From a virus (lineage: Duplodnaviria; Caudoviricetes), in the IMG/VR virus record IMGVR_UViG_3300031993_000019: a stretch of DNA of 64,000 nt. One strand, written 5' to 3'. How positions within the stretch are numbered: the first letter of the stretch is position 1; every line of letters starts with the position of its first letter. A model generated the notes under the pieces. It had not been told where the DNA came from. It searched no databases and worked only from the letters and a program-made list of their open reading frames with translations. This document shows positions 1 to 64,000 of this stretch, in pieces. A program made the position numbers and the translations under genes.

Positions 1-645
1 AGTCTGTGTACCTTTTTCTGGATTAGTCCAGTACTCGTTACCATACCGACTAAATTTAGTTTTCTTAGACTTTATTTTTATTGCCTCTAATTGAAAAACA
101 TTTGCTGCCCCATATTTTTCTAAGTTATTCTGTTTTAGAGTTTCGGCCCGCTTTGCTTGAGCCCCTTGTGTATGCCCGGCTGTTTTACATTGAGGTAGCT
201 GTGTGGCAAAGGCTACGCCATATTTAGTCAGTAATGTCTGCTTAGATTTATCTTGTACTTCTTTTGCTTGATTAGGGCTCTCGGTACTATACTTTACTAG
301 CGAGGTTTGTTTAGTTTTGTTGTTTCTTGCCCTTAATTTCTCTGGGTCATCAAAATTATGTTTATTTAGTTCTCTTTGGATCTGTCGCTGGCCCGGATTT
401 ATCACTCCATAGCGTTCTAAATAGACTTGTCGTTTTAATTCTGCTATACAAGAGTTTGATCCGCAAGTTCTATCATATTTAATGTGCTTAAATGCGCGGT
501 CTTGTCCACAAAATGGACAAATATGGTCCAATTTAAGCCACTGATCTGCATATTCTTTTCTTGAAATACTGTGTACTTTTTGTAAATGCTTTGTTAATAC
601 CTGCTCATTTTTAAATTCATTTAAACAAAGTAAGCAACTAATCAT
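1..645 (-). CDS. Homing-endonuclease-like protein, 5' part (runs off the window): C2H2 zinc finger, CxxC motif and KYG-type repeats
   Basis: Not in the ORF track. My translation from ATG 645 (GGAGG RBS upstream) is MISCLLCLNEFKNEQVLTKHLQKVH...CPFCG...ERYGV...KYST...KYGVA...EKYGAAN...SRYGNE, open to base 1. Such repeats are typical of free-standing phage endonucleases; no nuclease domain is visible in the window. Confidence 0.6.
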   Translation of the reverse strand, partial: MISCLLCLNEFKNEQVLTKHLQKVHSISRKEYADQWLKLDHICPFCGQDRAFKHIKYDRTCGSNSCIAELKRQVYLERYGVINPGQRQIQRELNKHNFDDPEKLRARNNKTKQTSLVKYSTESPNQAKEVQDKSKQTLLTKYGVAFATQLPQCKTAGHTQGAQAKRAETLKQNNLEKYGAANVFQLEAIKIKSKKTKFSRYGNEYWTNPEKGTQT

Positions 646-738
646 GCCAAATTACCTCCAATTTTACTTTCATATAATTTAGCAGTCATATTATCCCACT
701 ATTACAAATGTCATCAAAAACGATATAATAGTTATAAC

Positions 739-1602
739 TTAGTAGTCCTGTCTAAAATGATGTGTTATCACAAGCTTACCTGTTTTTTCTGCTTCCTGCA
801 ATTTTGTTAATACGGCAGGATCAATTTCTGTATTATTTAAATCCAAAATACTATCTGTAGTATATACTACATCTATATATTCAAATGCTGCCCCTTTTGC
901 AATATTATATTCACAATGTGAAATTACAAGGATGACCTTTTCAACACCCTTTTCTTTAAGGGCTTTTGCTGCTGCCACATGTGTGCCTGCGTAAGAGCAA
1001 ATATCGTCGATAATGGCGACCGTTTTTGCGCCTTCTGGGAAGTTCATAAGCTCATAGGACTCGACTCGGCCTTCCGCATTACGATGTTTGTTGCCGATAA
1101 TAACAGGAAAATTGCCGACGTCCATAGTAGTGCTGTACTTCTTTGCCGCGCCGGTATCTGGAAACATGACCGCATCAAGATTATCGACTTTCGACGGAGT
1201 GAAGAACTCATAGTCCCTGACCCTAACACGATCGATAAGAGCAGTACTGACATCAGAGTGTGGATCGAGTACATATACTCGTTTGAAATTGAGAGAATTG
1301 ATGATCTCTGCAAAAACCTTCAAAGTAAAGAGTCGTCCACTGACTTTTCTGTCTTGCCTTGCATGCGGAATGTAGGGCAGTTCGAGATATACGGTATTAG
1401 TCTCCTCGTGAAGCTCTTTTGCAAGGCAGCAAACTGCAAATAGTTCGGCATCGTTATCATATGCCCATGTAAGCGTTGCACAGTCTCCGACTTTGATTCC
1501 GAGATTGTCCGATACGAGCCAGCCAGGCTCGATCGTCTTGCACTTCAGAGTATTGTCACCGAACGTTTCAAGCTCTACCTTATGACCGTTTACTTTAATC
1601 AT
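739..1602 (-). CDS. prs: Ribose-phosphate pyrophosphokinase-like protein (Prs family; possibly an Adps-type ADPR-PP synthetase)
   Basis: LPYIPHARQDR, LDPHS, FPDTGAAKKY and the PRTase motif IIDDICSYAGT. Confidence 0.85.
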   Translation of the reverse strand: MIKVNGHKVELETFGDNTLKCKTIEPGWLVSDNLGIKVGDCATLTWAYDNDAELFAVCCLAKELHEETNTVYLELPYIPHARQDRKVSGRLFTLKVFAEIINSLNFKRVYVLDPHSDVSTALIDRVRVRDYEFFTPSKVDNLDAVMFPDTGAAKKYSTTMDVGNFPVIIGNKHRNAEGRVESYELMNFPEGAKTVAIIDDICSYAGTHVAAAKALKEKGVEKVILVISHCEYNIAKGAAFEYIDVVYTTDSILDLNNTEIDPAVLTKLQEAEKTGKLVITHHFRQDY

Positions 1603-2114
1603 TATTCTACCTCAATCTGGCAAGATTCCATTACGCTCATAGCGGCGTTGTGTTTTTCTTTGGTTAATCCCGCACACAGATTAGAAACAACCTTAATTTT
1701 TGTGTTTGGGAACATAGCGCGCAAAATCAAAGCGTTGCTACAAACACAAATATCAGACACCAGACCACAGATAGTGATTTCTGTCGGATCTTTAATAATT
1801 TTTTTCCACGAAAGGCTGCCGAATGTTGTTTTTTCAACAACCGTAGATTGCTTCGTTAAAAACAACAGTTCATCAACAATCTCCCATCCCTTTGTTCCTT
1901 TGATGCAATGTGGAACCGGCAGGTTTTTGCCCTCGAGAGTATTGAGATAATCTTGATTGTGGGTGTCCATTGTAAATACGACACGATCAAACCGATTGTG
2001 CTGATAATAGTAAACGATCTTTTCTGCAACGCCGACAGCGTCGTCGTTCTTTAACGCGCCGGTTACAAAGTCGTTTTGCATGTCAATAATTACAAAATAT
2101 TTTTTTTCTTTCAT
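1602..2114 (-). CDS. pncA: Nicotinamidase / isochorismatase-family cysteine hydrolase
   Basis: IIDMQNDF, TMDTH, PHCIKGTKGW, EKTTFGS and GLVSDICV (Asp/Lys/Cys catalytic triad present). Confidence 0.85.
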   Translation of the reverse strand: MKEKKYFVIIDMQNDFVTGALKNDDAVGVAEKIVYYYQHNRFDRVVFTMDTHNQDYLNTLEGKNLPVPHCIKGTKGWEIVDELLFLTKQSTVVEKTTFGSLSWKKIIKDPTEITICGLVSDICVCSNALILRAMFPNTKIKVVSNLCAGLTKEKHNAAMSVMESCQIEVE

Positions 2115-2136
2115 CTTATATCTCCTTTATTTTTTT

Positions 2137-2223
2137 TGGCGGGAAGAGAAGGATTCGAACCTTCGGGCCCACAGGGCCAACGGTTTAGCAAACCGTCGCA
2201 TTCAGCCTCTCTGCCATCTCCCC
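2137..2223 (-). tRNA. tRNA-Ser(GCT)
   Basis: Cloverleaf with GGGGAGA/TCTTCCC acceptor stem, ACGGT-TTGCTAA-ACCGT anticodon arm, long variable arm, GGTTCGAATCC T arm and encoded GCCA end. Confidence 0.95.
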
Positions 2224-2228
2224 ACAAA

Positions 2229-2597
2229 TTAGAACCTATTTCCCCACCTGTCTCTAGGATTGGAGGTGGATAGACTGATTCGTCCTTTCTCAATATTACT
2301 GCCACAATTGGGGCATACATACGAGGTTACAAGATAAGTAACATCCGCAAACATGTCGTCATCCCCATAGCCAGCATCCGTATATACGCATTCACCAATA
2401 ATTACCTCAGTATCGGAAACCGTCTGTAAGTTTGCCTTCGGATAGTACCCGCTACACTTCTCACAGTAAATGTAATTTTCTTGCAAGTCTTTTCTTACCT
2501 TTATGAGTTCGCGTTCTGCCTCATTTTTTATTTTGTTCAGCTTATCAATCCTATCTTTAACAGGCAGACCGTTAAGTTCTTCAAAATTAAAACTCAT
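2229..2597 (-). CDS. Hypothetical protein with two CxxC pairs (zinc-ribbon-like)
   Basis: YCEKC...VCPNC; GGAG RBS upstream. Confidence 0.7.
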   Translation of the reverse strand: MSFNFEELNGLPVKDRIDKLNKIKNEAERELIKVRKDLQENYIYCEKCSGYYPKANLQTVSDTEVIIGECVYTDAGYGDDDMFADVTYLVTSYVCPNCGSNIEKGRISLSTSNPRDRWGNRF

Positions 2598-2615
2598 ATT
2601 CTATCATCTCCATAT

Positions 2616-2719
2616 AGGCGTTTTTAGTGTTTGCCTTTACAGACGAATCTGTGTTTGCTGACTGCCGACACTTCGACGGGAGTGGTTTTCATCCTCCGTT
2701 GCTCTTCGCAACCATCTGT
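2616..2719 (-). ncRNA. Candidate structured ncRNA immediately 3' of tRNA-Thr
   Basis: Closing stem ACAGATGG/TCGTCTGT encloses three hairpins (GTTGC/GCAAC, GGAG/CTCC, GTGT/ACAC); non-coding; no T-loop consensus. Confidence 0.35.
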
Positions 2720-2720
2720 T

Positions 2721-2795
2721 TGGAGCTGGTGATAGGAATCGAACCTACAACCTGAGCATTACAAAGGCCCTGCTCTGCCGTTGAGCCACACCAGC
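2721..2795 (-). tRNA. tRNA-Thr(TGT)
   Basis: GCTGGTG/CACCAGC acceptor stem, GCTC/GAGC D stem, TTTGTAA anticodon loop, GGTTCGATTCC T arm, encoded CCA; one C-U mismatch in the anticodon stem. Confidence 0.92.
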
Positions 2796-2803
2796 AATTA
2801 TTA

Positions 2804-3013
2804 TTAATATTTTACGGGCGCCTCCGGAAGCTCCGTCCAATGAGTCACCTTCCACGGAAAGTTTACCCTGTCATCATACAACCATCTTCTCACTACTCCA
2901 GAGCGCAGTCGAACCGTTTCAAAACGCATAGGCATAACCATACCATCCGCGCAAACGACGTACCAACCATCCTTCTCAGGAAGACAATCTCCTACACGAT
3001 GCCACTCTACCAT
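2804..3013 (-). CDS. DUF551-like small phage protein
   Basis: EWHRVGDCLPE...VTHWTELPEAP pattern; start moved to ATG 3013 after a GGAGGG RBS. Confidence 0.75.
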   Translation of the reverse strand: MVEWHRVGDCLPEKDGWYVVCADGMVMPMRFETVRLRSGVVRRWLYDDRVNFPWKVTHWTELPEAPVKY

Positions 3014-3014
3014 A

Positions 3015-3326
3015 TTAATCCCCCTCCTTCTCATACTTAATAACCGTTACAAGCGTTCTTGCGTGACGATTGTTGCCACGAAACACGTAAAAGAAGCCCT
3101 CAAAGAACCGGATCATCATAGAGGCGTTAAACTTGTTGCTGTCGAAGTGCTTAACGATATAATCGTACTGTTCCTGCGTCATGGTGAAGTAGGTGGCTCC
3201 GTTATACCTCGCTTCTTTCACAAGCTTTTGCCACGAACGATGATCGCCATACGTGCCAACACGTTCTTTAAGGCGCTTCATAGCGTGATCTGTAATAGTG
3301 ATGTTCTTCTGAATGGTGTGTTCCAT
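3015..3326 (-). CDS. Hypothetical protein (ITDHAxKRLKER motif, possibly RelE-like fold)
   Basis: Start ATG 3326 after a GAGG RBS, directly downstream of a consensus promoter. Confidence 0.65.
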   Translation of the reverse strand: MEHTIQKNITITDHAMKRLKERVGTYGDHRSWQKLVKEARYNGATYFTMTQEQYDYIVKHFDSNKFNASMMIRFFEGFFYVFRGNNRHARTLVTVIKYEKEGD

Positions 3327-3363
3327 GTGATATTTTTGCCTCTCTTTCTTTATTTTCGAGACC

Positions 3364-3392
3364 ATTATATCACACGGAACACATCCTGTCAA
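3364..3392 (-). promoter_or_regulatory. sigmaA/sigma70 consensus promoter
   Basis: TTGACA-17 nt-TATAAT with extended TGn. Confidence 0.85.
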
Positions 3393-3407
3393 GTGTTTTT
3401 CAAAAAA

Positions 3408-4844
3408 TTATAAAATTATTTCTGTTCCTTTATTTACACACACAACTCTTGTGGTCTTATTCTTCTCCGAGATTTTATTTTCAAGCTCAGAAGAGAACGC
3501 TATTTTCTTATCCATCTCTCCATGAACGAGATAAATCTTCTCGCAAGAAATAGAAGAGTAATAGTCTAGAAGGGAGTCTCGCTGCATATGAGAAGAAAAG
3601 CTGGTCAAGTTAGTAATTTGACACTTGTTACTTCTTTTTCTGCCGGCGATCGTAATCGTCTTCTGCGTTTCGTTCTTAATCGTATACGCGATCGATCCGG
3701 GCGGAGCATACCCAACCGTAATGATACGGTCGTTCTTATTCGGCAACATTTCCGAACACCACGCTACCGCGCGACCGCCAACGAGGAAGCCCGACGACGC
3801 TATGACAACACACGGGCTGTGTACTTCTTCGCGGAAATGTTTACTGTCGAGATAGTCGCCAACATATACGAACCGGTCCCAAGACTTCACCCTATTCCAC
3901 TTTCTCAGTTCGTTTCCGGACAAAACTTTTGAATATGCCTCGCAGACAGACCGAGCCATCGGACTATCAATTAAGATAGGAATATTAAATGTCTTGTCGT
4001 TATGAAAGCAGTCGTATAACACTGTCATAATCGTTTGAGTTCTATCGATAGCGAAACTAGGGATTAGCACCCGCCCCCTTTCGTCGATACACGTTTGAGT
4101 GATTGACGATACGAGTTTTTCGATATCCTTCTTGCGCGTCTTATCAGTTGCGATCCGTTCTTCGCCGCTGTATGTACTTTCTCCAATAACAATATTAGCC
4201 GACTCCACCGGCTCAAACGGATAAACATAATCCTTTTGGATGTGTGTGTTGCCAAGATCCGACGTATAGAGGATCTTTTTCGTAACAACTCCGTCAGAGA
4301 GCCAAAGCTCTAACTGACACGCTCCGACGATGTGCCCAGACGGAACGAAACGAAACTTGAGATATTCGTCAACTTCGATAATTTCGCCGGGCGCATATTC
4401 ACGCACCTTATTCAAAGATGCTTCAACATCTGTACCTGTATAATAAGGAAGATATTCTCTTCCGAGTTTTCTTGATAGTTCTTCTGCGTCACACTCAATG
4501 ATGTGCGTGCTGTCTTTCCACAAAATCTCGGCAATCGCTTTCGATTTGTGGGGCATTACGATCTGTCCGGAGAACCCCCTCGCAACCGCGAGAGGGATCA
4601 ATCCGGCGTGGTCGAGATGCAAATGTGGCACAAAGATGTACTCGACGTCCTTCGCCTTGAATGCGAACTTCCTCGAATTAACTTTCCATGCGTCGAGTTT
4701 ACTCCCGCACGTCTGCCACATTCCGAGCTCTAACAGAATTTTATGATACGGTGTTTCGATGTAGGTGCATGATCCGGTAACGTCATGGGCGTTTTCTCCG
4801 CAAAATAAAATCCGAATTTTATTGTTTTTGTTTTTTCGGCCCAT
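3408..4844 (-). CDS. Metallo-beta-lactamase / beta-CASP nuclease (YSH1-like)
   Basis: VTGSC, HLHLDHAG, SGHIVGA, YTSDLG, GESTYS, FSSH, LVHGE. Confidence 0.9.
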   Translation of the reverse strand: MGRKNKNNKIRILFCGENAHDVTGSCTYIETPYHKILLELGMWQTCGSKLDAWKVNSRKFAFKAKDVEYIFVPHLHLDHAGLIPLAVARGFSGQIVMPHKSKAIAEILWKDSTHIIECDAEELSRKLGREYLPYYTGTDVEASLNKVREYAPGEIIEVDEYLKFRFVPSGHIVGACQLELWLSDGVVTKKILYTSDLGNTHIQKDYVYPFEPVESANIVIGESTYSGEERIATDKTRKKDIEKLVSSITQTCIDERGRVLIPSFAIDRTQTIMTVLYDCFHNDKTFNIPILIDSPMARSVCEAYSKVLSGNELRKWNRVKSWDRFVYVGDYLDSKHFREEVHSPCVVIASSGFLVGGRAVAWCSEMLPNKNDRIITVGYAPPGSIAYTIKNETQKTITIAGRKRSNKCQITNLTSFSSHMQRDSLLDYYSSISCEKIYLVHGEMDKKIAFSSELENKISEKNKTTRVVCVNKGTEIIL

Positions 4845-4861
4845 ACATCATCACCGACCGA

Positions 4862-5536
4862 TCAATAGAAGATTTTATTCAGATCGTCTACGATTTCGTC
4901 GATGAGGCCGTACTTCAACGCATCGTCTTCATCCATCCACCAATCTTTTGGTGCTCTGGTTTTGTATGTCTTGGAATCAATCTTGGTTGCGCTGATTAAC
5001 CAGTCCGTTGCCTTTTTGTCAATCTTATCCATATATTTCTTCATGGAGTCTGCATTTTCTTTCTGCCCGCTATACCGTACAGATCCAGAATGAATTAAAT
5101 GGCCGGCGCCTCGCAAAGAAAATCTTTTATGACCAGAAACAAGAATCAAACAAGCGGCCGACAAAGCATGATTTACGTTTACAGTATAAACAGGAGTTTT
5201 AGACCCCTTAATCGCGTTAACGAGCACCCACGTCCCAAGCAGGTCTCCTCCCTCAGACGCGATGCTGATCCAAATTGGCTTACGCTGCTCAACCGGGATA
5301 TTCTGTTTTTCATCAGCCATATTCCATCTTTGAATTTGATTAACGACTTCATTCGTTGTCGTACACGGTCCTGCCTCATCGATTCCGTTAATCTCTCCGA
5401 CAACGTAAATGACGCGCCTGTCAATACCAACGCCCATATTTGAGTCTTCATAAATGTGATAATCGTCTAAGTCGACGAAGTTTGATGCTTTAAACGCATC
5501 CGGCAGGCTTACAACAGTTTTCTTTTCGTTATCCAT
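4862..5536 (-). CDS. clpP: ClpP-family protease
   Basis: IASEGGD, ALSAA (catalytic Ser), LIH (His), KDWWM (Asp), ALKYGLIDEI. Confidence 0.85.
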   Translation of the reverse strand: MDNEKKTVVSLPDAFKASNFVDLDDYHIYEDSNMGVGIDRRVIYVVGEINGIDEAGPCTTTNEVVNQIQRWNMADEKQNIPVEQRKPIWISIASEGGDLLGTWVLVNAIKGSKTPVYTVNVNHALSAACLILVSGHKRFSLRGAGHLIHSGSVRYSGQKENADSMKKYMDKIDKKATDWLISATKIDSKTYKTRAPKDWWMDEDDALKYGLIDEIVDDLNKIFY

Positions 5537-5569
5537 AAAATTTCTCCTTAATTATATATTCAAAGCAGA

Positions 5570-8500
5570 TTACTGCTCCTGAACAGAATCATACCCGGCA
5601 AGCAAACCAAGAAGCCAGGTTTGTTTGGCGATAACCCTTGTTGTCTGGATGCATTTATTTACCGAGAACCACGTTCCGATAAGCCTGCACCATTTCTTAC
5701 CACGGGTGATTGCCGTATAAAGATATTCTTTTGTGAGCATAATCACAGAGCTCGGATCGCACACCGCAATGACGTATTTAAACCCAGAACCCTGCGACTT
5801 CGCGCAAGTAATCGCATAACCAAGCTGCACATTGGCAAGCTCGCTACGCGTCAATGGTATGTCTCCCTGGGGCAACCTAATAATCAACTCCCCATCTTTC
5901 TTGTTTACCGATACGACAGTACCGATGTTGCCATTGTAAATCGGTTCTGGCGTCCCGTTTACGTTAAGAGACGTATAGTTGTTTTTTGTTACAATAATCC
6001 GGTCGCCAACATGGTAACATATCTGGTACTTTGTATTTCCGTCTGTATAGTCCTTTGTGATGCCATCGTCTCCGAAGTCGAACAGTGCCTGAATTCTCTT
6101 ATTTAATTCAACGGCAGAAAGCTGGCCGGCACATCGCTTCGCGGTGACAACCACCACATCTTCCGGCGAGATCTTCTTCGTAAAGCAGAGATCTTTATAT
6201 GCGCTAATAACTTCGTTCGCGCATACATCAGAATCATCTACTATGTCTATCTCAAAATCTTTTAGCTCTCCATGGACCACAATGCCAGACATGCCTTTTG
6301 ACAGAATCGGTTGTTGGTGATACACCCTCACGGAATCCGTAATAATACCAGACATCGCCGCTTGACGAAAGATTTTCGTAAGAGATGCGTGCGATACCGC
6401 CTGAGAGTTTGCAAGATCGGAAATCAGATTGCACAAACCAATCGACTCAAGCTGCCCCGGATCGCCGATCATAATTAACTTGGCACCGGTTTTGATTGCC
6501 TGGATTAAACTGTAAAACAGTTCTCCGCCAACCATTGACACCTCATCAAGAATGATTGCGTCGTCTGGCAGTTTACAGTCTTTGTCATACATAAATCTTT
6601 CGCGAGCAGGGTCATACGCAAGAAGACGGTGAATCGTCTTTCCATCTTCGTTTGTCAACTGTCTCAGATTTAAGGACGCTTTACCGGATAGTGTACACTG
6701 CGAAAAAGTCATATCGTTCTTCCGCAAAATACGCGTAACAGGATACATCAAGGAACTCTTACCGCAGTTTCCGGTGACGAAGATGTGATCGTTGCATCGC
6801 AAAACGAGCATAGTAGACTCGACCATGAAGCAGTACTTAAAACCATCTTTAGACTGCACTGGTTGAATCTCCGTCTTATGGTGGTCCGGACGAATGTCTG
6901 CACAAATACCAACCATATCACGCTCTGTTACAACGACACTATACTCGGCAGACTTCCTCGTATAAATCTTTCCACACGTAAAATACTTTTTGCCGGATCT
7001 ATCTTTTTCAATAATCTTGGCTCTATATCCACATGCGGAATATGCAAACTGTACAAAATCTGCCGTGGCGCGGTTGGCCGTTGAAAACCGCTTTCTTTTC
7101 ACACCATATTGTGATAAATTAATGTTACCATCCCAAAACATAATGTTGTCACATATAATTTTGAGCTGGTGGTTGTTACATCTATACCAGTATGATGTAA
7201 AAAACTTTTCTCTTCTGGGAGCGTCAATATATAAGTCTGTATATCCGGGCGCCGAAGACTCGACCTCTCTCCACTGGATCTGCGCCTCTTTGAAGATACG
7301 GCGCAACTCTTCCTTCTTACGGTCTTTCTTAATATGAAAACGGCATCTCATATAAGAGCCCGCGTTCTGGTTGTTTTCTACTTTCTTATAAAAAGAACCG
7401 TCGCAAATAACAGCACACATAACCTTGATCTGTGCGTCTGTTAAATCAATGCCCGGACCGTCGTAGAAGAAAGAGGTCTTAAATCTTCCGCAAAACCCAC
7501 CGGTTGAGGACTGCTGCTCTTTGATGATATCGGAAACCGTACATGATTTCCTCACACCGTTTGGCGTCCAATAAACGACATTGTGATCGTCGCTGATCGT
7601 TTGATTAACGCCGTATTTTGTCTCAAAATGATAAAGCGTTTCGCAGGGTCTCTTAATATACATTAGTGGTTCTGTCAAAGAGGCCGAACCGTCTGCGTTA
7701 TACTGTAAGACGAGATCGCCCGGTTGATACTCACAAATCTTTTTCCACGTCTCTCCGTTAAAAAACTCGGTATCGCGGTCAACGCAACCTGCCAGCGCTG
7801 TCAAAAGACACACATTTGATTCGCAGATTTTTCTGATCGCGTCTTTCTGCTCGTCTGTATACTCGTACCCCACCGAACATTCGCACTCTTTAATTGTCTC
7901 ATCAATGTATTGGATTTTACGAACACACCTTGCATCTCTGAGACGGAGCAGCTCTTTGTAGATATTCTCTTCGAGAGCCCTGTATCTCATTAGGCCTATG
8001 CGACGATTCTCTCTGTCGTAATAAAGCTGATTGTCTTCCAGAAGTTTTTTAAAGAGAACCTTAAGTTGTTCGTTTGTAATCGTGGGCGAAAGACCCTTCG
8101 CATTGGCAACAATAGTATCCAGTGGGACCCACGTATGGCCGTCTGTCTCTGCGAGGTTCTTCAAATAATACTTGATATACGCACACACACGAAAATCGGA
8201 ATCCTTTTTTATGCCGGAGCTTAACGCCATGGAGTCTGCCTTCGCCCATCCAATTCCGTCGCACTCATCAATAAGGACGTACGGATTTCTCGTAACCCTT
8301 TCGATAAGTGTTTGGGCCGACTTATATCTGTCGACTAGTTTGTCGATCATATATTTTGTCAGTCCATAATCATACAAGACGGCATACGCCTCAGAGTTGT
8401 CCTTTGAGTTGTCGTACTTGTTGAGAATCTTTTCCGCGGTAACGCGTTTAATCCCCTTAATCTTACACAGGGCGTCTATCCTGTGGTTCTCCAAAATCTC

Positions 8501-8887
8501 TTTTGGGTCTGGGTACATACTGAATAGAGCGTCAACCTGCTTGTCGGTAAGAACATAAGACAGGAATTTACGCATACCAAACTCGTCGCTTAAATCGGCG
8601 GAAACATTCATGGCTTTAATTTGGTAGCCACAACCATACTTCGGGTCCTCCACAACATCAGCGGCAATCTTGTATTTTGTTCCACCGCGAAGTTCAGGGA
8701 CATTACCCTTAAAGGTAATATATCCTTCCTGATACCATTTGTTCTTCACCCTGTCGTCGACAGAGCCCGAGATAATCTTACCCACATACAGAACAAATAT
8801 TGCGAACGACCCGCCTTCCATTACCGGGGATTTCGGGAAAATTTGCTTATCCAAAAATCCCTCGACAACTAAGTCGGCCTTTAACAC
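5570..8887 (-). CDS. recD2: RecD2-like SF1B helicase interrupted by an intein
   Basis: HhH region, NPYVL...GIGWAKAD, split Walker A ALAG|CGKS, TIHRLL, LDEVSMV, GDPGQL, IFRQA, YAITCAKSQG, LYTAITRG. Confidence 0.92.
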   Translation of the reverse strand: MLKADLVVEGFLDKQIFPKSPVMEGGSFAIFVLYVGKIISGSVDDRVKNKWYQEGYITFKGNVPELRGGTKYKIAADVVEDPKYGCGYQIKAMNVSADLSDEFGMRKFLSYVLTDKQVDALFSMYPDPKEILENHRIDALCKIKGIKRVTAEKILNKYDNSKDNSEAYAVLYDYGLTKYMIDKLVDRYKSAQTLIERVTRNPYVLIDECDGIGWAKADSMALSSGIKKDSDFRVCAYIKYYLKNLAETDGHTWVPLDTIVANAKGLSPTITNEQLKVLFKKLLEDNQLYYDRENRRIGLMRYRALEENIYKELLRLRDARCVRKIQYIDETIKECECSVGYEYTDEQKDAIRKICESNVCLLTALAGCVDRDTEFFNGETWKKICEYQPGDLVLQYNADGSASLTEPLMYIKRPCETLYHFETKYGVNQTISDDHNVVYWTPNGVRKSCTVSDIIKEQQSSTGGFCGRFKTSFFYDGPGIDLTDAQIKVMCAVICDGSFYKKVENNQNAGSYMRCRFHIKKDRKKEELRRIFKEAQIQWREVESSAPGYTDLYIDAPRREKFFTSYWYRCNNHQLKIICDNIMFWDGNINLSQYGVKRKRFSTANRATADFVQFAYSACGYRAKIIEKDRSGKKYFTCGKIYTRKSAEYSVVVTERDMVGICADIRPDHHKTEIQPVQSKDGFKYCFMVESTMLVLRCNDHIFVTGNCGKSSLMYPVTRILRKNDMTFSQCTLSGKASLNLRQLTNEDGKTIHRLLAYDPARERFMYDKDCKLPDDAIILDEVSMVGGELFYSLIQAIKTGAKLIMIGDPGQLESIGLCNLISDLANSQAVSHASLTKIFRQAAMSGIITDSVRVYHQQPILSKGMSGIVVHGELKDFEIDIVDDSDVCANEVISAYKDLCFTKKISPEDVVVVTAKRCAGQLSAVELNKRIQALFDFGDDGITKDYTDGNTKYQICYHVGDRIIVTKNNYTSLNVNGTPEPIYNGNIGTVVSVNKKDGELIIRLPQGDIPLTRSELANVQLGYAITCAKSQGSGFKYVIAVCDPSSVIMLTKEYLYTAITRGKKWCRLIGTWFSVNKCIQTTRVIAKQTWLLGLLAGYDSVQEQ
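6767..7786 (-). mobile_element. 340-aa intein with a LAGLIDADG-like endonuclease region, inserted in the RecD2 Walker A motif
   Basis: Begins CVDRDTEFF, block B TISDDH, ends FVTGN with Cys as the +1 residue; removal restores ALAGCGKS; internal VICDGS and MFWDGN motifs. Confidence 0.9.
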
Positions 8888-8901
8888 ATCAAAACCCTCC
8901 G

Positions 8902-9894
8902 TTAGATTTCAAAATCTTCTTCGTCGTCCAGAGACTTAATAGCAATCAGCTTTTTACGCTGTATTTCGTCGCACCCCATACCAACCCACGGAAGAAACGT
9001 GTTGTATGTGTGATTCGATGGCGTGTAAAGACTGTAATACGGACATTTATTCTTACCATCCTCCGTGACAGCGGGGTTGGTGTTAGAAAACTCGCACCAA
9101 TAGCACAACTGACTGGGGGACGGTTTATAATTGCCGGAAGAAAATCCGTCAATCAGGCTGTCAATTTTCTTCAAACCACGATTAATAAATCCAGAAGTCC
9201 CTCCCCTTTTCATTTCTTCGGCAATGGGGAACTCATAATAACAGTCAATCTCAAGGTCTTTCCCAAACTCATCCTTCGGGAGGATCTCTTTAAGTGCCTG
9301 TACATAGATTACCATCTGCAGCGGAGTGACGCACTTCTTGTCGTCATACGCCTTTGCACTCGTCTTGATGTCATGAATTTCAAGATGGCTTCTGTCGCTT
9401 TTGTGGACAAAAACCCGGTCGATAAATCCATGAAAGAGATACTTCTTATTGTTGCGAGAATACTTATACTCAAACGGAAGCTCGGCCGCATAAAGTTCAA
9501 GATCTGGGTTTTCTTTAATATACCGTTCAAGGCGATAGATTCCATCCTCAAGAAACCTCTGCGCCTTTTGCGCATAGCTCCTACCCGTCTTGTCGACTGT
9601 AAACCACTCCGACTTGTATTTACGCGAAAGAATGTCTGTCCCACAGGGAGTGCCCCCGGCGCCATCAGCTTCCACAAAATATTTCTTAAGGAAGTCATAG
9701 TCAACCGGTTTACCACCGACGATCCAGTTTGTCTGTATCTCAAAAATTTTATGGACCAGAGAACCAAATGCCGTCGCCGCGTTGTCGGTCGAAACAAAGT
9801 TCTTAAGGTCGTACTTTAAATGGAATTTGTAGGGGCACTGATTATATGTGTCGATCTTCGAAAAGCTTAACTTCTCTGCTTTTGTCTCCGCCAT
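8902..9894 (-). CDS. PD-(D/E)xK exonuclease, Cas4/AddB-like, with a probable Fe-S cysteine set
   Basis: LSFSKIDTYNQCPYKF, FGSLVH, GFIDR, HDIKTS, QMVIY, LCYWC...KCPY. Confidence 0.85.
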   Translation of the reverse strand: MAETKAEKLSFSKIDTYNQCPYKFHLKYDLKNFVSTDNAATAFGSLVHKIFEIQTNWIVGGKPVDYDFLKKYFVEADGAGGTPCGTDILSRKYKSEWFTVDKTGRSYAQKAQRFLEDGIYRLERYIKENPDLELYAAELPFEYKYSRNNKKYLFHGFIDRVFVHKSDRSHLEIHDIKTSAKAYDDKKCVTPLQMVIYVQALKEILPKDEFGKDLEIDCYYEFPIAEEMKRGGTSGFINRGLKKIDSLIDGFSSGNYKPSPSQLCYWCEFSNTNPAVTEDGKNKCPYYSLYTPSNHTYNTFLPWVGMGCDEIQRKKLIAIKSLDDEEDFEI

Positions 9895-10443
9895 TCAGAC
9901 CACCTCGTTGTTTTCATCAAACTTGAGGAGCAAATATTTTCTGCTCGCCAAGTAATCAGCGAGATGGACGACCATCTGGAGCGCGGTCACGGGCTTCGGC
10001 AGAACATAACTGCTTCTATTCGACGTGTTCCACTGGCCCATGTGCGACTCAATAAGAGCACATACGGTTTCAGCAACAGCCGGAGGAAGGTCTTTGCGAA
10101 CAGCGTTCGAAGCCAGAAGCGGATGTTCAAACTTCGTGAACATGCCGTGATCGTCTCCGGACTTGCGACTGTCGTGCAAGATCAGGGCGAGAATCGCGCA
10201 GTCTTTTTCGTACTGCGTAAACCCATACTGCTCAAGTTCAAGCAGGTCCTTTGCGATCCGGACGGCGGCCTTTGTGTGCCGATACAGACCGCCCTCTCCA
10301 AGGGCGTACTCCGGATGATATTTTCCGGTACTCGACGCCGGAATCTCATAGAAATATTCTGGAATGTGCAACACGCACATTTCACCAGCCTTACGGATCT
10401 CGGGATCGACGATGTAGTTCAGTTCTTTCTCAAATCTTTTCAT
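9895..10443 (-). CDS. HD-domain phosphohydrolase (YhaM-HD-like)
   Basis: PASSTGKYH, GGLYRHT, LHDSRK, SHMGQW, HLADYLAS. Confidence 0.85.
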   Translation of the reverse strand: MKRFEKELNYIVDPEIRKAGEMCVLHIPEYFYEIPASSTGKYHPEYALGEGGLYRHTKAAVRIAKDLLELEQYGFTQYEKDCAILALILHDSRKSGDDHGMFTKFEHPLLASNAVRKDLPPAVAETVCALIESHMGQWNTSNRSSYVLPKPVTALQMVVHLADYLASRKYLLLKFDENNEVV

Positions 10444-10458
10444 GTTGTCCTCCTATAA

Positions 10459-13400
10459 TTACGCTATATTACACAGCGAGTAATACTTAAGCCAGGTTTC
10501 GGTTTCAGTTGGGCTCTGTACCCACTCACCATCGACCTTTCTAACCTTAGGTTTTTCGATCATTGTCAGCCGAATTGTATCTCCGAACACAAGTGGTGTT
10601 TCCTGATATGCTTTTTTGCTTATCTTTGCAATCACCGACCGTCCTGTCGAAAGTTCAAACAATGTGAGCTTCGGAGAGTATTTTGTGTCAATCTCCGCAA
10701 CAACCCATACTCCACGCTTATCAGGCATAGTAATCGAAATATACCCAAGGTATTCTTTGTCCCACTCAATACGCGAAGTGAGAGGAATATCTTTTGGCTG
10801 AATGATATCCACAATTTCTGTGAGTACAGAATCTGGATCTGTCACTCTAAACTGCTTTTTGGTTTCTGTCGAGTGCTTTTTGATAATCTCTACGATCTTG
10901 TCAGGATATTTCATATTGTCTTTATTATACTGCCTTTTATCGTTAAACTCGTCGTAGCATCTTACAATATCAAGCAGATATCCAATCTTTCCAAACTCGG
11001 AGAAGTAATCAAGCTTAATAAGGATGTCGAGCTGTTTAGAGTTCCCCGGAAACACTCTGATCACATCTACGAATGATGAAAACCTTATGTTTCTCATTTC
11101 ATAAAGCTTCTCGGCGACATCATCATTAAGAAACTTAATCGACGCCACCCCTTTATAAACCGCGTGTTCTTTAGAGTCCGGTACGTATCGCGCACGAGAA
11201 TGCCTAAACTTTGGCGGCAAGATCGAAATATTCTTAACCTTCGCTAATTCTGTTCCCATGCGTATATCGTCGTCGTTGTTTGCGTTGTTCAGATAGGCTG
11301 CGATAAACTCACACGGATAGTAATAACGAAGATAAGCACACGTATATCCGATCATCGAATACCCGGTAGAATGATTGTATCCAAACTGGTAGGAAGCAGA
11401 GTCTTCAATAATCTGAAGGAATGTTTTCGCCTCTTCTTCTGCAACCTCTCTTGGCTTGTCGGACTTCGAACAATAGCCCTCAAGTATGCTTGGAAGGGCA
11501 GCGTCCAAACGGTCTTTTTGCTTTCGCCCAATTGCCCGACGAATGTTGTCCGCCTCGCTGCCGCTTAGACCGCATATTTTCTGAAGGAATGCGATCGTGT
11601 CCTCTTGATAAATCAAGAATCCGTTATTGTCCTTCAGAAGGTCGTCAATAATCTCGGACGGATTATGATTGATTTCGTGATTCAATAATCTGTCTCTATA
11701 TGACGCCCCTGATGGACGCAAGCTCGCATTGACCAACGACATATGGTTGATTTTCGAGGCACCGAACTTCTTAAGCATCTCAAACGCAAACTTGCTCTCA
11801 AACTGAAAAATACCGGCCGGAGAAGTTAACATATCCTTCCATACATTCTCGTCTTCCCAGTTCAGCAAGTGCGACTTCGGATATGGTATTCCGGCAAACG
11901 CGCACGTATCTTTAATAATCTCGACATTCTTCAGGCCCAGCAGATCATACTTGTTTAAGTTGACCTCGTGGCATTCTTCCATGTTAATCTGAAGAATGCG
12001 CTTGCCATCTGCCCAGAACGTACCATAGTTATCAGGAAGAGACACGGGGCTAACAACGATTCCGGCTGGATGCATAGACTGCGACACACAGGTTCCGAGG
12101 AGTCCGTCGAAGTAGTAAAACAGCTCTTTATACTTTTGCTTAGCCGTGTCCGGGTCTTGCTCGTACGCATCTTTAATCGCCGCAACCTCGTCGAGAGGGT
12201 AATTAAGCGCCCTACCGATTTCGTCGATAGTTCCCTTGTCTACCAACGTCCCCATCGCAAGAATGTATGCCGTATAATCTTCGCCAAAGCTTTCGATGAT
12301 ATGATCATAAACAAGATGGCGCTGAGTCGGGCTAATGTCAATATCAATATCACCGAGCTCTTTACGGTCCTCGTTTGCGAACCGCGAGAAGACCGTGTTC
12401 CACACAACCGGATCGACGTCGATAATATCTGTAAGGTACGCAATAGTGCTACCACCACAAGACCCCCGACAATACCCAATAGGAATACCATTGTCCCAGC
12501 ACCACGTCACAAGGTCACTCATGAAGAGCATGAATCCCAGCATACCGATCTTCTTAAATACGCGGAGCTCTTCTCTGGCGTTAATTGCGTACTGAGGGTT
12601 CGCTTTAATAACGCCACGTGCAACCTTGTCTTTATATCTCTCGTTGACGCGTCGTTTTAACTCTGCCTCGTCGTCCTCATAACACTTGGCGTACTTAAAC
12701 GATTTGTCGAGGTCAAAAGACTCAACGCTGTCCGCCATCACATTCGTGTTTTCAATCGCGGACATATAATCGGATTTATCAACCACCCCCTGCATTTCAA
12801 ACATTTCAACAAGTTCGTCATAGCTCTTATAGGAAAGGTCGAATTCATCCTCGCTGGTATATTCTATTTTTTTCGCCTTCAAAAGGATCTTTCTGCACTC
12901 AGACTTATACGGGCTAAGGCTATGCGTGTCTGTTCCGGCGATCAGAGGTTTCCCGTATTTCTTAGACATCTGGACGAGCCACATATTATATTCTTTTTGC
13001 TCTGGGCTGTTTACGTGCGGCTGAATCTCAAGATAATCGTAGTATTGAATGAGAGATTCGTCTCTAAGCTTGTTGAGCGGAGAGGCGAGACACGCGCTGA
13101 TTTTTATTACATTCGACGAAATCGCCTTAAACTCGTCAAACGAAATCCTCGGCTTATAGTACATATGATCGGGCCTAGTAGAAGCATCAACAAGGCGGTT
13201 GATCTCCTTAAACCCCTCATAGTTTCTTGCAATCAGAATAGTATGATAGTTGTCGCGTACTTTATGTGGCTGCGGGTTTTCGTCTGTAGACTGTAATAAT
13301 GCTTTCGTCAAATAGCACTCAATCCCGTGGATATACTTAATACCATTTGCGTCGCAGTACATCTTTTTCTCGATCCAGTTGTACACGTTCCCGTGTTCGG

Positions 13401-13518
13401 AAAAACAAATCGCGGTTTGCCCAAGCTCTTTTGCTTTATCGACATACGCCTTATAATCAGTACAGGAGTCCAAAAGACTTCTGTCGCTATGCAAGTGGTA
13501 TACTACATAGTTGCTCAC
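10459..13518 (-). CDS. dnaE: DNA polymerase III alpha subunit (family C, PHP domain)
   Basis: HLHSDRSLLD, RGSCGGS, FSRF, DIDID, HPAG, KYDLLGL, IYQE, YQFGYNHS. Confidence 0.95.
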   Translation of the reverse strand: MSNYVVYHLHSDRSLLDSCTDYKAYVDKAKELGQTAICFSEHGNVYNWIEKKMYCDANGIKYIHGIECYLTKALLQSTDENPQPHKVRDNYHTILIARNYEGFKEINRLVDASTRPDHMYYKPRISFDEFKAISSNVIKISACLASPLNKLRDESLIQYYDYLEIQPHVNSPEQKEYNMWLVQMSKKYGKPLIAGTDTHSLSPYKSECRKILLKAKKIEYTSEDEFDLSYKSYDELVEMFEMQGVVDKSDYMSAIENTNVMADSVESFDLDKSFKYAKCYEDDEAELKRRVNERYKDKVARGVIKANPQYAINAREELRVFKKIGMLGFMLFMSDLVTWCWDNGIPIGYCRGSCGGSTIAYLTDIIDVDPVVWNTVFSRFANEDRKELGDIDIDISPTQRHLVYDHIIESFGEDYTAYILAMGTLVDKGTIDEIGRALNYPLDEVAAIKDAYEQDPDTAKQKYKELFYYFDGLLGTCVSQSMHPAGIVVSPVSLPDNYGTFWADGKRILQINMEECHEVNLNKYDLLGLKNVEIIKDTCAFAGIPYPKSHLLNWEDENVWKDMLTSPAGIFQFESKFAFEMLKKFGASKINHMSLVNASLRPSGASYRDRLLNHEINHNPSEIIDDLLKDNNGFLIYQEDTIAFLQKICGLSGSEADNIRRAIGRKQKDRLDAALPSILEGYCSKSDKPREVAEEEAKTFLQIIEDSASYQFGYNHSTGYSMIGYTCAYLRYYYPCEFIAAYLNNANNDDDIRMGTELAKVKNISILPPKFRHSRARYVPDSKEHAVYKGVASIKFLNDDVAEKLYEMRNIRFSSFVDVIRVFPGNSKQLDILIKLDYFSEFGKIGYLLDIVRCYDEFNDKRQYNKDNMKYPDKIVEIIKKHSTETKKQFRVTDPDSVLTEIVDIIQPKDIPLTSRIEWDKEYLGYISITMPDKRGVWVVAEIDTKYSPKLTLFELSTGRSVIAKISKKAYQETPLVFGDTIRLTMIEKPKVRKVDGEWVQSPTETETWLKYYSLCNIA

Positions 13519-14531
13519 GCCGGCACAACCTCCATTTCGTTCTTACATATATCGTCGAAGACGCATTGGCCCATATCGACCGGCGCCCCCTTTTCACACA
13601 CGCTTGTGTTTTTTGTCCAGTTCCAGAATAAGATCTTACAGTCTTTCATGACAAGATATTTTTTCAGGTTTTTGATGTTTGCCTGAGTCTCTTTTAGAGG
13701 TAGGTCCTTGTCAAGCATAAACCACACCTCTTTTGGGTCGAGCGCAGCAATCAAACGTGCCTGCTCTTCGGACAGGGAGTTAGAGCCAATGGCCACAGTG
13801 TTACGCAACCCAAAGGCGTATGAAACCATCACAGACTTTTCGCTTTCAAACACCATGACAATCCTGTCTTTTACAAGTGTTGCGTAGTTCTCACTGTATC
13901 CATAAAGCGACTTACTGACGGCGCCTTTGTATGGAAAATAATATTTCGGACCACCCCCGTCTTCAATCTTATAATTGCGACGCGCCTTAACAGCAATTAT
14001 GCCACCGGTCGCCGCACTTCGCCACGGGAATACAATCACATCGTCGGATATATCGTACCTGACGCCAAACTTTTTCTGAACGTCAATCGGTATTCCGTCT
14101 CGAATCCACGCCTTATTTCCGGCGTCATAATACTGGTCCATAATATCCTCGGGGTACTCGGGCAGCTCTTCTTTGACATCTTTGCCAATCCCATCGTAAA
14201 ACCCCCCGAATATCGATTTTATTTTCCTAGGTCTCCAATCATCCTCAAGACCAAGTATATTTTTGACAGAGGAAAGGACTCTCATGAAATTAACATCACG
14301 AGAGTTCATAATGTATGCGATTATGTCTCCGCCCTCTCCTGTGACAAAATCCTTAACATACAGCCCGTCATTATTCTCAAGCCTGATGCTTATATTCTGT
14401 CCGCCTTCTTCGTTCCGTGCGAACCGGATCTCAGACGGCTTTTGATGAATATGACAGAAGTCATATTCTTCGAGGAGTTTGACGATAGACTCTGGACTTT
14501 CGATCAACATCTTTTTAATGTCAGCGAGCAT
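13515..14531 (-). CDS. dnaG: DNA primase (TOPRIM)
   Basis: GGDII, KSLYG, VFESEKS, MLDKD; lies between helicase and polymerase; start reassigned to ATG 14531 after AAGGAG. Confidence 0.8.
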   Translation of the reverse strand: MLADIKKMLIESPESIVKLLEEYDFCHIHQKPSEIRFARNEEGGQNISIRLENNDGLYVKDFVTGEGGDIIAYIMNSRDVNFMRVLSSVKNILGLEDDWRPRKIKSIFGGFYDGIGKDVKEELPEYPEDIMDQYYDAGNKAWIRDGIPIDVQKKFGVRYDISDDVIVFPWRSAATGGIIAVKARRNYKIEDGGGPKYYFPYKGAVSKSLYGYSENYATLVKDRIVMVFESEKSVMVSYAFGLRNTVAIGSNSLSEEQARLIAALDPKEVWFMLDKDLPLKETQANIKNLKKYLVMKDCKILFWNWTKNTSVCEKGAPVDMGQCVFDDICKNEMEVVPA

Positions 14532-14564
14532 CGCATTCTCCTTGTCTAATCTTATTACGTCTAT

Positions 14565-14603
14565 ATTATACACCGAAACCACTCGTTTGTCAAGTGGTTT
14601 CGG
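14565..14603 (-). promoter_or_regulatory. sigmaA consensus promoter whose -35 box lies largely in the loop of an 11-bp perfect inverted repeat
   Basis: TTGACA (14588-14593)-17 nt-TATAAT (14565-14570); arms CCGAAACCACT/AGTGGTTTCGG. Confidence 0.85.
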
Positions 14604-14615
14604 AAATTTTCTTTT

Positions 14616-16223
14616 TTAATTTTCGCTCCTGTTCTTGATGCTCTTATGAACCGGCCTCACTTTGCATGTTTCGCTAAACTTTCCAAAGTCTCCACGATAT
14701 TTAACGAGATAACCAATGCCAGAATCGAGCGCGTCCATTCCAGAGCGCGTCTTATCGAGCAGGAGCACCCTATATACCGCACTAGGGTCTTCAAGAACGT
14801 ATGGCTCGTCTTTCCATGATCCATCCGGCTGCAACGTAGACCTAAACGGCTTAAAGTCATACGGGCCGCCAGCCTCAAGTTCTTCCGGATAAACCTTTCT
14901 GAACATTATCAAGTTTGACAGAACCTCTTTGATCGCCTTTGACATACTCAACGCGGACGCGTCGAGAAACAGACTGCCGATACTGTTCGATGCAAGCTGA
15001 ATGGTATAAAGGCCGATAAGATCGTACTTTTTGGCAAGCGAATCAAGCATACGAGAATCTTTGACAAGATCAAGCCAGAAGTTCTCCGCGCCGGTGGCAT
15101 CGCCAATGTTCAGCTTAAATGTGTCTACGACAAAGAAGTCGATGCCGTTTCGAAGTGCTTCCTTCTTTATGATTTGCTCGTTCAGCATAGCATCCGCGTC
15201 CGACATAGTGACGATCTTGAGACCTTCGGCAAAGTGCTCTTTCCAATACTTTGCACCCTCTTTGAGCATTCTCCGGTCCTCGTCTGTGAGGTCGCCGGAT
15301 TTTAGTTTCTTCTTTGTAACTCCCCAGTACCCCAGATATCGTGTCGTGATTAACAAGATGATAATCACCTTGAGGTCTTGTAGGGACATTTCGTTTGAGA
15401 TAAACACACCCTTCAGCCCCTTGGACAGAAGACACAGAATAATGTTTAACATAAGCGTACTTTTACCGCATCCGCTATGCGCCGCAAGTGCGCTCGTTGT
15501 TCCACGGGCGAACCCGAGAATGTTTCGTGATAAGAACGGAAACATACTAATCGTATTCCCGTTAATGTCTTCTCCAGCATCAGCAAAAGAAACGCCGGCA
15601 GCGTCGCCAGAAGAGACGCTTGTGAAGAAGTCATCATCAAAGTCCACATACTTCTCGTCGATTACCTTTGTCGACGCAGACGAGTTTTCAACGCTCAACT
15701 TTGACAGAAATTCTTCATACCAGGCGAGCACCGTGTTACTGTCACAGTTTGCCTTACTAAACAAGTCGATGGGCTTGACGCGCTTCCCGTTGGCGAGGGA
15801 CACCTCGTCAAACAAGTTAAATCCGTTGGAATGCAGTCTTAATAAAATGTTACTTTTATTAAACGAGTCAAGGATCGCATCCCAGTTCTTGATGTCGACC
15901 ACAGACGACATCTTCTGAATTGTTTTATATCCGCCTATTCCGACGAGCCTATCTTTCATCTCTTCGGTGCAGTTAGACAGAACGGTAACCTCGTCAATTA
16001 CCGAAAACCTCTTCTCTCGAAGAAGCTTGACGATCCCAAACAAGAACCGGCCATCCCGAGTAATAAAATTCTGAATGTCAATTTGTTGTTTAATATCGTC
16101 GTATAGCGTCGGGTCTTCAAATAAACATGCGATAAGGTTGCCCTCTATGGTAACTCTACCATCAAGCAGCTCTTCCGGATACTTATCAACGACTCCGTCG
16201 ATAAAACATTTTTGGTCAATCAC
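14616..16223 (-). CDS. dnaB: Replicative DnaB-like helicase
   Basis: Walker A AHSGCGKS, FISNEM, VVDTFK, TIQL, LLDKTR. Confidence 0.88.
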   Translation of the reverse strand: MIDQKCFIDGVVDKYPEELLDGRVTIEGNLIACLFEDPTLYDDIKQQIDIQNFITRDGRFLFGIVKLLREKRFSVIDEVTVLSNCTEEMKDRLVGIGGYKTIQKMSSVVDIKNWDAILDSFNKSNILLRLHSNGFNLFDEVSLANGKRVKPIDLFSKANCDSNTVLAWYEEFLSKLSVENSSASTKVIDEKYVDFDDDFFTSVSSGDAAGVSFADAGEDINGNTISMFPFLSRNILGFARGTTSALAAHSGCGKSTLMLNIILCLLSKGLKGVFISNEMSLQDLKVIIILLITTRYLGYWGVTKKKLKSGDLTDEDRRMLKEGAKYWKEHFAEGLKIVTMSDADAMLNEQIIKKEALRNGIDFFVVDTFKLNIGDATGAENFWLDLVKDSRMLDSLAKKYDLIGLYTIQLASNSIGSLFLDASALSMSKAIKEVLSNLIMFRKVYPEELEAGGPYDFKPFRSTLQPDGSWKDEPYVLEDPSAVYRVLLLDKTRSGMDALDSGIGYLVKYRGDFGKFSETCKVRPVHKSIKNRSEN

Positions 16224-16741
16224 ACCTCGTCCTCCAGCTCTGCCAAAGATATGCGCTTTTTATTGCGCTGAACACCGGCGTCTTCCGCCTCTTTGGAGAT
16301 TTGTTCGTTTCTGCCGCTTGCGATTGTTACGCCCGGCTTATATAAGGGCGCATTGTTCTTTATAATGGCGCCGATATACCTAATCTCGTTCTTAATGGAC
16401 GAAAACTGTCTTTTCGACAGAATATCCGAGATACGAGAAGTGCTTTCTTTTAGATAAGCATAAATTTTATCGACAGGAACAATCTTTTTCCACTCCTCTA
16501 ACTGTTCCTTAACAATCAATTTTGCGTGTGGGTCCTTACCCATTATGGAAATAAGTGCATCGTAAATCTTGTCGAGATCCGTGTCGACCGGATCAGACTT
16601 GCGAGCTTTCGCCCCTTCTCTCCATTTTAAATAGTGTTCCTCATTCAAAAACTTAAACGAAACACCGTTGAAGCGGACAACATAAGCAATACTGCTTTCG
16701 ATTTTTTGTCCGCACCCACACTTACAGGCGACTAAACCCAT
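16220..16741 (-). CDS. Hypothetical replication-module protein (N-terminal CKCGCG)
   Basis: Overlaps the dnaB start; strong RBS; same position as SPbeta yorH. Confidence 0.7.
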   Translation of the reverse strand: MGLVACKCGCGQKIESSIAYVVRFNGVSFKFLNEEHYLKWREGAKARKSDPVDTDLDKIYDALISIMGKDPHAKLIVKEQLEEWKKIVPVDKIYAYLKESTSRISDILSKRQFSSIKNEIRYIGAIIKNNAPLYKPGVTIASGRNEQISKEAEDAGVQRNKKRISLAELEDEV

Positions 16742-16765
16742 GTCGACCGCCTCCTTTCATTTGTT

Positions 16766-16804
16766 ATTATATCACAGGCCCCAAGAGTTTGTCAAGGGGC
16801 CTGT
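16766..16804 (-). promoter_or_regulatory. sigmaA consensus promoter with the -35 box in the loop of a 9-bp GC-rich inverted repeat
   Basis: TTGACA (16790-16795)-18 nt-TATAAT (16766-16771); arms ACAGGCCCC/GGGGCCTGT. Confidence 0.8.
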
Positions 16805-16822
16805 ATGATTTATTTTCTTGTC

Positions 16823-18007
16823 TTACGACAAATCGAGCAGGGCTTCGATCTGTGCGAGGCTGTCGTCGGGAATATCTGCGGACAGCTTCGTAGATGTTCC
16901 ATCACCAGATTTAATGATGATTTCCCTGACCAACTTCTTCACGTCTGTCCCCGCGTTCTTAAACGCCGCACGGACAGCCTCGATGCGGTCTTCTTTGCTC
17001 GAACTTTCATCGCCGAAGATGTCCCCGGATACGTCGGCGCCCTCGATTGCATCAATCGCCGAAGCCTCAGCGGTAGACTGAACATCTTCAACAATTGCGG
17101 TCTGGTTTCTGAACTCGACGTGTTCGGGAGACTTGTGCTCACCGGCTGGGGCGTTCAGCTTCATCTGAATCGCCTCCTCGACCGCATCGACAAGATTCTG
17201 AGCGCCGAAATCGGTCTTGTTTCTGATATACTCAAAGTGCGTCTTGGTATCGATTGCAGCATCATCGTCGACGAAGACCATCACACGTTTCTTGCTGACG
17301 AGGTCCCCAATCTTCTCGTCTTTCTTCGAGAAGGGATTTGTCTTTTTGACGATGTTTTCGATCTTGTTCTCGAAGTAGCACATCGCAACCAGATTAACCT
17401 TGTCCTTGATCGCGTTGTAGTATTTGTTGTCGAGGTTACAAGTAAGCTGCTCGTATTTAACGCCGGTGATCAAATCTTCCTTTGACTTGGTCTTGGTGTG
17501 ACCGAGGAAGAGAAGCTGATACCCATTGTCACTCAGCTTTGCAAGGCTCTTCAGAACAAGATCGACAACCCTGTTTTCACCCTTCTGGAACCCGGTGTAT
17601 GCCTGAGCTATGGACTTGGCAAGCTTACTCGTATCCCCTGCTCGCTTACACGTGGAGTTCCACTCGTTAACAACGTAATCTTCACCCATGCGGAAGTATT
17701 CGTCAAGCGAGTCGATAGCGACAAACTTGGTTTTCTTGTAGTCCTCTCGGTTTTCACAAAGATCGTTTACGATCTCCACGAACACACCGAAGTTCTTCGC
17801 GACATCCCCGAATGCGCCGGGGATGTGCTTGGGTTCGGGCTCAGACCCGCAGGTAATAATGAAGGTTCCCTCGTTACTACCCGTCGCGATCTTCCCGAGC
17901 TCGTACGCCATAGTGGTTTTACCGATGCCGCCAACGCCGTTGATCACATAGTTGTAATCGTAAAAGTGGGGACTCATAGTTGTTGTTTTACCAAACTTAC
18001 GTGCCAT
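16823..18007 (-). CDS. AAA/P-loop ATPase (Sak4/AAA_24-like recombination protein)
   Basis: GVGGIGKTT, AIDSLDE, FLGHTK. Confidence 0.8.
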   Translation of the reverse strand: MARKFGKTTTMSPHFYDYNYVINGVGGIGKTTMAYELGKIATGSNEGTFIITCGSEPEPKHIPGAFGDVAKNFGVFVEIVNDLCENREDYKKTKFVAIDSLDEYFRMGEDYVVNEWNSTCKRAGDTSKLAKSIAQAYTGFQKGENRVVDLVLKSLAKLSDNGYQLLFLGHTKTKSKEDLITGVKYEQLTCNLDNKYYNAIKDKVNLVAMCYFENKIENIVKKTNPFSKKDEKIGDLVSKKRVMVFVDDDAAIDTKTHFEYIRNKTDFGAQNLVDAVEEAIQMKLNAPAGEHKSPEHVEFRNQTAIVEDVQSTAEASAIDAIEGADVSGDIFGDESSSKEDRIEAVRAAFKNAGTDVKKLVREIIIKSGDGTSTKLSADIPDDSLAQIEALLDLS

Positions 18008-18021
18008 CTTTTATCCTCCGA

Positions 18022-19200
18022 TCAGATGTCGCCGAAAATATCGTCGATGTCAGAGCCGGCGTCAAACGGGGCGTCATCGACGCTCTTTGTGGTCGTCTTC
18101 GCCTTGGTTCTTCCCTCTTTCTGCTCAACTTCGTTTGCCGCAGGAAGCGCGATATCCGCGTCTTCGTAGTTTGAAGCCTGTGCATCGTTCGCTTTGATGA
18201 TGCGGAACTCTCTGATACGCTCGCCCATGCCCTGTCTCCCGGCCCGGCGCAGCTCCTCCGCCTCGTCTCTGATACCGAGTTCAATATCCTCACGGATCTC
18301 ATCGGGAAGATCGTCGATGGTAACCTGCTCCATCTGGGCTCCATCAATGACGTTTGCTTCGAGCCTAATCGTTCCGTACTGCGCGCCATCGGGAACAACG
18401 GACATTCTCTTCTTCAGAGTGTCCGCGACTTTTTTCTGCTTCGCGGGGTCGTCGGTAATGTATTCGGGCGAGAACACGAACGCCATCGGAACAGCAATAT
18501 GCCCGTTACACTCTGCGTTTTTGAACTGCCGGTCGTAATACATAGCCCACACATTGTAGGACACACGGCCGTCTTCGTAGACATCTTCGTCCCACGACTC
18601 GGGGGCGTAGATAAACTCGCCGGAGATAACCATCCGAGGTTCGTCGTCTTCCTTCGCCAGACGGATCCGCTGAACGGTGTAGCTCTTGTAGAACTTACCG
18701 TTCTTCGGCGAATACTGCACGTCGATGACGCCGGAGACGCTGAACTTTGCCTTTGCAAACGCGGGCTTTGACAGCACGTTTCGCACGTCGTGGAGAAAGT
18801 CTCCTTCGTAGATATACTCTCTGCGTCTTGCCGAATCACGATCTTCGCCGGGGTTGTTGAGGTCGAGGACAAATTTCTTGTACTCGGGAACCTGATCGAG
18901 GATTTCCTCTTTCTTCCGATCGACAAAGTCAACCTTTGTGTTCGTGTACTTGGTTTCTCCGTCTTCCTTCGACTGGAATGTGGTGTAGATCTGCATCTTT
19001 CCTTCGTCGACGCCACCGCCAGAAACACCCCAGTATCCGGCTTTGATCTGGAACATATGTTTGTTAAAGCCGTTCACCCCCTGAAAAACGAAGGTGTCAA
19101 TATTCCACCCGGTGCCGAATGTCTTTGTCTCAAAGGGCTTAAAGTTTTCGGATTCCTTGAGTTGCTTGAGTTCGCCACAAAATCTGAAGTTTACGCTCAT
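18022..19200 (-). CDS. Putative ssDNA-binding protein
   Basis: Beta-rich body, acidic C-terminal tail DIDDIFGDI, first gene of the replication operon, strong codon bias. Confidence 0.55.
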   Translation of the reverse strand: MSVNFRFCGELKQLKESENFKPFETKTFGTGWNIDTFVFQGVNGFNKHMFQIKAGYWGVSGGGVDEGKMQIYTTFQSKEDGETKYTNTKVDFVDRKKEEILDQVPEYKKFVLDLNNPGEDRDSARRREYIYEGDFLHDVRNVLSKPAFAKAKFSVSGVIDVQYSPKNGKFYKSYTVQRIRLAKEDDEPRMVISGEFIYAPESWDEDVYEDGRVSYNVWAMYYDRQFKNAECNGHIAVPMAFVFSPEYITDDPAKQKKVADTLKKRMSVVPDGAQYGTIRLEANVIDGAQMEQVTIDDLPDEIREDIELGIRDEAEELRRAGRQGMGERIREFRIIKANDAQASNYEDADIALPAANEVEQKEGRTKAKTTTKSVDDAPFDAGSDIDDIFGDI

Positions 19201-19243
19201 ATTTTTCTCCTTTAATCAATCTCGACCTTTTCGGTCTGGATGT

Positions 19244-19272
19244 ATTATAACACGCTGTGTTTTATTTGTCAA
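19244..19272 (-). promoter_or_regulatory. sigmaA consensus promoter
   Basis: TTGACA-17 nt-TATAAT with extended TGn. Confidence 0.85.
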
Positions 19273-19293
19273 GAGGTTTACGAAAAATTTTTA

Positions 19294-19542
19294 TCAAATC
19301 GAAATATTTTCCATTTTAGCCCTTGTTTCAAGGATGCTTTTATAATCTTCCATAGCATCAAGCTGCCATTCAAGTTGTGCCATAGAGCACGTCGGCTGAA
19401 AACCGAGTTCTCCCATCTTCCACTTGTCCAACATCGACTTCAACTTATTATATCGAATTGCAACCTGATAATACTCAGCCTTAAATCTTTCCTTGTAATC
19501 GGGGCTCAGCATCATCTCAACGGTGTCTTTAAGCTCAATCAT
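19294..19542 (-). CDS. Small conserved phage protein (crAss001_48-like)
   Basis: DYKERFKAEYYQ...QLDAMEDYKSILETRA pattern, recognised from memory. Confidence 0.65.
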   Translation of the reverse strand: MIELKDTVEMMLSPDYKERFKAEYYQVAIRYNKLKSMLDKWKMGELGFQPTCSMAQLEWQLDAMEDYKSILETRAKMENISI

Positions 19543-20131
19543 CTTCTTTCACCTCGCTCTCTTCTGGCGTACCATTCAGACCGTCTTTCAGGTCTACGAA
19601 GTCTGCCTCGGCGCCTTCAACGGTCCAAGGGTCAACGAACTCACCGTTCTCGTTCTTTACAAAGAGGTCGGCAAATAAGTCGAACAACCACCGAGGCTCC
19701 TGCTTGATCTCCTTTGTCTTCTCGTCTTCGTAAAACCTCTGATCTTCCTCAAGAGAAACCAGGCCAGCCATGCTTCCGTCACGAATGAGATGAAATGTAT
19801 CTTCTTTGTGTGCCTCAACCCATTCGACGAACTTTTCGGTCAACTGATCTTTACGGCCAATGATGGCATCGTAATTCAGCTTAGCTTCGGTCCCATCCGG
19901 GAAAAGGTCAACGTTGTCATAATGGTCTACCTTCCCCTGTGTCATATCTTTGATCTCATCATCGGTGATATTTCCGCTCTTCAGTCTCTGAAGTAGGATG
20001 TAGTTTTCAACGTCTTGCTTTGTCACCTTCTGATGGGATGACTTGGTAAGCTTCTTAGCCAAATCTCTCTTGTACTTTCTTCCAGGAACAAACCGCGTGT
20101 TGTTTTCATCCTTATTAATAATAACTTTCAA
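19535..20131 (-). CDS. Hypothetical protein
   Basis: ORF track; likely TTG start at 20131 after GGAGG. Confidence 0.7.
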   Translation of the reverse strand: MKVIINKDENNTRFVPGRKYKRDLAKKLTKSSHQKVTKQDVENYILLQRLKSGNITDDEIKDMTQGKVDHYDNVDLFPDGTEAKLNYDAIIGRKDQLTEKFVEWVEAHKEDTFHLIRDGSMAGLVSLEEDQRFYEDEKTKEIKQEPRWLFDLFADLFVKNENGEFVDPWTVEGAEADFVDLKDGLNGTPEESEVKEDD

Positions 20132-20147
20132 ATCAACTTTCCTCCGT

Positions 20148-20873
20148 TTATTCTTTATCTGCACCCAGAGAGATGCGATAGTTCTCCGGGTAATGCGCCG
20201 ATACACAATCGAAATGACGATATCTGATCAACTTGCCCTTTTCGCCAATCTTCAGAACGCTCTCTACGTGTCGGAACCCAAAGATCGCCGGCGGAACGTG
20301 CGTTACAATATCATTCAGGTTTCTGATCGGGAAAAACGTACGCCATCTCTTCTTTAGTTCTTTGGGCATTTTACCGTAAAATACACGCGGACACCCAAAT
20401 CCAAATCCCTCAATGCCAATCTTGCATGTGCCATTTTCAACATAAAACGACCTAAGATCCGGACGATGAAACCAAACATACTCATGGGCCAGCGTTGCAA
20501 TGGCCGAGCCATGACTATAGCCGACAAGAATAATCTGCTTGACGGACGCATCCATAATGCTATCGGCAACATATGGCTCAATAGACTTCCACACTCTTAA
20601 AAACCCACGATGGCACCTCCATTCAATATCCATGTCCTTATATGGGACAGCGGCAAAATCAAAATTATTCTTCCAGTCTTCTTTTCCGTCTGACCACTGG
20701 AATAAAAGATACAGCGTATTTTCTCTGCGGACAATCGCATAGTCTGCCGAGTTTTCCACGTGAACATACTTTGCCTTCAAGCAAAGATCGTATAACATTA
20801 AAAGATACTCTTTTTCTGTTTTAATTTGAGAAATGCGCTCGTCTAAATACGACAATTCATCAAACTCTTTCAT
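20148..20873 (-). CDS. Class 3 lipase (alpha/beta hydrolase)
   Basis: CHRGF, nucleophile elbow GYSHG, FGCPRV, NDIVTHVPP, SAHY. Confidence 0.88.
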   Translation of the reverse strand: MKEFDELSYLDERISQIKTEKEYLLMLYDLCLKAKYVHVENSADYAIVRRENTLYLLFQWSDGKEDWKNNFDFAAVPYKDMDIEWRCHRGFLRVWKSIEPYVADSIMDASVKQIILVGYSHGSAIATLAHEYVWFHRPDLRSFYVENGTCKIGIEGFGFGCPRVFYGKMPKELKKRWRTFFPIRNLNDIVTHVPPAIFGFRHVESVLKIGEKGKLIRYRHFDCVSAHYPENYRISLGADKE

Positions 20874-20896
20874 ATAGCACCTCCAAATTCATTAGT

Positions 20897-20925
20897 ATTA
20901 TATCATAACAAATTATTTTTGTCAA
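20897..20925 (-). promoter_or_regulatory. sigmaA consensus promoter opening the replication/metabolism region
   Basis: TTGACA-17 nt-TATAAT with extended TGn and an A-rich UP element. Confidence 0.85.
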
Positions 20926-20946
20926 GTATTTTTTAAAAAAAACGAT

Positions 20947-20977
20947 AAAAAAAGAGAGAGGGCGAACCCTCTCTCTT
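20947..20977 (-). terminator. Intrinsic terminator ending the structural transcript
   Basis: AAGAGAGAGGG-TTCG-CCCTCTCTC followed by a T7 tract. Confidence 0.9.
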
Positions 20978-21245
20978 ATGACCATACCGATAATGCTTCT
21001 TGAATTTCATCAAGCCTACTCTCAGAAACATGTAAAACATTTAAGACGCTCAAATAGTCCATAGCCACACCATCAACATCAAACGCTGGTATGCTTGCGA
21101 TCGCATGAGCGTCTGCAAAACGTAAAAGCTCTTCCGGATTGTCTATTTTTTGATATGCGATATCGCGCTCTGCAAATATCATTTCAAACGCCCCGCATCT
21201 TGAACAGCCGGGCACAGAATACATAATAATGTTTTTCATACACAA
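20976..21245 (-). CDS. Glutaredoxin/NrdH-like protein
   Basis: MYSVPGCSRC and cis-Pro motif SIPAF. Confidence 0.75.
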   Translation of the reverse strand: MCMKNIIMYSVPGCSRCGAFEMIFAERDIAYQKIDNPEELLRFADAHAIASIPAFDVDGVAMDYLSVLNVLHVSESRLDEIQEALSVWS

Positions 21246-21252
21246 TCACCCT

Positions 21253-21708
21253 TTAATCAAAGACAATCATATAATATTCATGATCCACGTCGTACTCTTC
21301 AACACGAACATTAACGGCTCCACCGCCAGACGACCCACCATAGTTTGCAAGTTTGTTGATCTGCGTTTTTATATTTTCGATGGCAAGATTGTTTTCAGAC
21401 GACGGTTCGTCTGACTTTTTTGGAGAGCACTTTGCAAAAACAAACGCGTTAGAGAGGCTGCCCCCGATTAAATAAATATAACCACGATCGCCCCTCTTAA
21501 AGTTGTATCTTGATTCGTTTATAACATTATGTATAACATTGCTATGATCATTATCAAGATAAACGTTTAGCGTTTCGTCGTCGTTTACACTCTCAATTTC
21601 ACATATTTTTTCCTTAGAAACCTTCGAGAGGTGTTGGTCTATGATTTTCCTAATTTCCTCTACAAAAAGCTTTGCATTTTCTTTTGTGTTTAAACTCACA
21701 GCCCACAC
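21253..21708 (-). CDS. Hypothetical protein, possibly baseplate/spike related
   Basis: ORF directly after the hub-like gene; function inferred from position only. Confidence 0.55.
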   Translation of the reverse strand: MWAVSLNTKENAKLFVEEIRKIIDQHLSKVSKEKICEIESVNDDETLNVYLDNDHSNVIHNVINESRYNFKRGDRGYIYLIGGSLSNAFVFAKCSPKKSDEPSSENNLAIENIKTQINKLANYGGSSGGGAVNVRVEEYDVDHEYYMIVFD

Positions 21709-21714
21709 CTCCCT

Positions 21715-22965
21715 TTATCTAATGAATGGTAAATTGTTAATATTAGAAACGTTTAACGACATTGTTCCGCCATAATCAATACTGAAAGAAATGCTCTGTA
21801 TTAAAAAGCGATCTCTGCGCAAATTAAAAAATTTGTCTGTATACGTCACAAGGTTATTAACAGACAGCAGAGGATTAAAAAACACGCCGCTAGACAATGT
21901 GCTTTTCGCCACGAGAACCTTGCGCAACTCATAGTCGGCCCTTTCCTGAGCAATAATGTCGGTTGTGATATTCGAATCATTCACGACAATAGTGCGCCGT
22001 CCAATCTTCGATATCGACAACGGAGACATTGGATCATTGTTTTGTGCAGTTGCCCTACATGTATGTCCGTTGATGTTGCCACCAACAACCTGAACGCAGT
22101 TAATAAACGAAGACATATCAAACGAAAAGTTTTCGCTTTGCAGATTTAATATGTCATAATCATACAGCACCGGCTTGTCTCCGTCTGACATCACCTCGAC
22201 AATCGGAACAACAACAAGCGTTCCGGTCGCGTCATAAAAAATTTCTGCCGACAAAATGTCAGCAATCTGACTCAATAACGACTCGATTGTGTCCCCGGGA
22301 GAAAGCGAAATTTTAATCGGCATCTTTTTACCCTTAAATGCAGGGTGATAAAAGATTGGTTTCGGGTCCAGCGGATACCCATTTCCATTGTCAAACGAAA
22401 TGGTATCCTTAATCAAACCTTCAATTTCTGTCCCAACCGGTATTTCTGTGGTTGTGGATAAAACACCACTTTTATCTCCAAACAAACTATACTTGTCCTC
22501 ACAACGGAAAGAGACCGTTTTTGACTCGGCAGACTTTGATATAGACGGTGCGCTTAAAACAAAAACGCCCCTTTGAAACCATATAATCGTATCTTCGCCC
22601 GGGGACTCAACGCCAATATCAAGTCTGACCTTGGTGCCGGCCCACAATTTATCGGGAGACGGATTATACTTTCCGTCATCGTTAAAGACAGAGAAGGAGA
22701 GTGTCCTTCTCTGTCCGGTTTGTTGGTAGTTTTCGTCATATGATCCACCAAGAACAATATCTTCATTTGGTATTGGATACCAAATTGTTTCGTCTTGGTT
22801 TAATACATAAATACGAAAACGGGGGTGAACCGTTGGCAATCCAAGCAGTCTTTTAATATTCTGAATGCTTACATACTTTTCCGCCGACACAACAGACTGT
22901 GCTTCAACAGAATAATATATAGACTCTCCGCTTTTTAAACTAACCTGTCTGCTAATTGTTGGCAT
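21715..22965 (-). CDS. Baseplate hub / tail-tip protein-like
   Basis: RRTLSFS...GVFVL...EIFYDATG...INCVQVVG...AQERADYEL...NPLLSVN pattern and its position. Confidence 0.6.
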   Translation of the reverse strand: MPTISRQVSLKSGESIYYSVEAQSVVSAEKYVSIQNIKRLLGLPTVHPRFRIYVLNQDETIWYPIPNEDIVLGGSYDENYQQTGQRRTLSFSVFNDDGKYNPSPDKLWAGTKVRLDIGVESPGEDTIIWFQRGVFVLSAPSISKSAESKTVSFRCEDKYSLFGDKSGVLSTTTEIPVGTEIEGLIKDTISFDNGNGYPLDPKPIFYHPAFKGKKMPIKISLSPGDTIESLLSQIADILSAEIFYDATGTLVVVPIVEVMSDGDKPVLYDYDILNLQSENFSFDMSSFINCVQVVGGNINGHTCRATAQNNDPMSPLSISKIGRRTIVVNDSNITTDIIAQERADYELRKVLVAKSTLSSGVFFNPLLSVNNLVTYTDKFFNLRRDRFLIQSISFSIDYGGTMSLNVSNINNLPFIR

Positions 22966-22985
22966 ATGCGTTCACCTCCTTATTG

Positions 22986-25900
22986 TTATTGTATCCGTTC
23001 CCACATACGATCTGTGTACGCTGTAGCTCCATCGATCCCCATTAGACTATACGCCATATCGGCCTTTGATGGAGTTTGTGTCGATCCGGAATTGGTAACT
23101 GTAATGTAAACATCAGAAGCCCCATCTTTTGACAACTTCCACGTAGAATCCGGGAAGGAAGCTGAATATCCTATATTCGTATGGAACGCATGCGGATAAA
23201 TATTCGATACAAAATCAGGAATTATAACATTGCTAATTGCTGAGCCTTCAAATGCACCCTCGTAAATAGTATAAGCATTAGAATTTGCTAAATTCAAAAC
23301 ACTTAAATACCTACAGTTTTTAAACGCATTGGCGCCAATCGTATGACCATGTGATAAACTATCTTGACCAGCAATTCTCACACTTTGTAACGCGGCGCTG
23401 TTTTCAAACATACCGTTTGGAACACTGTCACTACTCGTCGAAGTTGCATTTAAATAAATCCTTACATCCTGCAGATTCATCTTGTATTCAAAACTATTAA
23501 TCACATCAACATGCGCATACATGGTTGTCAAACCGATGCACCCATAAAGAGAATCTGTCGACATAGACGTTGTTTGATTCGAGAGACTAAGAAGCCATAA
23601 ATGGGAACATCCACTAAACAGTTTTTCAGGAAGACTGTCTGTAAACCCTGTCAAATCAACAAATTCGACAAATGAATTTGCAAACGCACCAACGCCAACA
23701 GATGTATAGCTTCCAGTAACATTTCGAACAATTGTTCCAGAGAAAGCGTAGTCTCCGATCTGATAGATATTCAACGGAAGGTCTTCGTTGTCATCTCCGT
23801 GCAGTTTTGAGCAATTATAAAAAGCATAATCGCCAACAGAGACTGACGCATTCATAAAATCAATCTCTTCAATCGTAGACCCGGCAAATGCATATTGCGG
23901 AATCTCGTCTACATCGCTATCAAACAATATATCAACAACCTTCGTATAAGAATTAGATTCAAAAATATACAGATTTGCACCACATTGATACAACGGGTTT
24001 GCGTATAAATTGTTGAATGTAATATACGTCCACCCAGACATACCAGACTCTTCGTCTGTATAATACACATCGCTAATTTGTGCACCAAGGAATGCGTTTG
24101 CACCAATCTCTGGATGCCCTTTAATATATAATTTGTTACCTCCTTCGAAAACCCCAATGCGCACACCTAAATTATAAAACGCATATTGTCCTATATGATC
24201 TATACGATCAGAAAGTACAAGACTCTCTACTCCGTCTGTAAAGTAAGTTTCCATATTATAAAACGCATAGTCGCCAATAGACGTTATATACGAAGACTTC
24301 ATGTTGCCAACAGACTCAATGTGGCTACAATTGAAAAACGCATAATCGCCAATAATATTATTATCAGATAAGGTTCCTGGGGTAAACGTGACGCGTGCTA
24401 AAGATTTACAATTATAAAATGCATAATTGTTTACGCTTACGTCTGGAACTTGTAGATTATAAACTTCGTTTTCATTATCACCACTTGTTGTATAATAAAG
24501 CCTGCCCGAAGTACAAATTGGATTAGACAAACCGTCTGTGAATTCAATACCGAACCATCCGTCAATGGATACCATGTCACCATTAACAGTCGCTCCCAAA
24601 TATACAACCTTTGATAACGCGTCGCACTTCGCAAATGCGCCAGATCCAATGGTTAACCCTTGAGATCTGTGTGCAACCTTAACAATGTTAACACTGCTTC
24701 CTCTAAATGCATTTGCTCCAATAGATGTTGTTGTGCTGCTAATTGTCAGACTGGACAACCCGGAATATTCGAAAGCGGAAGTTCCGATTGCATCAACATC
24801 AGACGTGTCAAGGCTGTCAAGAGACCTACAATCGTAAAACGCATAATTTCCAATAGACCAAGAATCCCTGTCTGGATACACCATATTCAAAGAGACAGAT
24901 GACAACTTAATACATCCAGCAAATGTATATTCTAATATTGTTGTATTTTGTCCAGCATTAAGAACAACGGAAGTAAGCTTTTTACAATTTTCAAACACGT
25001 GACTGCCAAGATCATCAAGGCCCGTATCATCGTAATAATACTTAATTTCTACGCTTGTCAAACCACTCATTGAGAACGCATAGTTCCCAATGCTACGAAC
25101 AGAGCCGGGGATGTTAAACTCTATCAACCCACTACATCCATAAAAAGAATAGGCGCCCACAGAAGAACCGATCCATCCTTCCGTGTCAATTGCGTATAAC
25201 TTGCTACATCCGTAAAAGGCGTAATCCGATATATTGTTGTTTGTGCCCAAGACAACAGAGATCCCTTCGGGCAGATACTCGTTTTGCACATCATATCCGC
25301 TTGCACCAAAAATATATCCAAAATGTGTATTTACGCCACCACCGTCACCAACAAACGGTATAGTAATGTCTGAAATGCTTGTACACCCATTAAACGCAGA
25401 ATAACCAATTGATATAACTGTGTTGGGAATAATAATTTCTTCTATGCTGCTACAATTTTTAAATGCGTTGGCATTTATAATAGAAACGCCGTCCATTTCG
25501 ACTATTTCAAGCGATTCACATTCCGCAAACATCCCATCGGAAATATCAACGTTCTTAAGATAAACCCTTTGCAATTTACTACATCCATAAAACAATTCAT
25601 CTTGCGGAGAAAGTACGGATTGATTTGCATCAACCCTTTGGGCGTTATATAGCATGCTGACACTATACAAATATTGATATTTATACAACGCATATTTACT
25701 AGGAAAATATCCTGAACGATCATCTATGTTGTCTGGATCATCACCGCAATCAAGCTCGGTGCACAAATGATATTCACCCATATCTGAATTTTGTTTATAA
25801 ATACGAACACCGCCATTATTCTCTCCTGGTGAAGCAATAATAGGATTGGACGCCTCATTTTCAAAATCGAGCTTACACCACCAATCAAACAAATCCTCTT

Positions 25901-28900
25901 CGACCGGAGGGCCGTCATAGCCGCTATCCGTTGTGTCTGGATATTCAATATATACATCATGAATGTTTGTACATCCATAAAACGCGTTATAGCCAAACCC
26001 ATTAATATATTGTGGATTTTTAATAATAATGCTAACGGCGCCATTTTTACCCAAATACTTGTTTGACGGAATATATCCGTTTTCATCAACGTCCTCTTCT
26101 CCGTTGATAATAATGCTATCGTTTGACTCGTTCTCATAAACAATAATGTTTTTAATGTTTGAGACCTCCACCCAATCAAACGAAATTTGCGTAGGCATAT
26201 CGGTCCACGAATCGTTCGGTTCAACACTGTTGGATAAAATGTGTATTAAGAACATACGACCCTTTTCGTCCTTCATCAATTTATCATTTCCGGAATATAC
26301 AACATCCTTCCATGCGTTAATCATATTTACGGACTCATTAGAGGACAAACCCCTAAACCCAAGAGTATTTGCGTTTACATACACAGGTTTATAGTTAACA
26401 TTTTTATCCGGATATTGCCAACGAGACAATTCTTCTCTATAACCGCCAACATTATAAACGTCGCCATCGGTATTTCTTGTCCAGTATCCTGGTGCAATCT
26501 CCGTTACATTATCGACCTCCACGATTCTTTCTGGAACATATTGATAATGATCTGCACGATAATTTGCCTGAATAATTTCTCTGCCAAGCAACGCCGAAAC
26601 ACTACCAGACATAAAATTCTTTTCGCCGACACTAATCTTTGGATATCCGCCAAGGGTGTCCTGCTGAGACCTTGAAACGTTTTGTACCTGCGCCCCAGAA
26701 GAAACATTATACTTAAATCTCCAAACGTCCTTCGGAGAGGCTGTATACAAGACGATGCGTCCATTTTCAATCTCTTGCGGATCGTGCAGTTCGATAATCG
26801 ACCATCCCATATAATGAACTTCTATATCAAAATTCTGTGCCCATATCTCCCTAGAAACAAAACGATCCGAATTGTTTACAGGAACCATTGCGTCACGACA
26901 AACAAGATATTCATAATGATGACCACTTGCGACGCAATAATCTTTGTATATAACTTCGGAAAGAGCATTTTCGCTAATCAAACACCACGGGCTACTATCC
27001 CCGGAGAACCTATCTCCGTACGCAGATTTAATCTGATCGTCATAATACCAAACCTCGCGCTTATAAATGCGGATCATACTATTTGTAGCATCTTCTGTGT
27101 TTAATAAAGACTCAGACACATTAATCTCAACACACAAATCGTCGTAATTAAAATCAATTGTAGAATTATCATTTTGTGTTGATTGGTCTGAATATTGTGC
27201 ATATAATATGGTATCCTGGCTAAACTTGCCACCATTATTGGTCATAATGGTAGATCTTAAAATATAATATTTTTTATCCTCAAGACCAAAAAAGACAAAA
27301 CGAAGTTTGCCGTCGTATTTTTCACTGCTGCTTGTCACAAATTCTTTTACAACAAACTTATCGAGCATTCGATTTGCGGTATATAAATCCCACTGACAAC
27401 TCTCCCATAAAATATAATCAGCCTGATTATATTCTATTTCTGCAGAAAACGTACGTGTTTTAATTTCATAAAACAGATCTTGGTGTTCTTCGGAAGAAAT
27501 CTCATTGCCCATAGAATCATATACGCGCACCGTAAGAGTGGGATTTTCGGCAAGAGAAAACTCATTATAATCGCTACCTCTATAATTCGAACAAATCTGA
27601 TACTTTGTGTCTACTTTCTTGGCATTTAAATATGTAGACCAGTCAACTCCATCAAATTTATCCTTCACAATAATAAACCAATATTTCGTATTAACCATAC
27701 TAATAGGGGAAAGCTTAATATCTGTATTTTTATCGTCGTCAAATTTTACAATCATATGTGGTTCAATACCGACAAATGGTTTAATATACACAAGCTCTCC
27801 ACCAGGAACCGGATATGGTGCATCCCCAACATAACCATCATCAGAAATTGACTGGTTATAAAAAATAACCCCTGTATAATCCTGTTCTCTATATTGTTTA
27901 TAAATAATTTCTGCGATAGCCGGCTGATCTCCTGCATTTGACGGAACATAAAAAACATTTTGGGATTTAACAACATAGAACCACGTGTTTGACGGAACTG
28001 TAACGCCATTTATTTTAACAGACAAAACCTCTCCTATGGGCTCTGTTGTTTTAATCAAATACATATTGCTTGTTGTGCCAACACTAGTTGGCACCAAATT
28101 ACTATCCGTCGTATTCGTTTTTACCGTATTAAACAGCCTAATTGGTTTTTCGGAAACAAACATAAAAGGTGTTTGGTTTAAAACTCCAGACGTAGAGCCG
28201 ATAGTAATCTCTGCATTGGCGCCGGGTTGAAGCAAAACATCTCCGTCGACTTCGTCTGGCGGCGTAGTCGACCCATTCTCTACATAAACAACCTTGTTTA
28301 GCAACAGCCCCCACGTATTAGCGTCTGTTGTACGATACCAGTTGATTGTAACGTTCCATTTGTTCTCCCCGTCAACCTTTTCTGCAGACGGATCCGGACT
28401 AAAAATACCGTTATAACACGACCCTAGATATTTCCTGTCGTCGCCAGATCCGGAATATGCGCCTCCGGTATACATATGATTAAATATAATGCGCTCTTTA
28501 CCATAAATAGTAATGCTCGGAGCGCCAGAAGGATATCCCTCAAACGGGCGATAACCATTCTCGGACGGATTTGTTGTTGTAGTATAAATCTGCTTCCAAT
28601 GAGATTGTGAAAGATTAGCCGGGGTATCAATCCACCTCCAACGATTATATTCCTCTACATCTGCAAGATCATCCTGAGAAAGAGAGGCATAATAATATAG
28701 GTGCATCGACCAACCGCCTCCCGCAATTAATTGTTCGTGCGTAAACGGCCCGAGCGCATTATTAAGAGTATTAATATAATCACACTGAACGTATACTTCA
28801 AAATATGTGTTTCCGCCAGATTGATATGTGTTGGTTTGCACGCATCTTGCCGACCTCTGAACCCTATTAGAGCCTGCAAAATAAACCGCCCAAACGTTAT

Positions 28901-29909
28901 TTGTATCAAAAGCGTTTGGCATACGTATGGTAATATATCCATTACAATCAATATTCCTACCCTCAGATGTATTATGATCATAATATCTCAAAACAGAATG
29001 CGCAATTTCCATATCAACCGGATAATTAATAATTTCATAAACCTTATCGGACACACCAAGATTTTCAGGGTCATTACCATTTTTATAAATTCTAAAACCA
29101 TTATTCCCAAAGTCAGGTGTAATTTGGTCTTCTGAAAACGCATTATCGCCGGATTGCGACGGATAAATATGACCGTATATATCGTCATAATTTTCTATCA
29201 ACGACCTTACACCGGAATTGATAATTCCGTTATTACCCAACCCCTGATTCCAGTCTTTAGGAGTTGCCGGATTATATTCAAGCAAATCAATGCTTACAGG
29301 TTGAATATGCTTATCAATTAAAACAAGACCGTTCACAAGATCCTCATCGTCAGAAACCAGCGCGGTCTGAATACGCTGACTTGTAGACCCAATAACCTTA
29401 CCGGTAGACACAATCATATCATAATATATTTGGTCCAATGGATACGAAATTGTAGTGGTGCCATTAACCATTTCTTGATATAAAGTAATTTTCCACCTGT
29501 AGGTTTTTCCGTTGCTCAACACAGACTCTGGAGGAGTGTTGCGCGAAAACGTGCCATAATCGTCAATATCCGACTGTGCATCATATATAATCGGGATCTT
29601 TAAATAGCTCCCGTTAATTCCCGTGTTTAAATTTTGATATCCACGCCCATACTGTGAAAATTTATCATCAAAAAACCTTTTTAAATCAACAACGAGCGTG
29701 ATGTTGTCTGTTTGTTCGACGGAGTGTTCGCCGGTCCCACTGTCAGCAGACCAAAGCTTATTATTGTCTTCGTCAAACAACTCTAACGAATATCCGTTTA
29801 CAATGGCATTATTCGTATCTATTTTACATTCTATAAAAATTGGTCTGTCGTTCAAAGCGTCAAAAGAATCTCCGCTAGGAATGCAGTCTGTTGGTTTATA
29901 AACAGCCAT
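22986..29909 (-). CDS. 2307-aa tail protein: beta-rich (Ig/FN3-like) N-terminal region plus about 1000 aa of BspA-type LRRs
   Basis: Many IGxYAFyxCxxL repeats from about aa 1300 onward; located in the tail module. Confidence 0.8.
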   Translation of the reverse strand: MAVYKPTDCIPSGDSFDALNDRPIFIECKIDTNNAIVNGYSLELFDEDNNKLWSADSGTGEHSVEQTDNITLVVDLKRFFDDKFSQYGRGYQNLNTGINGSYLKIPIIYDAQSDIDDYGTFSRNTPPESVLSNGKTYRWKITLYQEMVNGTTTISYPLDQIYYDMIVSTGKVIGSTSQRIQTALVSDDEDLVNGLVLIDKHIQPVSIDLLEYNPATPKDWNQGLGNNGIINSGVRSLIENYDDIYGHIYPSQSGDNAFSEDQITPDFGNNGFRIYKNGNDPENLGVSDKVYEIINYPVDMEIAHSVLRYYDHNTSEGRNIDCNGYITIRMPNAFDTNNVWAVYFAGSNRVQRSARCVQTNTYQSGGNTYFEVYVQCDYINTLNNALGPFTHEQLIAGGGWSMHLYYYASLSQDDLADVEEYNRWRWIDTPANLSQSHWKQIYTTTTNPSENGYRPFEGYPSGAPSITIYGKERIIFNHMYTGGAYSGSGDDRKYLGSCYNGIFSPDPSAEKVDGENKWNVTINWYRTTDANTWGLLLNKVVYVENGSTTPPDEVDGDVLLQPGANAEITIGSTSGVLNQTPFMFVSEKPIRLFNTVKTNTTDSNLVPTSVGTTSNMYLIKTTEPIGEVLSVKINGVTVPSNTWFYVVKSQNVFYVPSNAGDQPAIAEIIYKQYREQDYTGVIFYNQSISDDGYVGDAPYPVPGGELVYIKPFVGIEPHMIVKFDDDKNTDIKLSPISMVNTKYWFIIVKDKFDGVDWSTYLNAKKVDTKYQICSNYRGSDYNEFSLAENPTLTVRVYDSMGNEISSEEHQDLFYEIKTRTFSAEIEYNQADYILWESCQWDLYTANRMLDKFVVKEFVTSSSEKYDGKLRFVFFGLEDKKYYILRSTIMTNNGGKFSQDTILYAQYSDQSTQNDNSTIDFNYDDLCVEINVSESLLNTEDATNSMIRIYKREVWYYDDQIKSAYGDRFSGDSSPWCLISENALSEVIYKDYCVASGHHYEYLVCRDAMVPVNNSDRFVSREIWAQNFDIEVHYMGWSIIELHDPQEIENGRIVLYTASPKDVWRFKYNVSSGAQVQNVSRSQQDTLGGYPKISVGEKNFMSGSVSALLGREIIQANYRADHYQYVPERIVEVDNVTEIAPGYWTRNTDGDVYNVGGYREELSRWQYPDKNVNYKPVYVNANTLGFRGLSSNESVNMINAWKDVVYSGNDKLMKDEKGRMFLIHILSNSVEPNDSWTDMPTQISFDWVEVSNIKNIIVYENESNDSIIINGEEDVDENGYIPSNKYLGKNGAVSIIIKNPQYINGFGYNAFYGCTNIHDVYIEYPDTTDSGYDGPPVEEDLFDWWCKLDFENEASNPIIASPGENNGGVRIYKQNSDMGEYHLCTELDCGDDPDNIDDRSGYFPSKYALYKYQYLYSVSMLYNAQRVDANQSVLSPQDELFYGCSKLQRVYLKNVDISDGMFAECESLEIVEMDGVSIINANAFKNCSSIEEIIIPNTVISIGYSAFNGCTSISDITIPFVGDGGGVNTHFGYIFGASGYDVQNEYLPEGISVVLGTNNNISDYAFYGCSKLYAIDTEGWIGSSVGAYSFYGCSGLIEFNIPGSVRSIGNYAFSMSGLTSVEIKYYYDDTGLDDLGSHVFENCKKLTSVVLNAGQNTTILEYTFAGCIKLSSVSLNMVYPDRDSWSIGNYAFYDCRSLDSLDTSDVDAIGTSAFEYSGLSSLTISSTTTSIGANAFRGSSVNIVKVAHRSQGLTIGSGAFAKCDALSKVVYLGATVNGDMVSIDGWFGIEFTDGLSNPICTSGRLYYTTSGDNENEVYNLQVPDVSVNNYAFYNCKSLARVTFTPGTLSDNNIIGDYAFFNCSHIESVGNMKSSYITSIGDYAFYNMETYFTDGVESLVLSDRIDHIGQYAFYNLGVRIGVFEGGNKLYIKGHPEIGANAFLGAQISDVYYTDEESGMSGWTYITFNNLYANPLYQCGANLYIFESNSYTKVVDILFDSDVDEIPQYAFAGSTIEEIDFMNASVSVGDYAFYNCSKLHGDDNEDLPLNIYQIGDYAFSGTIVRNVTGSYTSVGVGAFANSFVEFVDLTGFTDSLPEKLFSGCSHLWLLSLSNQTTSMSTDSLYGCIGLTTMYAHVDVINSFEYKMNLQDVRIYLNATSTSSDSVPNGMFENSAALQSVRIAGQDSLSHGHTIGANAFKNCRYLSVLNLANSNAYTIYEGAFEGSAISNVIIPDFVSNIYPHAFHTNIGYSASFPDSTWKLSKDGASDVYITVTNSGSTQTPSKADMAYSLMGIDGATAYTDRMWERIQ

Positions 29910-29949
29910 AATTTTTCCTCCCTTTATTCATTGAAATTTAATAGTATAC

Positions 29950-29979
29950 GGGCGGGCGGGAGTTCCAAACCCACCCGCA
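29950..29979 (-). terminator. GC-rich hairpin, probable terminator
   Basis: GCGGGTGGG...CCCGCCCGC directly after a stop codon; weak U tract. Confidence 0.5.
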
Positions 29980-29983
29980 CACC

Positions 29984-30403
29984 TTATTTCTTATTGCTTT
30001 TCTTTTTCTTTTTAGAATAGTTTGTTTTTGGTTTTTGCTGCTGCACCGGCTTTTGAACAATCGGAGCCCCAACACTATCTTCCGAATTAATGTCGTCCGA
30101 TTTGTTTATATGCTCGGCAACCTCTTCAATTTCAACCTCCGGCTCTTTAATAATCTCAATAACCGGAGATTCATAAACGGCCTTGACAACTGGTTCCGCA
30201 ACTACTTCTTCCGGAGTGGGATTACCCACAACGTTTCCAGATACAACGGCCTCTTCTTTGAGCTTTTGTTTCTCAAGCATTCTTGCCTCTTTCTTTTTGG
30301 CGATCATATCTGCGATTCTCTTTTGTTCCTCAAGAGCGCGTTGACGCTGTTTGTTTTCAATCATTTGACGAATTCTCGCCATTTCACAATTTGGACACGG
30401 CAT
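29984..30403 (-). CDS. Hypothetical low-complexity charged protein (N-terminal CPNC)
   Basis: ORF track; fills the space between neighbouring genes. Confidence 0.6.
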   Translation of the reverse strand: MPCPNCEMARIRQMIENKQRQRALEEQKRIADMIAKKKEARMLEKQKLKEEAVVSGNVVGNPTPEEVVAEPVVKAVYESPVIEIIKEPEVEIEEVAEHINKSDDINSEDSVGAPIVQKPVQQQKPKTNYSKKKKKSNKK

Positions 30404-30420
30404 AACAATTCACCGCCCTA

Positions 30421-30744
30421 TCATTTACCAAAATCGTTTTTGATTTCGGCAAGACCAAGTTCAATAATTTCTGCAAGACTATTGACACCACAAAGTCTCA
30501 GAGCAAATTTATAAAGAATTGGCGCCTTCTTAGCAAATGCAGCCTCAACGGAAGCAAGCTTTTCTTCGCCATGACCAGAGCCATAAAGGGCCTCAGCGTC
30601 CGCGATCAACCCCTTAAGGAACGACTTAACAAATACAACTCTCTCTTCTTTGGACATCTTCATAATCTTACCGATCATACAGATAGCGTATATCAGACGC
30701 ACAACAACAAGGCCGGCGATAATATAAAGATACAAATTTTCCAT
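30421..30744 (-). CDS. Holin (LL-H-like)
   Basis: Single N-terminal TM helix followed by LIADAEALYGSGHGEEKL. Confidence 0.65.
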   Translation of the reverse strand: MENLYLYIIAGLVVVRLIYAICMIGKIMKMSKEERVVFVKSFLKGLIADAEALYGSGHGEEKLASVEAAFAKKAPILYKFALRLCGVNSLAEIIELGLAEIKNDFGK

Positions 30745-30745
30745 A

Positions 30746-31432
30746 TTAATCCTCCAATATTTTTAAACCTAAAATACGATCTATTTCTGACTGTATTTCA
30801 AGATGTTTCTTTTCTGTCTTATATTTTTTCTGTTCAGACTCTAGGTCTTTAACCCTTTGTTCTATATCCGCATTCCATTTCTTATTTACAAGTGCAACGG
30901 CACACGCGGCGGCATCTGTAATATCATAATTGTCAAACTCCCCCAACGTAGAAGAAATTTTCTTTATGGCATTTGCAATATCCGCCTTTTCCGGTTTGTC
31001 CTTTTCAGTTAAAGACCTAAAATAAGATTTTACAGACCTAGAATGAATCCCGTCTGCATCATACACGTCTACCTCACTATGCGCGCATACTAGATCAAAA
31101 ATTGCATGCGCACCAGCAAGCCCTTGTAGTGCTGCAATGGTTGAAAATTTGCCAGCTTGATTTGGCAGCCTTTCCTTAATAACAAAGAATTGACTGCCAA
31201 ATTCAAGCCGTACCAAATCCATAACCGACTTCGACTTTTCATAAAAATCCGCCCACTCGTTTCCCTTTTCTGTCACAATGGTGCCATAAGACACAATGTT
31301 AAGATTAGAAAGATCGATAAGAGCCCATCCGGTTTGGTGTTTGGCTATATCAAACGCTAAAATATAGCGATAATCATGTATGGACTTATTGAATTTTACT
31401 ATATTCACACCTTTCACACTCCTTTTAAACAC
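30746..31432 (-). CDS. ruvC: RuvC-like Holliday junction resolvase
   Basis: ILAFDIAKHQTGWA, IKE, DITDAAACA. Confidence 0.8.
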   Translation of the reverse strand: MFKRSVKGVNIVKFNKSIHDYRYILAFDIAKHQTGWALIDLSNLNIVSYGTIVTEKGNEWADFYEKSKSVMDLVRLEFGSQFFVIKERLPNQAGKFSTIAALQGLAGAHAIFDLVCAHSEVDVYDADGIHSRSVKSYFRSLTEKDKPEKADIANAIKKISSTLGEFDNYDITDAAACAVALVNKKWNADIEQRVKDLESEQKKYKTEKKHLEIQSEIDRILGLKILED

Positions 31433-31438
31433 AACACA

Positions 31439-32047
31439 TTATTCATAAAACTTCTTCATTGCCTTTGTTCCGAAGTCTGTTGCCATGCCTTCCACCCAGA
31501 ACTCATCATAGTCCGTGTCAACCTTAGGTACCTCTGCCTGCATCCAAACGTTAAGCAGGCTGCAATAAACAAGCAAAGATGCCCCAACAATAGACAGCCA
31601 CGCTATATTATACATAGCGCCGAACCCCATAATGATTCCTCCTGCTGCTAAAAGCATACCATAAATCGACCATGTAAAAATACGTTTCTGTTTTTCTGTT
31701 TTAAACTCTCTAATCCAAAACCGAATAATGCTTGGGAATGTCGCAATAAAAAACGTAAATGGACCCAGAATGCACGCCTGAAGCTGGTGACCAAATTCAT
31801 GACACGACACATCGTAATCCTTATCCTTTGTCCCAATGAAGAAAAGCCCCATTTCGAAACCCCAATCTTCTCCAAGAGGTAAACAAATACATGGGCCGAA
31901 CCTATAAAACTTTTTCGTGGCGATCATCATGACAATACCAGCGAGACCACCGATAATAGTTGTCGGAAGCGCCCATGTAAAACTGCACAAATAAAAAAGA
32001 ATTAAAAATGCTATTTTATTGAGTTTTTTGTTTTTCACTATTAACAC
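31439..32047 (-). CDS. Membrane protein with an HExxH zincin motif
   Basis: Several hydrophobic helices, HEFGH, distal FWVEGMA. Confidence 0.7.
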   Translation of the reverse strand: MLIVKNKKLNKIAFLILFYLCSFTWALPTTIIGGLAGIVMMIATKKFYRFGPCICLPLGEDWGFEMGLFFIGTKDKDYDVSCHEFGHQLQACILGPFTFFIATFPSIIRFWIREFKTEKQKRIFTWSIYGMLLAAGGIIMGFGAMYNIAWLSIVGASLLVYCSLLNVWMQAEVPKVDTDYDEFWVEGMATDFGTKAMKKFYE

Positions 32048-32061
32048 CTCCTTTTGTCTAC

Positions 32062-32087
32062 GGCGAGACCGGTCGCCCGGCCCCGCC
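32062..32087 (-). terminator. Hairpin after the tape measure gene
   Basis: GGCGGGGCCGG-GCGA-CCGGTCTCGCC; no U tract. Confidence 0.45.
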
Positions 32088-32099
32088 TTCGACTATATG

Positions 32100-35000
32100 T
32101 TAGTGATTATTTTTTGTCAGAGAAATTTGACTCTTAACGCTGTTCCAGAATGCAGAAGCATCAAAGCCGGAATCTGTATTGAACGTTGCATTAAGCGTTC
32201 CAACGTGCATAGAGTTATCCTCAGACTTCTTTTCGTCTATTCTGTTGAATGATTTTCCGCTTAATTGTGTAATTAAATTAGGAGCAACTTCACCAAGCGA
32301 CCACAAATTCTTTGTAAGATCCGCCGGAAGAATACCAGACTTTGCCGGAAGAGATGTAATGGTGCCTTCTGGAGTAATAATGCCCTCAAGACCGCGTTCG
32401 TTGATAAGGGTGGGACCGCCAGAAAATGAAAGCGCTCCCGAAGCGTTTCTCAACAAACTATAATTAGTCACACCATCTAGTGTTGTCGGGGGAGACAGTT
32501 CCCGGTCTCCATTTTGAAGTCTTATCTCGTGCCATCCGTCTATGCCTTTATAATAACCATATTCGTTGCTTGTGTCTGTATTAACAAAAACATAACCGAC
32601 ATAATTTTCGTTTTCTAAATCATCAAACGTTTCAGCGTGTTGAAACTGATGAACGCCTCCACCTATGTCAACCTTTGATAACAACAACTGATCTGCTTTC
32701 CCTCTTTTTAGGTCAGACGGGACCTGGTCTTGTGAAGATTGAGAATAATACATCATAACGCCGGCGTCTCTTGCGCCCTGCGGATGAGACCACCCCTCAC
32801 CATCTGGTATATAAACCCTAAGCCATCTGTTCTGGTCCTTCAATTCATTAAAATATCTTCTCTTCTCATCATATCCTGAAACATCGTAGTTCTTTCCAAT
32901 TCCCATTTTATTATAATCTGTAAGCTTTGCAGAAGAAGTAGACAATTGGTCTAATTTATCGGAATACATTTGTTTTGCTGTACCATAATAAGGAGACTTG
33001 TTGTTCTGTAAAACACTCGCAACTGAAAGCCCTCCGAGAGCATCTTGGGCTTTATTTATCCAGCTATTTTCATCATCTCTATTAAGGTCTGATAAAATAG
33101 AAGTATAAACTGCCTCCTCGGCATCCGCCTCTTCTTGCGATACGCTTTGCGCATTTTCGCCCAAAGAATTAGTTACGCCTTCCTGGATCTTTTTGGCAAG
33201 CTCTTTCTTATTAAAAGATAAAATGCTTCCAAGTACAGACCCCTCTTTGCCCTCCATGAACTTTTCAATAAGCTTATATATGCTTTCAAGCTGCTCGTTA
33301 TTTTCAATGTTTGCCAAAATGTCTTTTTGCTGATTAAGCATATCAATCTGATATTGAATATCTCGTTGATCTCTCTCTCTTTCAAGCTTTTCAACATTTT
33401 CCTGAGCATCTTTAATAGCCTGCTGGTCAGAAGTATAAACAAAACCAACACCCTCTCTATACACTCTCTTCTTTTCCTTTTGTGCGTTCTCAAGGGCCTG
33501 TTTTGCCTTAATAAGCTCGAGTTCTTTTTCCCTCTGTTTATTAACATCCTCTAAAGACTCTTTTACAGATTCGAGATTGGAAATTTCATTTTGCAGAGCA
33601 TTTTCTTCCGCTTCAACGAGTATTTTTTGAATAACCTCCGCAATCTTAAAATCTCCAGTAAGTTCACCCGCGAGTTTTGCAAATGCGTTGAGCGCGTCCG
33701 TATTATTGAACATAATAGCGGAGGCTCCCAAAAAGTTTGAACTGCCTTGTATGCCGAGCCAGTCTTCTTCGCTTAGACCAAGCGCACCATATTCTTTCGG
33801 ATCTCTGTATTTCTCTATAAACGCTTCCCACGTCTTATCATTAGTCAGTGCCGCCTTAGCAACAAGTCCAATAGCACCCTCTATTGCGTCGCCAGTAAAG
33901 AAATCGATTAAGTTCTTCATGATATTTTCTGTGCCAAAAGAACCATCTTCGCCGTTCAAAAGCCAGCTATAGTTTTCAAGAATGCTATTCATTGTTTTGG
34001 CGCTAATTGTTGAAGAGTGTGAAATCTCGGTTAAAATATCCCCAAGACCACTAAACGACTCCACAAGACCGTCGACCCCGTTGGCAATAGTAGCGTCTGT
34101 TACCCATCCAAGCGACTTTTCCGCTTTTAACGCCTGCTCCGTAGTCATATTCAAGGCGTGCGCAATGCGTTCAATTCCAGCAGCATCAGCCTTATATAAT
34201 AAATCTATACCAGAATCTCCGTATTGTTCGCGCAATTCTGCATATCCACCAGCCTCATCCAACCTACTAATAGCGCCCTGAATACCGCCAGAATATCCGC
34301 CAAATAAACTTTCCGCTCTAGACCTTGCTCTAATTCTGCTCGACAGGGTTTGCGTATTATTTTTAAACAAAGAAGAGTATCTTTCATCGCCACGCAAATA
34401 ATCAATAATATCCTGTCGCGCGGACGCAGTTAATGTACCACCGAGAAAAACATTAGGATTATTCTTAGACCAGTCCTCTGCAACCTGTCTTATAACACGC
34501 TCAAGAGTGGCGTTATTAATCTGTACAGCAGACATTCTAGAAACACCAGATGTAATCGCAGATGCAGCCAAATATGATTTTTGTAACGAATCTTGATACT
34601 TTTCAAGATCAACCTCAATAGACGACAACTTCTGATTAAGCTCATTTAACTTGTCTTCGTCTCTCTCTTTTGCAATTTTAGAAAGTGTTTTTACAAGATC
34701 CTTTTCAAGATTAGAAATCTCAATCCTAGATGCGGCAAACGATTCTTCTGCCTCGCCGACAATCTGTGCCGCGCTCAATCTGGACATTTCTTCTGACGTA
34801 AGAGAAGCCACGTCTCCGGACGGTTTGTTATATTCTTCTCCGAATAATTTCTTATACGAATTTCTTAACGCTGAATTTGACTCAAACGCATTAATAATTG
34901 CCAAATATGCCTCTTGATTTCTTTTCCAGTCAGCAGAAGACCAAGAAGACGATCCAGCATCTACAGAATCCCTCAAGGAAGACACGGACGAAGAAACACC

Positions 35001-38000
35001 TTGTATTGCCTCAAGAGTCTCCTTGTGCTTTGCCACATCCCTAGACATCTCTATTTCGTCCCTGTGTCTTAACCACTTAAATAGTGAAGCGACGGGGTCT
35101 AAAAGAATTGGCCCAAGAGTGGCCCCAAGAGCTGTGCCGATACCGGGGGCTATCATTGTTCCAATTGCAGCGCCTATTCCGGCGCCCGCGGCCCCTGTAG
35201 CTCCGCTTATAACAGAATCTACACCGTTTTCAAATTCAGACGTACCAACAACTTCATCAATCTTATTTCCTATAATTCCACCACCAGCGGCCCCATAAGA
35301 CAGACCGCTCGAAACCATAGACCCAACGGTTATACCGGCTATCTGGCCTCTTGTATACGCAGTATCTTCTCCCTTGTGCTTACCATGAGCATATTTTACT
35401 TTTGTACCCCAGTAACCAGGGACGCTTTCAGAAGAAGACTCTCCGCGAAGTGCGGCTGTATTTCTATTTTCCGCGTTTGTATTATCAATAATGGCCTGTT
35501 TATGTGACGTCAAACGATTATTAATCAAAGTTCTTAAAAGAGGAATGGCAGAAATCAAAGCTGGCACCCATTTATCTGCGAGTTCAACGGTTGATGTCAA
35601 AGCCCAAAGCACACCCTTAATAACAGGACTTTGATCTATCTTTAACACAAGGCCCTCCCAAGCAGCTTGAAGTTCTTGTTTTTGGAACTCAATACTGTCT
35701 TTATATGCCTCATATTTTCTATTCGCCCTACCGGCAGAAGTCTCTTCGTCTTCCAGTGCTTTCTTATAGGTTTGATAAGAGTTAAGCAACGCAACAGTAG
35801 TATTACGTTGTCTCACGCCGCCAAGAGCGACTGCAATTGCATTCTGCTCTACCGTAGTGAGAGTTGTCCATTTTTCTGCAATATCATCAAGCACATCTGC
35901 AAAATCGCGCATCTCCATCTTTGACGTTCTGATCTGAATGCCGAGGGCACCTAAAACGCGTTCAACATCATTGATGTTTTCCGCATCCCCCTCTTCGGCT
36001 CCCTCAAGAACTGCAAAGGAACCAGCTTTAACATTACCATAACGAGAAAGCATTGTCTTTAATGCATTACCAACAGTACCGGCGTCTTGCTGGGTGGTGT
36101 CGATAATAGCCGTAATGGCAGCAGCCGTCTCGTCAAGGCTCATACCGGCGTTGTTCGCAACAGATGCAACACGAGTCAGGGCCGTTGCAATATCTCCGGC
36201 CGTTGTCGCGTATTTTGCATCAAGCGTTGTCAGCTTATCAACGATAGACATTGATTCAGTGGCAGAAAGATTAAAGCCTTTCATTGCCGCGGTCAACGAT
36301 TTAACAGCCGCGCCCTGATCCATAAAACCAAGCTTCGCAAGTTTAGTGCTTGCTTCTATAAGATTTTCAGTTTCTTGGATGTTGTATCCTTGACGCAGCC
36401 ATTCTGCCCCAACCTGTGAAATAGCGGCAGTCGTGACACCAAGCTCTTTTGCCAAGCCGTTATAAGCCTTCATCATGGAATTCGCTTCCTCTGCGTTTTT
36501 ACCAGTGATAATACGAAGATTCGTCATAGAAGCGTTAAGCTGTTCTGTAATTTGAACAACCTTTTTCATATCGCCAAAAAATTTAAGAATGAGCTTCGTT
36601 GTTACACCACCACGGAAAAGCATATTAAATGCAGTAGCCGGACCAGACGAAAGATCTTTTAACCACCACGCCCCAGAAAACATCTTGTTATCCTTTTGCT
36701 TTTCCTGTGCATCCCTTAAAATTTGTTCCTGAATACGCTTATCTCTATCTTCGCTATTTTGCGCCATTTTCTTTGCCATTTCTTGCGAAACGCCCTGGTC
36801 TACTTTTGTATAAGACCCATCTTGCATATAAAGAGCTCCGCCTTCTCCCTCGAGTTTTTCAAGCTCTTCTTCTGCTTTAAGATAAGCGTAAGAATCCTGT
36901 TCCCCGCGCATTGCAAGCCTTCCAAGAGTAGACTTTAACCGACTTCTCTTGTCTAACGCTTTCGCAAACGCAGAAAGCTGAGACCCTCCTTTTGTGCTAA
37001 AAATATCTATCGCTCTGCCGAGATCGGTACCAGGAGCAATAGACGCCCCCATAATTTCGCTTATGTCTGCAGAAGATATAAGAGACTGCCGTTGATCTTG
37101 TGAATACACAACTCCGGCAGCGGCGTCTGCGAGCGCACGTTCCACATTTTCATTAGAAAGAAGTCTAAACCGATACGCAGAAACCTTATCATTTGTCGGA
37201 TTGAATCTTGTAATTGTTCCGTTTTCAGAAATCTCTGCCGTCTTTAATATATTTGCAAAGTCTGTCGGCTTACCATTTTCATCGACAAGACCATATTTTT
37301 GTGCCGCGCCTAAGAAGTTTTCTCCCTGCAACTCTTTTTGAATTTGAGAAAGAGCGTATTTTCCGTAAGAAAGCTGCATTAATTGAGAAAAATCATCTCT
37401 TCCGGATTTATTTTTAGAGTCTCCGACGATCATTTGATTGGTTTTAGGATCGTAATAAACCTGATCTATAGTTCCCGCAAAATATCTATCAGCCAAAGCG
37501 GTTTTACCAAGTTGACCAACAGAGAATTCACGTGCAGCAACCTGATATCCAAGACTCTTACTTATTGCAGATTGAGCCAGCGTAGAATAAATTGACGCCT
37601 CACCAAAAGACCCGATATTCTCTGGACTATATCCAAACTTTTTAAGCCTATCTTCTGTTTGAGCCCATATCTTCTTGCCCTCTTCTGTATTTTGAAATCT
37701 TAAAAGATATTTCGACAAAACGTCTTTATTCAAAACATTATTACCGTTATTATCTTTTACAAACAAATCGTCCATGGAGACATCAAGCGCTTCTCCAAGA
37801 ATCTCCATTTCTTTATGTTGTAATGTCCCAAAAATAGAAGAAAGTGCGCTACTTCTTGCTCTTTCAAAATTATTAATATCGGATACAGTATAACCATGTT
37901 TGGCTATGTCTTCAACGGAAAACTTATCCCCGCTATACGCATCCAATAACTCCAAAAACTCGGAGCCTCCGCTGTGATAAGAAGAACCTGATAATATACT

Positions 38001-41000
38001 TCCAAGTTTAGAAGCGGTAATCGCATCTGGAAGAGCGATTCCATTTTCGTCAACATAATAATGTCCAGGATTTTCTCTCAGATCAGTAAATATAGGAGAA
38101 AAACCAGAAACAAATCTACCACCCTGATTGCCAGCCGCAGCCAAAACGGCAGACGCATAACTGTCTGGATTTCTCATTAATATTTCCCAATCTCTATCTG
38201 AAAAATTCCCTCCCTGTGTTGCTGCAATTTGTTCTGCCGCACTAACACCATACCTCTTGCCGTCTACCGTATACTCTGCCTCTCCATTCGCGATAGCTTT
38301 TTTCATCGCCTCAATGCGCTTTTGTATTGGTGTAGGAGCTGTTTGTTTTGTAGCACCATGTTCTCTTAACCATCTACCAATAGAATAATCGCTTGTAGAC
38401 ATGTCTCCTTCAAGCCTATTCGAAGAGACCAGGGCTTGGTGTAAAAATGTTCCCCTATTGCCTTTAGAAACACTCTTATCAATATAATCAGCAGCATACA
38501 TCAGCATTTCAAAAGGTATAGTGCCAATCGTATTTCTTGCACTTTGGCTCGCTTCGTCTGTGACCAGAAAATCATTCACGATCTGTTGTGCGGTCCTTGT
38601 ATCGTTTGCGCCAAATTCAGAAGATTTATACCGATCCGCATAACGCATGAGTTCTCTCTTAAAATCATTTCCTCCAGCCGCGCTCGCCTGCTGAGCCATT
38701 TGAATCAAAGCTTTATTCCCAACCGTATCTTTAAAAACCCCGATGTTTTTAAGTTCGCCAAAGTATTCACGAAGAGACATAGGATTGTTTTTATCCCACG
38801 CCTTTGCGGTAATATTTCGCAATTGAGAAATGGCTTCGGTTTGTTTTTGTGCGAATTCTTCCGGAGACAATTGACCATTTTCCTTATTAAGCTTGTTTAT
38901 GATATGCTTATATGAAATGGCGTCTTGCTCTACTGACTCAAACAGATATCTAACCATCTGTCCGATCGCAGAACTAGCGCCAACTCCTGTCATTTCAGAC
39001 ATAGACTTAGAATCTAAAAATCTTCTCGCCTCAGTAGCCTGAGAAGAAATAAGACCGATCTCTCCGCGGTTTGCTGCGCCAGCAAAAGACGCAGTTTCTA
39101 CGGTGGCGTGCGTAGGAAGCACGAGGTCTTCTCGCCAAATCTCCGCATCTTCTCCGCGAATTTCACGTACTCTTGCTATTGCCTCTGAAACCCTCTTGTG
39201 ATTTTCTTGTATCTTTCTAGCCGTTTTAATAAACGAACCAACACTCTTATCGTCCATTCCATTCATTCCAAGAAACGCAGAGACAAGAGCAAAGTGGTCT
39301 CGGTCGTAGTCCGTTCTATTGGAATCCGCAGCACCATATCCAATCTTCGCAGCCTCAGATCCGGTCATTGTGCTATCGACAAAAGCTCTTAAAAATCTAA
39401 CGTCCTGCCCTTGAATCGAAGGAAATCTTACGTCTTGAAGAAGAACGCCTTTTTCATTCACGCCGGAACCAAGAGTGACCGCCTTTAAAATGTCTTCTTT
39501 TATTTTTTTATTTGTCAGTCGTTTAGCTGGGCCCTTTCCAAAAACATCCCTATAAACAGCAGACAAATTAGCCCTGTCGTTACCTATAAGATCGCCCATC
39601 GCCTCTGGACTTAAAAACACAGCATCTTTAGCCCCAACAACATCTTGCCCCATTGCAATAGCAGTTGCTTCAAAAAATTTACCGCCGGGCATACGGGTGT
39701 GATAAGCCTGATCTATAATAGAAGAATCTTTATCGAAGGCATATCTTCTATATTCGGACATAAATCTGTTTACAGAATCTTGCGTTTTATTAAATTGTCT
39801 TTGGATCGCCTCTTGGTCATCCTTGGACTCTTCGACAACGCGATTATAGTCCGCCAAAGATCTTATAACAGAGTTCAAAGATTCATCAAAAGAAGAAAGC
39901 ATATATCCCAAAGAACCGCCTGCTTCTCCGCCAAGCCTATCAAATAGCTCCATTGCTTCTGTTTCTGGAGAAATATTAGGTACAATAATTTTTGAAGAAG
40001 AAAACTTGTTTCCGTACGAATCGTCGAACGAATATCCAAACGGGCCAAGATCCAAAAGTCCATAAGACGAACCACCCATAGAATCATAAAACTTTTTTAA
40101 ATTGCTTTCGTTATAAGATTCTTCTGTAACATATGGCCCGCGATAATCGAATCTGGAATCTCCGACTACACCAAAAACATCAAACGCTGGGACGCCTTTG
40201 TCGCCACCAGAAAAAGAAAGACCAAACGCGTTCTGATACGCATTTACCTTTTTCATAACAGCATCACGACGACCTGTATTGTAAATGTTTTCATAGTGTT
40301 GGACAAAATCTTCCGCATCCGGACCAGCCGCTCTCTTAATGGCCTCTATTTCTCTACGCCCATATTTAACACCGTTCAACCAACGATAATCATATGCCGC
40401 ATTAAGCCCTTCTTGAATCGTAAAGTTTTCACTAGGAAAATATTGCCTAATATTACCGAGGATCTTCTTCTGATCTTCCTTGTCAAGATCGATATTTTGC
40501 CCCAAAAACCTTGCAACAATCTCATTGTCTTTAATATCAAACATGTCTGCATATTTTGTTCCGGCAAAAATTTGACCTATTTGACGCTTTACGTCTTCCT
40601 TGTCTGACTTTGGATCTAAATATATATCTGTTAATCTACTAATTAAAAGACCGCCAAGATCGTTTGCGCTCATTTGTTCAATTCCGCGAAGAACGTCAAC
40701 ACCGCTGAACATATCGTTAAAAAATTTTTCTGGTAAATAAGAAGATTCGCTTCGATAGCCAGTATATCTACCAAGCGTTTTAGGGTTTGACCATCTGACT
40801 CTTTCGGAGAAATTTGCCTCAAAACCAGATTCTGTTTTAAAAACATTTGGAGAAAGAATATCCCAGGGTTCTATACCCATCAAATACCCTATAACAGCTT
40901 TATGTTTCTCCTCGTCAGTAGAATTTGCTTTAATTTTTCCAGAAGAAACGAGTTTTCTTTGTGCTCTATTATACTCTTCAAAGCCAAATGCCTTATGCCT

Positions 41001-43037
41001 CTGACGAGAAATATCAAACTCTCCCGATATTCCTTGTCTCATAATAGACGCGTTGTCGTGTAATCCGGGAACAACACCAACGGCAGCCGCAAGCTCCGGG
41101 TTTTTACTGGCCCACTCATTCCACTTATCCAAAAACTGTTTTTCGGTGATATATTGTATCCTATACAGCCGTTCTGTGGCATCGTCATAATCGTATTTGT
41201 TAGCCTTCCCATACTGCGTCTTAAAGATAGGAGCGTTTCTGTTTTTTCTTGCAAGCACGGCAGCGTTTGTAAGATCTCCAAAGTTTGTCCCCTGAGAAAC
41301 ATGTCGCGATGCATCCCATCCAATAGCAGCAACAGCATTTTCAAGATTCGCTGCAAGCTGAATAAATCCACCAGCTCTCGCAGCATTCGAGCCATATTGT
41401 GGTGACAAAGGAAGCGAGGACAAATCTTTCAACATCTTTTTCGCAGTCATGGAAGAAAGAATTTGGCTATAAAGATCGTTTCCCTTACTTAAATTAGCGA
41501 TCGCCTTAGCCTCATCATTGGTTCCTCGCATCTGCGCCCTGTACGCACCAATAAGATCATAAACACCTTTTACAACATCAGATTCCTGACGCGCATTAGA
41601 CCCTCCGATTTCCCTCATAATGGCGTCGATCATAGGCCTAATAACCATACGATTAGAAGAGTTTTCTCTTGATGCTCTTCTCGACATACTTTCATTAGAC
41701 GGCTCGTCGTATTTATATGCGCCTGCATAATCATACGGCATACCCCTCAAAGAATTCTTCTCTGCCATAGAAAGCGCAGATTTCAACCTTCTTTCATAAG
41801 CAGAACTGCTTTCTCCGCTTTTCTGTCTAACCTGAAGCAAGACACGACCGACTTCTTCGAGCATATATTCTGCAGTTGTAGAATAACGCGGAGCCCGAAC
41901 CTCGAATCCGCCAGATCTATTACTTGTTTCATTTGGCAAAACTATGATATTATTTGCCCCTCTTCCACCATTTCTTCTCATAGAAAGGCCGTTTACATCG
42001 TCAAGAGAACCATATCTAAACTTAGGGACCTTCGACCAATCAATCTTGTTAGACTTGACGTTCTTTTCTGGAAACGCCAAAATGTATTCGTCTCTTGAAT
42101 CACGTCCCAATACGAGCTTTCTTCCGGCTCTTCTCGCTTCGTTGCTAATATCCTCTAAATAATTTTGAGTGAAAGAAGAAGCATTTTCTTTTTTTACGCC
42201 ACCAGAATAAACCCTATTTATAACAGAGTTCGCAGAGTATTTAGAAAAATTTCTTTGAAATTTATCAAAGCTATTTTTATTTAAAACCCGTATTCCTTTA
42301 TTTTCAACCCCAGAAACGCCGGTTTCAAACGCCTTACGAACCGACATAACTCTCTGCTTCAACTTCTTGTTATCAAGCTCATATTTCTTACTAATTTTAT
42401 CAAGCTCTTCCCTAACTTTTAAATGATTTTGCAATGCATCATATGCCAGATCTTGATTTTGTTCGATATTTTTGATAAAACTATCTATTGCGCTTACCGG
42501 TTGATTAGAAAGCGTTCTTGCTATTTTAGAAATAGACACACTCTCTTTCAAGAGCGCTCTCTTTTTCCCTTCAAGAATCTTTCTGCCAAACGTGGAACCG
42601 GCAGACAAACGTTCGATCCTTTCGTTTGTTAAATCTGAAAGATCCTTGACTGTTTCTTCAATATAATTTCTATAGAGATCATTAACCGTTCTCTGTAATG
42701 CACCCTGAATTTTTGATATTTCATTATAATAATTTTTATCTTCATTCTTAGACCACTGAGATTTTTTATAATTGACATCAGCCTTTGCTTGTCTCACTAA
42801 ATTTGCGACCCTATCATCTATGTTCTGGATCGCCCCATTGGTAATAATATGAATAATCTGTCCTATATTTTTCTTGATATTTTCAGGGCTTTGCTTCTTT
42901 CTTTCTCCCTTTGGTGCATTAGGATTCGAATAATATAATTTAGAAATTAAATCATTAATTTGATTAAAAGATCCAAAAACATTTTCTCCATAATTATCAA
43001 TATTACCAAAATTTTGAGTTAAAAAATTATTGTCCAT
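32100..43037 (-). CDS. Tape measure protein (TP901-type core) with N-terminal RNA-polymerase-like and PD-(D/E)xK nuclease domains
   Basis: TMP core LNASMTNLRIITG...EWLRQG...AGTVGNALKTMLSR at about 35650-36560, Gly-rich hydrophobic segment, C-terminal coiled coil and ASG...INERGLEGI; enzyme motifs detailed in findings. Confidence 0.9.
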   Translation of the reverse strand: MDNNFLTQNFGNIDNYGENVFGSFNQINDLISKLYYSNPNAPKGERKKQSPENIKKNIGQIIHIITNGAIQNIDDRVANLVRQAKADVNYKKSQWSKNEDKNYYNEISKIQGALQRTVNDLYRNYIEETVKDLSDLTNERIERLSAGSTFGRKILEGKKRALLKESVSISKIARTLSNQPVSAIDSFIKNIEQNQDLAYDALQNHLKVREELDKISKKYELDNKKLKQRVMSVRKAFETGVSGVENKGIRVLNKNSFDKFQRNFSKYSANSVINRVYSGGVKKENASSFTQNYLEDISNEARRAGRKLVLGRDSRDEYILAFPEKNVKSNKIDWSKVPKFRYGSLDDVNGLSMRRNGGRGANNIIVLPNETSNRSGGFEVRAPRYSTTAEYMLEEVGRVLLQVRQKSGESSSAYERRLKSALSMAEKNSLRGMPYDYAGAYKYDEPSNESMSRRASRENSSNRMVIRPMIDAIMREIGGSNARQESDVVKGVYDLIGAYRAQMRGTNDEAKAIANLSKGNDLYSQILSSMTAKKMLKDLSSLPLSPQYGSNAARAGGFIQLAANLENAVAAIGWDASRHVSQGTNFGDLTNAAVLARKNRNAPIFKTQYGKANKYDYDDATERLYRIQYITEKQFLDKWNEWASKNPELAAAVGVVPGLHDNASIMRQGISGEFDISRQRHKAFGFEEYNRAQRKLVSSGKIKANSTDEEKHKAVIGYLMGIEPWDILSPNVFKTESGFEANFSERVRWSNPKTLGRYTGYRSESSYLPEKFFNDMFSGVDVLRGIEQMSANDLGGLLISRLTDIYLDPKSDKEDVKRQIGQIFAGTKYADMFDIKDNEIVARFLGQNIDLDKEDQKKILGNIRQYFPSENFTIQEGLNAAYDYRWLNGVKYGRREIEAIKRAAGPDAEDFVQHYENIYNTGRRDAVMKKVNAYQNAFGLSFSGGDKGVPAFDVFGVVGDSRFDYRGPYVTEESYNESNLKKFYDSMGGSSYGLLDLGPFGYSFDDSYGNKFSSSKIIVPNISPETEAMELFDRLGGEAGGSLGYMLSSFDESLNSVIRSLADYNRVVEESKDDQEAIQRQFNKTQDSVNRFMSEYRRYAFDKDSSIIDQAYHTRMPGGKFFEATAIAMGQDVVGAKDAVFLSPEAMGDLIGNDRANLSAVYRDVFGKGPAKRLTNKKIKEDILKAVTLGSGVNEKGVLLQDVRFPSIQGQDVRFLRAFVDSTMTGSEAAKIGYGAADSNRTDYDRDHFALVSAFLGMNGMDDKSVGSFIKTARKIQENHKRVSEAIARVREIRGEDAEIWREDLVLPTHATVETASFAGAANRGEIGLISSQATEARRFLDSKSMSEMTGVGASSAIGQMVRYLFESVEQDAISYKHIINKLNKENGQLSPEEFAQKQTEAISQLRNITAKAWDKNNPMSLREYFGELKNIGVFKDTVGNKALIQMAQQASAAGGNDFKRELMRYADRYKSSEFGANDTRTAQQIVNDFLVTDEASQSARNTIGTIPFEMLMYAADYIDKSVSKGNRGTFLHQALVSSNRLEGDMSTSDYSIGRWLREHGATKQTAPTPIQKRIEAMKKAIANGEAEYTVDGKRYGVSAAEQIAATQGGNFSDRDWEILMRNPDSYASAVLAAAGNQGGRFVSGFSPIFTDLRENPGHYYVDENGIALPDAITASKLGSILSGSSYHSGGSEFLELLDAYSGDKFSVEDIAKHGYTVSDINNFERARSSALSSIFGTLQHKEMEILGEALDVSMDDLFVKDNNGNNVLNKDVLSKYLLRFQNTEEGKKIWAQTEDRLKKFGYSPENIGSFGEASIYSTLAQSAISKSLGYQVAAREFSVGQLGKTALADRYFAGTIDQVYYDPKTNQMIVGDSKNKSGRDDFSQLMQLSYGKYALSQIQKELQGENFLGAAQKYGLVDENGKPTDFANILKTAEISENGTITRFNPTNDKVSAYRFRLLSNENVERALADAAAGVVYSQDQRQSLISSADISEIMGASIAPGTDLGRAIDIFSTKGGSQLSAFAKALDKRSRLKSTLGRLAMRGEQDSYAYLKAEEELEKLEGEGGALYMQDGSYTKVDQGVSQEMAKKMAQNSEDRDKRIQEQILRDAQEKQKDNKMFSGAWWLKDLSSGPATAFNMLFRGGVTTKLILKFFGDMKKVVQITEQLNASMTNLRIITGKNAEEANSMMKAYNGLAKELGVTTAAISQVGAEWLRQGYNIQETENLIEASTKLAKLGFMDQGAAVKSLTAAMKGFNLSATESMSIVDKLTTLDAKYATTAGDIATALTRVASVANNAGMSLDETAAAITAIIDTTQQDAGTVGNALKTMLSRYGNVKAGSFAVLEGAEEGDAENINDVERVLGALGIQIRTSKMEMRDFADVLDDIAEKWTTLTTVEQNAIAVALGGVRQRNTTVALLNSYQTYKKALEDEETSAGRANRKYEAYKDSIEFQKQELQAAWEGLVLKIDQSPVIKGVLWALTSTVELADKWVPALISAIPLLRTLINNRLTSHKQAIIDNTNAENRNTAALRGESSSESVPGYWGTKVKYAHGKHKGEDTAYTRGQIAGITVGSMVSSGLSYGAAGGGIIGNKIDEVVGTSEFENGVDSVISGATGAAGAGIGAAIGTMIAPGIGTALGATLGPILLDPVASLFKWLRHRDEIEMSRDVAKHKETLEAIQGVSSSVSSLRDSVDAGSSSWSSADWKRNQEAYLAIINAFESNSALRNSYKKLFGEEYNKPSGDVASLTSEEMSRLSAAQIVGEAEESFAASRIEISNLEKDLVKTLSKIAKERDEDKLNELNQKLSSIEVDLEKYQDSLQKSYLAASAITSGVSRMSAVQINNATLERVIRQVAEDWSKNNPNVFLGGTLTASARQDIIDYLRGDERYSSLFKNNTQTLSSRIRARSRAESLFGGYSGGIQGAISRLDEAGGYAELREQYGDSGIDLLYKADAAGIERIAHALNMTTEQALKAEKSLGWVTDATIANGVDGLVESFSGLGDILTEISHSSTISAKTMNSILENYSWLLNGEDGSFGTENIMKNLIDFFTGDAIEGAIGLVAKAALTNDKTWEAFIEKYRDPKEYGALGLSEEDWLGIQGSSNFLGASAIMFNNTDALNAFAKLAGELTGDFKIAEVIQKILVEAEENALQNEISNLESVKESLEDVNKQREKELELIKAKQALENAQKEKKRVYREGVGFVYTSDQQAIKDAQENVEKLERERDQRDIQYQIDMLNQQKDILANIENNEQLESIYKLIEKFMEGKEGSVLGSILSFNKKELAKKIQEGVTNSLGENAQSVSQEEADAEEAVYTSILSDLNRDDENSWINKAQDALGGLSVASVLQNNKSPYYGTAKQMYSDKLDQLSTSSAKLTDYNKMGIGKNYDVSGYDEKRRYFNELKDQNRWLRVYIPDGEGWSHPQGARDAGVMMYYSQSSQDQVPSDLKRGKADQLLLSKVDIGGGVHQFQHAETFDDLENENYVGYVFVNTDTSNEYGYYKGIDGWHEIRLQNGDRELSPPTTLDGVTNYSLLRNASGALSFSGGPTLINERGLEGIITPEGTITSLPAKSGILPADLTKNLWSLGEVAPNLITQLSGKSFNRIDEKKSEDNSMHVGTLNATFNTDSGFDASAFWNSVKSQISLTKNNH
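37200..38030 (-). other. PD-(D/E)xK nuclease domain within the tape measure protein (limits approximate)
   Basis: FGTLQHKEME, AREF, FAGTID (D1858), IVGDSK (D1873/K1875), QLMQLSYG. Confidence 0.75.
38400..41300 (-). other. Two-barrel RNA polymerase-like domain within the tape measure protein (limits approximate)
   Basis: LHDNASIM (D661), KTLGRYTGYR (K753), VRFPSI (R1204), DYDRD (D1243-D1247; nt 39297-39311), EIGLISS (about aa 1327), EQDAISYKH. Confidence 0.7.
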
Positions 43038-43057
43038 AATTAACCCTCCTATTTTTT

Positions 43058-43100
43058 ATAATAAAAGGGGAACGACGCACGAAACGGCATGCGTCGTTTC
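43058..43100 (-). promoter_or_regulatory. Terminator-like hairpin abutting a TTTTATTAT candidate late-promoter element
   Basis: GAAACGACGCA/TGCGTCGTTCC stem, then TTTTATTAT just upstream of the tape measure RBS. Confidence 0.5.
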
Positions 43101-43107
43101 TGCATTA

Positions 43108-43812
43108 TCAACCTTCCCCAGTCTCTCTCTTTTCAATTGCTTTTACTACATCCATTGCTGCCGAATCAATTGCCTCATTAAGCTCTTTAACCGCGGCGTC
43201 TTGACTTCCAACAATTTTTGCTAAATCATGAATAACCTTGGGGTCAACATTAAGCTTAAAACGATTAATCGTTCTGCTTAAATCTTCAATCTTATCATAT
43301 TTAATATTATCAAGGACATCAAGAAGCTCGCCAATATTTTGATTGGCAATCAACCGGTCGATCATTGCATAAATCCTATGATAATCGTGTTCACAATATT
43401 CCAGTATCATATCACAATATCCGGATGCCCACAAAATATCATAAAAATCAAAATCCTTTATAACCTGATTAATATCGGGGTTAATATTTGTATACGCAAG
43501 CAAAGCATCAAACGTCAAAGAAATTTCGATTGCAGAACCAAAATCATAAATATCGGAATCCCTATTTTGTATCTCTTTCCAAATCTTATTCACGACGGCT
43601 GATTTTCTTCGTAATGGCATAAACGATCTCACCACCGTTTTACGTTTAATGTCGTCAAAGGCATTAAATTTATCTTCATTATCTGGATCATCAAGGAATT
43701 CCGCTGCGGCAACCAAAACATCCATAATATCAATCATTTCAGAATCATTATTTTTCTGATCTTTACTACCAGTGTCTTCATTTAAACCCTTTAATTTTTC
43801 AACGTTTTCCAT
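43108..43812 (-). CDS. Hypothetical acidic helical protein upstream of the tape measure gene (possible tail chaperone)
   Basis: ORF with RBS; function inferred from position only. Confidence 0.6.
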   Translation of the reverse strand: MENVEKLKGLNEDTGSKDQKNNDSEMIDIMDVLVAAAEFLDDPDNEDKFNAFDDIKRKTVVRSFMPLRRKSAVVNKIWKEIQNRDSDIYDFGSAIEISLTFDALLAYTNINPDINQVIKDFDFYDILWASGYCDMILEYCEHDYHRIYAMIDRLIANQNIGELLDVLDNIKYDKIEDLSRTINRFKLNVDPKVIHDLAKIVGSQDAAVKELNEAIDSAAMDVVKAIEKRETGEG

Positions 43813-43830
43813 AATATTCTCCTTTCAAAC

Positions 43831-44850
43831 TCAAATCGAATTCTTACGATTAAATTCGATCATAAAATTGGCAAGTTCTTTATCTTTGTCGCGATCATCA
43901 TATGTTGGGACCTGATCAGTCTTCCATCTAAAAATTTGCTGCACAACCTCTTTAGGGATTCCTATCTTTAGTAAGTGTGTACAACACATATGTCTGAACG
44001 CGTGACTATATACACTCTTACCCAAATATTTTTCAATAACAGATACAAATGAATTAGCCGTAGAAATTGTTGCACGCGATGTTCCGCCATAACTAGACGT
44101 AAACAGATCATTTGTAATAACACCCGTTTCGGCACGATGTTTTACCCAAAGATCGACATATTTTTTAACGTCACACACATTTGCAAATACAATTTTTGAA
44201 ACAACGTTTCCAGCTTTACCCCTACCCTTACTACGGACCGGTTCTGTTTCATATGCAGCGCCGTTAAACACTAAATGGTTTTCCTCAAAATCAGAAACTT
44301 TAAACTGAATCAGTTCTGCTTTACGGGCGCCAGAAGAAGCCGCAACCGCAAGAAATGCGGCGGCCTGATATTTCTTGTTTTTTACAAGCTCTTCAAGACA
44401 CTCCTTAATCTCATCAACCGTAAGAATTGTCTTTTCCCTAACAACCGTCTTATTAACAGGTTCAAGAACTTTAACAATATTTCTAAAGGTCGGATAGTCA
44501 TCGTCCATAATTCTTTCAATGAAATTTGAAAAACTCGAAAGAACAGCCCTTAAAGAACAGATCCGGTTGCTTGAAACATTTAAATCGGTTTGCAAATATG
44601 AAAAGAATCTTACAAACTGTCTTTTCTTCATATCAACAAAAAACGTATTATCGTTTTCTTTTGCATTCCAAACGGCCCAAATTTTCAACTGTGCTTCATA
44701 TTGTGAAATCGTCTGCGGACTTTTATCGACAGACTTCATATACCCTATAAACTCACGAATGAGTTTTTGATTTTCTTTACTCACAAGAGCATCATAATCT
44801 TTACTCAGCCCGGAATGATAAACCGTACTGCGACCATCTTTTTTAGTCAT
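43831..44850 (-). CDS. Tyrosine recombinase (XerC/D-integrase family)
   Basis: SAM-like N domain (KSPQTISQY), GARKAEL, SKGRG, HAFRH, W at the His/Trp position, PTYD. Confidence 0.9.
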   Translation of the reverse strand: MTKKDGRSTVYHSGLSKDYDALVSKENQKLIREFIGYMKSVDKSPQTISQYEAQLKIWAVWNAKENDNTFFVDMKKRQFVRFFSYLQTDLNVSSNRICSLRAVLSSFSNFIERIMDDDYPTFRNIVKVLEPVNKTVVREKTILTVDEIKECLEELVKNKKYQAAAFLAVAASSGARKAELIQFKVSDFEENHLVFNGAAYETEPVRSKGRGKAGNVVSKIVFANVCDVKKYVDLWVKHRAETGVITNDLFTSSYGGTSRATISTANSFVSVIEKYLGKSVYSHAFRHMCCTHLLKIGIPKEVVQQIFRWKTDQVPTYDDRDKDKELANFMIEFNRKNSI

Positions 44851-44916
44851 AATAAACCTCCCTTTATTCGTTTTAATTATATATTAACGGCTTTTCGCCA
44901 AATTATTTTCAAAGTT

Positions 44917-44947
44917 AAAAACGCCCCGGAGATTTCTCCCCGGGGCG
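44917..44947 (-). terminator. Intrinsic terminator
   Basis: CGCCCCGG...CCGGGGCG followed by TTTTT. Confidence 0.85.
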
Positions 44948-45048
44948 AAAGCTTAAACATAAAAAGAAATAACCGCCTCAATATCAAACAGGACGATTCT
45001 TTCTTAAAAAAAATAATCCATAGTGTTTTAATAGTATTTTATAAAAAA

Positions 45049-48000
45049 TTAGGACGAAATTGCCTGAATATACTCTGCATAGTCAGACCACCCGGATGCG
45101 GATTTGTACGTGTCAACACTAGCCGCCGGAACACTGATCATACATGGCGGCATTTTTTTGCCATATGTACTATGATAACCAAAGATCCCATGTACATCCA
45201 TGGCGGGCGGTTCAATCGCCAAAAGCACCATGGAGGTCAAGCCCAAGCAATCATCAAACACCCATCCCCCAATACTCTCGAGGCTATCCGAGATTACAAC
45301 CGAGGTCAGCCCGGTACAGCCGGAGAACGCATAGTTTCCGATGCTCGTGACGCCGTTGCCAATGGTGACCGAGGTCAGCCCGGTACAGCCGGAGAACGCA
45401 TCGCTTCCGATGCTCGTGACGCCGTTCCCGATGGTGACCGAGGTCAGTCCGGTGCAACCGGAGAACGCAGAGTTTCCGATGCTCGTGACGCCGTCCGGGA
45501 TGGTGATGAAGGTCAGCCCGGTGCAACCGCGGAACGCAAAGTTTCCGATGCTCGTCACGCCATTCCCAATCGTGACCGAGGTCAGTCCGGTGCAACCGTA
45601 GAACGCAGAGCCACCGATGCTCGTGACGCCGTCCGGAATCACCAGATCAATCACGAATTCGTCATTGATATAGAGATTGTGCGCGTAATAGAGCGGATTA
45701 GCGTTAACTGATCCAAACTCGATCCCGCACCATCCTGCAACGTCTCCGGTATAGTAGACCGAGGTCAGTCCGGTGCAACCGGAGAACGCAGAGCTTCCGA
45801 TGCTCGTGACGCAGTCCGGGATGGTGATCGAGGTCAGCCCGGAGCAACTGTAGAACGCAAACGACGGGATGTTCTCGACGTTGTCTCCAAACGTTACGGT
45901 CGTCAGATTGGAGCAACCGTAGAAGATTGGACGAGAGCTTGATCCCGCCGACGTGCAGTTAGTGGCGTTCCATACGACCGAGGTCAGTTCGGTGCAATTG
46001 CGGAATGCATAGTTCCCGATACTTGCGACGTTTTCCGGAATGGTGACCGAGGTCAGCCCGGTGCAACCGAGGAACGCATATCCTCCGATGCTCATGACGC
46101 CGTTGCCGATGGTAACCGAGGTCAGCCCGGTACAGTTCTCGAACGCGCCGAAGAGAATGTTCCCGCCCGTGACCGTGACCGACCGAAGAGAGGCGGGAAT
46201 GTAGTAAGTGGTTGTGGTCGTAGAGCTCGTACTGCTACCATAATAAGTTTGTTGGGTTGCCACCCCTCCAGTATAACTATCCTCCCCGAAGATGTAGCCG
46301 AACGGATACTGGTAGGTATCGTTTTCGGTCTTTCCGGCTTCCCCACCAACAAACGGAATTGTAATTTCTTCAAGAGAAGAGCAACCAGAAAACACGCCCT
46401 CTGCAATTCCTTCAACGCCACTGCCGACAACAACCCTTTTTAAACTAGAACAATTAGAAAATGCACCGGCATAAATATCTGTAACGCTATCTGGAATAAC
46501 AATAGAAGCAAGTTCTGTGCACCCACTAAACAAGTTTCCGTTAATAGCGGACAGTTCTCCTCCGTTTGGAAGAGAAGCCATTTTTAAATTTGTACAACCA
46601 GAAAACGCTCCGGACCCAATAAACGTAACGTTATTTGGAATGTCCATAGACGTAATCCCTGTGCATCCAGCAAACGAACCAGAGCCAATAGAAAAGTTAG
46701 GAGACGCTGGAAAAACAACGGTTGTTAACTGAACTTGATTTTCAAATGCGTTATCTCCAACACCTTCAACTATATCTCCGCTAGGAGAAGATTCAGGAAT
46801 AACAAGATATGTGTCCGCGCAAACACCAATGCCAACAACGTTACAGGTGCCGTCGCCATTACTAACATATTCAAGTCCAACAGACGGTTCCGCTGTTGTA
46901 CAAACCACGCTATCAGACCCAATAATTCCATAATTTCCAACAATAGGAGCCTCTTCAAGATTAGTTTGAATCGCATCGTACTCTTCGTCTGTCACAATAT
47001 ATGGAAACACCGCAACATACCAGTTACCAGCGGAGGCCCACTTTCCATTCGAAGAAAGACCAACCTGAACGTAGTCATCCACGCCCTGCTTAATAAATCC
47101 ATTAACCATCTTTCCTTCTGGATTGCTAATACTCTTAATAAGTTGATGAGTAATGCTTAAATTATCAAGAACCCTATGCGACCCGTCTTTATATATTCCA
47201 TACACAATAGGCGAACGCGCCATATTAGCAGAAGTCTGATCGATCGCAACACCAATTAAATCAGTTCGGAAATCTGGATTATGGTTTGTTTCAAGAATTT
47301 CTGCATAATACTCCTTCCCAGTAACCGGATCCACAGAGGCCAACGCGCTTCCGTTTAATGCAATAGTGGCGGCGGAACTCATATTTAATCCAATATCAAA
47401 TTGGCCGTCAAGTTGCAAGCGTGGAATTTTAACAATCAACTGACCAACAGGCTCTCCGGTAGTAACATTTGCCGTATCTCCGGCGTATTCGTTTGCAGTC
47501 ATAATAGCAACGACCTCTCCAGGGAGGAATGTAGCCGAAACATCATAAAGAATAGCCGTTGGGTCGTTTTTAAAATATGAAATCGTAATGACATCATTAA
47601 CAACAAACTTACCGGAAAGCTGAGATGCAGAAATTGTTCTCATTTGCTCACCGGAAACTTGAAGCGGAACCTCAGAACTCGTTCCAGACTTGCAACTAAC
47701 CTTTCGGCCCCAACAAAGAACACCATTTAGCCCACAAAGATGCCCAACAGAAACAGCCGAATTATCAAGTATAATATCTCCACCGTCCCAAACTTTTTGT
47801 TCAGTCGCAAGAATACTCGCAATAAGGCTCGAGCTTTGTTTTGCGCCAAGATTTAGACGAAGGTAGTTAATATCAAACATTGCATCTGTAAGTTGGAGGG
47901 TCATTCCGGTTGTATGACCAAATCGTCCAAACAACTTCGCACCCTGTCCGCCGCGAACGTCTTCCATTGATATCTGAAACCCAATAGAAGAATCTGTTAA

Positions 48001-48090
48001 TGTATGCGCAGAAGCAAAGTGCCTAAGCTCGCCATTAACACGCTCAAAGAGTTCGACGTTTGCGACGGACGCCAAAAACCTTTTTGCCAT
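45049..48090 (-). CDS. Major tail protein paralog fused to C-terminal BspA-type LRRs
   Basis: The first ~390 aa align with 56371..57570 (first ~85 aa nearly identical); the rest is TxIGxxAFxGCTGLTSVTI repeats. Confidence 0.88.
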   Translation of the reverse strand: MAKRFLASVANVELFERVNGELRHFASAHTLTDSSIGFQISMEDVRGGQGAKLFGRFGHTTGMTLQLTDAMFDINYLRLNLGAKQSSSLIASILATEQKVWDGGDIILDNSAVSVGHLCGLNGVLCWGRKVSCKSGTSSEVPLQVSGEQMRTISASQLSGKFVVNDVITISYFKNDPTAILYDVSATFLPGEVVAIMTANEYAGDTANVTTGEPVGQLIVKIPRLQLDGQFDIGLNMSSAATIALNGSALASVDPVTGKEYYAEILETNHNPDFRTDLIGVAIDQTSANMARSPIVYGIYKDGSHRVLDNLSITHQLIKSISNPEGKMVNGFIKQGVDDYVQVGLSSNGKWASAGNWYVAVFPYIVTDEEYDAIQTNLEEAPIVGNYGIIGSDSVVCTTAEPSVGLEYVSNGDGTCNVVGIGVCADTYLVIPESSPSGDIVEGVGDNAFENQVQLTTVVFPASPNFSIGSGSFAGCTGITSMDIPNNVTFIGSGAFSGCTNLKMASLPNGGELSAINGNLFSGCTELASIVIPDSVTDIYAGAFSNCSSLKRVVVGSGVEGIAEGVFSGCSSLEEITIPFVGGEAGKTENDTYQYPFGYIFGEDSYTGGVATQQTYYGSSTSSTTTTTYYIPASLRSVTVTGGNILFGAFENCTGLTSVTIGNGVMSIGGYAFLGCTGLTSVTIPENVASIGNYAFRNCTELTSVVWNATNCTSAGSSSRPIFYGCSNLTTVTFGDNVENIPSFAFYSCSGLTSITIPDCVTSIGSSAFSGCTGLTSVYYTGDVAGWCGIEFGSVNANPLYYAHNLYINDEFVIDLVIPDGVTSIGGSAFYGCTGLTSVTIGNGVTSIGNFAFRGCTGLTFITIPDGVTSIGNSAFSGCTGLTSVTIGNGVTSIGSDAFSGCTGLTSVTIGNGVTSIGNYAFSGCTGLTSVVISDSLESIGGWVFDDCLGLTSMVLLAIEPPAMDVHGIFGYHSTYGKKMPPCMISVPAASVDTYKSASGWSDYAEYIQAISS
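45300..46130 (-). repeat. GC-rich 69-bp tandem repeats encoding 23-aa LRR units
   Basis: CCGATGCTCGT(G/C)ACGCC recurs at 45338, 45407, 45476, 45545 and 45614, with further interrupted copies. Confidence 0.9.
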
Positions 48091-48149
48091 TTTAATTCTC
48101 CTTTACATTTTATTTTTTTGATAAAAGATAATTTTTATTCAATTATTAG

Positions 48150-49043
48150 TTAAGATGGAATTGCTTGAATACGATTTGCATATTTCGACCATCCATCAGC
48201 GCTTTTATATACATCTACGCTTGCAAGCGGAACATAGATTGGACAGTTGTTTGTATCATCAAATGTATTATAACCACGCTTAGGGTCTTCTTCCATCCCT
48301 GGAACACTACTAGCAAGTATTGTTATAGACACAAGCATATAACATTCAGCGAAAGCACGGTATCCAATATTATCAATGCTCTTCCCGATGACAACAGAAG
48401 TCAGTCCGGAGCAATCGTAAAATGCGTAGTCTCCAATGTGAGTGACGGTGTCCAAAATAGTAAGGGAAGTCGGTCCGGTGCAACCCGAGAATGCTAACCA
48501 ATCGATACCCGTGACTGTATCCCCGTCTGGAGAAACATCAGGAATCACCAGATCCAAATCCGTGCAAGTTCCGATACCGCTGACATAGCAAGTTCCGTCA
48601 CCCTCAGATTCATAAGAAAGACCTTCGCTCCAACAAACAACCTGGTATGCTCCGGTGTTTCCGTCCCAGCTCGTTCCTTTGGTAATAGACGTCCACTGAG
48701 AAGAATAGCCGTGAAAATAAATAGTGGTAAGAGAAGTACATCCGTAAAAAGCGTAATCGCCGATACTCGTAACCGTAGTAGGAATGTGAACCACAGTAAG
48801 ATTGGTACATCCGTAGAAGGTGTAGTCCCCAATCTCAGTTGCGCCTTCAAGCATATCCAGAGTAATCTCTGTCACGGACTTATCAACCACGGAGGCGATA
48901 TTATCTGATGGAATCTCTTCGATTTTTGAAGAGTACTGCCCAAGAGGAGCGTCTCCAACAACAACTCCTCGCGATTCAATTGCCGACTTAATACCTGAAA
49001 CCGCGTTGGACAGGTAAGCAAGTTTTTGTTGTGTTGTTCCCAT
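48150..49043 (-). CDS. BspA-type LRR protein with a conserved N-terminal anchor
   Basis: MGTTQQKLAY...IKSAIESRGV; IGDYAFYGC repeats; paralog of the next gene. Confidence 0.85.
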   Translation of the reverse strand: MGTTQQKLAYLSNAVSGIKSAIESRGVVVGDAPLGQYSSKIEEIPSDNIASVVDKSVTEITLDMLEGATEIGDYTFYGCTNLTVVHIPTTVTSIGDYAFYGCTSLTTIYFHGYSSQWTSITKGTSWDGNTGAYQVVCWSEGLSYESEGDGTCYVSGIGTCTDLDLVIPDVSPDGDTVTGIDWLAFSGCTGPTSLTILDTVTHIGDYAFYDCSGLTSVVIGKSIDNIGYRAFAECYMLVSITILASSVPGMEEDPKRGYNTFDDTNNCPIYVPLASVDVYKSADGWSKYANRIQAIPS

Positions 49044-49058
49044 TTATTACACCTCCTA

Positions 49059-50324
49059 TTAAGATTTAGGAATATCACCATCGGTGCAATGAACGACATA
49101 ATTACCAGTGCCATGATCCCATTTATCGCTAGAGGTATACGTTTCATATTTATCAATCACATTCCACTGTGCTACTGTTCCGGTATAAGTAATTGAAATC
49201 AAACTAGAACAACCACCAAATGCAGTCTGACCAATGCTTGTAACACTATTTGGAATTACAACAGAAACAAGCGCAGAACAAGAGTAGAACGTACTATAGA
49301 CAATATTACTTATGCCACCTGGAATCGTAACCGAGAGCAATCCCGTACAACCATAGAACGCACATCCTCCGATGGTTGTGACGCCGTCCGGGATTGTGAC
49401 TGAGGTCAAAGAGGTACAGCCGGAGAACGCCCAGTTTCCAATGCTCGTCACACCGTCCGGGATGGTGATCGTAGTTAGCCCGGAGCAGTTGTAGAAAGCA
49501 GAGCCACCGATGCTCGTGACGCCGTCCGGAATGGTGATGAAGGTCAGCCCGGTGCAACCGCGGAACGCAAAGTTTCCGATGCTCGTCACGCCTTTCCCGA
49601 TGGTAACCGAGGTCAGCCCGGAGCAACCGGAGAACGCACGCTCCCCGATGCTCGTGACGCCGTCCGGGATGGTGATCGAGGTCAGACCGGTGCAACCGTT
49701 GAACGCAGATTGCCCAATACTGGTGACACTATCCGGGATTGTGACTGAGGTCAGCTTGGATAAGCCGCTAAACGCAGATCGCCCAATACTGGTGACACTA
49801 TCCCCATTAAGGGATGCTGACGGAATTACAATATCGGTATCGGTGCAAGTACCAATACCACTAACAGAACAAGTACCATCGCCATTTGTGGTAAAAGAAA
49901 GACCTAAACTACCATAAATGACAGAATATGCTCCTGTATTCCCATCCCAGTTAGTGCCCTTAGTTATAGAAGACCACTGAGCGCTTGTGCCCCAAAAGTA
50001 TATAGTAGCAAGAGACGAACACCCGTAAAAAGCGTAATCGCCAATGCTCGTAACGGTAGCAGGAATTTCAATCGTAGTAAGATTCGTTTGATTATAAAAG
50101 GCATAATCACCAATCTGCGTGATGCCTTCAATCATTCTCTCAGTAACCTCTGTAAGAGCCTTCTCTGCAAAACTCGTTGTTCCATCTGTCGAGATACTTT
50201 CAATCAAGGAAGCATAATCTCCGAGAGGGGTATCACCCACTACAATACCCCTCTCCTCAAGCACACCCTTAATCCCGTTAATTGCATTAGCAGTATATGT
50301 TAATTTTTGAGCAGTAGTTCCCAT
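49059..50324 (-). CDS. BspA-type LRR protein with a conserved N-terminal anchor
   Basis: Start reassigned to ATG 50324 (MGTTAQKL) by alignment with the paralog; tandem 23-aa LRRs; ends VHCTDG. Confidence 0.85.
   Translation of the reverse strand: MGTTAQKLTYTANAINGIKGVLEERGIVVGDTPLGDYASLIESISTDGTTSFAEKALTEVTERMIEGITQIGDYAFYNQTNLTTIEIPATVTSIGDYAFYGCSSLATIYFWGTSAQWSSITKGTNWDGNTGAYSVIYGSLGLSFTTNGDGTCSVSGIGTCTDTDIVIPSASLNGDSVTSIGRSAFSGLSKLTSVTIPDSVTSIGQSAFNGCTGLTSITIPDGVTSIGERAFSGCSGLTSVTIGKGVTSIGNFAFRGCTGLTFITIPDGVTSIGGSAFYNCSGLTTITIPDGVTSIGNWAFSGCTSLTSVTIPDGVTTIGGCAFYGCTGLLSVTIPGGISNIVYSTFYSCSALVSVVIPNSVTSIGQTAFGGCSSLISITYTGTVAQWNVIDKYETYTSSDKWDHGTGNYVVHCTDGDIPKS
49368..49800 (-). repeat. 69-bp tandem LRR-coding repeats sharing near-identical DNA with 45300-46130
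   Basis: 49507-49592 matches 45476-45561 at 85 of 86 nt. Confidence 0.9.
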
Positions 50325-50325
50325 A

Positions 50326-51726
50326 TTACACCACCACTCCATTTATAGCATCAAGAGCCGAGTTGATGTCGCCAACAATATCACCTACATATTCTTCGGT
50401 TGCAATATGGCCGTTTGCAGTTGGCTCCTGAAGTCTTTTTTCTCCAATATAAACATGATGCCCGTAGGTGCCATTATAACAAACAGCAAAAGATGTTCTC
50501 CTGTTATTACTAGAACTACCAGACCCAACAACGAACCACGCGTCTGGCTGTTTATTACTGCTTATTTTATTATATTGACCAACAATAAACTGTCCATCTT
50601 CAAGCGGTTTTAAATGGTTACCAAATAAGAACACTTTACTTTTTGCATTATTTATAGTGTCATCTTTACTATTACTATTATTGTCGCCAAACAGGTAAAC
50701 ATTTGATACCTTATTGCTTGAATCCGCTCCACCATAAATGTGACTAGAATAGCCAAAAACGGTGCAGTCTGTTAAATTACTATCTAGTCTATTATTGTTT
50801 CCACCAAAAACATTTACAAATTCTACATCATCACCAATAGTAGCGCCACTACCCGAGACAATTGAATACTGAAACGTGTCACCAACTATATGATTCGCTC
50901 CGACGATTAAATCGCTCATGGCATGCGCACCAATTGTATGATCATTACCAAACACCATCAAATATCTAGACAAATTGCTAGTCGTAGTGTCGGACGGAAC
51001 AAAAACATCATGCTTAGGGTTAGCATCTACAGGAGACCGATCGCAATCAATATTGATCTCATTACCGAATATTAAACTCTCTTTAGCATTACTACCAACA
51101 TGATAGCCGCCAAGTAAGTTCTGATTACGATGACAATAAACACGATACCCGAAACCATAAGAATTTTCACCGTAAATATGAATGTCCCCACCAAAAGCGC
51201 CAGACTCAGAAGCTTCGGCTCCGGTGGTGTTTCGAGAGCCAAAAGTCACAGAAAATGCACCGTTTGCCGTGTTTGTTCTGTCTACATCGCCATCAACATT
51301 TTCTGTAATTGTCTTGACAGACGATCTGCCTACCGATTTAATAACCGGAAGTCCATTAACAGATCCGGTGCCGTCCTGATTGGCCCCAATCTTACCGTCA
51401 TCCGTCGACCCAAGGATAGAACCGGCAAGCTGATTTGTGAACGGTGTAATAGTGTCAACACCATCGTCGCGCCATCCAATATTGTCGTTCTCGTAATAAT
51501 GCCAAATATGATAGGTACTTACAACGACGACTGCAATTCCCTCATATGGACTCGTATAACCGAGACCATCAACAAAGGCACCAATTTCAGAAGCGTTTGG
51601 ATCTGTTTTTTCGGAATAAAGCAGACGAGTCGTTTTCCCCTCAAGTCTGTCAACTCTTTCGTTTGTTCTTTTAAGGCCGGCTTGAGCCGCGCCGGCTATG
51701 CCTCTTGCAAGAATATCCACAGCCAT
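50326..51726 (-). CDS. Fibre/adhesin with YadA-head-like beta-roll repeats
   Basis: Roughly 14-aa S/V-x-x-FG-xx-N repeats; VGQYN...FVVGSG neck-like motif; paralog of 53910..56270. Confidence 0.7.
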   Translation of the reverse strand: MAVDILARGIAGAAQAGLKRTNERVDRLEGKTTRLLYSEKTDPNASEIGAFVDGLGYTSPYEGIAVVVVSTYHIWHYYENDNIGWRDDGVDTITPFTNQLAGSILGSTDDGKIGANQDGTGSVNGLPVIKSVGRSSVKTITENVDGDVDRTNTANGAFSVTFGSRNTTGAEASESGAFGGDIHIYGENSYGFGYRVYCHRNQNLLGGYHVGSNAKESLIFGNEINIDCDRSPVDANPKHDVFVPSDTTTSNLSRYLMVFGNDHTIGAHAMSDLIVGANHIVGDTFQYSIVSGSGATIGDDVEFVNVFGGNNNRLDSNLTDCTVFGYSSHIYGGADSSNKVSNVYLFGDNNSNSKDDTINNAKSKVFLFGNHLKPLEDGQFIVGQYNKISSNKQPDAWFVVGSGSSSNNRRTSFAVCYNGTYGHHVYIGEKRLQEPTANGHIATEEYVGDIVGDINSALDAINGVVV

Positions 51727-51729
51727 AAC

Positions 51730-52080
51730 TTACACCCCCGTATTCACGGTACGACCAAAAATAGTAACGTTCCCGCCAGAAATAGCAGTGATGTTTGCAC
51801 GAACCTCTTTGACCCCGCTAATATCAACATTATAAATACCGGTCGCAGAAATCGACTCTACAACATCAAACGTCTTAGCCTCAATGCATGCAAGATCAAA
51901 CCACTCGCTATTATTCTGGTTATTTGCGCGCCCCTGCATCTTAATGGTCATAGACGAGGCAGTACCAGAAATCTCTACTGCGAGTAAATCTGATTGAACA
52001 TTCACATACGGCTTCATATCGCCAGAAGTAGATGTAGAAGATCTTTCTCTATAAAAAACCCAATTATCAATATTTTGCAT
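51730..52080 (-). CDS. Small beta-sandwich hypothetical protein, probably virion-associated
   Basis: ORF with strong RBS; alternating beta-strand pattern. Confidence 0.6.
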   Translation of the reverse strand: MQNIDNWVFYRERSSTSTSGDMKPYVNVQSDLLAVEISGTASSMTIKMQGRANNQNNSEWFDLACIEAKTFDVVESISATGIYNVDISGVKEVRANITAISGGNVTIFGRTVNTGV

Positions 52081-52122
52081 AATATATTTTCCTCCTTACT
52101 GTGCTTTCGCACAAAATAACAC

Positions 52123-52158
52123 ATAATAAAATAAGAATTTTAACAATTAGATAAGTGC
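52123..52158. repeat. Imperfect direct repeat flanking licD, copy 1 (contains TTTTATTAT on the minus strand)
   Basis: About 32/37 identity with 53088-53124. Confidence 0.75.
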
Positions 52159-52170
52159 TAATCTTCAATG

Positions 52171-53061
52171 TTAAAAAAAACACCTTTTGTTCAATATAAT
52201 TTCTCTTATCTGTTGGTTGTTAAGACATTCATAATCTCTGTAAGAGTGCTTGTTGTCTAAAATAACCAACGACAACATATTGTCGATGTTTTTACGTAGT
52301 TCAATATGATAGTCTCCATAATACACCCTCAGGATTTCGTCATACCCATATGGGACTCTCATTTTTTCTTTACAACCAATGAAATCTTTTTCAAGATAAT
52401 CCGAAAAACAACTTTCTGAAATAGAGCATCCGTTATATCCAAGGCACCACCAGGATGGACAGAAAACAACTCCGCTATCTTTGTTTAAATTGGAAGACTC
52501 TGTTAAAACAGCATTTAAATAAGCGGCTCGCTCCATACAACCCTTTAAATATATATCTGCCTCTCTTTCAGAAAATGTAGATCTAAAACCAAAAGCATTT
52601 TCCTTTCTTAGTTGCTCGTTTATGTGCTCCAGTTCGTTTTGTTTTTTCAAATCTTTTGGAATAAAATCCAAAGGTTCAATATTCATACCAACACATGGCG
52701 GGATGAAAAAATGCTTACCATCTGGCCTATAAAACCTAGAAAGATCTTTTAGCTGTAAGCAAGTAGTTTGAAGATCTATAAGAAACATTGTATAACGATT
52801 TGTTTTTGTTGTTTTATAGGATTCCAAGAAAAATCTATCCCCAAAAGCAGAATCCCCACATTCAAGGAGTTTATTATAATCTTCTCTTGGCATAACTACG
52901 TCCGCATCGTCGTCCCACGGAATCATACCTCCATGGCGAATACACCCAAGAAGCGTTCCTGAATCGACAAACCATCTCAAACCGTTTTCTCGACACACCC
53001 TGGCGAACTCATCCAGTAATGCTCTGCAAGAAGCGTGTAGAATTTCAACCTTTTCACTCAC
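52171..53061 (-). CDS. licD: LicD/fukutin-family phosphotransferase
   Basis: DSGTLLGCIRHGGMIPWDDDADVVMPREDY and VPYGYDEILRVYYGDY. Confidence 0.9.
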   Translation of the reverse strand: MSEKVEILHASCRALLDEFARVCRENGLRWFVDSGTLLGCIRHGGMIPWDDDADVVMPREDYNKLLECGDSAFGDRFFLESYKTTKTNRYTMFLIDLQTTCLQLKDLSRFYRPDGKHFFIPPCVGMNIEPLDFIPKDLKKQNELEHINEQLRKENAFGFRSTFSEREADIYLKGCMERAAYLNAVLTESSNLNKDSGVVFCPSWWCLGYNGCSISESCFSDYLEKDFIGCKEKMRVPYGYDEILRVYYGDYHIELRKNIDNMLSLVILDNKHSYRDYECLNNQQIREIILNKRCFF

Positions 53062-53087
53062 AGCCTGTCTCCTTTCGCCATGTCGTA

Positions 53088-53124
53088 ATAATAAAATCAG
53101 AAATTTAACAAATTAGGTAAGTAC
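53088..53124. repeat. Imperfect direct repeat flanking licD, copy 2
   Basis: About 32/37 identity with 52123-52158. Confidence 0.75.
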
Positions 53125-53271
53125 TTGTTTCCAAATTTAAAATTTTCCCGCCGTGGTCGCACATGTGAATTGATATAAATTTTTGTAGGTCGGATCGGGC
53201 GCGTTTATACCCGACAGAATCCGACATGCACAAATTCGCATTCGTTTCAACTTCTTTCAGTGTTGAAATTA

Positions 53272-53282
53272 CCCCCCCCCCC
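53272..53282 (-). repeat. G11 homopolymer within a hairpin-rich intergenic region
   Basis: 11 consecutive C on the + strand. Confidence 0.9.
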
Positions 53283-53305
53283 ATTCCGGTGAATGGGTGC
53301 CGGTG

Positions 53306-53812
53306 TTATCGTGACATCGTCGCTATGAACGTGTTTTCGGGGATCGTAATGGTTGGGGTGTCTCCCGTGTTTGCCGAAAGCAATTCTGTCCCGTCTTTAT
53401 CGTAACATGCGATATAGAGAATAATATCGATCGAGGACAGAACATCACCTATATCAATAATATAAGCGGTTGCGTCCTCTGCGATAGGGGTGGGTTCTTC
53501 ACCATTTACCCGCAAATCGGTAGAGGGGCGGGTTTTTACCAAAACACATTTGGTCTCCGCCGGAGTCGGAGGCGTGGGTTCGGGGTCAATCCACTCGCCG
53601 TCGCTGTAGGTGTACAACTTGCCTGTAATTTCATTCACAGCGGTAGATTCTTCTGCCGGTTCTCCATAATCAAAAAAGCAAGAATAATTGGAAGAATTAA
53701 ACGGCTTTTCAGCGCTCGGAAGATCAGACGTGGTGTCCCCTGTTCCCATGGTCAAATGAAGAATATATTTACCAGACGCGGCATCATATTCCTCTTCAAG
53801 TAAATTAATCAT
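53306..53812 (-). CDS. Two-domain hypothetical virion protein with a Pro/Thr linker
   Basis: Start ATG 53812 after AAGGAGG; DPEPTPPTPAE linker. Confidence 0.7.
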   Translation of the reverse strand: MINLLEEEYDAASGKYILHLTMGTGDTTSDLPSAEKPFNSSNYSCFFDYGEPAEESTAVNEITGKLYTYSDGEWIDPEPTPPTPAETKCVLVKTRPSTDLRVNGEEPTPIAEDATAYIIDIGDVLSSIDIILYIACYDKDGTELLSANTGDTPTITIPENTFIATMSR

Positions 53813-53854
53813 TTTTGTTTTCCTCCTTATAAAAAATAATAAAATCAACATTTT

Positions 53855-53888
53855 AAAACGAATCCGGCCAAGATCTCTCCGGGCCGGG
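53855..53888 (-). terminator. Probable intrinsic terminator
   Basis: CCGGCC...GGCCGG followed by ATTCGTTTT. Confidence 0.6.
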
Positions 53889-53909
53889 TTATTACTAAAT
53901 CTATCGTAA

Positions 53910-56270
53910 TCATGAATTGAAGTGCTCTCTGACGTCCTCAAGCATATTGTTTAGGTCGGCAAAATCGAGCATTTCTTCTCTATTTCTATAGACCCACGCA
54001 TACTTGTCTCCATACTCATGCATAAAGTACGGATTGGTTTCTTTTAGTAACGGGATTATTTCGGCATTCCGTTCCTCCATACGATTAATTTCTGCTCTAG
54101 CCGCGATTCTCTGTTCTTTAATCGGGAGCCATTCTTCTTCAGAAAGTACGCCCTCTGCATACTTCATCGCCTTATAGTCGGTATTATTTAAAAATTCTTT
54201 TTTAATAGTTATACTTGCTTTGTTGCTATTCCATTCTTTAAATAGTTCGACAGAGGCTACATCTTCGATGTGATCATCTGGAATAAGATCATCTATACCT
54301 CCAGAATGACGCGCAATAATACCGGCAAAAATACTATCAATTTTTGAACCGAATGTCTCATGGTATTTCATTAAGCGAGTAATCATATTAACTGGCTTTC
54401 TCGCTTGACATAAACCATTTATAAAACAAGTACCGTTAGAAGTATCAATGCAATATCTTCCGGTGGAAGCAGCACATTTAAAAGTCCGTTTATAAACTAC
54501 AGCAACTCCATTATCTTTTCCGCCAGTATTTTTAATAACTTTTCTAATATAATCTTTATGCTCTCTACTACGACTATAAAGATAATCTATCCAACAAGCG
54601 CTAAAGCAGTCACTGTTTGCAGCCTCTGGATTATCAAAATTAGACATATGATGAGTTAAGAAACTGTCGTTTCCATAAATATCTACCGTTGTACCATCTT
54701 CAAATACATAACAATCAAATTCATTGCTTTCGCCGGTTTTAATATTGTCTAGAACAATTGCTTCGCAATACTCTTGTTTATTTACATCGTAGCCAAGCAC
54801 TGAATCTCCAGCTTTAACTTCAGAAATAAGCCTAGTCGTTCCATCATACATTGTAACATATGAGGTGTCCCCTCGGAAACAAGTGGTGATATGAGTAATT
54901 ACATCAGCAATAGATACTGATCTAGTACCATCTGTTAAATAATATTCATTATTTTGTAATATAATAGTATCGTCAAGTTTTTTCTTGTCTTCTGCAGACA
55001 TAAAACCACTATTATTACTGGTTGCATTATTGTGGGCGTGGCCGCTTAAAGACACCGTTGTGCCATTAACCTTAAGACCACCAGACGAACCGACAAGTCT
55101 TGTAGGACCAAGATATGCAAAATATTCAGAATTTTCATATCCAACGGCAAATCCAGTTCTTCTTGCTGCATCAGAACTACCACATCCAACCTCAAAAAAT
55201 GTACCGTTAATACCGGTGCCATCGTTATAACGCCCAACAATAACACGATCATCCGATTCGGCTCGTAAATAGGCGCCGATCATAAATGTTCGCTGGTAGG
55301 CTGTCGAAGACGGTTTGTTTGTATTCGAGTATCCTATAGCGTATACAGATTCGTTTTTGCTGCTCGTACTTGAGCCGCCTGCTATTTTGTTATAATAACC
55401 TATAACAGTAGAATCTGTCAAACAAGCACCAACTCTGTTTTGATAGCCAAAAACATTAACGTCTTCATTTCCACCAGAATAGGAATCAGAGTTTCCAGTC
55501 GGATCTGCCAGACCAATTTTGTTATTATAGCCAAAAACATTGATCCAGTTTGACGAATTCGATCCTAAATAATGCTCTTGCCCAAATACAAAACTGTTAT
55601 CAAGCGCTCCCTGTATTCTATTTCCATTACCCCCAATAGCAGACCGATACACATATTGTGGTATATTATTATCAATACCGTACACAAGATCAGACTGACA
55701 GTTGCTTGCAATGATGTGGTTTTTCCCAAAAATAGCCAAGTATCGCGACTTGTTAACATCTGCAGTGCTGTTCGCAGTCCACTCGTGAGTGCTATTATTG
55801 TGCGTGCAGTCAACACCTATTGTATTACCAAAAATAAAACTCTCTTTTGCATTGCTCCCCACATCATAGCCGCCAATAAGATTCTGGTTTGAATGAGCCC
55901 ACACATGGTATCCAAACCCATATGTGTTTTCCGAATTAATATGGACATCTCCACCAAAAGCGCCAGACTCTGAAGCATCTGCGCCGATGACATTTCTTGA
56001 TCCAAAAGCCACAGAATATGCTCCGTTAGCAATGTTTGCACGAGAAATGTTATCGTTGGTTGTCGTGTTAATAACACTATCCTTGCCGACTGAATTCGAA
56101 ACCGGCATATCCTTCATAACCTGTTCCCCATCAGAAGACTTAACATACATCTGATCTTTAGACGTAATTATAGAAACTTCATGAAGAGCAGTTTCATCAT
56201 AAATCGTATATATAACACCATCGCTCATTTTAAGCCTTGTTACCTTCGGAATATTTGGCACGACAACCAC
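53910..56270 (-). CDS. Fibre/adhesin: YadA-like repeats, Hint domain and chaperone-like C-terminus
   Basis: FGxxN repeats; SGFMSAEDKKKLD; CFRGDT...DG...ISEVKAGDSV (Hint block A, Cys464); LNNTDYKAMKYAEG...RIAARAEINRME. Confidence 0.75.
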   Translation of the reverse strand: MVVVPNIPKVTRLKMSDGVIYTIYDETALHEVSIITSKDQMYVKSSDGEQVMKDMPVSNSVGKDSVINTTTNDNISRANIANGAYSVAFGSRNVIGADASESGAFGGDVHINSENTYGFGYHVWAHSNQNLIGGYDVGSNAKESFIFGNTIGVDCTHNNSTHEWTANSTADVNKSRYLAIFGKNHIIASNCQSDLVYGIDNNIPQYVYRSAIGGNGNRIQGALDNSFVFGQEHYLGSNSSNWINVFGYNNKIGLADPTGNSDSYSGGNEDVNVFGYQNRVGACLTDSTVIGYYNKIAGGSSTSSKNESVYAIGYSNTNKPSSTAYQRTFMIGAYLRAESDDRVIVGRYNDGTGINGTFFEVGCGSSDAARRTGFAVGYENSEYFAYLGPTRLVGSSGGLKVNGTTVSLSGHAHNNATSNNSGFMSAEDKKKLDDTIILQNNEYYLTDGTRSVSIADVITHITTCFRGDTSYVTMYDGTTRLISEVKAGDSVLGYDVNKQEYCEAIVLDNIKTGESNEFDCYVFEDGTTVDIYGNDSFLTHHMSNFDNPEAANSDCFSACWIDYLYSRSREHKDYIRKVIKNTGGKDNGVAVVYKRTFKCAASTGRYCIDTSNGTCFINGLCQARKPVNMITRLMKYHETFGSKIDSIFAGIIARHSGGIDDLIPDDHIEDVASVELFKEWNSNKASITIKKEFLNNTDYKAMKYAEGVLSEEEWLPIKEQRIAARAEINRMEERNAEIIPLLKETNPYFMHEYGDKYAWVYRNREEMLDFADLNNMLEDVREHFNS

Positions 56271-56320
56271 CTCCTTATAATGAAATTTTAATTTTGTGTG
56301 CTTTTCTCAACATAAAGCGT

Positions 56321-56357
56321 AAAAAAAATACGCCCCACCCGTAGGTGGAGCGTATTT
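56321..56357 (-). terminator. Intrinsic terminator after the major tail gene
   Basis: TACGCTCCACC-TACG-GGTGGGGCGTA followed by T8. Confidence 0.9.
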
Positions 56358-56370
56358 AAAAGCTGTAGAA

Positions 56371-57570
56371 TTACGAAATAACCTGCGAGTCAGACCCGAT
56401 GATGCCAAAGGACCCAACAACGGGTTCATCGTCGAGCTCACTATCAATATTGGTATAGTCCGTATCGCTGACAGTAGGAGCGAAAATAGCGACGTACCAA
56501 GTGCCCGTGGACGCCCACTTACCAGCGCTGAGCGCGGTAGGAACGTAAGAGGAAGCGCTGGCCATTTTGATGAAGCCGTTAACATCCTTACCATCGGGGT
56601 TGGAAGCGCTGTCGATATGCTGCGAAGCAATCTTATCGTTGTCGATCGGTCTATAGGTACCATCATTGTAGATACCGTACACAACAGGTGCGTCAGCAGT
56701 AGTTGCCGAAGCCGGATCAATCGCGACACCAATCAGGCCGGAACGGAAGTCCGCGCTATGGTTGGTTTCGAGGATCTCTGCATAGTACTCTTTACCGGTC
56801 GCAGAATCAATAGCAGCCAGAGCGCTACCGTTCAGCGAAATGGTAGCCGCGGAAGTCATGTTCAGACCGAGGTCGAACTGACCGTCGAGCTGCAGACGAG
56901 GAATCTTAACGACGAGCTGACCAACGGCCTCACCAGTCGTAACGTTCGCAGAGTCGCCGGCATACTCGTTGGCGGTCATAACAGCCATGACTTCGCCGGG
57001 AATAAACGTAGCCGAAACGTCATAAAGAACCGACGCCGGATCGTTCTTGAAGTAGGAAATGGTGATAACGTCACCAGCAACGAATTTACCGGTAAGCTGA
57101 GCAGCAGCGATGGTCTTGTTGGGAGTACCGGAAACCGTCAGAGGAATATCCGCGCTCGTACCCTCCTTGCAATCGACCTTGTGCGCCCAGCAGAGAACAT
57201 CGTCGAGGCCGCAGAGGTGACCGACAGAAACGGCGGTATTGTCAAGGGTGATGTCGCTTGAACCATCCCAGGTCTTAACTTCGCTCGCAAGGACAGAGGT
57301 AATAGTGCTTTCACTGCGCTTAGCGCCGAGGTTCAGACGGAGATAGTTGATATCGAACATAGCGTCGGTCATCTGCAGGGTCATACCGGTGGTGTGACCG
57401 AAACGACCAAACAGCTTAGCGCCCTGACCACCACGGACGTCTTCCATCGAAATCTGGAAGCCAATGGACGAATCGGTCAGAGTGTGCGCAGACGCAAAGT
57501 GCTTAAGCTCACCGTTAACGCGCTCGAAAAGCTCGACGTTCGCAACGGAGGCCAAAAATCTTTTTGCCAT
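56371..57570 (-). CDS. Major tail (tube) protein
   Basis: EDVRGGQG motif, beta-rich, same strong codon bias as the capsid gene, position after the neck genes. Confidence 0.75.
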   Translation of the reverse strand: MAKRFLASVANVELFERVNGELKHFASAHTLTDSSIGFQISMEDVRGGQGAKLFGRFGHTTGMTLQMTDAMFDINYLRLNLGAKRSESTITSVLASEVKTWDGSSDITLDNTAVSVGHLCGLDDVLCWAHKVDCKEGTSADIPLTVSGTPNKTIAAAQLTGKFVAGDVITISYFKNDPASVLYDVSATFIPGEVMAVMTANEYAGDSANVTTGEAVGQLVVKIPRLQLDGQFDLGLNMTSAATISLNGSALAAIDSATGKEYYAEILETNHSADFRSGLIGVAIDPASATTADAPVVYGIYNDGTYRPIDNDKIASQHIDSASNPDGKDVNGFIKMASASSYVPTALSAGKWASTGTWYVAIFAPTVSDTDYTNIDSELDDEPVVGSFGIIGSDSQVIS

Positions 57571-57678
57571 AGTCTTTTTCTCCTTTACTATATTTTATTT
57601 CACTTTATAATAAAACCGGGACTTCCCCGATGTTTATTCGAGTTTTGACGGGCTCCCCCGTGTTTTGCCAAATCAAAA

Positions 57679-58590
57679 TTACATACCGTTACTCTTAATC
57701 TTTTGTGCGAAAGAATCCGCATCAACAACGCCTTCAAGGAGATTACGTTCTTTCTTATACATCCAGTGATCAATAGTCTCTCCGTCTTTGAGCTTTACCA
57801 TGCCAGACATAAGTCCCTGCTTGGCAATTTTATACTCCGTAAGATCATTAGTGATTGATAACATTTGGTCGAATTTACGCATTGTTAAATCGTAGATTTT
57901 ATCCAAAGGATAACCAGTGGCGACAGAAAGACACATCATCTTTCTTTCTGTATTTGCAGTGCCCTTATCTTTCGATAGGATCTCTGCACGCTTCGCCTGA
58001 TCCTCTCGCAACTCTTTGCTGAGACCAGAGTCATCCTTATAGTCCGGTAGATTCTGTCTTAGGACGATCATTTTTAGCAATGTAAAATCGCTATTGGTAA
58101 CTTTATGTCCATCAATAACCAAAACCATACGCTTATTTTCGCCTTCCTCTTTTGTTAAAGAGGGCACAAGGTGCTCGCCTGGACAATTCGGACAAGTTCC
58201 AAGCTTGTCAGCATCTTCTTGCGTATTTATATTTTGCAACATCGCGATATATTCTGGATAGCTTATAAACTTACCACACTTATGACATTTAAACCCGGGT
58301 TCTACATGAAAGCACAATTTAATCAAGACAGAGAGTTTGTATGACCACATCGGACCATCTTTCTCATCATCTGTTTTGCTCAACATATATTCCAAGGGCG
58401 TCATTTTTAAACCTTTGATGTCGTCATTTTTGTTTAATAAAAAACAATCAACGACACGAAGAAATTCGTCGTGATCGCGCATTGTTACAGGATAAATTTT
58501 TAAGCCGCAAAAGGGGACCGGATCATCGTAGGTAAAATACCTTCGTTCGATATAGTCCAGTTCTGCTTTTTCTTTTCCGTTTAAAGGCAT
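57679..58590 (-). CDS. Conserved tail-region protein with a CxxC...CxxC insertion (possible tail chaperone)
   Basis: CHKC/CPNC, IYDLTMRKF, IDHWMY; start moved to ATG 58590. Confidence 0.6.
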   Translation of the reverse strand: MPLNGKEKAELDYIERRYFTYDDPVPFCGLKIYPVTMRDHDEFLRVVDCFLLNKNDDIKGLKMTPLEYMLSKTDDEKDGPMWSYKLSVLIKLCFHVEPGFKCHKCGKFISYPEYIAMLQNINTQEDADKLGTCPNCPGEHLVPSLTKEEGENKRMVLVIDGHKVTNSDFTLLKMIVLRQNLPDYKDDSGLSKELREDQAKRAEILSKDKGTANTERKMMCLSVATGYPLDKIYDLTMRKFDQMLSITNDLTEYKIAKQGLMSGMVKLKDGETIDHWMYKKERNLLEGVVDADSFAQKIKSNGM

Positions 58591-58591
58591 A

Positions 58592-59263
58592 TCAATAACC
58601 ACATCCCGGCGTTACAGAAGCACCGGACATCATCGTAGACAAAATGGTCATATGACCAAAAAACTTTTTCCCATTCCAAAGCGACATCTTAGCCCTAGAT
58701 TCTGATCCGGTCAACTGTGAGTTGAACTGCAAAGTACCAACCCCAGCAACAAAGGAACCATTAAGAGCCGACAAAACGCACTTTAAAAGCTCACTCGCTC
58801 TGCTCTTATAGATGATGATGGGTTCTCCATTTGGACCAAGCTCAGATGGGTTTGACTGCGAATTGTATGGCGAAGCATCCCCATAGATGTTGGAGATTTT
58901 ATTGTGAACAATTGTTTCAATACCAATGTTTACAGTAGAGACAATATGATTCTGAGGAACAACAGAGTAAACGTAAATATGAAGATGTGACGACTGAACG
59001 ACGTACGCGTCGTCAATATATGGCGACATATAAATACGTTCGTCGCTAGCGTCGCCGTTGTTTTTATACAATAGCGACATCTTTTCTTCGTACGAAAGAT
59101 TGTCTTTGTGAAGACAGTCCTCCGAATTATACTTTAAGATTTTAAAAAGATTTTCCGCGTATTTGTTTTCAGATTTGGCTAAAAAATCGATAATGCGAAA
59201 TTCAACACTATCGAGGTTTACGAATCGATTATATGCATTTTTATCAATGGCAACCGGTGTCAT
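58592..59263 (-). CDS. Tail terminator/completion protein-like
   Basis: Position; ...LNGSFVAGVGTLQF pattern. Confidence 0.5.
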   Translation of the reverse strand: MTPVAIDKNAYNRFVNLDSVEFRIIDFLAKSENKYAENLFKILKYNSEDCLHKDNLSYEEKMSLLYKNNGDASDERIYMSPYIDDAYVVQSSHLHIYVYSVVPQNHIVSTVNIGIETIVHNKISNIYGDASPYNSQSNPSELGPNGEPIIIYKSRASELLKCVLSALNGSFVAGVGTLQFNSQLTGSESRAKMSLWNGKKFFGHMTILSTMMSGASVTPGCGY

Positions 59264-59294
59264 TCTTTGGATCTCCTTTCATTTCACAACGCCG

Positions 59295-60422
59295 TTAAAA
59301 CGGACGCAAAGCAAAAGCGACCTCCAAAGAAGGACCGCTATTTCCATCAATAACAGACGTAAAAGTGATGATAGCCTTCCAGTCCATAGAAACTCTTTGA
59401 CGAGTAATCGTAAACGACCCGTCTTCGTTATCTACAACAGAACAATATTCAGAAGGCGCGGCAAGGTCAGATTTTTCTCCAACCAACCTACAAGTAGCCG
59501 AAAACTCTACATTCTGAACAACCACCCCGTTGTCTGTAACGGTTGGCACAAGACGAATTCCAGCAGACGGAATAATCTCTGGGATCGATTCCGGGGACGA
59601 AATAAACATCTCGTAATCGCCAGACTCCGTAGAAGGCTTTGGATCTGCCTCCTTACCATTGTACGCAATTCGGTTTTCCATGTCGTCGAGCTCACCAACC
59701 TGATCTATTGTAAGATAAATCTTATAGACGCCAATAGACGCCGGATCACTAGTTATACGTGAGTCAAAGTCATAGATATTCGTAACCTTATACGCACGGC
59801 CCTCTCCAAGAATGAAGCGCTCGTTAATGTAGTATTGCCGAGTATATTTGTTAGCCTGTACAATCAACATCATATTGCTATCAGGATCGATAGCCACCTC
59901 ACTATAATCAAACGCAGTAGAACTCAGCTTGTTGGGCTGAATCGCAGGTTCGTAGTGATAGCTTGTAGCACCATTCTCATCGACATATATCGACCCGATG
60001 GTGCCATTGCACCTACACACAACCTGCGAAGAGGTCGGCGTAAGCGTTGTATGGTTTAAACCGATCCATATATTCTTAGATGCATTTGGTTCGTTTGCAT
60101 CATAATCGTATGAAAACCGATATCGCCTACCAATTTTGTTATTCCGAAAGCAATCCCGGAAAACAAGACGATACCAGTCGTCGCTTATAACTTCCCCCTT
60201 ATCGTTTTTCACCGACTGAATAACAACCTCAAGCTCGGAATAGTTCTCTTCGCCAAACGTCATCTCTTCTTCGATTACTTTACGATTCGGTCTATATGGC
60301 CAATCCGCATCAACCTTCATCTGCATTGTGTTCAGATAGTAGTTGTCTTGCGTAAAATTGGGTGGGGTTTGGGAGTATAAATGATACGCATCCCTTTCTT
60401 TTGATATATCATAGAGGGGCAT
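59295..60422 (-). CDS. Head closure/neck protein-like with an Ig-like C-terminus
   Basis: Position; CRCNGTI; beta-rich C-terminal domain. Confidence 0.5.
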   Translation of the reverse strand: MPLYDISKERDAYHLYSQTPPNFTQDNYYLNTMQMKVDADWPYRPNRKVIEEEMTFGEENYSELEVVIQSVKNDKGEVISDDWYRLVFRDCFRNNKIGRRYRFSYDYDANEPNASKNIWIGLNHTTLTPTSSQVVCRCNGTIGSIYVDENGATSYHYEPAIQPNKLSSTAFDYSEVAIDPDSNMMLIVQANKYTRQYYINERFILGEGRAYKVTNIYDFDSRITSDPASIGVYKIYLTIDQVGELDDMENRIAYNGKEADPKPSTESGDYEMFISSPESIPEIIPSAGIRLVPTVTDNGVVVQNVEFSATCRLVGEKSDLAAPSEYCSVVDNEDGSFTITRQRVSMDWKAIITFTSVIDGNSGPSLEVAFALRPF

Positions 60423-60431
60423 GTGATCACC

Positions 60432-60761
60432 TCAATTCATACCATCAATAATGGACTTTACTATTCTTTCCATTTCGAAAACCTGCTTTTTTACAGACTT
60501 GCACGAAATAGAATTTACCTCGTCATAAATGCCTTTAAGCTTAACGAGAACCGGAGTCAGTTTGTTATCAAACCATCCGTTCGCAGCATTGATCTCCCAT
60601 ATTTGACCATAAATAAAAAACTCGGGCGAAAACCCGGTTGTTTTTCTTTCTTCAAACAAGTGTAACACCTTGTAAATCTTCCCGATTAGGGATACAAGAT
60701 ACTCCCTTTTTGCTTCTTTAGTAAGAGAAAACCCGTCAAACAAACATCTTTCATTATCCAT
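60432..60761 (-). CDS. Hypothetical protein
   Basis: Overlaps the upstream gene; KIYKVLHLFEE motif. Confidence 0.65.
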   Translation of the reverse strand: MDNERCLFDGFSLTKEAKREYLVSLIGKIYKVLHLFEERKTTGFSPEFFIYGQIWEINAANGWFDNKLTPVLVKLKGIYDEVNSISCKSVKKQVFEMERIVKSIIDGMN

Positions 60762-61449
60762 AGTAGGAACCTCCGTGATATTTTCTCGAACGAACGTCCC
60801 AGGCTAATTTGTTTGTTTGTGTGTCGAGTTCTTTTCTCAGCTGGGCAACCCACTCCGTTTTTGCACGGACCGAGTTTGCCGGCGAATACACCTTAAAGTC
60901 TGTATCGTTCAAATTATTTTTGATATCAAGCACGAAATCTCTTTCATTAGAAGCCCACGCCACAAGTAATGTGTGCGCGAGAATATCTTTTACTTTATAC
61001 GCGATTACAGAAGCAGATGTCGTTGGACTCTCTGCGGGTCTAAAATCGGTAGTGAAGGCACCAGCGTAATACCAAGACACCTTACAGTTTGTTCCTTCCG
61101 GAACATCTTCGGAAAACGTGACGACGCCATCTGAATATGTAGCAAACCGGTCATACGATTTCCCAACCATAAATGAAAAGTCCGACCCCTCCATCGGCTG
61201 AAAACCGGAAGACAAAGTATATGTCTTCCCGCCGTCTCCTACAAACGTTTCGACCTGTCCACTGGGTGGAATTTGGTCGACCAGTAAATACGCAATCTTT
61301 GTAGGATTCGTAAACTGATTAATACCATTTTCCAAATAAGGATACATGAGCCTTTCCCAGCGGACGGTGTCTTCAACATATGCCCTCTTAATTCTGGGGT
61401 CGTCAAAAAGGTTTATCGCTTTTTCATATACGTCCTTAAAGGGTAGCAT
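60754..61449 (-). CDS. Head-tail adaptor-like protein
   Basis: Position; FKDVYEK...DFKVYSPAN pattern. Confidence 0.55.
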   Translation of the reverse strand: MLPFKDVYEKAINLFDDPRIKRAYVEDTVRWERLMYPYLENGINQFTNPTKIAYLLVDQIPPSGQVETFVGDGGKTYTLSSGFQPMEGSDFSFMVGKSYDRFATYSDGVVTFSEDVPEGTNCKVSWYYAGAFTTDFRPAESPTTSASVIAYKVKDILAHTLLVAWASNERDFVLDIKNNLNDTDFKVYSPANSVRAKTEWVAQLRKELDTQTNKLAWDVRSRKYHGGSYYG

Positions 61450-61470
61450 AGACGACCCTCCTTTATCTTA

Positions 61471-62193
61471 TTACTTGTTGCCTTTTGCCGCGTTCACTTC
61501 ATCGCGCTCGCGGTCGAGGAGAACGTCAAACATGGCTCTCCCACTCAAGCGATTAAGCACATCGATCTTCGACGGATCCATAAAACGTGGGTCTTTCTCG
61601 ATGTTCTTACGCTTAAAATACTCAACCAGAAACGTTTTGTGACCATCACAAACCTTCTTATAAAGGTCTTCGAGCTGCAACGCGGACATTTCGGCCACGC
61701 TATTCAAAAAGTCTGGACCGATATATCCATAAGCATTCATGCTCTTAACGGAAAGTCTTTTGGCAAGATCTTCGTTGCCAGCGCCGAAGGAGATAATGCC
61801 TTCGTCGAACAGATAACGATATTTGCCGACAAGCTCTTCCGCCTGTCTGCGATCCAGTGTACGCTCTTCACCAAACGCGCTCATCGAAATATCGATCGTA
61901 GAAAGATGAATATACGTAGAAAGACCGGATGCACGCTGAATAAGGTGCACAATGCGCACCTCTTCGTTAAGCGAAGACTGCTCCATAACAGGAGCGGCCT
62001 GCTTATCTTTCGAATTAGCAACCATCTTCATAAGAGATGAAAGCTGACTCTGAAGTTCTGCATTCTGCTTCTCGAGGGCCGCGAGCTTTGCCTCGTATTC
62101 GGCCTTAACAGAAGTTGCAGGTTCCTTCGGCTGCGTTGCAGCCTTAGTAGAAGACGTAGTAGTCTTTTTGGTAGTATTAGTGGTGTTAGCCAT
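61471..62193 (-). CDS. Hypothetical protein downstream of the capsid gene (coiled-coil N-terminus)
   Basis: ORF with RBS. Confidence 0.7.
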   Translation of the reverse strand: MANTTNTTKKTTTSSTKAATQPKEPATSVKAEYEAKLAALEKQNAELQSQLSSLMKMVANSKDKQAAPVMEQSSLNEEVRIVHLIQRASGLSTYIHLSTIDISMSAFGEERTLDRRQAEELVGKYRYLFDEGIISFGAGNEDLAKRLSVKSMNAYGYIGPDFLNSVAEMSALQLEDLYKKVCDGHKTFLVEYFKRKNIEKDPRFMDPSKIDVLNRLSGRAMFDVLLDRERDEVNAAKGNK

Positions 62194-62239
62194 CTTTTAA
62201 ATCTCCTTTTATATCAACAATTATAGAATATGATCCTTA

Positions 62240-63322
62240 TTACAGGGTCATCGTACCGAACTTCGAACCAACGATCGCGGCGACGCCAACGCGCATCTGG
62301 ATGCGGATTCTGTAAGTACGGTCGGGCGTGTAGTCGGGAGCCTTCTCAACAACGGTCTGATCGCCTTCGTACACGATCTTGATCGGCTTGTCGCCGTACA
62401 CGGGCAGCATGTAAATCTTGTTGTCCGGCACAACGAAGTCAGCAGTGGTATTGACCGAGTTGAAGGCCAGAGCCTGATCAAGGCAGATCATACGGGTGCC
62501 AAGATACCGATCCAGGTAACCCTGATCAGCAATCTTCTGGCCGAGCCCATACTGCAGACCAGCGGTCGCAGGAATAACGCTATTCAGCGCAGCGAGAGTA
62601 CCAATCGCGAACACATCGGCGCCGCCAGCGGCCGCAGAAACCTTCTGAGCAAGACCGGACCAGTTCCCGTTGTTAAACCCGGACGCAGAATACGCAGCGC
62701 CGGCCTTGGTGGTAGCCGAGGTCATAGCGCCGACAACTTTCGCAAAGATATACGCCTCGAACGAACGAGCGGCACGCAGACCGAAATCGCCGAAATCGAA
62801 GACGCCAGCCGCAACAGCGTAGAAGTCGATCTCCGCAGCGATCTCGATAGGAGAAGCGTTGACGGTGATCTCATCATCGTGAATGGGCTGCAGGATGCCG
62901 CGGTTCACACCGGAGGCAATCTCGTTAACCTTGTAGAGCTCGTTGGAACGAACGATAAAGCGAGCAGTGTCGCCATAACCGATCTGACGAACTTCGGCAA
63001 AGAAACGAACAAAATCAAGGTTGGAAACCATCGGAAGGATGGGGTTGATGATCTGGGCAATGAACGCGTTGAAGTTCTCCTGAACGTCACTATTCTTAAT
63101 GACGCGAGGATCCTTCATGGCATCAAGGCCCTTGTCCTCGAACAGTTTCTCATAGCGGGTGCCAGAGAGCATATCTTTCGAGACAGAGTAGCACAGGTTC
63201 TTTTTTCTCTCATCGGCGTTTTCAAGAATTTTGCCTTCGAGCTGGGCGGCCGCAAACGCGACGGTCTCTTCAACATTGTCATTGAACGCCTCAGAACCAT
63301 GACGATAATTGAACATAGTCAT
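62240..63322 (-). CDS. Major capsid protein
   Basis: 360 aa, FAEVRQIGYGD E-loop-like segment, DNKIYMLP...KPIKIVYEG, strong codon bias, position. Confidence 0.8.
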   Translation of the reverse strand: MTMFNYRHGSEAFNDNVEETVAFAAAQLEGKILENADERKKNLCYSVSKDMLSGTRYEKLFEDKGLDAMKDPRVIKNSDVQENFNAFIAQIINPILPMVSNLDFVRFFAEVRQIGYGDTARFIVRSNELYKVNEIASGVNRGILQPIHDDEITVNASPIEIAAEIDFYAVAAGVFDFGDFGLRAARSFEAYIFAKVVGAMTSATTKAGAAYSASGFNNGNWSGLAQKVSAAAGGADVFAIGTLAALNSVIPATAGLQYGLGQKIADQGYLDRYLGTRMICLDQALAFNSVNTTADFVVPDNKIYMLPVYGDKPIKIVYEGDQTVVEKAPDYTPDRTYRIRIQMRVGVAAIVGSKFGTMTL

Positions 63323-63344
63323 ATCCGTTTACCTCCTTATTAAA

Positions 63345-63932
63345 TTAAAGCACTTCCACGAGGTACTTGTAGTCGCCAGAGGCCACGGTGGTACCAATGG
63401 TCATGGGGACAGCAGCACGAATCGCGATGTTGAGCCGACTGGCAGTGGTCGACGCAGCGGGCGTCAGAAGGACGCTGTTAGCAGTCAGGTTGGCATACTG
63501 ACCAACGGTAGGAGCAGACGCAAAGTTGCCCGACCCGAGCCAGAACATGTCACCTTTCTTGATCACACGATAACGAACAGGGTAGCCAGCCTCGACCTGC
63601 AGGTCGACGAGCTTGTTACCAATTTTGTAGTTGTTACCAGCAATAACACCGTTCGACACGGAGTCGATATCGATAACAACAACGTCGTCAGCGGTCAGAG
63701 CCGCGGACGCGGGGGCGTACGCATATTTCACATTCCAGTCCTTCATACCGGTATAAGCAGAACCGGTGTAGGTGGTATCGTCGGCGAGGCCGCCGAGCAC
63801 AACAAACGCGCCGTCAGAAACAGTTGCGGGGACAAACGCATTGTCAGTGCCCGTACCGAACTTGCAGGAACGCACATAGGCCTGAATGTCTTCGCACACC
63901 ATAGAGCCGACATCAAAAACTTTAGTAGCCAT
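63345..63932 (-). CDS. Capsid decoration/cement protein-like
   Basis: Directly upstream of the capsid gene, beta-rich, AGYPVRYRVIKKGD, same codon bias. Confidence 0.6.
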   Translation of the reverse strand: MATKVFDVGSMVCEDIQAYVRSCKFGTGTDNAFVPATVSDGAFVVLGGLADDTTYTGSAYTGMKDWNVKYAYAPASAALTADDVVVIDIDSVSNGVIAGNNYKIGNKLVDLQVEAGYPVRYRVIKKGDMFWLGSGNFASAPTVGQYANLTANSVLLTPAASTTASRLNIAIRAAVPMTIGTTVASGDYKYLVEVL

Positions 63933-63973
63933 AGTTTCAATTCTCCTTTATAAAAATTTGTTTTTTGTTATAT

Positions 63974-64000
63974 AAAAAAACCACCATAAATAAAATGGCG
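63974..64000 (-). terminator. Intrinsic terminator of the upstream gene (partly cut by the window edge)
   Basis: CGCCAT-TTTATTT-ATGGTGG followed by T7. Confidence 0.65.

Follow-up and report, generated by a model that had tools for sequence, protein, structure and literature searches.

A tape measure protein of an SPbeta-like phage whose N-terminal part is very probably a highly diverged RNA polymerase followed by a nuclease

Organisation of the tape measure gene

Positions 32100-43037 of the 64-kb window (the whole stretch of DNA that was analysed) are occupied on the minus strand by a single uninterrupted open reading frame. It encodes a tape measure protein of 3645 aa which, judged by its composition, lacks cysteine altogether. 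All features described here lie on the same strand. The upstream signals form a block at 43045..43098, comprising the terminator hairpin of the preceding gene (43098-43071), a TTTTATTAT element (43066-43058) and a GGAGG Shine-Dalgarno sequence as ribosome-binding site of the tape measure gene (43049-43045). A position check placed all motifs quoted in a preliminary description of this locus where it had put them: LHDNASIM at residues 659-666, KTLGRYTGYR at 753-762, HTRMPGGKFF at 1113-1122, AVFLSPEAM at 1139-1147, VLLQDVRFPSI at 1198-1208, DYDRD at 1243-1247, EIGLISSQAT at 1326-1335 and EQDAISYKH at 1370-1378.

The sole database domain in the protein (Pfam, NCBIfam and PHROGs) is a TP901-type tape measure core at aa 2155-2491 (35565..36575). 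TIGR01760 matched exactly this region (E 2e-36, 125.6 bits; cutoff 28.8), PF10145 matched aa 2193-2407 (E 5e-31, 108.5 bits; cutoff 33.2) and the PHROG tape measure families matched from about aa 2150. This confirms the earlier statement that the tape core begins only far downstream, at about aa 2155. Residues 1-2150 gave no match in the same three databases. The N-terminal region, aa 1-539 (41421..43037), has no recognisable family, and an ESM Atlas feature search with aa 1-545 gave a best score of 0.84, which is below the meaningful level; in every homologue, at least about 330 residues precede the polymerase module described below. Beyond the core, hydropathy revealed a Gly/Ala-rich segment at aa about 2560-2650 (35088..35360), a candidate membrane-inserting part. 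The remainder, aa 2651-3645 (32100..35087), is a coiled tail-tip end, conserved as a C-terminal block in 12/12 homologues.

The tape core aligns to that of YomI of Bacillus phage SPbeta (2285 aa; 24% identity, E 2e-30; YomI aa 349-721). The two genes share the same genomic slot, with a tyrosine-recombinase-like gene and small genes upstream and with YomU/YomW/YomX-type tail genes nearby in the loci of relatives, and neither protein contains cysteine. However, the core of YomI begins at aa 349 and is followed by a transglycosylase and an M23 peptidase, whereas here it begins at aa 2153, is preceded by a predicted polymerase and a predicted nuclease, and is accompanied by no detected cell-wall hydrolase domain.

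Predicted fold of the polymerase module

Residues 540-1560 were modelled with AF2 from a 20-sequence alignment, giving a model of moderate confidence (pLDDT 69.5, pTM 0.56). In a Foldseek search of the PDB the top 50 matches were all RNA polymerase (RNAP) subunits of the beta or beta' type (probability 0.9-1.0), at E-values of about 1e-3 which are marginal taken one by one. The top 22 matches of a VIA search, which is independent of Foldseek, were likewise all two-barrel polymerases or their domains. The best of them, QDE-1 (7y7p; Z 10.8, rmsd 4.0, 232 aligned residues), covered both barrels; other matches included the phiKZ nvRNAP (Z 10.4), A135 of Pol I (Z 10.2) and bacterial beta (Z 10.0). 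The match to gp96 of Thermus phage P23-45 also covered both barrels (8h2n, Z 8.0; also Z 7.5). A PolD-like DNA polymerase was ruled out (Z 5.8 versus about 10 for RNAPs). Only two-barrel RNAPs thus topped both searches, in agreement with the fold that had been proposed from the motifs.

In the VIA alignments a beta/Rpb2-like half with the second barrel, aa 576-884 (40386..41312), contains D661 and K753...R762. This half (model residues 37-345) aligned to the phiKZ nvRNAP, Pol I A135, bacterial beta and the second-largest subunits of AR9 and vaccinia virus with Z 9.2-10.4. A beta'/Rpb1-like half with the catalytic barrel, delimited by VIA and Foldseek, follows at aa 939-1284 (39186..40223; model residues 400-745) and aligned to beta'/Rpb1-type chains with Z 7.3-7.8. 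With moderate confidence, the module is predicted to hold two double-psi barrels in one chain, beta-like before beta'-like, as is characteristic of the superfamily.

Conservation of the catalytic motifs

In the catalytic barrel, R1204-F-P1206 (39420..39428) is the invariant RxP, which aligns to NRAP of beta', and D1243-Y-D-R-D1247 (39297..39311) is the candidate metal-binding DxDxD loop with three invariant Asp residues. The loop aligns to DFDGD of both beta' and gp96 and, in the secondary structure of the model, sits between a helix and a strand as it does in beta'. Thirty-seven residues separate RxP from DxDxD, within the 20-100 residues by which Arg-x-Pro precedes this loop in the superfamily (R446/P448 in Rpb1). 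In 12 homologues of 32-96% identity R1204, P1206, D1243, D1245, D1247, H1248, K753, G756 and R762 are all invariant, and RxP together with the three Asp is kept in every aligned distant homologue covering them (17-26% identity). Conservation of DxDxD and RxP among homologous tape measure proteins, which the preliminary description had proposed as a check, therefore holds down to about 17% identity. The fourth residue of the loop varies (R/E/S/K/Q/G), and distant family members carry the canonical NADYDGD, NADFDGD or GDFDGD. In gp66 of phage phi14:2 a loop whose fourth residue is not Gly, DFDID, supports activity; this precedent had been invoked earlier and is borne out in the literature. The claim that DYDRD was without a described case proved wrong, as it is listed for the phiKZ-type non-virion RNAPs of Klebsiella phage FBKp24 and Serratia phage Haymo (Supplementary Data 4, PMC10770324).

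The beta-like barrel contributes K753-T-L-G-R-Y-T-G-Y-R762 (40752..40781), by its conservation a candidate NTP-binding basic pair. In the wide alignment G756 and R762 are conserved, as is K753 apart from an R in one homologue; the reference basic pairs are K979/K987 in Rpb2 and R738/K743 in QDE-1. Of the two beta-like motifs proposed originally, that around K753 is conserved but D661 is not invariant. An acidic residue, D or E, occupies position 661 or 662 in most homologues (reference acidic residues: Rpb2 D837, QDE-1 D709), and one subgroup (P0010, P0011, P0013 and P0014) has Gly (LHGSASIF). Downstream of the catalytic loop, the model shows long helices at aa 1310-1380 (38898..39110) with the motifs NRGxIGxxSxxxTxxR and EQDAISYKH, a candidate bridge helix/trigger-loop region. 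Conservation across the wide family peaks in these motifs, and some structural alignments with beta' and gp96 run on through them.

Sequence comparison with solved RNAPs gave no significant match. Neither phmmer with the protein nor hmmsearch with the homologue alignment found a match among PDB sequences (8H2M/8H2N included) at E up to 10, and hhalign of the family against gp96, beta' and YonO (E 0.05-0.4) and against beta was non-significant. The best hhalign segment against both the whole of E. coli beta' and gp96 aa 1-1250 was the RxP...DxDxD stretch, in register though non-significant; against gp96 it comprised 53 columns at the catalytic loop only (E 0.048). One homologue (P0020) matched PF00623 (RNA_pol_Rpb1_2) with E 2.2e-4 and 22.0 bits, just below the cutoff of 25.3.

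The nuclease domain

Between the polymerase module and the tape core, the model and the motifs point to a RecB-family PD-(D/E)xK nuclease domain at aa 1640-2010 (37008..38120). The model (pLDDT 77.1, pTM 0.78) matched AddB best in the VIA search (Z 10.7), with AdnAB, Dna2, MGME1, Cas4 and Exo5 next; nearly all of the top 24 matches were RecB-family nucleases (Z 10.7-5.4). Foldseek returned Cas4, AdnAB and AddB. The motif residues are H1741/E1745, D1858, D1873-S-K1875 and Q1888...Y1891, and all four RecB motifs (H/E, D, D/ExK, QxxxY) are invariant among homologues. They align in register with those of a separate PF12705 protein encoded in the window. PF12705 itself is below Pfam detection in the tape measure protein, but it is above threshold at the same position in two homologues (P0019 and P0020). 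The modelled domain shares the fold (Z 10.7-7.4) and the four motifs of the RecB family (AddB/AdnAB, Dna2, MGME1, Cas4, Exo5; PF12705), from which it differs in being embedded in a tape measure protein. AddB, Cas4, Dna2 and Exo5 have iron-sulfur cysteines, whereas this domain has none; an Fe-S nuclease of the Cas4/AddB type, with its four-cysteine cluster, is ruled out in a protein without cysteine. No description of a nuclease fused to a tape-measure RNAP was found in the literature.

Homologues and genome context

An exhaustive profile search showed PF10145 in 7/8 full-length distant homologues and found no stand-alone or split form of the enzyme part. The closer homologues lie on contigs of 130-155 kb with SPbeta-like tail genes; one that is 96% identical (P0002) is on a 143 kb contig. 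In two homologues an RNase_T-type exonuclease is present as well, inserted within the polymerase in one (P0016) and upstream of it in the other (P0031). A tblastn search of 50,697 GenBank phages with aa 540-1560 gave no match. Pattern scans of IMG/VR with a single-sequence pattern and of species genomes were equally negative, while an alignment-based pattern recovered one IMG/VR locus (L007).

In one relative, whose genome is complete at 134 kb and whose tape measure protein is homologous to the present one, a separate gene encodes a YonO homologue (E 3e-32). Within the 64-kb window, which contains no genome end, tblastn with YonO detected no YonO-type gene or second polymerase.

There are 0 Cys in the 3645 aa of the tape measure protein compared with 285 in the 15862 aa (1.8%) of the other 38 open reading frames of the window, and the homologues have 0-2. 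The enzyme domains are as strictly cysteine-free as the tape part. Other tape measure proteins show the same (gp96 0/5002, YomI 0/2285), whereas cytoplasmic YonO has 14/839 and the phage's own stand-alone PD-(D/E)xK nuclease 8/330.

Comparison with known single-chain polymerases

Structure prediction, conservation and both of the mutually independent fold searches support the domain order first suggested for this protein, from a two-barrel RNAP-like module through a PD-(D/E)xK nuclease to a TP901 tape core. The analogy drawn with P23-45 also rests on a genuine precedent: gp96 of this phage, and its counterparts in P74-26, G20c and TSP4, is a tape-measure-fused virion two-barrel RNAP (PDB 8H2M/8H2N; Chaban et al. 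2024, PMC10770324). It is the promoter-dependent transcriptase of the pre-early genes, and among known proteins of this architecture it alone has been tested. In both cases a single-chain two-barrel polymerase is N-terminal in a giant, cysteine-free tape measure protein of a long-tailed siphophage, with about 330 or more residues before the catalytic core and a hydrophobic segment downstream. Both lineages also possess a second, separate non-virion single-chain RNAP (gp64 in P23-45, the YonO homologue in the relative described here). The differences are considerable, however. There is no significant sequence similarity, the structural match to gp96 is weaker than those to QDE-1 or beta-type subunits, and the catalytic loop is DYDRD here but DFDGD in gp96. 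In the present protein a nuclease separates the polymerase from the tape core, a metallopeptidase domain is missing, and the core is of the TP901/SPbeta type and lies in an SPbeta-like genome of Bacillota, whereas P23-45 is an Oshimavirus. Without sequence homology, membership of the gp96 family is ruled out.

With QDE-1 of Neurospora, YonO and the phi14:2 gp66 clade the module shares the arrangement of a beta-like barrel before a beta'-like one in a single chain. QDE-1 provides the best structural match over both barrels, and gp66, from a crAss-like phage, resembles it in the non-Gly fourth residue and in being delivered by the virion. None of the three belongs to a tape measure protein or is joined to a nuclease, and gp66 comes from a podovirus-like crAss virion. 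YonO has no detectable sequence relationship to the module, and membership of its family is excluded (hhalign E 0.16 and 0.37, on non-catalytic segments).

Discussion

Very probably this tape measure protein begins with an RNA polymerase, single-chain and highly diverged, and continues with a nuclease of DNA ends. The phage is therefore likely to bring a transcription enzyme of its own into the cell along with its DNA, by analogy with P23-45. We think it fairly probable that a tape measure protein with about 2150 added residues is injected, that its polymerase transcribes the pre-early genes and that its nuclease acts on the DNA end. On this reading the phage is a large SPbeta-like siphophage of Bacillota (about 130-155 kb), and its tail tape measure protein has the polymerase (aa about 540-1500) and the nuclease (aa about 1640-2010) placed ahead of the length-measuring core. 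The protein would be incorporated in the tail tube as an extended chain, free of cysteine and of any metal cluster. Unfolding and refolding must be assumed since a folded polymerase of ~1000 aa cannot fit in the tail tube. During infection the C-terminal tip end would be expelled first, with the hydrophobic segment helping to form a channel, and the polymerase and nuclease would emerge last, beside the leading end of the phage DNA. There the polymerase may refold and transcribe the first-entering (pre-early) genes without the host enzyme, while the nuclease may act on the DNA end, either in template preparation or in an attack on host nucleic acid. A separate YonO-type polymerase, as in the complete relative, would take over the later genes.

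It might be argued instead that the delivered polymerase serves the entering DNA end rather than early-gene transcription, by making a primer or short RNA, by copying single-stranded DNA or RNA like QDE-1, or in end protection or repair, together with the nuclease and, in some homologues, a DEDD 3'-5' exonuclease. QDE-1, the best structural match, has RNA- and DNA-templated activity, gp66 of phi14:2 favours single-stranded templates, and both the likeness of the fused nuclease to the DNA-end enzymes AddB, AdnAB, Dna2, MGME1 and Cas4 and the RNase_T-type exonucleases of P0016 and P0031 would fit such a role. On the other hand, gp96, the sole tested protein of this architecture, transcribes pre-early genes from promoters. 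Moreover, the Z scores of DNA-dependent beta-type subunits are within 1 of that of QDE-1, i.e. tied with it, and PolD is far lower. We therefore regard a DNA-end role as rather unlikely. A related idea, which we consider unlikely, is that polymerase and nuclease form one injected machine: the nuclease would resect, nick or open the leading end, and a promoter-poor, clamp-poor polymerase would copy the resulting single-stranded template as the DNA is pulled in. If so, transcription would be coupled to genome entry and would help to drive it without any host factor, and the RNase_T insertions in homologous polymerases would be variants of an end-processing theme.

That the module is a catalytically dead relic, now serving as bulk, plug, assembly or ejection element, seems improbable. 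Its sequence is extremely diverged, Arg replaces the canonical Gly of DxDGD, D661 has been lost in one subgroup, and the crystal structure of gp66 shows its active-site loop in a non-catalytic conformation. Yet the fourth position of the loop varies freely, Gly included, and phage RNAPs that work or are essential include examples with DFDID and with DYDRD. While the rest of the sequence drifted to 17-25% identity, RxP, the three Asp residues, the basic pair and the motifs resembling bridge helix and trigger loop have stayed fixed, which would not be expected if catalysis imposed no constraint. It is more improbable still that cleavage in the producing cell releases the N-terminal 2100 residues to act there late, so that only the C-terminal tape part enters the tail. 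The gene does lie in the late structural module, processing occurs in some tape measure proteins, and with about 1500 residues alone as its measure the tail would have an ordinary length. However, the avoidance of cysteine is equally strict in the enzyme domains, unlike in YonO and the stand-alone nuclease, no full-length homologue has lost the fusion, and the RNAP part of the P23-45 tape measure protein was detected in virions by antibody. The label polyprotein, used in the preliminary description, implies cleavage and is unsupported.

A tape-measure-fused virion RNAP has been demonstrated experimentally only in P23-45 and its close relatives. The present proteins show the same architecture in a sequence-unrelated family, and this family belongs to SPbeta-like phages of Bacillota, whose lineage includes a model relative amenable to genetics. 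If the polymerase is active, long-tailed phages would have come more than once to a first transcription that is independent of the host, and the nuclease would offer a handle on the fate of the first DNA end entering the cell. An active enzyme would also provide a very small, cysteine-free and refoldable two-barrel polymerase for studies of the minimal RNAP core. More generally, genes annotated merely as "minor tail protein" or "tape measure" can conceal the early transcription apparatus of a phage.

The tape measure gene and its setting

The tape measure gene (window:32100-43037, minus strand) is a single open reading frame encoding 3645 aa, and all motifs quoted in the preliminary description were found in it at the residues given. 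PF10145 matched aa 2193-2407 (Pfam), TIGR01760 aa 2155-2491 (NCBIfam), and the matches to fourteen PHROG tape measure families started at about aa 2000-2170. Nothing but the tape measure core was recognised in this giant protein by Pfam, NCBIfam or PHROGs, so that about 2150 residues N-terminal of the core are left without an explanation from these libraries, whereas in YomI, the tape measure protein of Bacillus phage SPbeta, the homologous core begins at aa 349. Upstream of the gene lies the preceding gene's terminator hairpin (43098-43071, minus strand), and directly past it the element TTTTATTAT (window:43058-43066, minus strand), 9 nt ahead of the ribosome-binding site GGAGG, which is itself eight bases ahead of the ATG. 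TTTTATTAT is a candidate for a phage-specific, possibly YonO-type, late promoter element.

All gene-like ORFs of at least 150 aa in the window have minus-strand orientation. A replication module in the left half comprises a Pol III alpha-like polymerase, DnaB-like and RecD2-like helicases, a stand-alone PD-(D/E)xK nuclease and a beta-CASP nuclease. In the right half are tail and head genes, of which several encode BspA-type leucine-rich repeats, together with a LicD gene and, as the second gene upstream of the tape measure gene, a tyrosine-recombinase-like gene. Contigs of 130-155 kb carry homologues of the giant protein, accompanied by YomU_Tube, YomW, YomX_C, XepA (Pfam) and the same recombinase-like gene. 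Because these loci match the SPbeta gene order yomX...yomU...yomM...yomI, the element is an SPbeta-like large siphophage, whose host is most likely a member of the Bacillota. The BspA-type repeats (PF13306, E 1e-29 to 1e-109) occur in four virion-module genes (22986-29909, 45049-48090, 48150-49043 and 49059-50342, all minus strand), and one of the proteins, encoded downstream of the tape measure gene, has 2307 aa. A structural-module protein of 786 aa (window:53910-56270, minus strand) showed a weak match to a Hint module (PF01079, E 7.8e-4, aa 459-499).

A probable two-barrel polymerase module

The region aa 540-1560 was modelled with AlphaFold2 from a 20-row alignment (mean pLDDT 69.5, pTM 0.56). 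All 50 of the matches listed by Foldseek against the PDB were beta- or beta'-type RNA polymerase subunits, of bacterial, archaeal, Pol I/II/III/V, plastid, poxvirus and phage (phiKZ, AR9) origin, with E values of about 1e-3 to 1e-2 and probabilities mostly of 0.9-1.0. In VIA, a Foldseek-independent fold search of 48,161 chains, ranks 1-22 were held exclusively by two-barrel polymerases or domains thereof. The best match was QDE-1 (7y7p; Z 10.8, rmsd 4.0 over 232 residues), which covered both barrels (model residues 38-744), followed by phiKZ nvRNAP (Z 10.4), Pol I A135 (Z 10.2), bacterial beta (Z 10.0), Pol IV, plastid, AR9 and vaccinia chains (Z 9.7), P23-45 gp96 (Z 8.0 and 7.5), P74-26 gp62 (Z 7.9), RDR2 (Z 7.8) and beta'/Rpb1-type chains (Z 7.3-7.8, model 400-745). 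Below these came unrelated helical matches (Z 6-7) and PolD (Z 5.8). Second-largest subunits align to model residues 37-345 (aa 576-884), which contain D661 and K753-R762, and largest subunits to model residues 400-745 (aa 939-1284), which contain RxP and DxDxD. The predicted secondary structure around the catalytic loop (strand VLLQDVR, loop FPSIQGQD, strands VRFLRAFV and AKIG, a helix, loop TDYDRD, strand HFAL) parallels that of E. coli beta' 419-468. When the family profile was aligned with the whole of beta' or with gp96 aa 1-1250 (hhalign), the best segment was in both cases the RxP...DxDxD stretch, in register, at non-significant E values of 0.07 and 0.05. The assignment of aa 540-1560 to the two-barrel polymerase fold is well supported.

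A word-indexed search yielded 11 homologues (2760-4286 aa). When 1.84 billion representatives were searched exhaustively with a profile, 26 proteins were found, the short matches being fragments; PF10145 was present in 7 of the 8 full-length distant homologues among them (2235-4502 aa). Among 12 closer homologues (32-96% identity) K753, G756, R762, R1204, P1206, S-I-Q-G-Q-D1212, R1241, D1243, D1245, R1246, D1247 and H1248 were invariant, as were the blocks NRGxIGLxSSQAT and EQDAISYKH. D661 is an exception, being replaced by Gly in one subgroup. At the 17-26% identity of the distant homologues, RxP and all three Asp were still fixed, while the fourth position of the loop varied (R, E, S, K, Q or G). 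Several of these homologues have the sequence that is canonical for the largest RNA polymerase subunit (NADYDGD, NADFDGD or GDFDGD). One of them, P0020, matched the catalytic portion of the Pfam profile RNA_pol_Rpb1_2 (E 2.2e-4; 22.0 bits, below the cutoff of 25.3). A non-Gly fourth residue has a precedent in phi14:2 gp66, which is active with DFDID. The earlier statement that DYDRD is without a described case was wrong, as this loop is listed for the phiKZ-type nvRNAPs of Klebsiella phage FBKp24 and Serratia phage Haymo.

A predicted embedded nuclease

When modelled, aa 1640-2010 (pLDDT 77.1, pTM 0.78) matched RecB-family nucleases almost exclusively: AddB (Z 10.7), AdnAB (Z 10.1), Dna2 (Z 9.9), MGME1 (Z 9.5), Cas4-family proteins (Z 8.6-7.4), Exo5 (Z 7.7), RecE (Z 7.1) and lambda Exo (Z 6.2) in VIA, and Cas4 SSO0001, AdnAB and AddB in Foldseek. 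H1741/E1745, D1858, D1873-x-K1875 and Q1888 were invariant among homologues and Y1891 nearly so; in P0019 and P0020 PF12705 scored above its cutoff at the equivalent position. The four motifs are in register with those of the stand-alone PF12705 nuclease of the replication module (8902-9894, minus strand; E 4e-23), which has 8 cysteines in 330 residues. Two further homologues carry an RNase_T-type DEDD 3'-5' exonuclease, in P0016 (aa 1548-1717) inserted between the DxDxD catalytic barrel and a bridge-helix-like block and in P0031 (aa 224-312) upstream of the polymerase. A literature search found no description of a nuclease fused to a tape-measure RNA polymerase.

Absence of cysteine

Not one of the 3645 residues is cysteine, so Fe-S and zinc-cysteine sites are ruled out. 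In the remaining 38 ORFs of the window there are 285 cysteines in 15,862 residues (1.8%), a frequency at which about 65 would be expected in the giant protein. The homologues P0002-P0031 have 0-2, and both gp96 (0 in 5002) and YomI (0 in 2285) are likewise cysteine-free, in contrast to the cytoplasmic YonO (14 in 839). The enzyme domains are therefore under the same compositional constraint as tape measure proteins. Such a composition is consistent with a polypeptide that is kept in an extended state in the tail and travels outside the cytoplasm, and it speaks against an ordinary cytoplasmic enzyme in the N-terminal part. A complete or almost complete lack of cysteine may mark ejected tape measure proteins in general.

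Relation to known virion polymerases

The N-terminal ~1050-1200 residues of gp96 of Thermus phage P23-45 are an active virion-borne two-barrel RNA polymerase, which transcribes pre-early genes including that of a second, non-virion RNA polymerase (Chaban et al., PMC10770324). The giant protein is alike in architecture but unrelated in sequence, and in structure it matches gp96 less well than QDE-1 or beta-type subunits; membership of the gp96 family was therefore rejected. In a complete 134-kb relative (IMG/VR, direct terminal repeats) the gene for a homologous tape measure protein is accompanied by a separate gene for a YonO homologue (E 3e-32), which makes a pair of virion and non-virion polymerases plausible in this lineage.

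In a related complete phage (IMGVR_UViG_3300045988_165036) an insert of ~250 nt splits the YonO-type RNA polymerase gene within the codons for the catalytic loop (...HSDSD / insert / GDLVMSS...). Rfam's group I intron model (RF00028) aligned over its entire length to this insert (locus L008:1263-1509, minus strand), at 21.3 bits (E 0.0043), which is under the gathering score.

The observation on 32100-43037 is confirmed; the designation polyprotein, with the cleavage it implies, was unsupported. By analogy with the tested gp96, delivery and activity of the polymerase module are reasonable inferences. In BFVD the model of aa 540-1560 matched "Minor tail protein [Siphoviridae sp. ctnpt50]" (29% identical, E 3.5e-43), with viral RNA polymerase subunits next. 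UniProt thus already contains members of the family, with no polymerase annotation.

Follow-up and report, generated by a model that had tools for sequence, protein, structure and literature searches.

A predicted RecB-type nuclease domain in a giant tape measure protein encoded by an uncultured, SPbeta-like phage

The known enzymatic cargo of tape measure proteins degrades the cell wall or, in a single Thermus phage, is an RNA polymerase. In the 64,000 nucleotides of viral DNA analysed here (the window), which stem from an uncultured, SPbeta-like phage, an initial annotation had placed a PD-(D/E)xK nuclease of the RecB/Cas4 type at positions 37200-38030. Does the tape measure protein of this phage carry an intact nuclease, and on which DNA would such an enzyme act?

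Architecture of the tape measure protein

The plus-strand frame at 37200-38030 is full of stops; the coding feature lies on the minus strand, where this interval corresponds to aa 1670-1946 of an ORF of 3645 aa (32100-43037, minus strand; ORF list and translation). The sole domain of this ORF recognised by a database is the tape core PF10145 (Pfam; aa 2193-2407, E 5.1e-31), and the ORF matched PHROG tape measure families, the best of which was phrog_4211 (E 2.7e-60). By means of hhalign to SPbeta YomI and PF10145, the tape measure core was assigned to aa 2155-2464 (35646-36575, minus strand); it aligns with residues 354-644 of YomI with a probability of 99.5% (E 2.5e-22). A regex scan of the translation located a Gly/Ala-rich hydrophobic segment at aa 2608-2646 (35100-35216, minus strand). 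By analogy with other tape measure proteins, this segment is a candidate for the membrane-inserting part of the tape. The core domain, the position in the tail module and the hydrophobic Gly-rich segment are all present and identify the protein as a tape measure protein; the neighbouring loci include the YomU tube protein family. As judged by the tube protein, the nearest isolates are phages infecting Enterocloster and Thomasclavelia.

The nuclease domain is located N-terminally of the tape core in a single uninterrupted ORF. This architecture recurs in independent assemblies; in those from ENA, Logan and NCBI, all homologues combine the domain and PF10145 in one ORF. The nuclease domain is a fixed part of an N-terminal extension of ~2150 residues that was added before the tape core in this lineage. 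The lineage is represented by large metagenome contigs, several of which comprise ~134-155 kb.

The initial annotation had positioned the nuclease between an RNAP-like domain and the tape core. The location ahead of the tape core is correct; the evidence for the putative RNAP-like part is a set of short invariant motifs. The candidate metal-binding DxDxD of this putative module (RTDYDRDH, 39294-39317, minus strand) comprises D1243, D1245 and D1247, which are invariant in 20/20 homologues; a motif this short would by itself be insufficient to establish membership in the two-barrel RNAP family. For aa 530-1400, AF2 modelling reached a pLDDT of 43.6, with values below 50 in the DxDxD region, and fold searches with the model were for this reason uninformative. 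Alignment of the module by means of hhalign yielded E 0.42 for YonO and E 0.12 for residues 1-1200 of gp96 from Thermus phage P23-45, both of which are single-sequence templates of low sensitivity. With these templates, hhalign detected no homology of the tape measure protein to YonO or to gp96 (residues 1-1200).

The nuclease domain and its relatives

The conserved nuclease region comprises aa 1656-1950 (37188-38072, minus strand) and was delimited by homologue alignments, an AF2 model, structural matches and hhalign. According to the same alignments and model, the core PD-(D/E)xK fold corresponds to ~aa 1714-1950 (37188-37898, minus strand). All motif strings quoted in the initial annotation were located in the ORF, and its numbering of D1858 and K1875 proved exact. 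The series as a whole spans aa 1736-1892, and all of its elements lie on the minus strand. It begins with the motif I helix FGTLQHKEME (37803-37832, aa 1736-1745), in which G1737, H1741 and E1745 are invariant. The first core strand AREFSVG (37515-37535, aa 1835-1841) contains the invariant E1837, the second, AGTIDQV (37458-37478, aa 1854-1860), the predicted catalytic D1858, and the third, IVGDSKNKSG (37401-37430, aa 1870-1879), the (D/E)xK motif in the form of D1873-x-K1875. In the helix FSQLMQLSYGK (37359-37391, aa 1883-1893), Q1885 and Q1888 are invariant. The series is canonical with respect to H, E, D and DxK, but not with respect to its last motif. The latter reads QxxY and not QxxxY, its Gln is shifted by one position relative to the stand-alone family described below, and Y1891 is replaced by an Ile in one clade (P0021).

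H1741, E1837, D1858, D1873 and K1875 are invariant in 20/20 giant tape measure homologues from four clades; the D and DxK residues reported as intact are thus intact throughout. The clades share merely 33-38% identity across the nuclease domain. Nevertheless, all 20 homologues contain the five motifs in the same order, as well as the string FGT[LI]QH. When 1.84 billion cluster representatives were searched exhaustively with an HMMER profile, the domain was not found outside these giant tape measure proteins. Judging from these alignments, selection acts on the catalytic residues of the domain.

The nuclease domain gave no match in Pfam or PHROGs (E up to 1-10), nor in PDB sequence profiles, and PF12705 at E up to 10 matched none of the five clade representatives. 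The kinship to the PF12705 family is visible by profile-profile comparison only. The comparator was the stand-alone Cas4-like nuclease P0020, which is encoded by a separate gene of the window (8902-9894, minus strand; PF12705 PDDEXK_1, E 4e-23) flanked by the gene for a RecD2-like helicase on one side and by the HD and DnaE genes on the other. Its motifs FGSLVHK, AELPFE, GFIDR, HDIKTS and LQMVIY are spaced nearly as in the tape domain. Comparison of the domain alignment (5 sequences) with the stand-alone family alignment (40 sequences) by means of hhalign resulted in a score of 40.6 (E 8.4e-5, probability 60%, 161 columns). For 60 column shuffles, the mean was 14.1 (sd 2.4, maximum 23.3), and the reversed control scored 17.7. 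The real score is therefore ~11 sd above the column shuffles, and the parallel motif series that had been noticed in the stand-alone nuclease exceeds chance. H1741, E1745, E1837, D1858, D1873, K1875 and Y1891 fall on the invariant residues H48, E52, E138, D159, D175, K177 and Y197 of the stand-alone family. Furthermore, G1737 is aligned with the invariant G44, and AGTIDQV with G156-x-I158-D159.

The AF2 model of the nuclease has a pLDDT of 62, with 139 residues at 70-90 and a hairpin joining core strands 1 and 2 below 50. The order of its elements is helix, three strands, helix, strand (alpha-beta-beta-beta-alpha-beta), and the motifs are located on the expected elements. The VIA structural matches Dna2, AddB, AdnA and ACE1 cover model residues ~45-311, and all long structural matches belong to one nuclease family or to a deposited putative exonuclease. 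Of the approaches that the initial annotation had proposed, the search of curated profiles thus gave no match, and structure prediction yielded the PD-(D/E)xK topology. The findings it had named as speaking against a nuclease, namely the lack of a restriction-endonuclease-like fold and variable catalytic residues, were not made, because D and DxK are invariant in all 20 homologues and a RecB-like fold is supported. Three lines back the RecB/Cas4-like assignment: the profile-profile comparison, the topology of the model and its structural matches. On the basis of sequence and model, ~aa 1714-1950 is a divergent RecB/AddB-type PD-(D/E)xK nuclease domain with intact catalytic residues and predicted activity.

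The best structural matches are RecB-family domains (PF12705: AddB, AdnA, Dna2, Cas4, C-terminal part of RecB). They share with the tape domain the order and spacing of a G-x-x-x-H helix, E, G-x-I-D, D-x-K and a Q/Y helix. The motif of RecB is D-x-K rather than E-x-K, as in the tape domain. In contrast to the RecB family, the tape domain contains QxxY, lacks a helicase partner in the chain, and occurs only inside a virion structural protein. AddB, Dna2, Cas4 and P0020 possess a four-Cys cluster, the signature of which is given in the stand-alone family by the invariant residues C20, C264, C267 and C284. In the tape nuclease domain, a four-Cys iron-sulfur cluster of the Cas4/AddB/Dna2 type, with one N-terminal and three C-terminal Cys, is absent, as the protein contains no Cys. 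The count is 0 Cys in 3645 aa, in the N-terminal part as well as in the tape, compared to 0.75-3.25% Cys in the other proteins of the window. The full-length homologues (3643-4289 aa) have 0 Cys in each case, and the same is true for SPbeta YomI and P23-45 gp96. The composition suggests that the domain has adapted to being part of a tape measure protein: a nuclease without Cys or an iron-sulfur cluster presumably suits storage and translocation in an extended state.

Possible roles of the nuclease

Since the nuclease domain is part of the tape measure protein and its catalytic residues are all conserved, a DNA-cutting enzyme probably enters the cell together with the phage genome. The initial annotation had suggested co-injection and three conceivable roles, namely the processing of genome ends, the production of single-stranded template and an attack on host nucleic acid. 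We slightly favour the interpretation that this enzyme serves at infection as an end-dependent DNase on the phage's own leading genome end. RecB-family domains such as Cas4, AddB, Dna2 and lambda Exo are end-dependent. The tape measure protein would leave the tail tube at infection with its tip end, the C-terminus, first, so that the N-terminal cargo would exit last, just before the DNA. In the cytoplasm, where Mg2+ is at hand, the domain would work as a DNase on DNA ends at the site of entry, and the leading end of the incoming phage genome would be its likeliest substrate. Resection of the 5' strand, which is the polarity we infer, would generate a 3' single-stranded tail. Such a tail would be a poor entry point for AddAB/RecBCD-type enzymes and might be used in annealing or as a template for a virion polymerase.

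Several points argue against this interpretation. A folded domain of ~230 residues, present in several copies, is ill-fitting in the lumen of the tail tube and would need to travel unfolded or extended. A nuclease packed beside the genome end would endanger the phage itself. Moreover, the domain matches no curated family, the confidence of its model is moderate, and its QxxxY motif is altered.

The same evidence from fold and conservation would apply if the delivered nuclease were active on host nucleic acid, which we consider unlikely. Its targets could be the chromosome, plasmids, resident prophages, or DNA and RNA components of defence systems, and it would serve immediate shut-off or counter-defence before phage gene expression. 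Large injected multidomain "polyvalent" proteins with anti-host effectors have been described in phages (PMC5512222; PMC7824862). However, an immunity or inhibitor gene is not evident in the inspected loci adjoining the tape measure gene. The nearest structural relatives, AddB, AdnA, Dna2, the Cas4 family and RecB, are end-dependent, whereas an intact circular chromosome has no ends. Should the tape remain in the envelope as a DNA conduit, the nuclease would be tethered at the pore and would meet the phage's own DNA there.

A pore-tethered nuclease might also strip the 5' strand of the entering genome end, after which the DxDxD module, if it is a two-barrel RNAP, would transcribe the exposed strand while the DNA is being pulled in; the tape measure protein would then be a self-contained machine for the first minutes of infection. 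This arrangement is doubtful; if true, it would allow pre-early expression without double-stranded promoters or host enzymes, and the resected end would be shielded from AddAB.

It is improbable that the fold and the metal site were kept mainly for binding a DNA end, in which case the domain would secure or steer the genome end, both in the virion and while it is ejected, and would cleave it hardly or not at all. In lambda and SPP1, the tape measure protein has its N-terminus at the end of the tail nearest the head; by analogy, the N-terminus here would be found where the genome end sits. The degenerate last motif is consistent with such a role, and the virus structural protein TP1 of TTV1, which is derived from a Cas4 nuclease, provides a precedent (PMC4625639). 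The described exaptation, however, entailed the loss of the catalytic residues. The tape domain has kept H, E, D, D and K invariant in all four clades despite 33-38% identity, which argues for retained chemistry.

Activity in the producing cell is more improbable still. A late-made precursor would break down host DNA or act on intermediates of replication or packaging, and its N-terminal part might be removed by proteolysis before the tail is assembled or in the course of assembly. Proteolytic processing of tape measure proteins is established for several phages, and a tail whose length is set by all 3645 residues would greatly exceed that of SPbeta (YomI, 2285 aa). However, the stand-alone Cas4-like nuclease of the replication module is already available for such work, and a convincing internal start or split between cargo and tape was not found in 20/20 homologues. 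The Cys-free composition, moreover, covers the N-terminal part in the same way as the tape and is common to gp96, whose N-terminal enzyme is present in virions. Finally, a chance resemblance of the motif series in a non-nuclease region, for example a helical tape spacer, is highly improbable and largely refuted by the score of ~11 sd over the shuffles, the coincidence of all invariant catalytic columns with matching spacing, the canonical order of predicted secondary structure, and the long structural matches to a single nuclease family or a putative exonuclease.

Comparison with known systems

SPbeta YomI has a homologous tape core, and the gene order agrees, with one gene for a tyrosine recombinase and one small gene upstream of the tape measure gene; the YomU tube protein family is shared as well. 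The statement that known tape cargo is a peptidoglycan hydrolase proved correct for YomI, which contains SLT and Peptidase_M23 domains; T5 Pb2 and the tape measure protein of mycobacteriophage TM4 are further examples. In YomI, these enzymes follow the core on its C-terminal side and target the wall, whereas ~2150 residues with a predicted nucleic acid enzyme have been added N-terminally in the protein studied here, in which Pfam detected no wall hydrolase.

The tape measure protein gp96 of Thermus phage P23-45 contains an N-terminal virion RNA polymerase, as shown by experiment (bioRxiv 10.1101/2022.12.01.518664). Both proteins are giant, Cys-free tape measure proteins with an N-terminal nucleic acid enzyme that is delivered at infection, which is predicted in the present case. 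The gp96 paper never mentions the term "nuclease", and gp96 is without one (bioRxiv 10.1101/2022.12.01.518664). Conversely, gp96 carries a metallopeptidase domain, and none was found by Pfam in the tape measure protein studied here. A metallopeptidase for processing, together with anti-restriction modules, is typical of the polyvalent proteins of phages and conjugative elements (Iyer et al. 2017, PMC5512222); neither was detected by Pfam in our protein. The polyvalent proteins are similar in concept, being very large multi-enzyme polypeptides that are delivered with the invading DNA and act before gene expression; tape measure proteins are unmentioned in that paper (PMC5512222).

The conserved nuclease would be a further case of enzymatic tape measure cargo, which is already known in kind. 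If catalytically intact, it would represent a third enzyme class that a siphophage pushes through its tail ahead of the DNA. It would also be a natural example of a RecB-type nuclease remade without an iron-sulfur cluster or any Cys, which is relevant to protein translocation and to the engineering of tail-delivered cargo. The finding raises the question of the fate of the leading genome end during the first seconds of an infection, when it is threatened by host AddAB/RecBCD and restriction enzymes. As the lineage is uncultured, the finding is a guide to what to seek once a member has been isolated.

Position of the nuclease motifs in the tape measure protein

Read on the plus strand, the interval 37200-38030 yields stops only. 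Its minus strand encodes residues 1670-1946 of a single ORF of 3645 amino acids (window 32100-43037), and all motif strings quoted in the initial annotation were found in this translation. The series comprises FGTLQHKEME (motif I; aa 1736-1745), AREFSVG (aa 1835-1841; a strand with E1837), AGTIDQV (aa 1854-1860; a strand with D1858), IVGDSKNKSG (aa 1870-1879; D1873-x-K1875) and FSQLMQLSYGK (aa 1883-1893; the Q/Y helix), all on the minus strand. The positions proposed for mutation, D1858 and K1875, are correctly numbered. A parallel series with nearly equal spacing (FGSLVHK, AELPFE, GFIDR, HDIKTS, LQMVIY) is indeed present in P0020, the stand-alone Cas4-like nuclease of the phage (8902-9894, minus strand), which Pfam assigns to PF12705 (PDDEXK_1; E 4e-23). 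When aligned by hhalign with the P0020 family (A2, 40 sequences), the tape measure domain has QxxY instead of QxxxY as its last motif. The P0020 gene is flanked by a gene for a RecD2-like helicase (5570-8887) on one side and by an HD-domain gene and then a DnaE-type polymerase gene (9895-13518) on the other, all on the minus strand; the stretch 5570-13518 looks like a helicase-nuclease module for recombination or replication.

The sole curated Pfam domain of the window protein is PF10145 (E 5e-31), which covers aa 2193-2407; matches to several tape measure families of PHROGs reach E-values down to 2.7e-60. The tape core aligns with residues 354-644 of SPbeta YomI (hhalign probability 99.5%). 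It is preceded by about 2150 residues, compared to about 350 in YomI, which carries SLT and M23 wall hydrolases after the core; Pfam detected no wall hydrolase in the window protein. The gene order resembles that of SPbeta in that a tyrosine recombinase gene and a small gene precede the tape measure gene, and the YomU tube family, shared with SPbeta, is encoded in related loci. Judged by the tube protein, the closest isolates are Enterocloster and Thomasclavelia phages (28-37% identity). The recombinase gene (PF00589, PF13495; 43831-44850, minus strand) lies within the tail module, two genes upstream of that for the tape measure protein, an arrangement also seen in four related loci (L001-L004) and in SPbeta (yomM).

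A scan of residues 1400-2200 yielded one candidate internal start with a Shine-Dalgarno-like site, a GGAGG located 10 nt before an in-frame TTG codon (aa 1695) that closely precedes the nuclease core (window 37953-37977, minus strand). This site is probably a chance match, and no such start was found at the boundary of the tape core. Nuclease and tape core are contained in one ORF without a convincing internal start. Some members of one clade have a tape measure gene that stops downstream of the core, after about 2772-2823 codons. In one of these loci (L001, 10001-23450), a separate ORF of 1486 codons begins about 670 bases further on, and sister contigs have a single ORF of 4088-4289 codons. 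This arrangement may stem from a frameshift, from an inserted element or from a genuine split of the gene.

Evidence for a PD-(D/E)xK fold

Neither Pfam nor PHROGs assigned a nuclease family to the region or to five clade representatives, and sequence profile searches of the PDB with the domain alignment and the full-length alignment returned nothing relevant. A weak Pfam match to DUF4494 (PF14902; E 0.017-0.025; aa 1819-1906, window 37320-37583, minus strand) spans the strands and the helix that bear the E, D, DxK and Q/Y residues. BLASTP of the region against P0020 recovered motif I only (E 0.007), and hhalign of a four-sequence domain profile against the single P0020 sequence was insignificant. 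The link to the P0020 family became detectable only with A2, whose invariant columns are G44, H48, E52, E138, G156, I158, D159, D175, K177, Q193 and Y197 plus four cysteines. An alignment of the nuclease domain from the five clade representatives (A3) matched A2 over 161 columns (E 8.4e-5, probability 60%, score 40.6), and H1741, E1745, E1837, G1855, D1858, D1873, K1875 and Y1891 fall on invariant columns. The scores of 60 column-shuffled controls were 14.1 ± 2.4 with a maximum of 23.3, and the reversed control reached 17.7.

The AlphaFold model of the domain has a mean pLDDT of 62, with core blocks at 70-88. As anticipated for a PD-(D/E)xK-like fold, its elements are ordered as a long helix (motif I), three strands (E on the first, D on the second, DxK on the third), a helix (Q/Y) and one more strand. 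In a comparison with 48,161 PDB representatives, the top match and all matches with at least 139 aligned residues were either nuclease domains of the RecB family or a putative exonuclease deposited there, with every Z below 8. Foldseek found no PDB match at E ≤ 0.001; E-values were at least 0.18. Taken singly, the profile-profile alignment, the model and the structural comparison are each of moderate strength. Together, these three independent lines favour the PD-(D/E)xK fold, leave little room for chance and concur with the RecB/Cas4-like reading of the initial annotation. The predicted fold and chemistry match a known superfamily, even though the domain scores below the Pfam threshold for membership.

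Distribution of the domain and its neighbouring module

A word-indexed homologue search identified 18 proteins of 2772-4289 residues from ENA, Logan and NCBI assemblies, all of which contain PF10145. When 1.84 billion cluster representatives were searched exhaustively with a HMMER profile, three matched, all giant tape measure proteins; one of these, P0021 (3857 aa), adds a fourth clade. An alignment-based search of viral contigs added one further IMG/VR contig carrying the domain. No related locus was found in viral contigs with the single domain sequence or in 185,579 species genomes with the domain alignment. Likewise, blastn and tblastn against 50,697 deposited phage genomes gave no match to the nuclease region and nothing similar to the N-terminal 2100 residues. 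As far as these searches see, the domain is therefore confined to this tape measure family.

Domain sequences from the four clades share 33-38% identity. A motif scan found the five nuclease motifs in unchanged order in 20 of 20 proteins, and G1737, H1741, E1745, E1837, D1858, D1873, K1875, Q1885 and Q1888 are invariant across clades. The D and DxK residues described as intact (D1858, D1873, K1875) thus show no variability among homologues; Y1891, an Ile in P0021, is the sole variable motif position.

The position of the nuclease between the tape core and an upstream DxDxD module (about aa 540-1400) is fixed, and both domains co-occur in all 20 proteins. Within the module, conservation peaks at the strings RFPSIQGQD, R-T-D-x-D-R-D-H (with D1243, D1245 and D1247) and P-K-x-L-G-x-x-T-G-x-R-S, which are likewise invariant in 20 of 20. 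Because the AlphaFold model of residues 530-1400 has a pLDDT of 43.6, structural searches with it are uninformative. By hhalign against single-sequence templates, which has low sensitivity, no relation was found to the SPbeta polymerase YonO or to residues 1-1200 of gp96 from P23-45. The RNAP-like identity initially given to the module is tentative. A word-based search with residues 540-1400 retrieved only the homologue P0002; as this is 96% identical, the search is uninformative on tape measure proteins with the DxDxD module but no nuclease. A precedent exists in P23-45 gp96, a tape measure protein with an active virion RNA polymerase at its N-terminus; the paper describing it does not mention a nuclease (bioRxiv 10.1101/2022.12.01.518664).

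Cysteine content and possible role of the predicted nuclease

The 3645 residues of the window protein include no cysteine, and the same holds for every full-length homologue (3643-4289 aa). In other window proteins the cysteine share is 0.75-3.25%; the truncated forms of about 2780 residues contain one or two cysteines, in the homologue P0010 seven residues from the C-terminus. SPbeta YomI (2285 aa, L007:8438-15295) and P23-45 gp96 (5002 aa, L008:8287-23295) are also cysteine-free, so that such tape measure proteins occur in three unrelated phage groups. In contrast, the cytoplasmic YonO has 14 cysteines. The N-terminal additions therefore follow the compositional rule of the tape, which argues that they share its fate of being stored in the tail lumen and expelled. 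The P0020 family possesses the four-cysteine signature of Cas4/AddB/Dna2-type iron-sulfur nucleases, which the tape measure domain lacks; the rule would account for the use of a cluster-free version.

A siphophage tape measure protein exits the tube tip-end first, and N-terminal cargo would therefore leave last, beside the DNA end. Helicase-free RecB-family domains (Cas4, Dna2, lambda Exo, the AddB nuclease) act at free ends, and near the entry pore the end of the phage genome would be the sole free end. On these grounds, and from what is known of siphophage tails, we favour that the predicted nuclease resects the 5' strand of the entering genome end. Resection may prevent loading of AddAB/RecBCD, allow terminal repeats to anneal or supply a single-stranded template. 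That the nuclease instead attacks host or defence nucleic acids, as also considered initially, is rather unlikely. The RecB-type active-site signature is intact and strongly conserved, and a domain that only binds, with little or no cleavage, is improbable. A function in the producing cell is slightly less probable still.

Enzymes already known as cargo of tape measure proteins are wall hydrolases and, in P23-45, an RNA polymerase. Large injected multidomain phage proteins have been described as polyvalent proteins (PMC5512222). Within the literature searched, which does not span all journals, no tape measure protein was described as carrying a PD-(D/E)xK nuclease. The finding would gain interest if the upstream module were a polymerase acting together with the nuclease.

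Follow-up and report, generated by a model that had tools for sequence, protein, structure and literature searches.

A window of 64,000 nucleotides from the genome of a large uncultured cattle-gut phage was found to encode two proteins of the tail tube family, one of plain type (P0002, 399 aa) and one of 1013 aa (P0001) in which the tube part is continued by an array of BspA-type LRRs. This raises the question of what purpose a second tube subunit with such a large extension might serve. An earlier note on this DNA had proposed a minor tube subunit displaying LRR adhesins along the tail, and on balance we also consider P0001 to be probably a sub-stoichiometric tube subunit from which an LRR adhesin is displayed by way of a flexible linker.

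Tail tube proteins and the LRR fusion

P0002 is encoded at 56371–57570 on the minus strand. The assignment of this gene as that of the tail tube protein, on which the whole proposal depends, was upheld because fold, profile and synteny agree. The AF2 model of P0002 (pLDDT 87) has the SPbeta YomU/SPR fold, matching the SPR tube 8xkn_B in Foldseek (E 1e-15, TMt 0.79), with further matches (VIA) to YSD1 (6xgr; Z 14.3, rmsd 9.6, 240 aligned), JBD30 (8rk3; Z 13.6, rmsd 9.5, 238 aligned) and Hcp chains (Z about 9–10). A profile of the tube family identified SPR tube chains in the PDB at E 2.5e-11, and the family HMM built here recognized both P0001 (8e-104) and P0002 (2e-112). The nearest Atlas clusters are 95–99% YomU_Tube, and the tail-tube beta-sandwich with its long hairpin is present in the models of both proteins. 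The capsid gene and six more genes precede P0002, an order also observed in Enterocloster phage PMBT24, the syntenic 'major tail protein' of which is 33% identical to P0002.

The ORF of P0001 is intact (45049–48090, minus strand, as are all its parts given below) and carries precomputed Pfam assignments to PF27173 (YomU_Tube) and PF13306. In its AF2 model, an intact tube domain is followed by a disordered linker and an LRR solenoid. The tube-fold domain (aa 1–273; 47272–48090), recognized from the AF2 model, Foldseek and low dN, resembles the SPR tail tube 8xkn_B (Foldseek E 1e-10, TMt 0.71). Next comes a beta-rich C-terminal decoration domain (aa 274–383; 46942–47271; AF2 pLDDT ~90 over most of it), with a counterpart in P0002 that is 56% identical; conservation within the family is lowest in this domain. 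The predicted flexible linker (aa 384–403; 46882–46941; AF2 pLDDT <50) is located where P0002 stops (residue 399), and the rest of the protein (aa 404–1013; 45052–46881) comprises the BspA-type LRR solenoid with a C-terminal cap.

The presence of BspA LRRs after the tube part, as the earlier note had it, was confirmed by Pfam LRR_5 (PF13306), which matches residues ~405–1013 in four stretches (362 bits, cutoff 27.7, E 1e-109). Three LRR blocks are seen in the AF2 model (405–582, 629–782, and 814–1013), in which short strands regularly spaced every ~23 residues form the solenoid fold; the same period is evident from 69-nt repeat families, with 13 regular 23-aa units listed. Foldseek matched the array to the gut-bacterial surface proteins 4gt6, 4fs7, and 4h09 (E 1e-10 to 5e-13), and it is 40–54% identical to large metagenome-contig surface proteins, some of them named Lachnospiraceae or Firmicutes and several additionally possessing dockerin or Flg_new domains. 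Related arrays also occur next to P0001. A 427-aa LRR_5 protein that has an N-terminal anchor of its own (49059–50342, minus strand; Pfam E 2.5e-82) shares with P0001 the entry motif 'GLxY..DGTC' and near-identical repeat DNA, including an identical run of 62 nt, and a 297-aa LRR_5 protein (48150–49043, minus strand; Pfam E 1.5e-29) ends in a C-terminal cap which resembles that of P0001 by sequence.

The LRR repeats of P0001 are prone to recombination, assemblies break within them, and read depth over them is ~15 times baseline. Together with the run in common with the neighboring gene, this could suggest that P0001 is a decaying, neutral product of mosaic recombination between a tube fragment and an LRR cassette, or a chimera of assembly. 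Such an origin is considered highly improbable, as the frame of 1013 codons is intact and dN in the tube part is very low against saturated dS (see below). The junction of the tube and LRR parts is bridged without differences by a Logan contig (46101–49527) of the likely source run, hence from the same sample as the window. Three other studies yielded contigs with ~97–99% identity to the tube part of P0001 (47003–48180) as well as to the P0002 gene, so that both paralogs are present in the samples of others. The same architecture also exists in independent assemblies, namely in P0170 (1233 aa), which is collinear with P0001, and in the cluster of P0018, ten of whose 12 members are full-length.

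Paralogy and selection

The N-terminal ~390 aa of P0001 had been described as paralogous to the major tail protein, with a near-identical beginning written in different synonymous codons, and both observations proved correct. Residues 1–398 share 292/400 identities (73%) with P0002 (BLASTP, E = 0), a similarity far above chance, and the two proteins are sister paralogs in the tree with support of 99/99. Of the first 85 aa, 82 are identical, and 48 of these are specified by a different codon. Nucleotide identity is 79% in this segment and 67% across the entire common part. Recombination between the two tube copies was also considered and appears unlikely, since their longest exact nucleotide run in common is only 11 nt.

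Synonymous sites between the two genes are saturated (pS 0.84, Nei-Gojobori), whereas dN by the same method is 0.021 for aa 1–85, 0.275 for aa 86–170, 0.09 for aa 171–273, and 0.387 for aa 274–399. The dN of 0.02 in the first segment against saturated synonymous sites bears out the purifying selection that had been proposed, with a dN/dS comparison as its check, and shows it to be strong. The differences between P0001 and P0002 are located at positions which are variable in the family (mean conservation 0.26 vs. 0.43, p 2e-9), and the stretch conserved between them is the core in which conservation across the family as a whole is highest, long beta-hairpin included. Family conservation reaches at least 80% at 31 positions, and the two differ at just one of these (257), where the family cysteine is already absent from P0002; P0001 thus keeps every family-conserved residue that P0002 has. 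Judged by these sequence comparisons, P0001 is an old, well-preserved duplicate of the tube gene. The sister paralogy leaves two origins, a duplication that took place within the lineage or an exchange with some very close relative. Of the gene duplication proposed earlier, the true sister relationship was supported.

The end branch of P0001 (0.27) is longer than that of P0002 (0.071), indicating ~4 times faster evolution, and the noticeable divergence of residues 86–170 and 274–399 makes it possible that P0001 is specialized for a particular site. It could accordingly form one or a few specialized rings at a fixed position, either near the tail tip, where polymerization starts, or below the neck, the result being a collar of six LRR adhesins with a role like that of evolved Dit or neck passage structures. 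We regard such an arrangement as unlikely. The faster rate and the dN of 0.28–0.39 in the two divergent segments could have retuned contacts with a neighboring component, and lactococcal phages do have collar-like ancillary adhesins (PMC6669499). However, the core that makes the ring and inter-ring contacts is near-identical to that of P0002 (82/85 residues), every family-conserved residue kept by P0002 is unchanged in P0001, and the sequence has no pointer to a different partner.

Expression signals, genomic setting, and tube assembly

P0001 and P0002 are two separate genes, each with its own RBS. That of P0001 is strong, with the Shine-Dalgarno sequence AAAGGAG (48098–48104, minus strand) read 7 nt upstream of the ATG. 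P0001 lies within the tail module, 9.5 kb downstream of P0002 and ahead of the tape measure gene (32100–43037), and all genes in the window are on one strand. P0002 is directly followed by a strong terminator-like hairpin (56326–56357, minus strand; 14-bp stem, then a T run), and P0001 by a terminator-like intrinsic hairpin (44922–44947, minus strand; 11-bp stem with nine GC pairs, then a T run). An extension of P0002 by frameshifting was examined and found to be impossible because its stop, and then the terminator, follow the gene; the sole overlapping frame (56307–56732) ends 64 nt past the stop.

The GC3 of the tube part of P0001 is 0.34, resembling that of the integrase and tape measure genes, compared with 0.56 in its LRR part, 0.59 in P0002, and 0.64 in the capsid gene, which P0002 thus approaches. 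This contrast fits low expression of P0001 and high expression of P0002 and the capsid gene, codon usage in P0001 being of the predicted low-expression type. Codon usage and the place of the gene behind a strong terminator together fit a predicted minor, low-abundance subunit. Matches to the late-promoter motif TTTTATTAT outnumber expectation in the window (7 vs. 1.7), and the motif lies upstream of P0002; directly upstream of P0001 there is no exact copy. The sequencing runs listed included no RNA run.

A tyrosine recombinase (43831–44850, minus strand; Phage_integrase E 8e-12) closes the variable adhesin region. Its place is conserved in relatives: homologs, up to ~51% identical, were found in 25 related loci, and these lie downstream of the tube gene where they could be placed. 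One relative (L017) keeps the recombinase with zero adhesin genes between it and the tube gene. A search of the window for inversion or shufflon systems revealed no strong inverted repeats. A role of the recombinase as an inverting shuffler of LRRs was rejected, though only tentatively, given the lack of strong inverted repeats, genes on one strand, and its conservation in the adhesin-free L017.

The location of P0001 in a variable accessory region, with terminators at its bounds, also bears on whether the protein belongs to the virion. A defense protein, DSR2, senses tube proteins of SPbeta-like phages, and the fold matches include PDB structures in which DSR2 is combined with the SPR tube. 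P0001 might then act as a decoy or sponge for tube-sensing defenses, as a regulator of assembly, or through an LRR working in the cell or after lysis. We consider this improbable, in that a decoy would not need a polymerizing core conserved at 97%, and an LRR of 600 aa and surface-adhesin type has no obvious cytoplasmic use. Furthermore, P0001 is inside the tail module, beside other adhesin-like genes, and the closest relatives of its LRR are bacterial cell-surface proteins.

The mechanism we favor is that of a mixed tube, with two tube proteins supplied by two genes and P0002 as the abundant building block. P0001 retains a nearly unchanged tube-forming core and the outer C-terminal domain, followed by the linker of ~20 residues and the solenoid of ~600. 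Made in small amounts, it would co-polymerize with P0002 around the tape measure, so that some positions in the rings would bear an LRR adhesin pointing outwards. Adhesins along the tail could provide multivalent, low-affinity binding to the host envelope or to gut or rumen material, and this surface binding would come before the tail tip engages its receptor. We infer the incorporation of P0001 into virions, its low stoichiometry, its position in the tail, and its ligand. At 600 aa, however, the appendage far exceeds the tube decorations known so far, and the rings might pack less well because of it.

Contact between the two subunits was modeled with ESMFold2. A hetero-complex of two copies of P0002 1–285 and one of P0001 1–285 scored 0.53 (best of three controls, 0.00), a pass at a mark reached by 58/80 solved complexes and 2/110 mismatched pairs, but in the range up to 0.60 where only seven of the 80 solved complexes and both passing mismatches lie. 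The runs agreed in at least 82% of contacts, with a partner pLDDT of at least 68. As SPR tube assemblies have already been solved, the pass may mirror only likeness to these, and the modeling is weak support for the hetero-contact. The minor, LRR-displaying subunit of the earlier note thus gains from tube identity, paralogy, selection, and low-expression codons, with co-assembly being its weaker element.

Recurrence and comparison with known systems

Members of the tube family with LRR or LRR-like fusions, whether N-terminal, C-terminal or inserted, occupy at least five separate positions in the tree, a count made on the fused proteins themselves. No second tube copy was detected in 44 related loci (flanks up to 10 kb) or in five whole relatives (four judged complete), which have a single plain tube gene each, suggesting that phages of this group do not in general need a plain and a fused gene together. 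When fused forms were sought by word-indexed searches, P0001 itself was the sole match, and viral-contig scans with fused representatives gave LRR matches, one unfused relative or nothing. Scans of genome contigs detected no prophage relatives that would point to a host. Literature searches found no report of LRR-tube fusions or of BspA domains on phage tail tubes, and nothing relevant on YomU.

If P0001 is in the tail, it would be a natural case in which two genes supply the subunits of a mixed tube, and would offer a handle on host finding or gut retention by such phages. It would also mean that very large cargo can be accommodated on tube subunits, a point relevant to phage display and nanotube engineering.

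The comparison with SPP1 gp17.1* made in the earlier note is apt. In SPP1, plain gp17.1 and extended gp17.1* co-assemble at about 3:1, a minority of subunits thus carrying an exposed, non-essential, C-terminal FN3-like adhesion domain (PMC6316719). Like gp17.1*, P0001 shares the polymerizing part with the plain form and has its additional domain at the C-terminus. However, a +1 frameshift in a single gene gives rise to the two SPP1 forms, with an extension of 87 aa, whereas the genes of P0001 and P0002 are 9.5 kb apart, with products 73% identical and synonymous sites saturated, and the extension is an LRR of ~600 aa. TpeX of the lactococcal 936 group likewise places a larger binding module on part of the tube subunits, where it binds host cells specifically and has been proposed to act by avidity along the tail (PMC6669499). 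In the arrangement proposed for P0001, a predicted binding module would similarly be tethered to part of the subunits. TpeX differs in being made by frameshifting, with a BppA-like carbohydrate-binding module, a total of 470–530 aa, and neither LRR nor paralogous gene. P0001 and P0002 are thus outside the programmed, one-gene frameshifting that unites gp17.1* and TpeX. Siphophage tails are known to be decorated, through frameshifting, with small modules of Ig/FN3 or carbohydrate-binding type; what is new is that gene duplication apparently leads to the same end here, the adhesin being far larger and from an LRR repertoire typical of gut-Firmicutes surface proteins, and that similar tube fusions recur in a family whose members are large, uncultured phages of gut and rumen.

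Residues 1–273 of P0001 and P0002 belong to the same family and fold as the SPbeta YomU/SPR tubes (PF27173; PDB 8xkn, 8k98, 9jgh), although the solved tubes are of 264–270 aa, are without LRR, and have ~20% identity in structural alignment. In repeat family and solenoid fold, the LRR part agrees with the BspA-type LRR_5 proteins on the surface of gut Firmicutes and Bacteroidota (4gt6, 4fs7, 4h09); those are anchored to bacterial cells, whereas its own anchor is a phage tube subunit. In type VI secretion (T6SS), 'evolved' Hcp proteins are paralogs of the tube subunit with a C-terminal effector domain, encoded by their own gene. Hcp has the tube fold, and P0001 is similarly a tube-subunit paralog with its own gene and a C-terminal fusion; the extensions of evolved Hcp, however, are delivered toxins and not outward adhesins, and the machine is different from a phage tail. 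More tentatively, and at somewhat less than even chance, gut phages of the YomU family may repeatedly and independently have made tube subunits into anchors of BspA-type LRRs (N-terminal, C-terminal or internal), here by way of a dedicated, low-expressed paralog. Such proteins would form a class of their own, 'evolved tail tube proteins', as a counterpart to evolved Dit and Hcp, by which the whole tail would become adhesive with modules drawn from the pool of host-surface LRRs.

The tail tube protein and its fused paralog

The protein encoded at 56371-57570 on the minus strand (P0002, 399 aa) is the tail tube protein, a point on which the proposal in the earlier note depended and which was upheld by sequence neighbours, synteny, fold and profile. 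P0002 matches PHROG 2729 ("virion structural protein") and shares 33% identity with the protein annotated as major tail protein in Enterocloster phage PMBT24, whose tail is long and non-contractile (PMC11035940). The order of capsid gene, six further genes and tube gene is identical in PMBT24 and the window. The AF2 model of P0002 (pLDDT 87, built on 74 homologs) was found by Foldseek to match the SPR tail tube protein 8xkn_B (E 1e-15, TMt 0.79) and, over residues 1-273 in VIA, YSD1 (Z 14.3, rmsd 9.6, 240 aligned), JBD30 (Z 13.6, rmsd 9.5, 238 aligned) and many further tube proteins. The tube-family profile retrieved SPR tube chains from the PDB at E 2.5e-11, and Pfam PF27173 "YomU_Tube" is recorded on the fused paralog P0001 and its nearest clusters (protein collection, ESM Atlas). 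These fold and profile matches agree with an SPbeta-like phage. Matches to P0002 in the phage collection came from nine phage records, each at one place only. The tape measure protein is a 3645-aa ORF with a PhageMin_Tail domain (32100-43037).

Every gene in this region lies on the minus strand, including the 1013-aa ORF at 45049-48090 which encodes P0001. The earlier note had described the N-terminal part of this protein as a full paralog of the tube protein, nearly identical over the first ~85 aa with other synonymous codons and followed by BspA LRRs, and this description proved accurate. P0001 residues 1-398 align with P0002 along its full length (73% identity, 292/400, 3 gaps; BLASTP), and within residues 1-85 the two are identical at 82 of 85 positions, 48 of these 82 having different codons. 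In the codon alignment nucleotide identity is 79% in the first 85 codons and 67% overall, and the longest exact run common to both tube genes is 11 nt. The AF2 model of P0001 (pLDDT 80) comprises the tube domain (residues 1-273), a beta-rich C-terminal domain shared with P0002 (274-383), a disordered stretch (384-403) starting just before P0002's end, and an LRR part made up of three blocks, two loops predicted with low confidence and a helical cap. The sequence from about residue 405 is a BspA-type LRR_5 array (Pfam E 1e-109), and Foldseek matched the model to the gut-bacterial LRR surface proteins 4gt6, 4fs7 and 4h09 as well as the SPR tube.

Divergence, codon usage and predicted contact

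A maximum-likelihood tree of 35 family members places the P0001 N-terminus as sister to P0002 (support 99/99), with the family member P0003 branching next to the pair (100/100). The fused copy evolved approximately four times faster, as its end branch is 0.27 vs. 0.071 for P0002. The dN/dS comparison that had been proposed as a check showed synonymous sites past saturation (pS 0.84, Nei-Gojobori), with dN of 0.021 in residues 1-85, 0.275 in 86-170, 0.09 in 171-273 and 0.387 in 274-399. A pS above 0.75 is due to the opposite codon preferences of the two genes. The GC3 of P0002 (0.59) is similar to that of the capsid gene (0.64), while that of the P0001 tube part (0.34) is like those of the integrase (0.31) and tape measure gene (0.34). 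From this contrast we infer translational selection on the abundant copy, P0002, and none on the minor P0001. Codon usage is strongly split across the window. GC3 is 0.59-0.67 in the major tube gene, the capsid gene (62240-63322) and three further genes, at 63345-63932, 16823-18007 and 18022-19200, the last two of which are unrelated to each other; in most remaining genes it is 0.29-0.52.

Differences between P0001 and P0002 fall at family-variable positions (mean conservation 0.26 vs. 0.43, p 2e-9). Of the 31 positions conserved in at least 80% of the family, the two differ only at 257, where P0002 itself already lacks the family's cysteine. Conservation across the family peaks (0.54) in residues 1-85, which form the first strands and a long hairpin (31-69) in the P0002 model. 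The duplicate thus keeps the requirements of a tube subunit. A role for P0001 outside the virion is considered improbable. Cysteines at P0002 positions 170 and 257 (family alignment A1) are conserved in at least 90% of the tube family and absent from P0001, P0002 and P0003, which have Thr170 and Ala, Val or Ile at 257. Inter-ring disulfides have been described in a different tube family, PF08813 (PMC13576161).

Co-assembly was weakly supported by an ESMFold2 job with two copies of P0002 and one of P0001 (residues 1-285 of each) and three controls, in which the P0001/P0002 contact score was 0.53 vs. 0.00 for the best control (contacts agreeing at least 82% between runs, partner pLDDT at least 68). 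Of 80 solved complexes 58 reach the contact mark, as do 2 of 110 mismatched pairs; at a score of 0.60 or below, only seven of the 80 solved complexes and both passing mismatches do so. As assemblies of a related tube protein are already solved, the pass may reflect likeness only. Among arrangements within the virion, a fixed specialised ring formed by P0001 is regarded as unlikely.

The LRR array and its gene neighbourhood

The LRR part of P0001 opens with a 'GLxY..DGTC..IVIP' entry motif, also present in the adjacent small LRR proteins P0153 (427 aa, 49059-50342) and P0154 (297 aa, 48150-49043), and closes with a cap resembled by that at the end of P0154. Both small proteins have another N-terminal anchor of ~145 aa; thus one type of LRR array is carried on different anchors, that of P0001 being a tube subunit. 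LRR DNA is swapped between genes, as shown by a 62-nt run identical in the P0001 gene and the 427-aa gene; the tube parts, in contrast, have diverged fully. In composition the LRR part also stands apart (GC3 0.56), and its best relatives (40-54% identical) are large surface proteins on bacterial-size contigs, some named Lachnospiraceae or Firmicutes and several with dockerin or Flg_new domains. Contigs at least 80% similar to the repeats (45004-46005, 49012-50013) reached ~15 times the phage baseline depth in all four metagenomes compared, which means that other organisms in these habitats commonly carry near-identical LRR units. This suggests an LRR pool common to, and exchanged among, these organisms. 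Eight LRR_5 stretches also occur in a 2307-aa protein encoded downstream of the tape measure gene (22986-29909), so that the virion module holds four LRR genes.

From the major tube gene towards the tape measure gene, the minus strand encodes a 786-aa fibre-like protein (53910-56270), a 211-aa protein, a LicD-family protein, a 116-aa protein, a 466-aa fibre-like protein (50326-51726), P0153 and P0154, P0001, a tyrosine recombinase (43831-44850) and a 234-aa protein. The two fibre-like proteins are paralogs (39% identity over ~370 residues), repetitive, Gly/Asn-rich and fibre-head-like; the larger has a weak Hint-like match. Homologs of the recombinase were found in 25 related loci (including L010, L012, L014, L015, L026, L031, L036 and L037; best ~51% identical) and of the 234-aa protein in 19, after the recombinase homolog; in related loci with ORFs listed, both lie downstream of the tube gene. 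A fixed position between tube and tape measure genes is unusual for an integrase, which may serve lysogeny or another role. The content between tube gene and recombinase is highly variable among relatives (45049-56270 in the window; L004-L047), consisting in locus L017 of only a small membrane protein and a RuvC-like gene, without fibre or LRR genes, and in others of up to 8 kb with fibre-like and small LRR genes. Interval proteins of 125-665 aa in relatives have an N-terminal 'MA(V/I)D..ARALA' motif in common, and the small LRR proteins there begin 'MAKNNNLKDFV'. The fusion therefore lies in a hot spot for adhesin-type genes within the tail module. A RuvC-like resolvase gene (30746-31432) follows the tape measure gene here and precedes it in PMBT24 and several relatives.

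Strong Shine-Dalgarno sites precede both tube genes. Hairpins follow P0002 (56357-56326, minus strand; 14 bp, then a T run) and P0001 (44947-44922, minus strand; 11 bp, GC-rich), making the fusion the last gene of an accessory block behind the P0002 terminator. This position would fit lower expression of P0001 but does not prove it.

Recurrence of LRR fusions and proposed role

An exhaustive HMMER search gave 394 cluster representatives of the tube family, mostly ~350 aa, and LRR-type repeats occur in 10 among the best 150 of these. The fusions are C-terminal in P0046, P0088 (full-length form P0170, 1233 aa) and P0129 (DUF285 repeats), N-terminal in P0049, P0051, P0071, P0077, P0079 and P0082, where the junction has no start codon, and combined with an internal insertion in P0018. 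The contigs carrying the 12 members of the P0018 cluster, ten of which are full-length, reach 131 kb. In the 35-member tree the fusions occupy at least five separate places. P0170 aligns collinearly with P0001 (37% identity) and is itself closest to P0011 (54%) among plain relatives. A second tube copy was found neither in 44 loci of closer relatives nor in five whole contigs of relatives (four judged complete), all with one plain gene only. In three other studies, contigs match the tube part of the fusion (47003-48180) as well as the major gene at ~97-99% identity, so related strains have retained both paralogs. The best-matching metagenome is from bovine gut, probably the window's own source; a contig from the source run crosses the tube/LRR junction, and none does so among the pieces listed from the other three studies' runs. 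That the gene is junk or an artefact is, on this evidence, very improbable.

The most economical reading, towards which we lean, remains that of the earlier note, namely that P0001 is a minor tube subunit exposing an LRR adhesin, here on a flexible tether. P0001 would enter the growing tube via its conserved core and would then expose the adhesin. No paper describing an LRR-tube fusion was found. Precedents are SPP1 gp17.1*, which has an FN3-like extension of 87 aa and occurs at a ratio of ~3:1 (PMC6316719), and lactococcal TpeX, with a carbohydrate-binding module and demonstrated host-cell binding (PMC6669499). In contrast to the frameshift used in both, the genetic route here is a diverged paralog, and this route is new, as are the type and length of the module (LRR_5, ~600 aa) and the recurrence of LRR fusions within the tube family.
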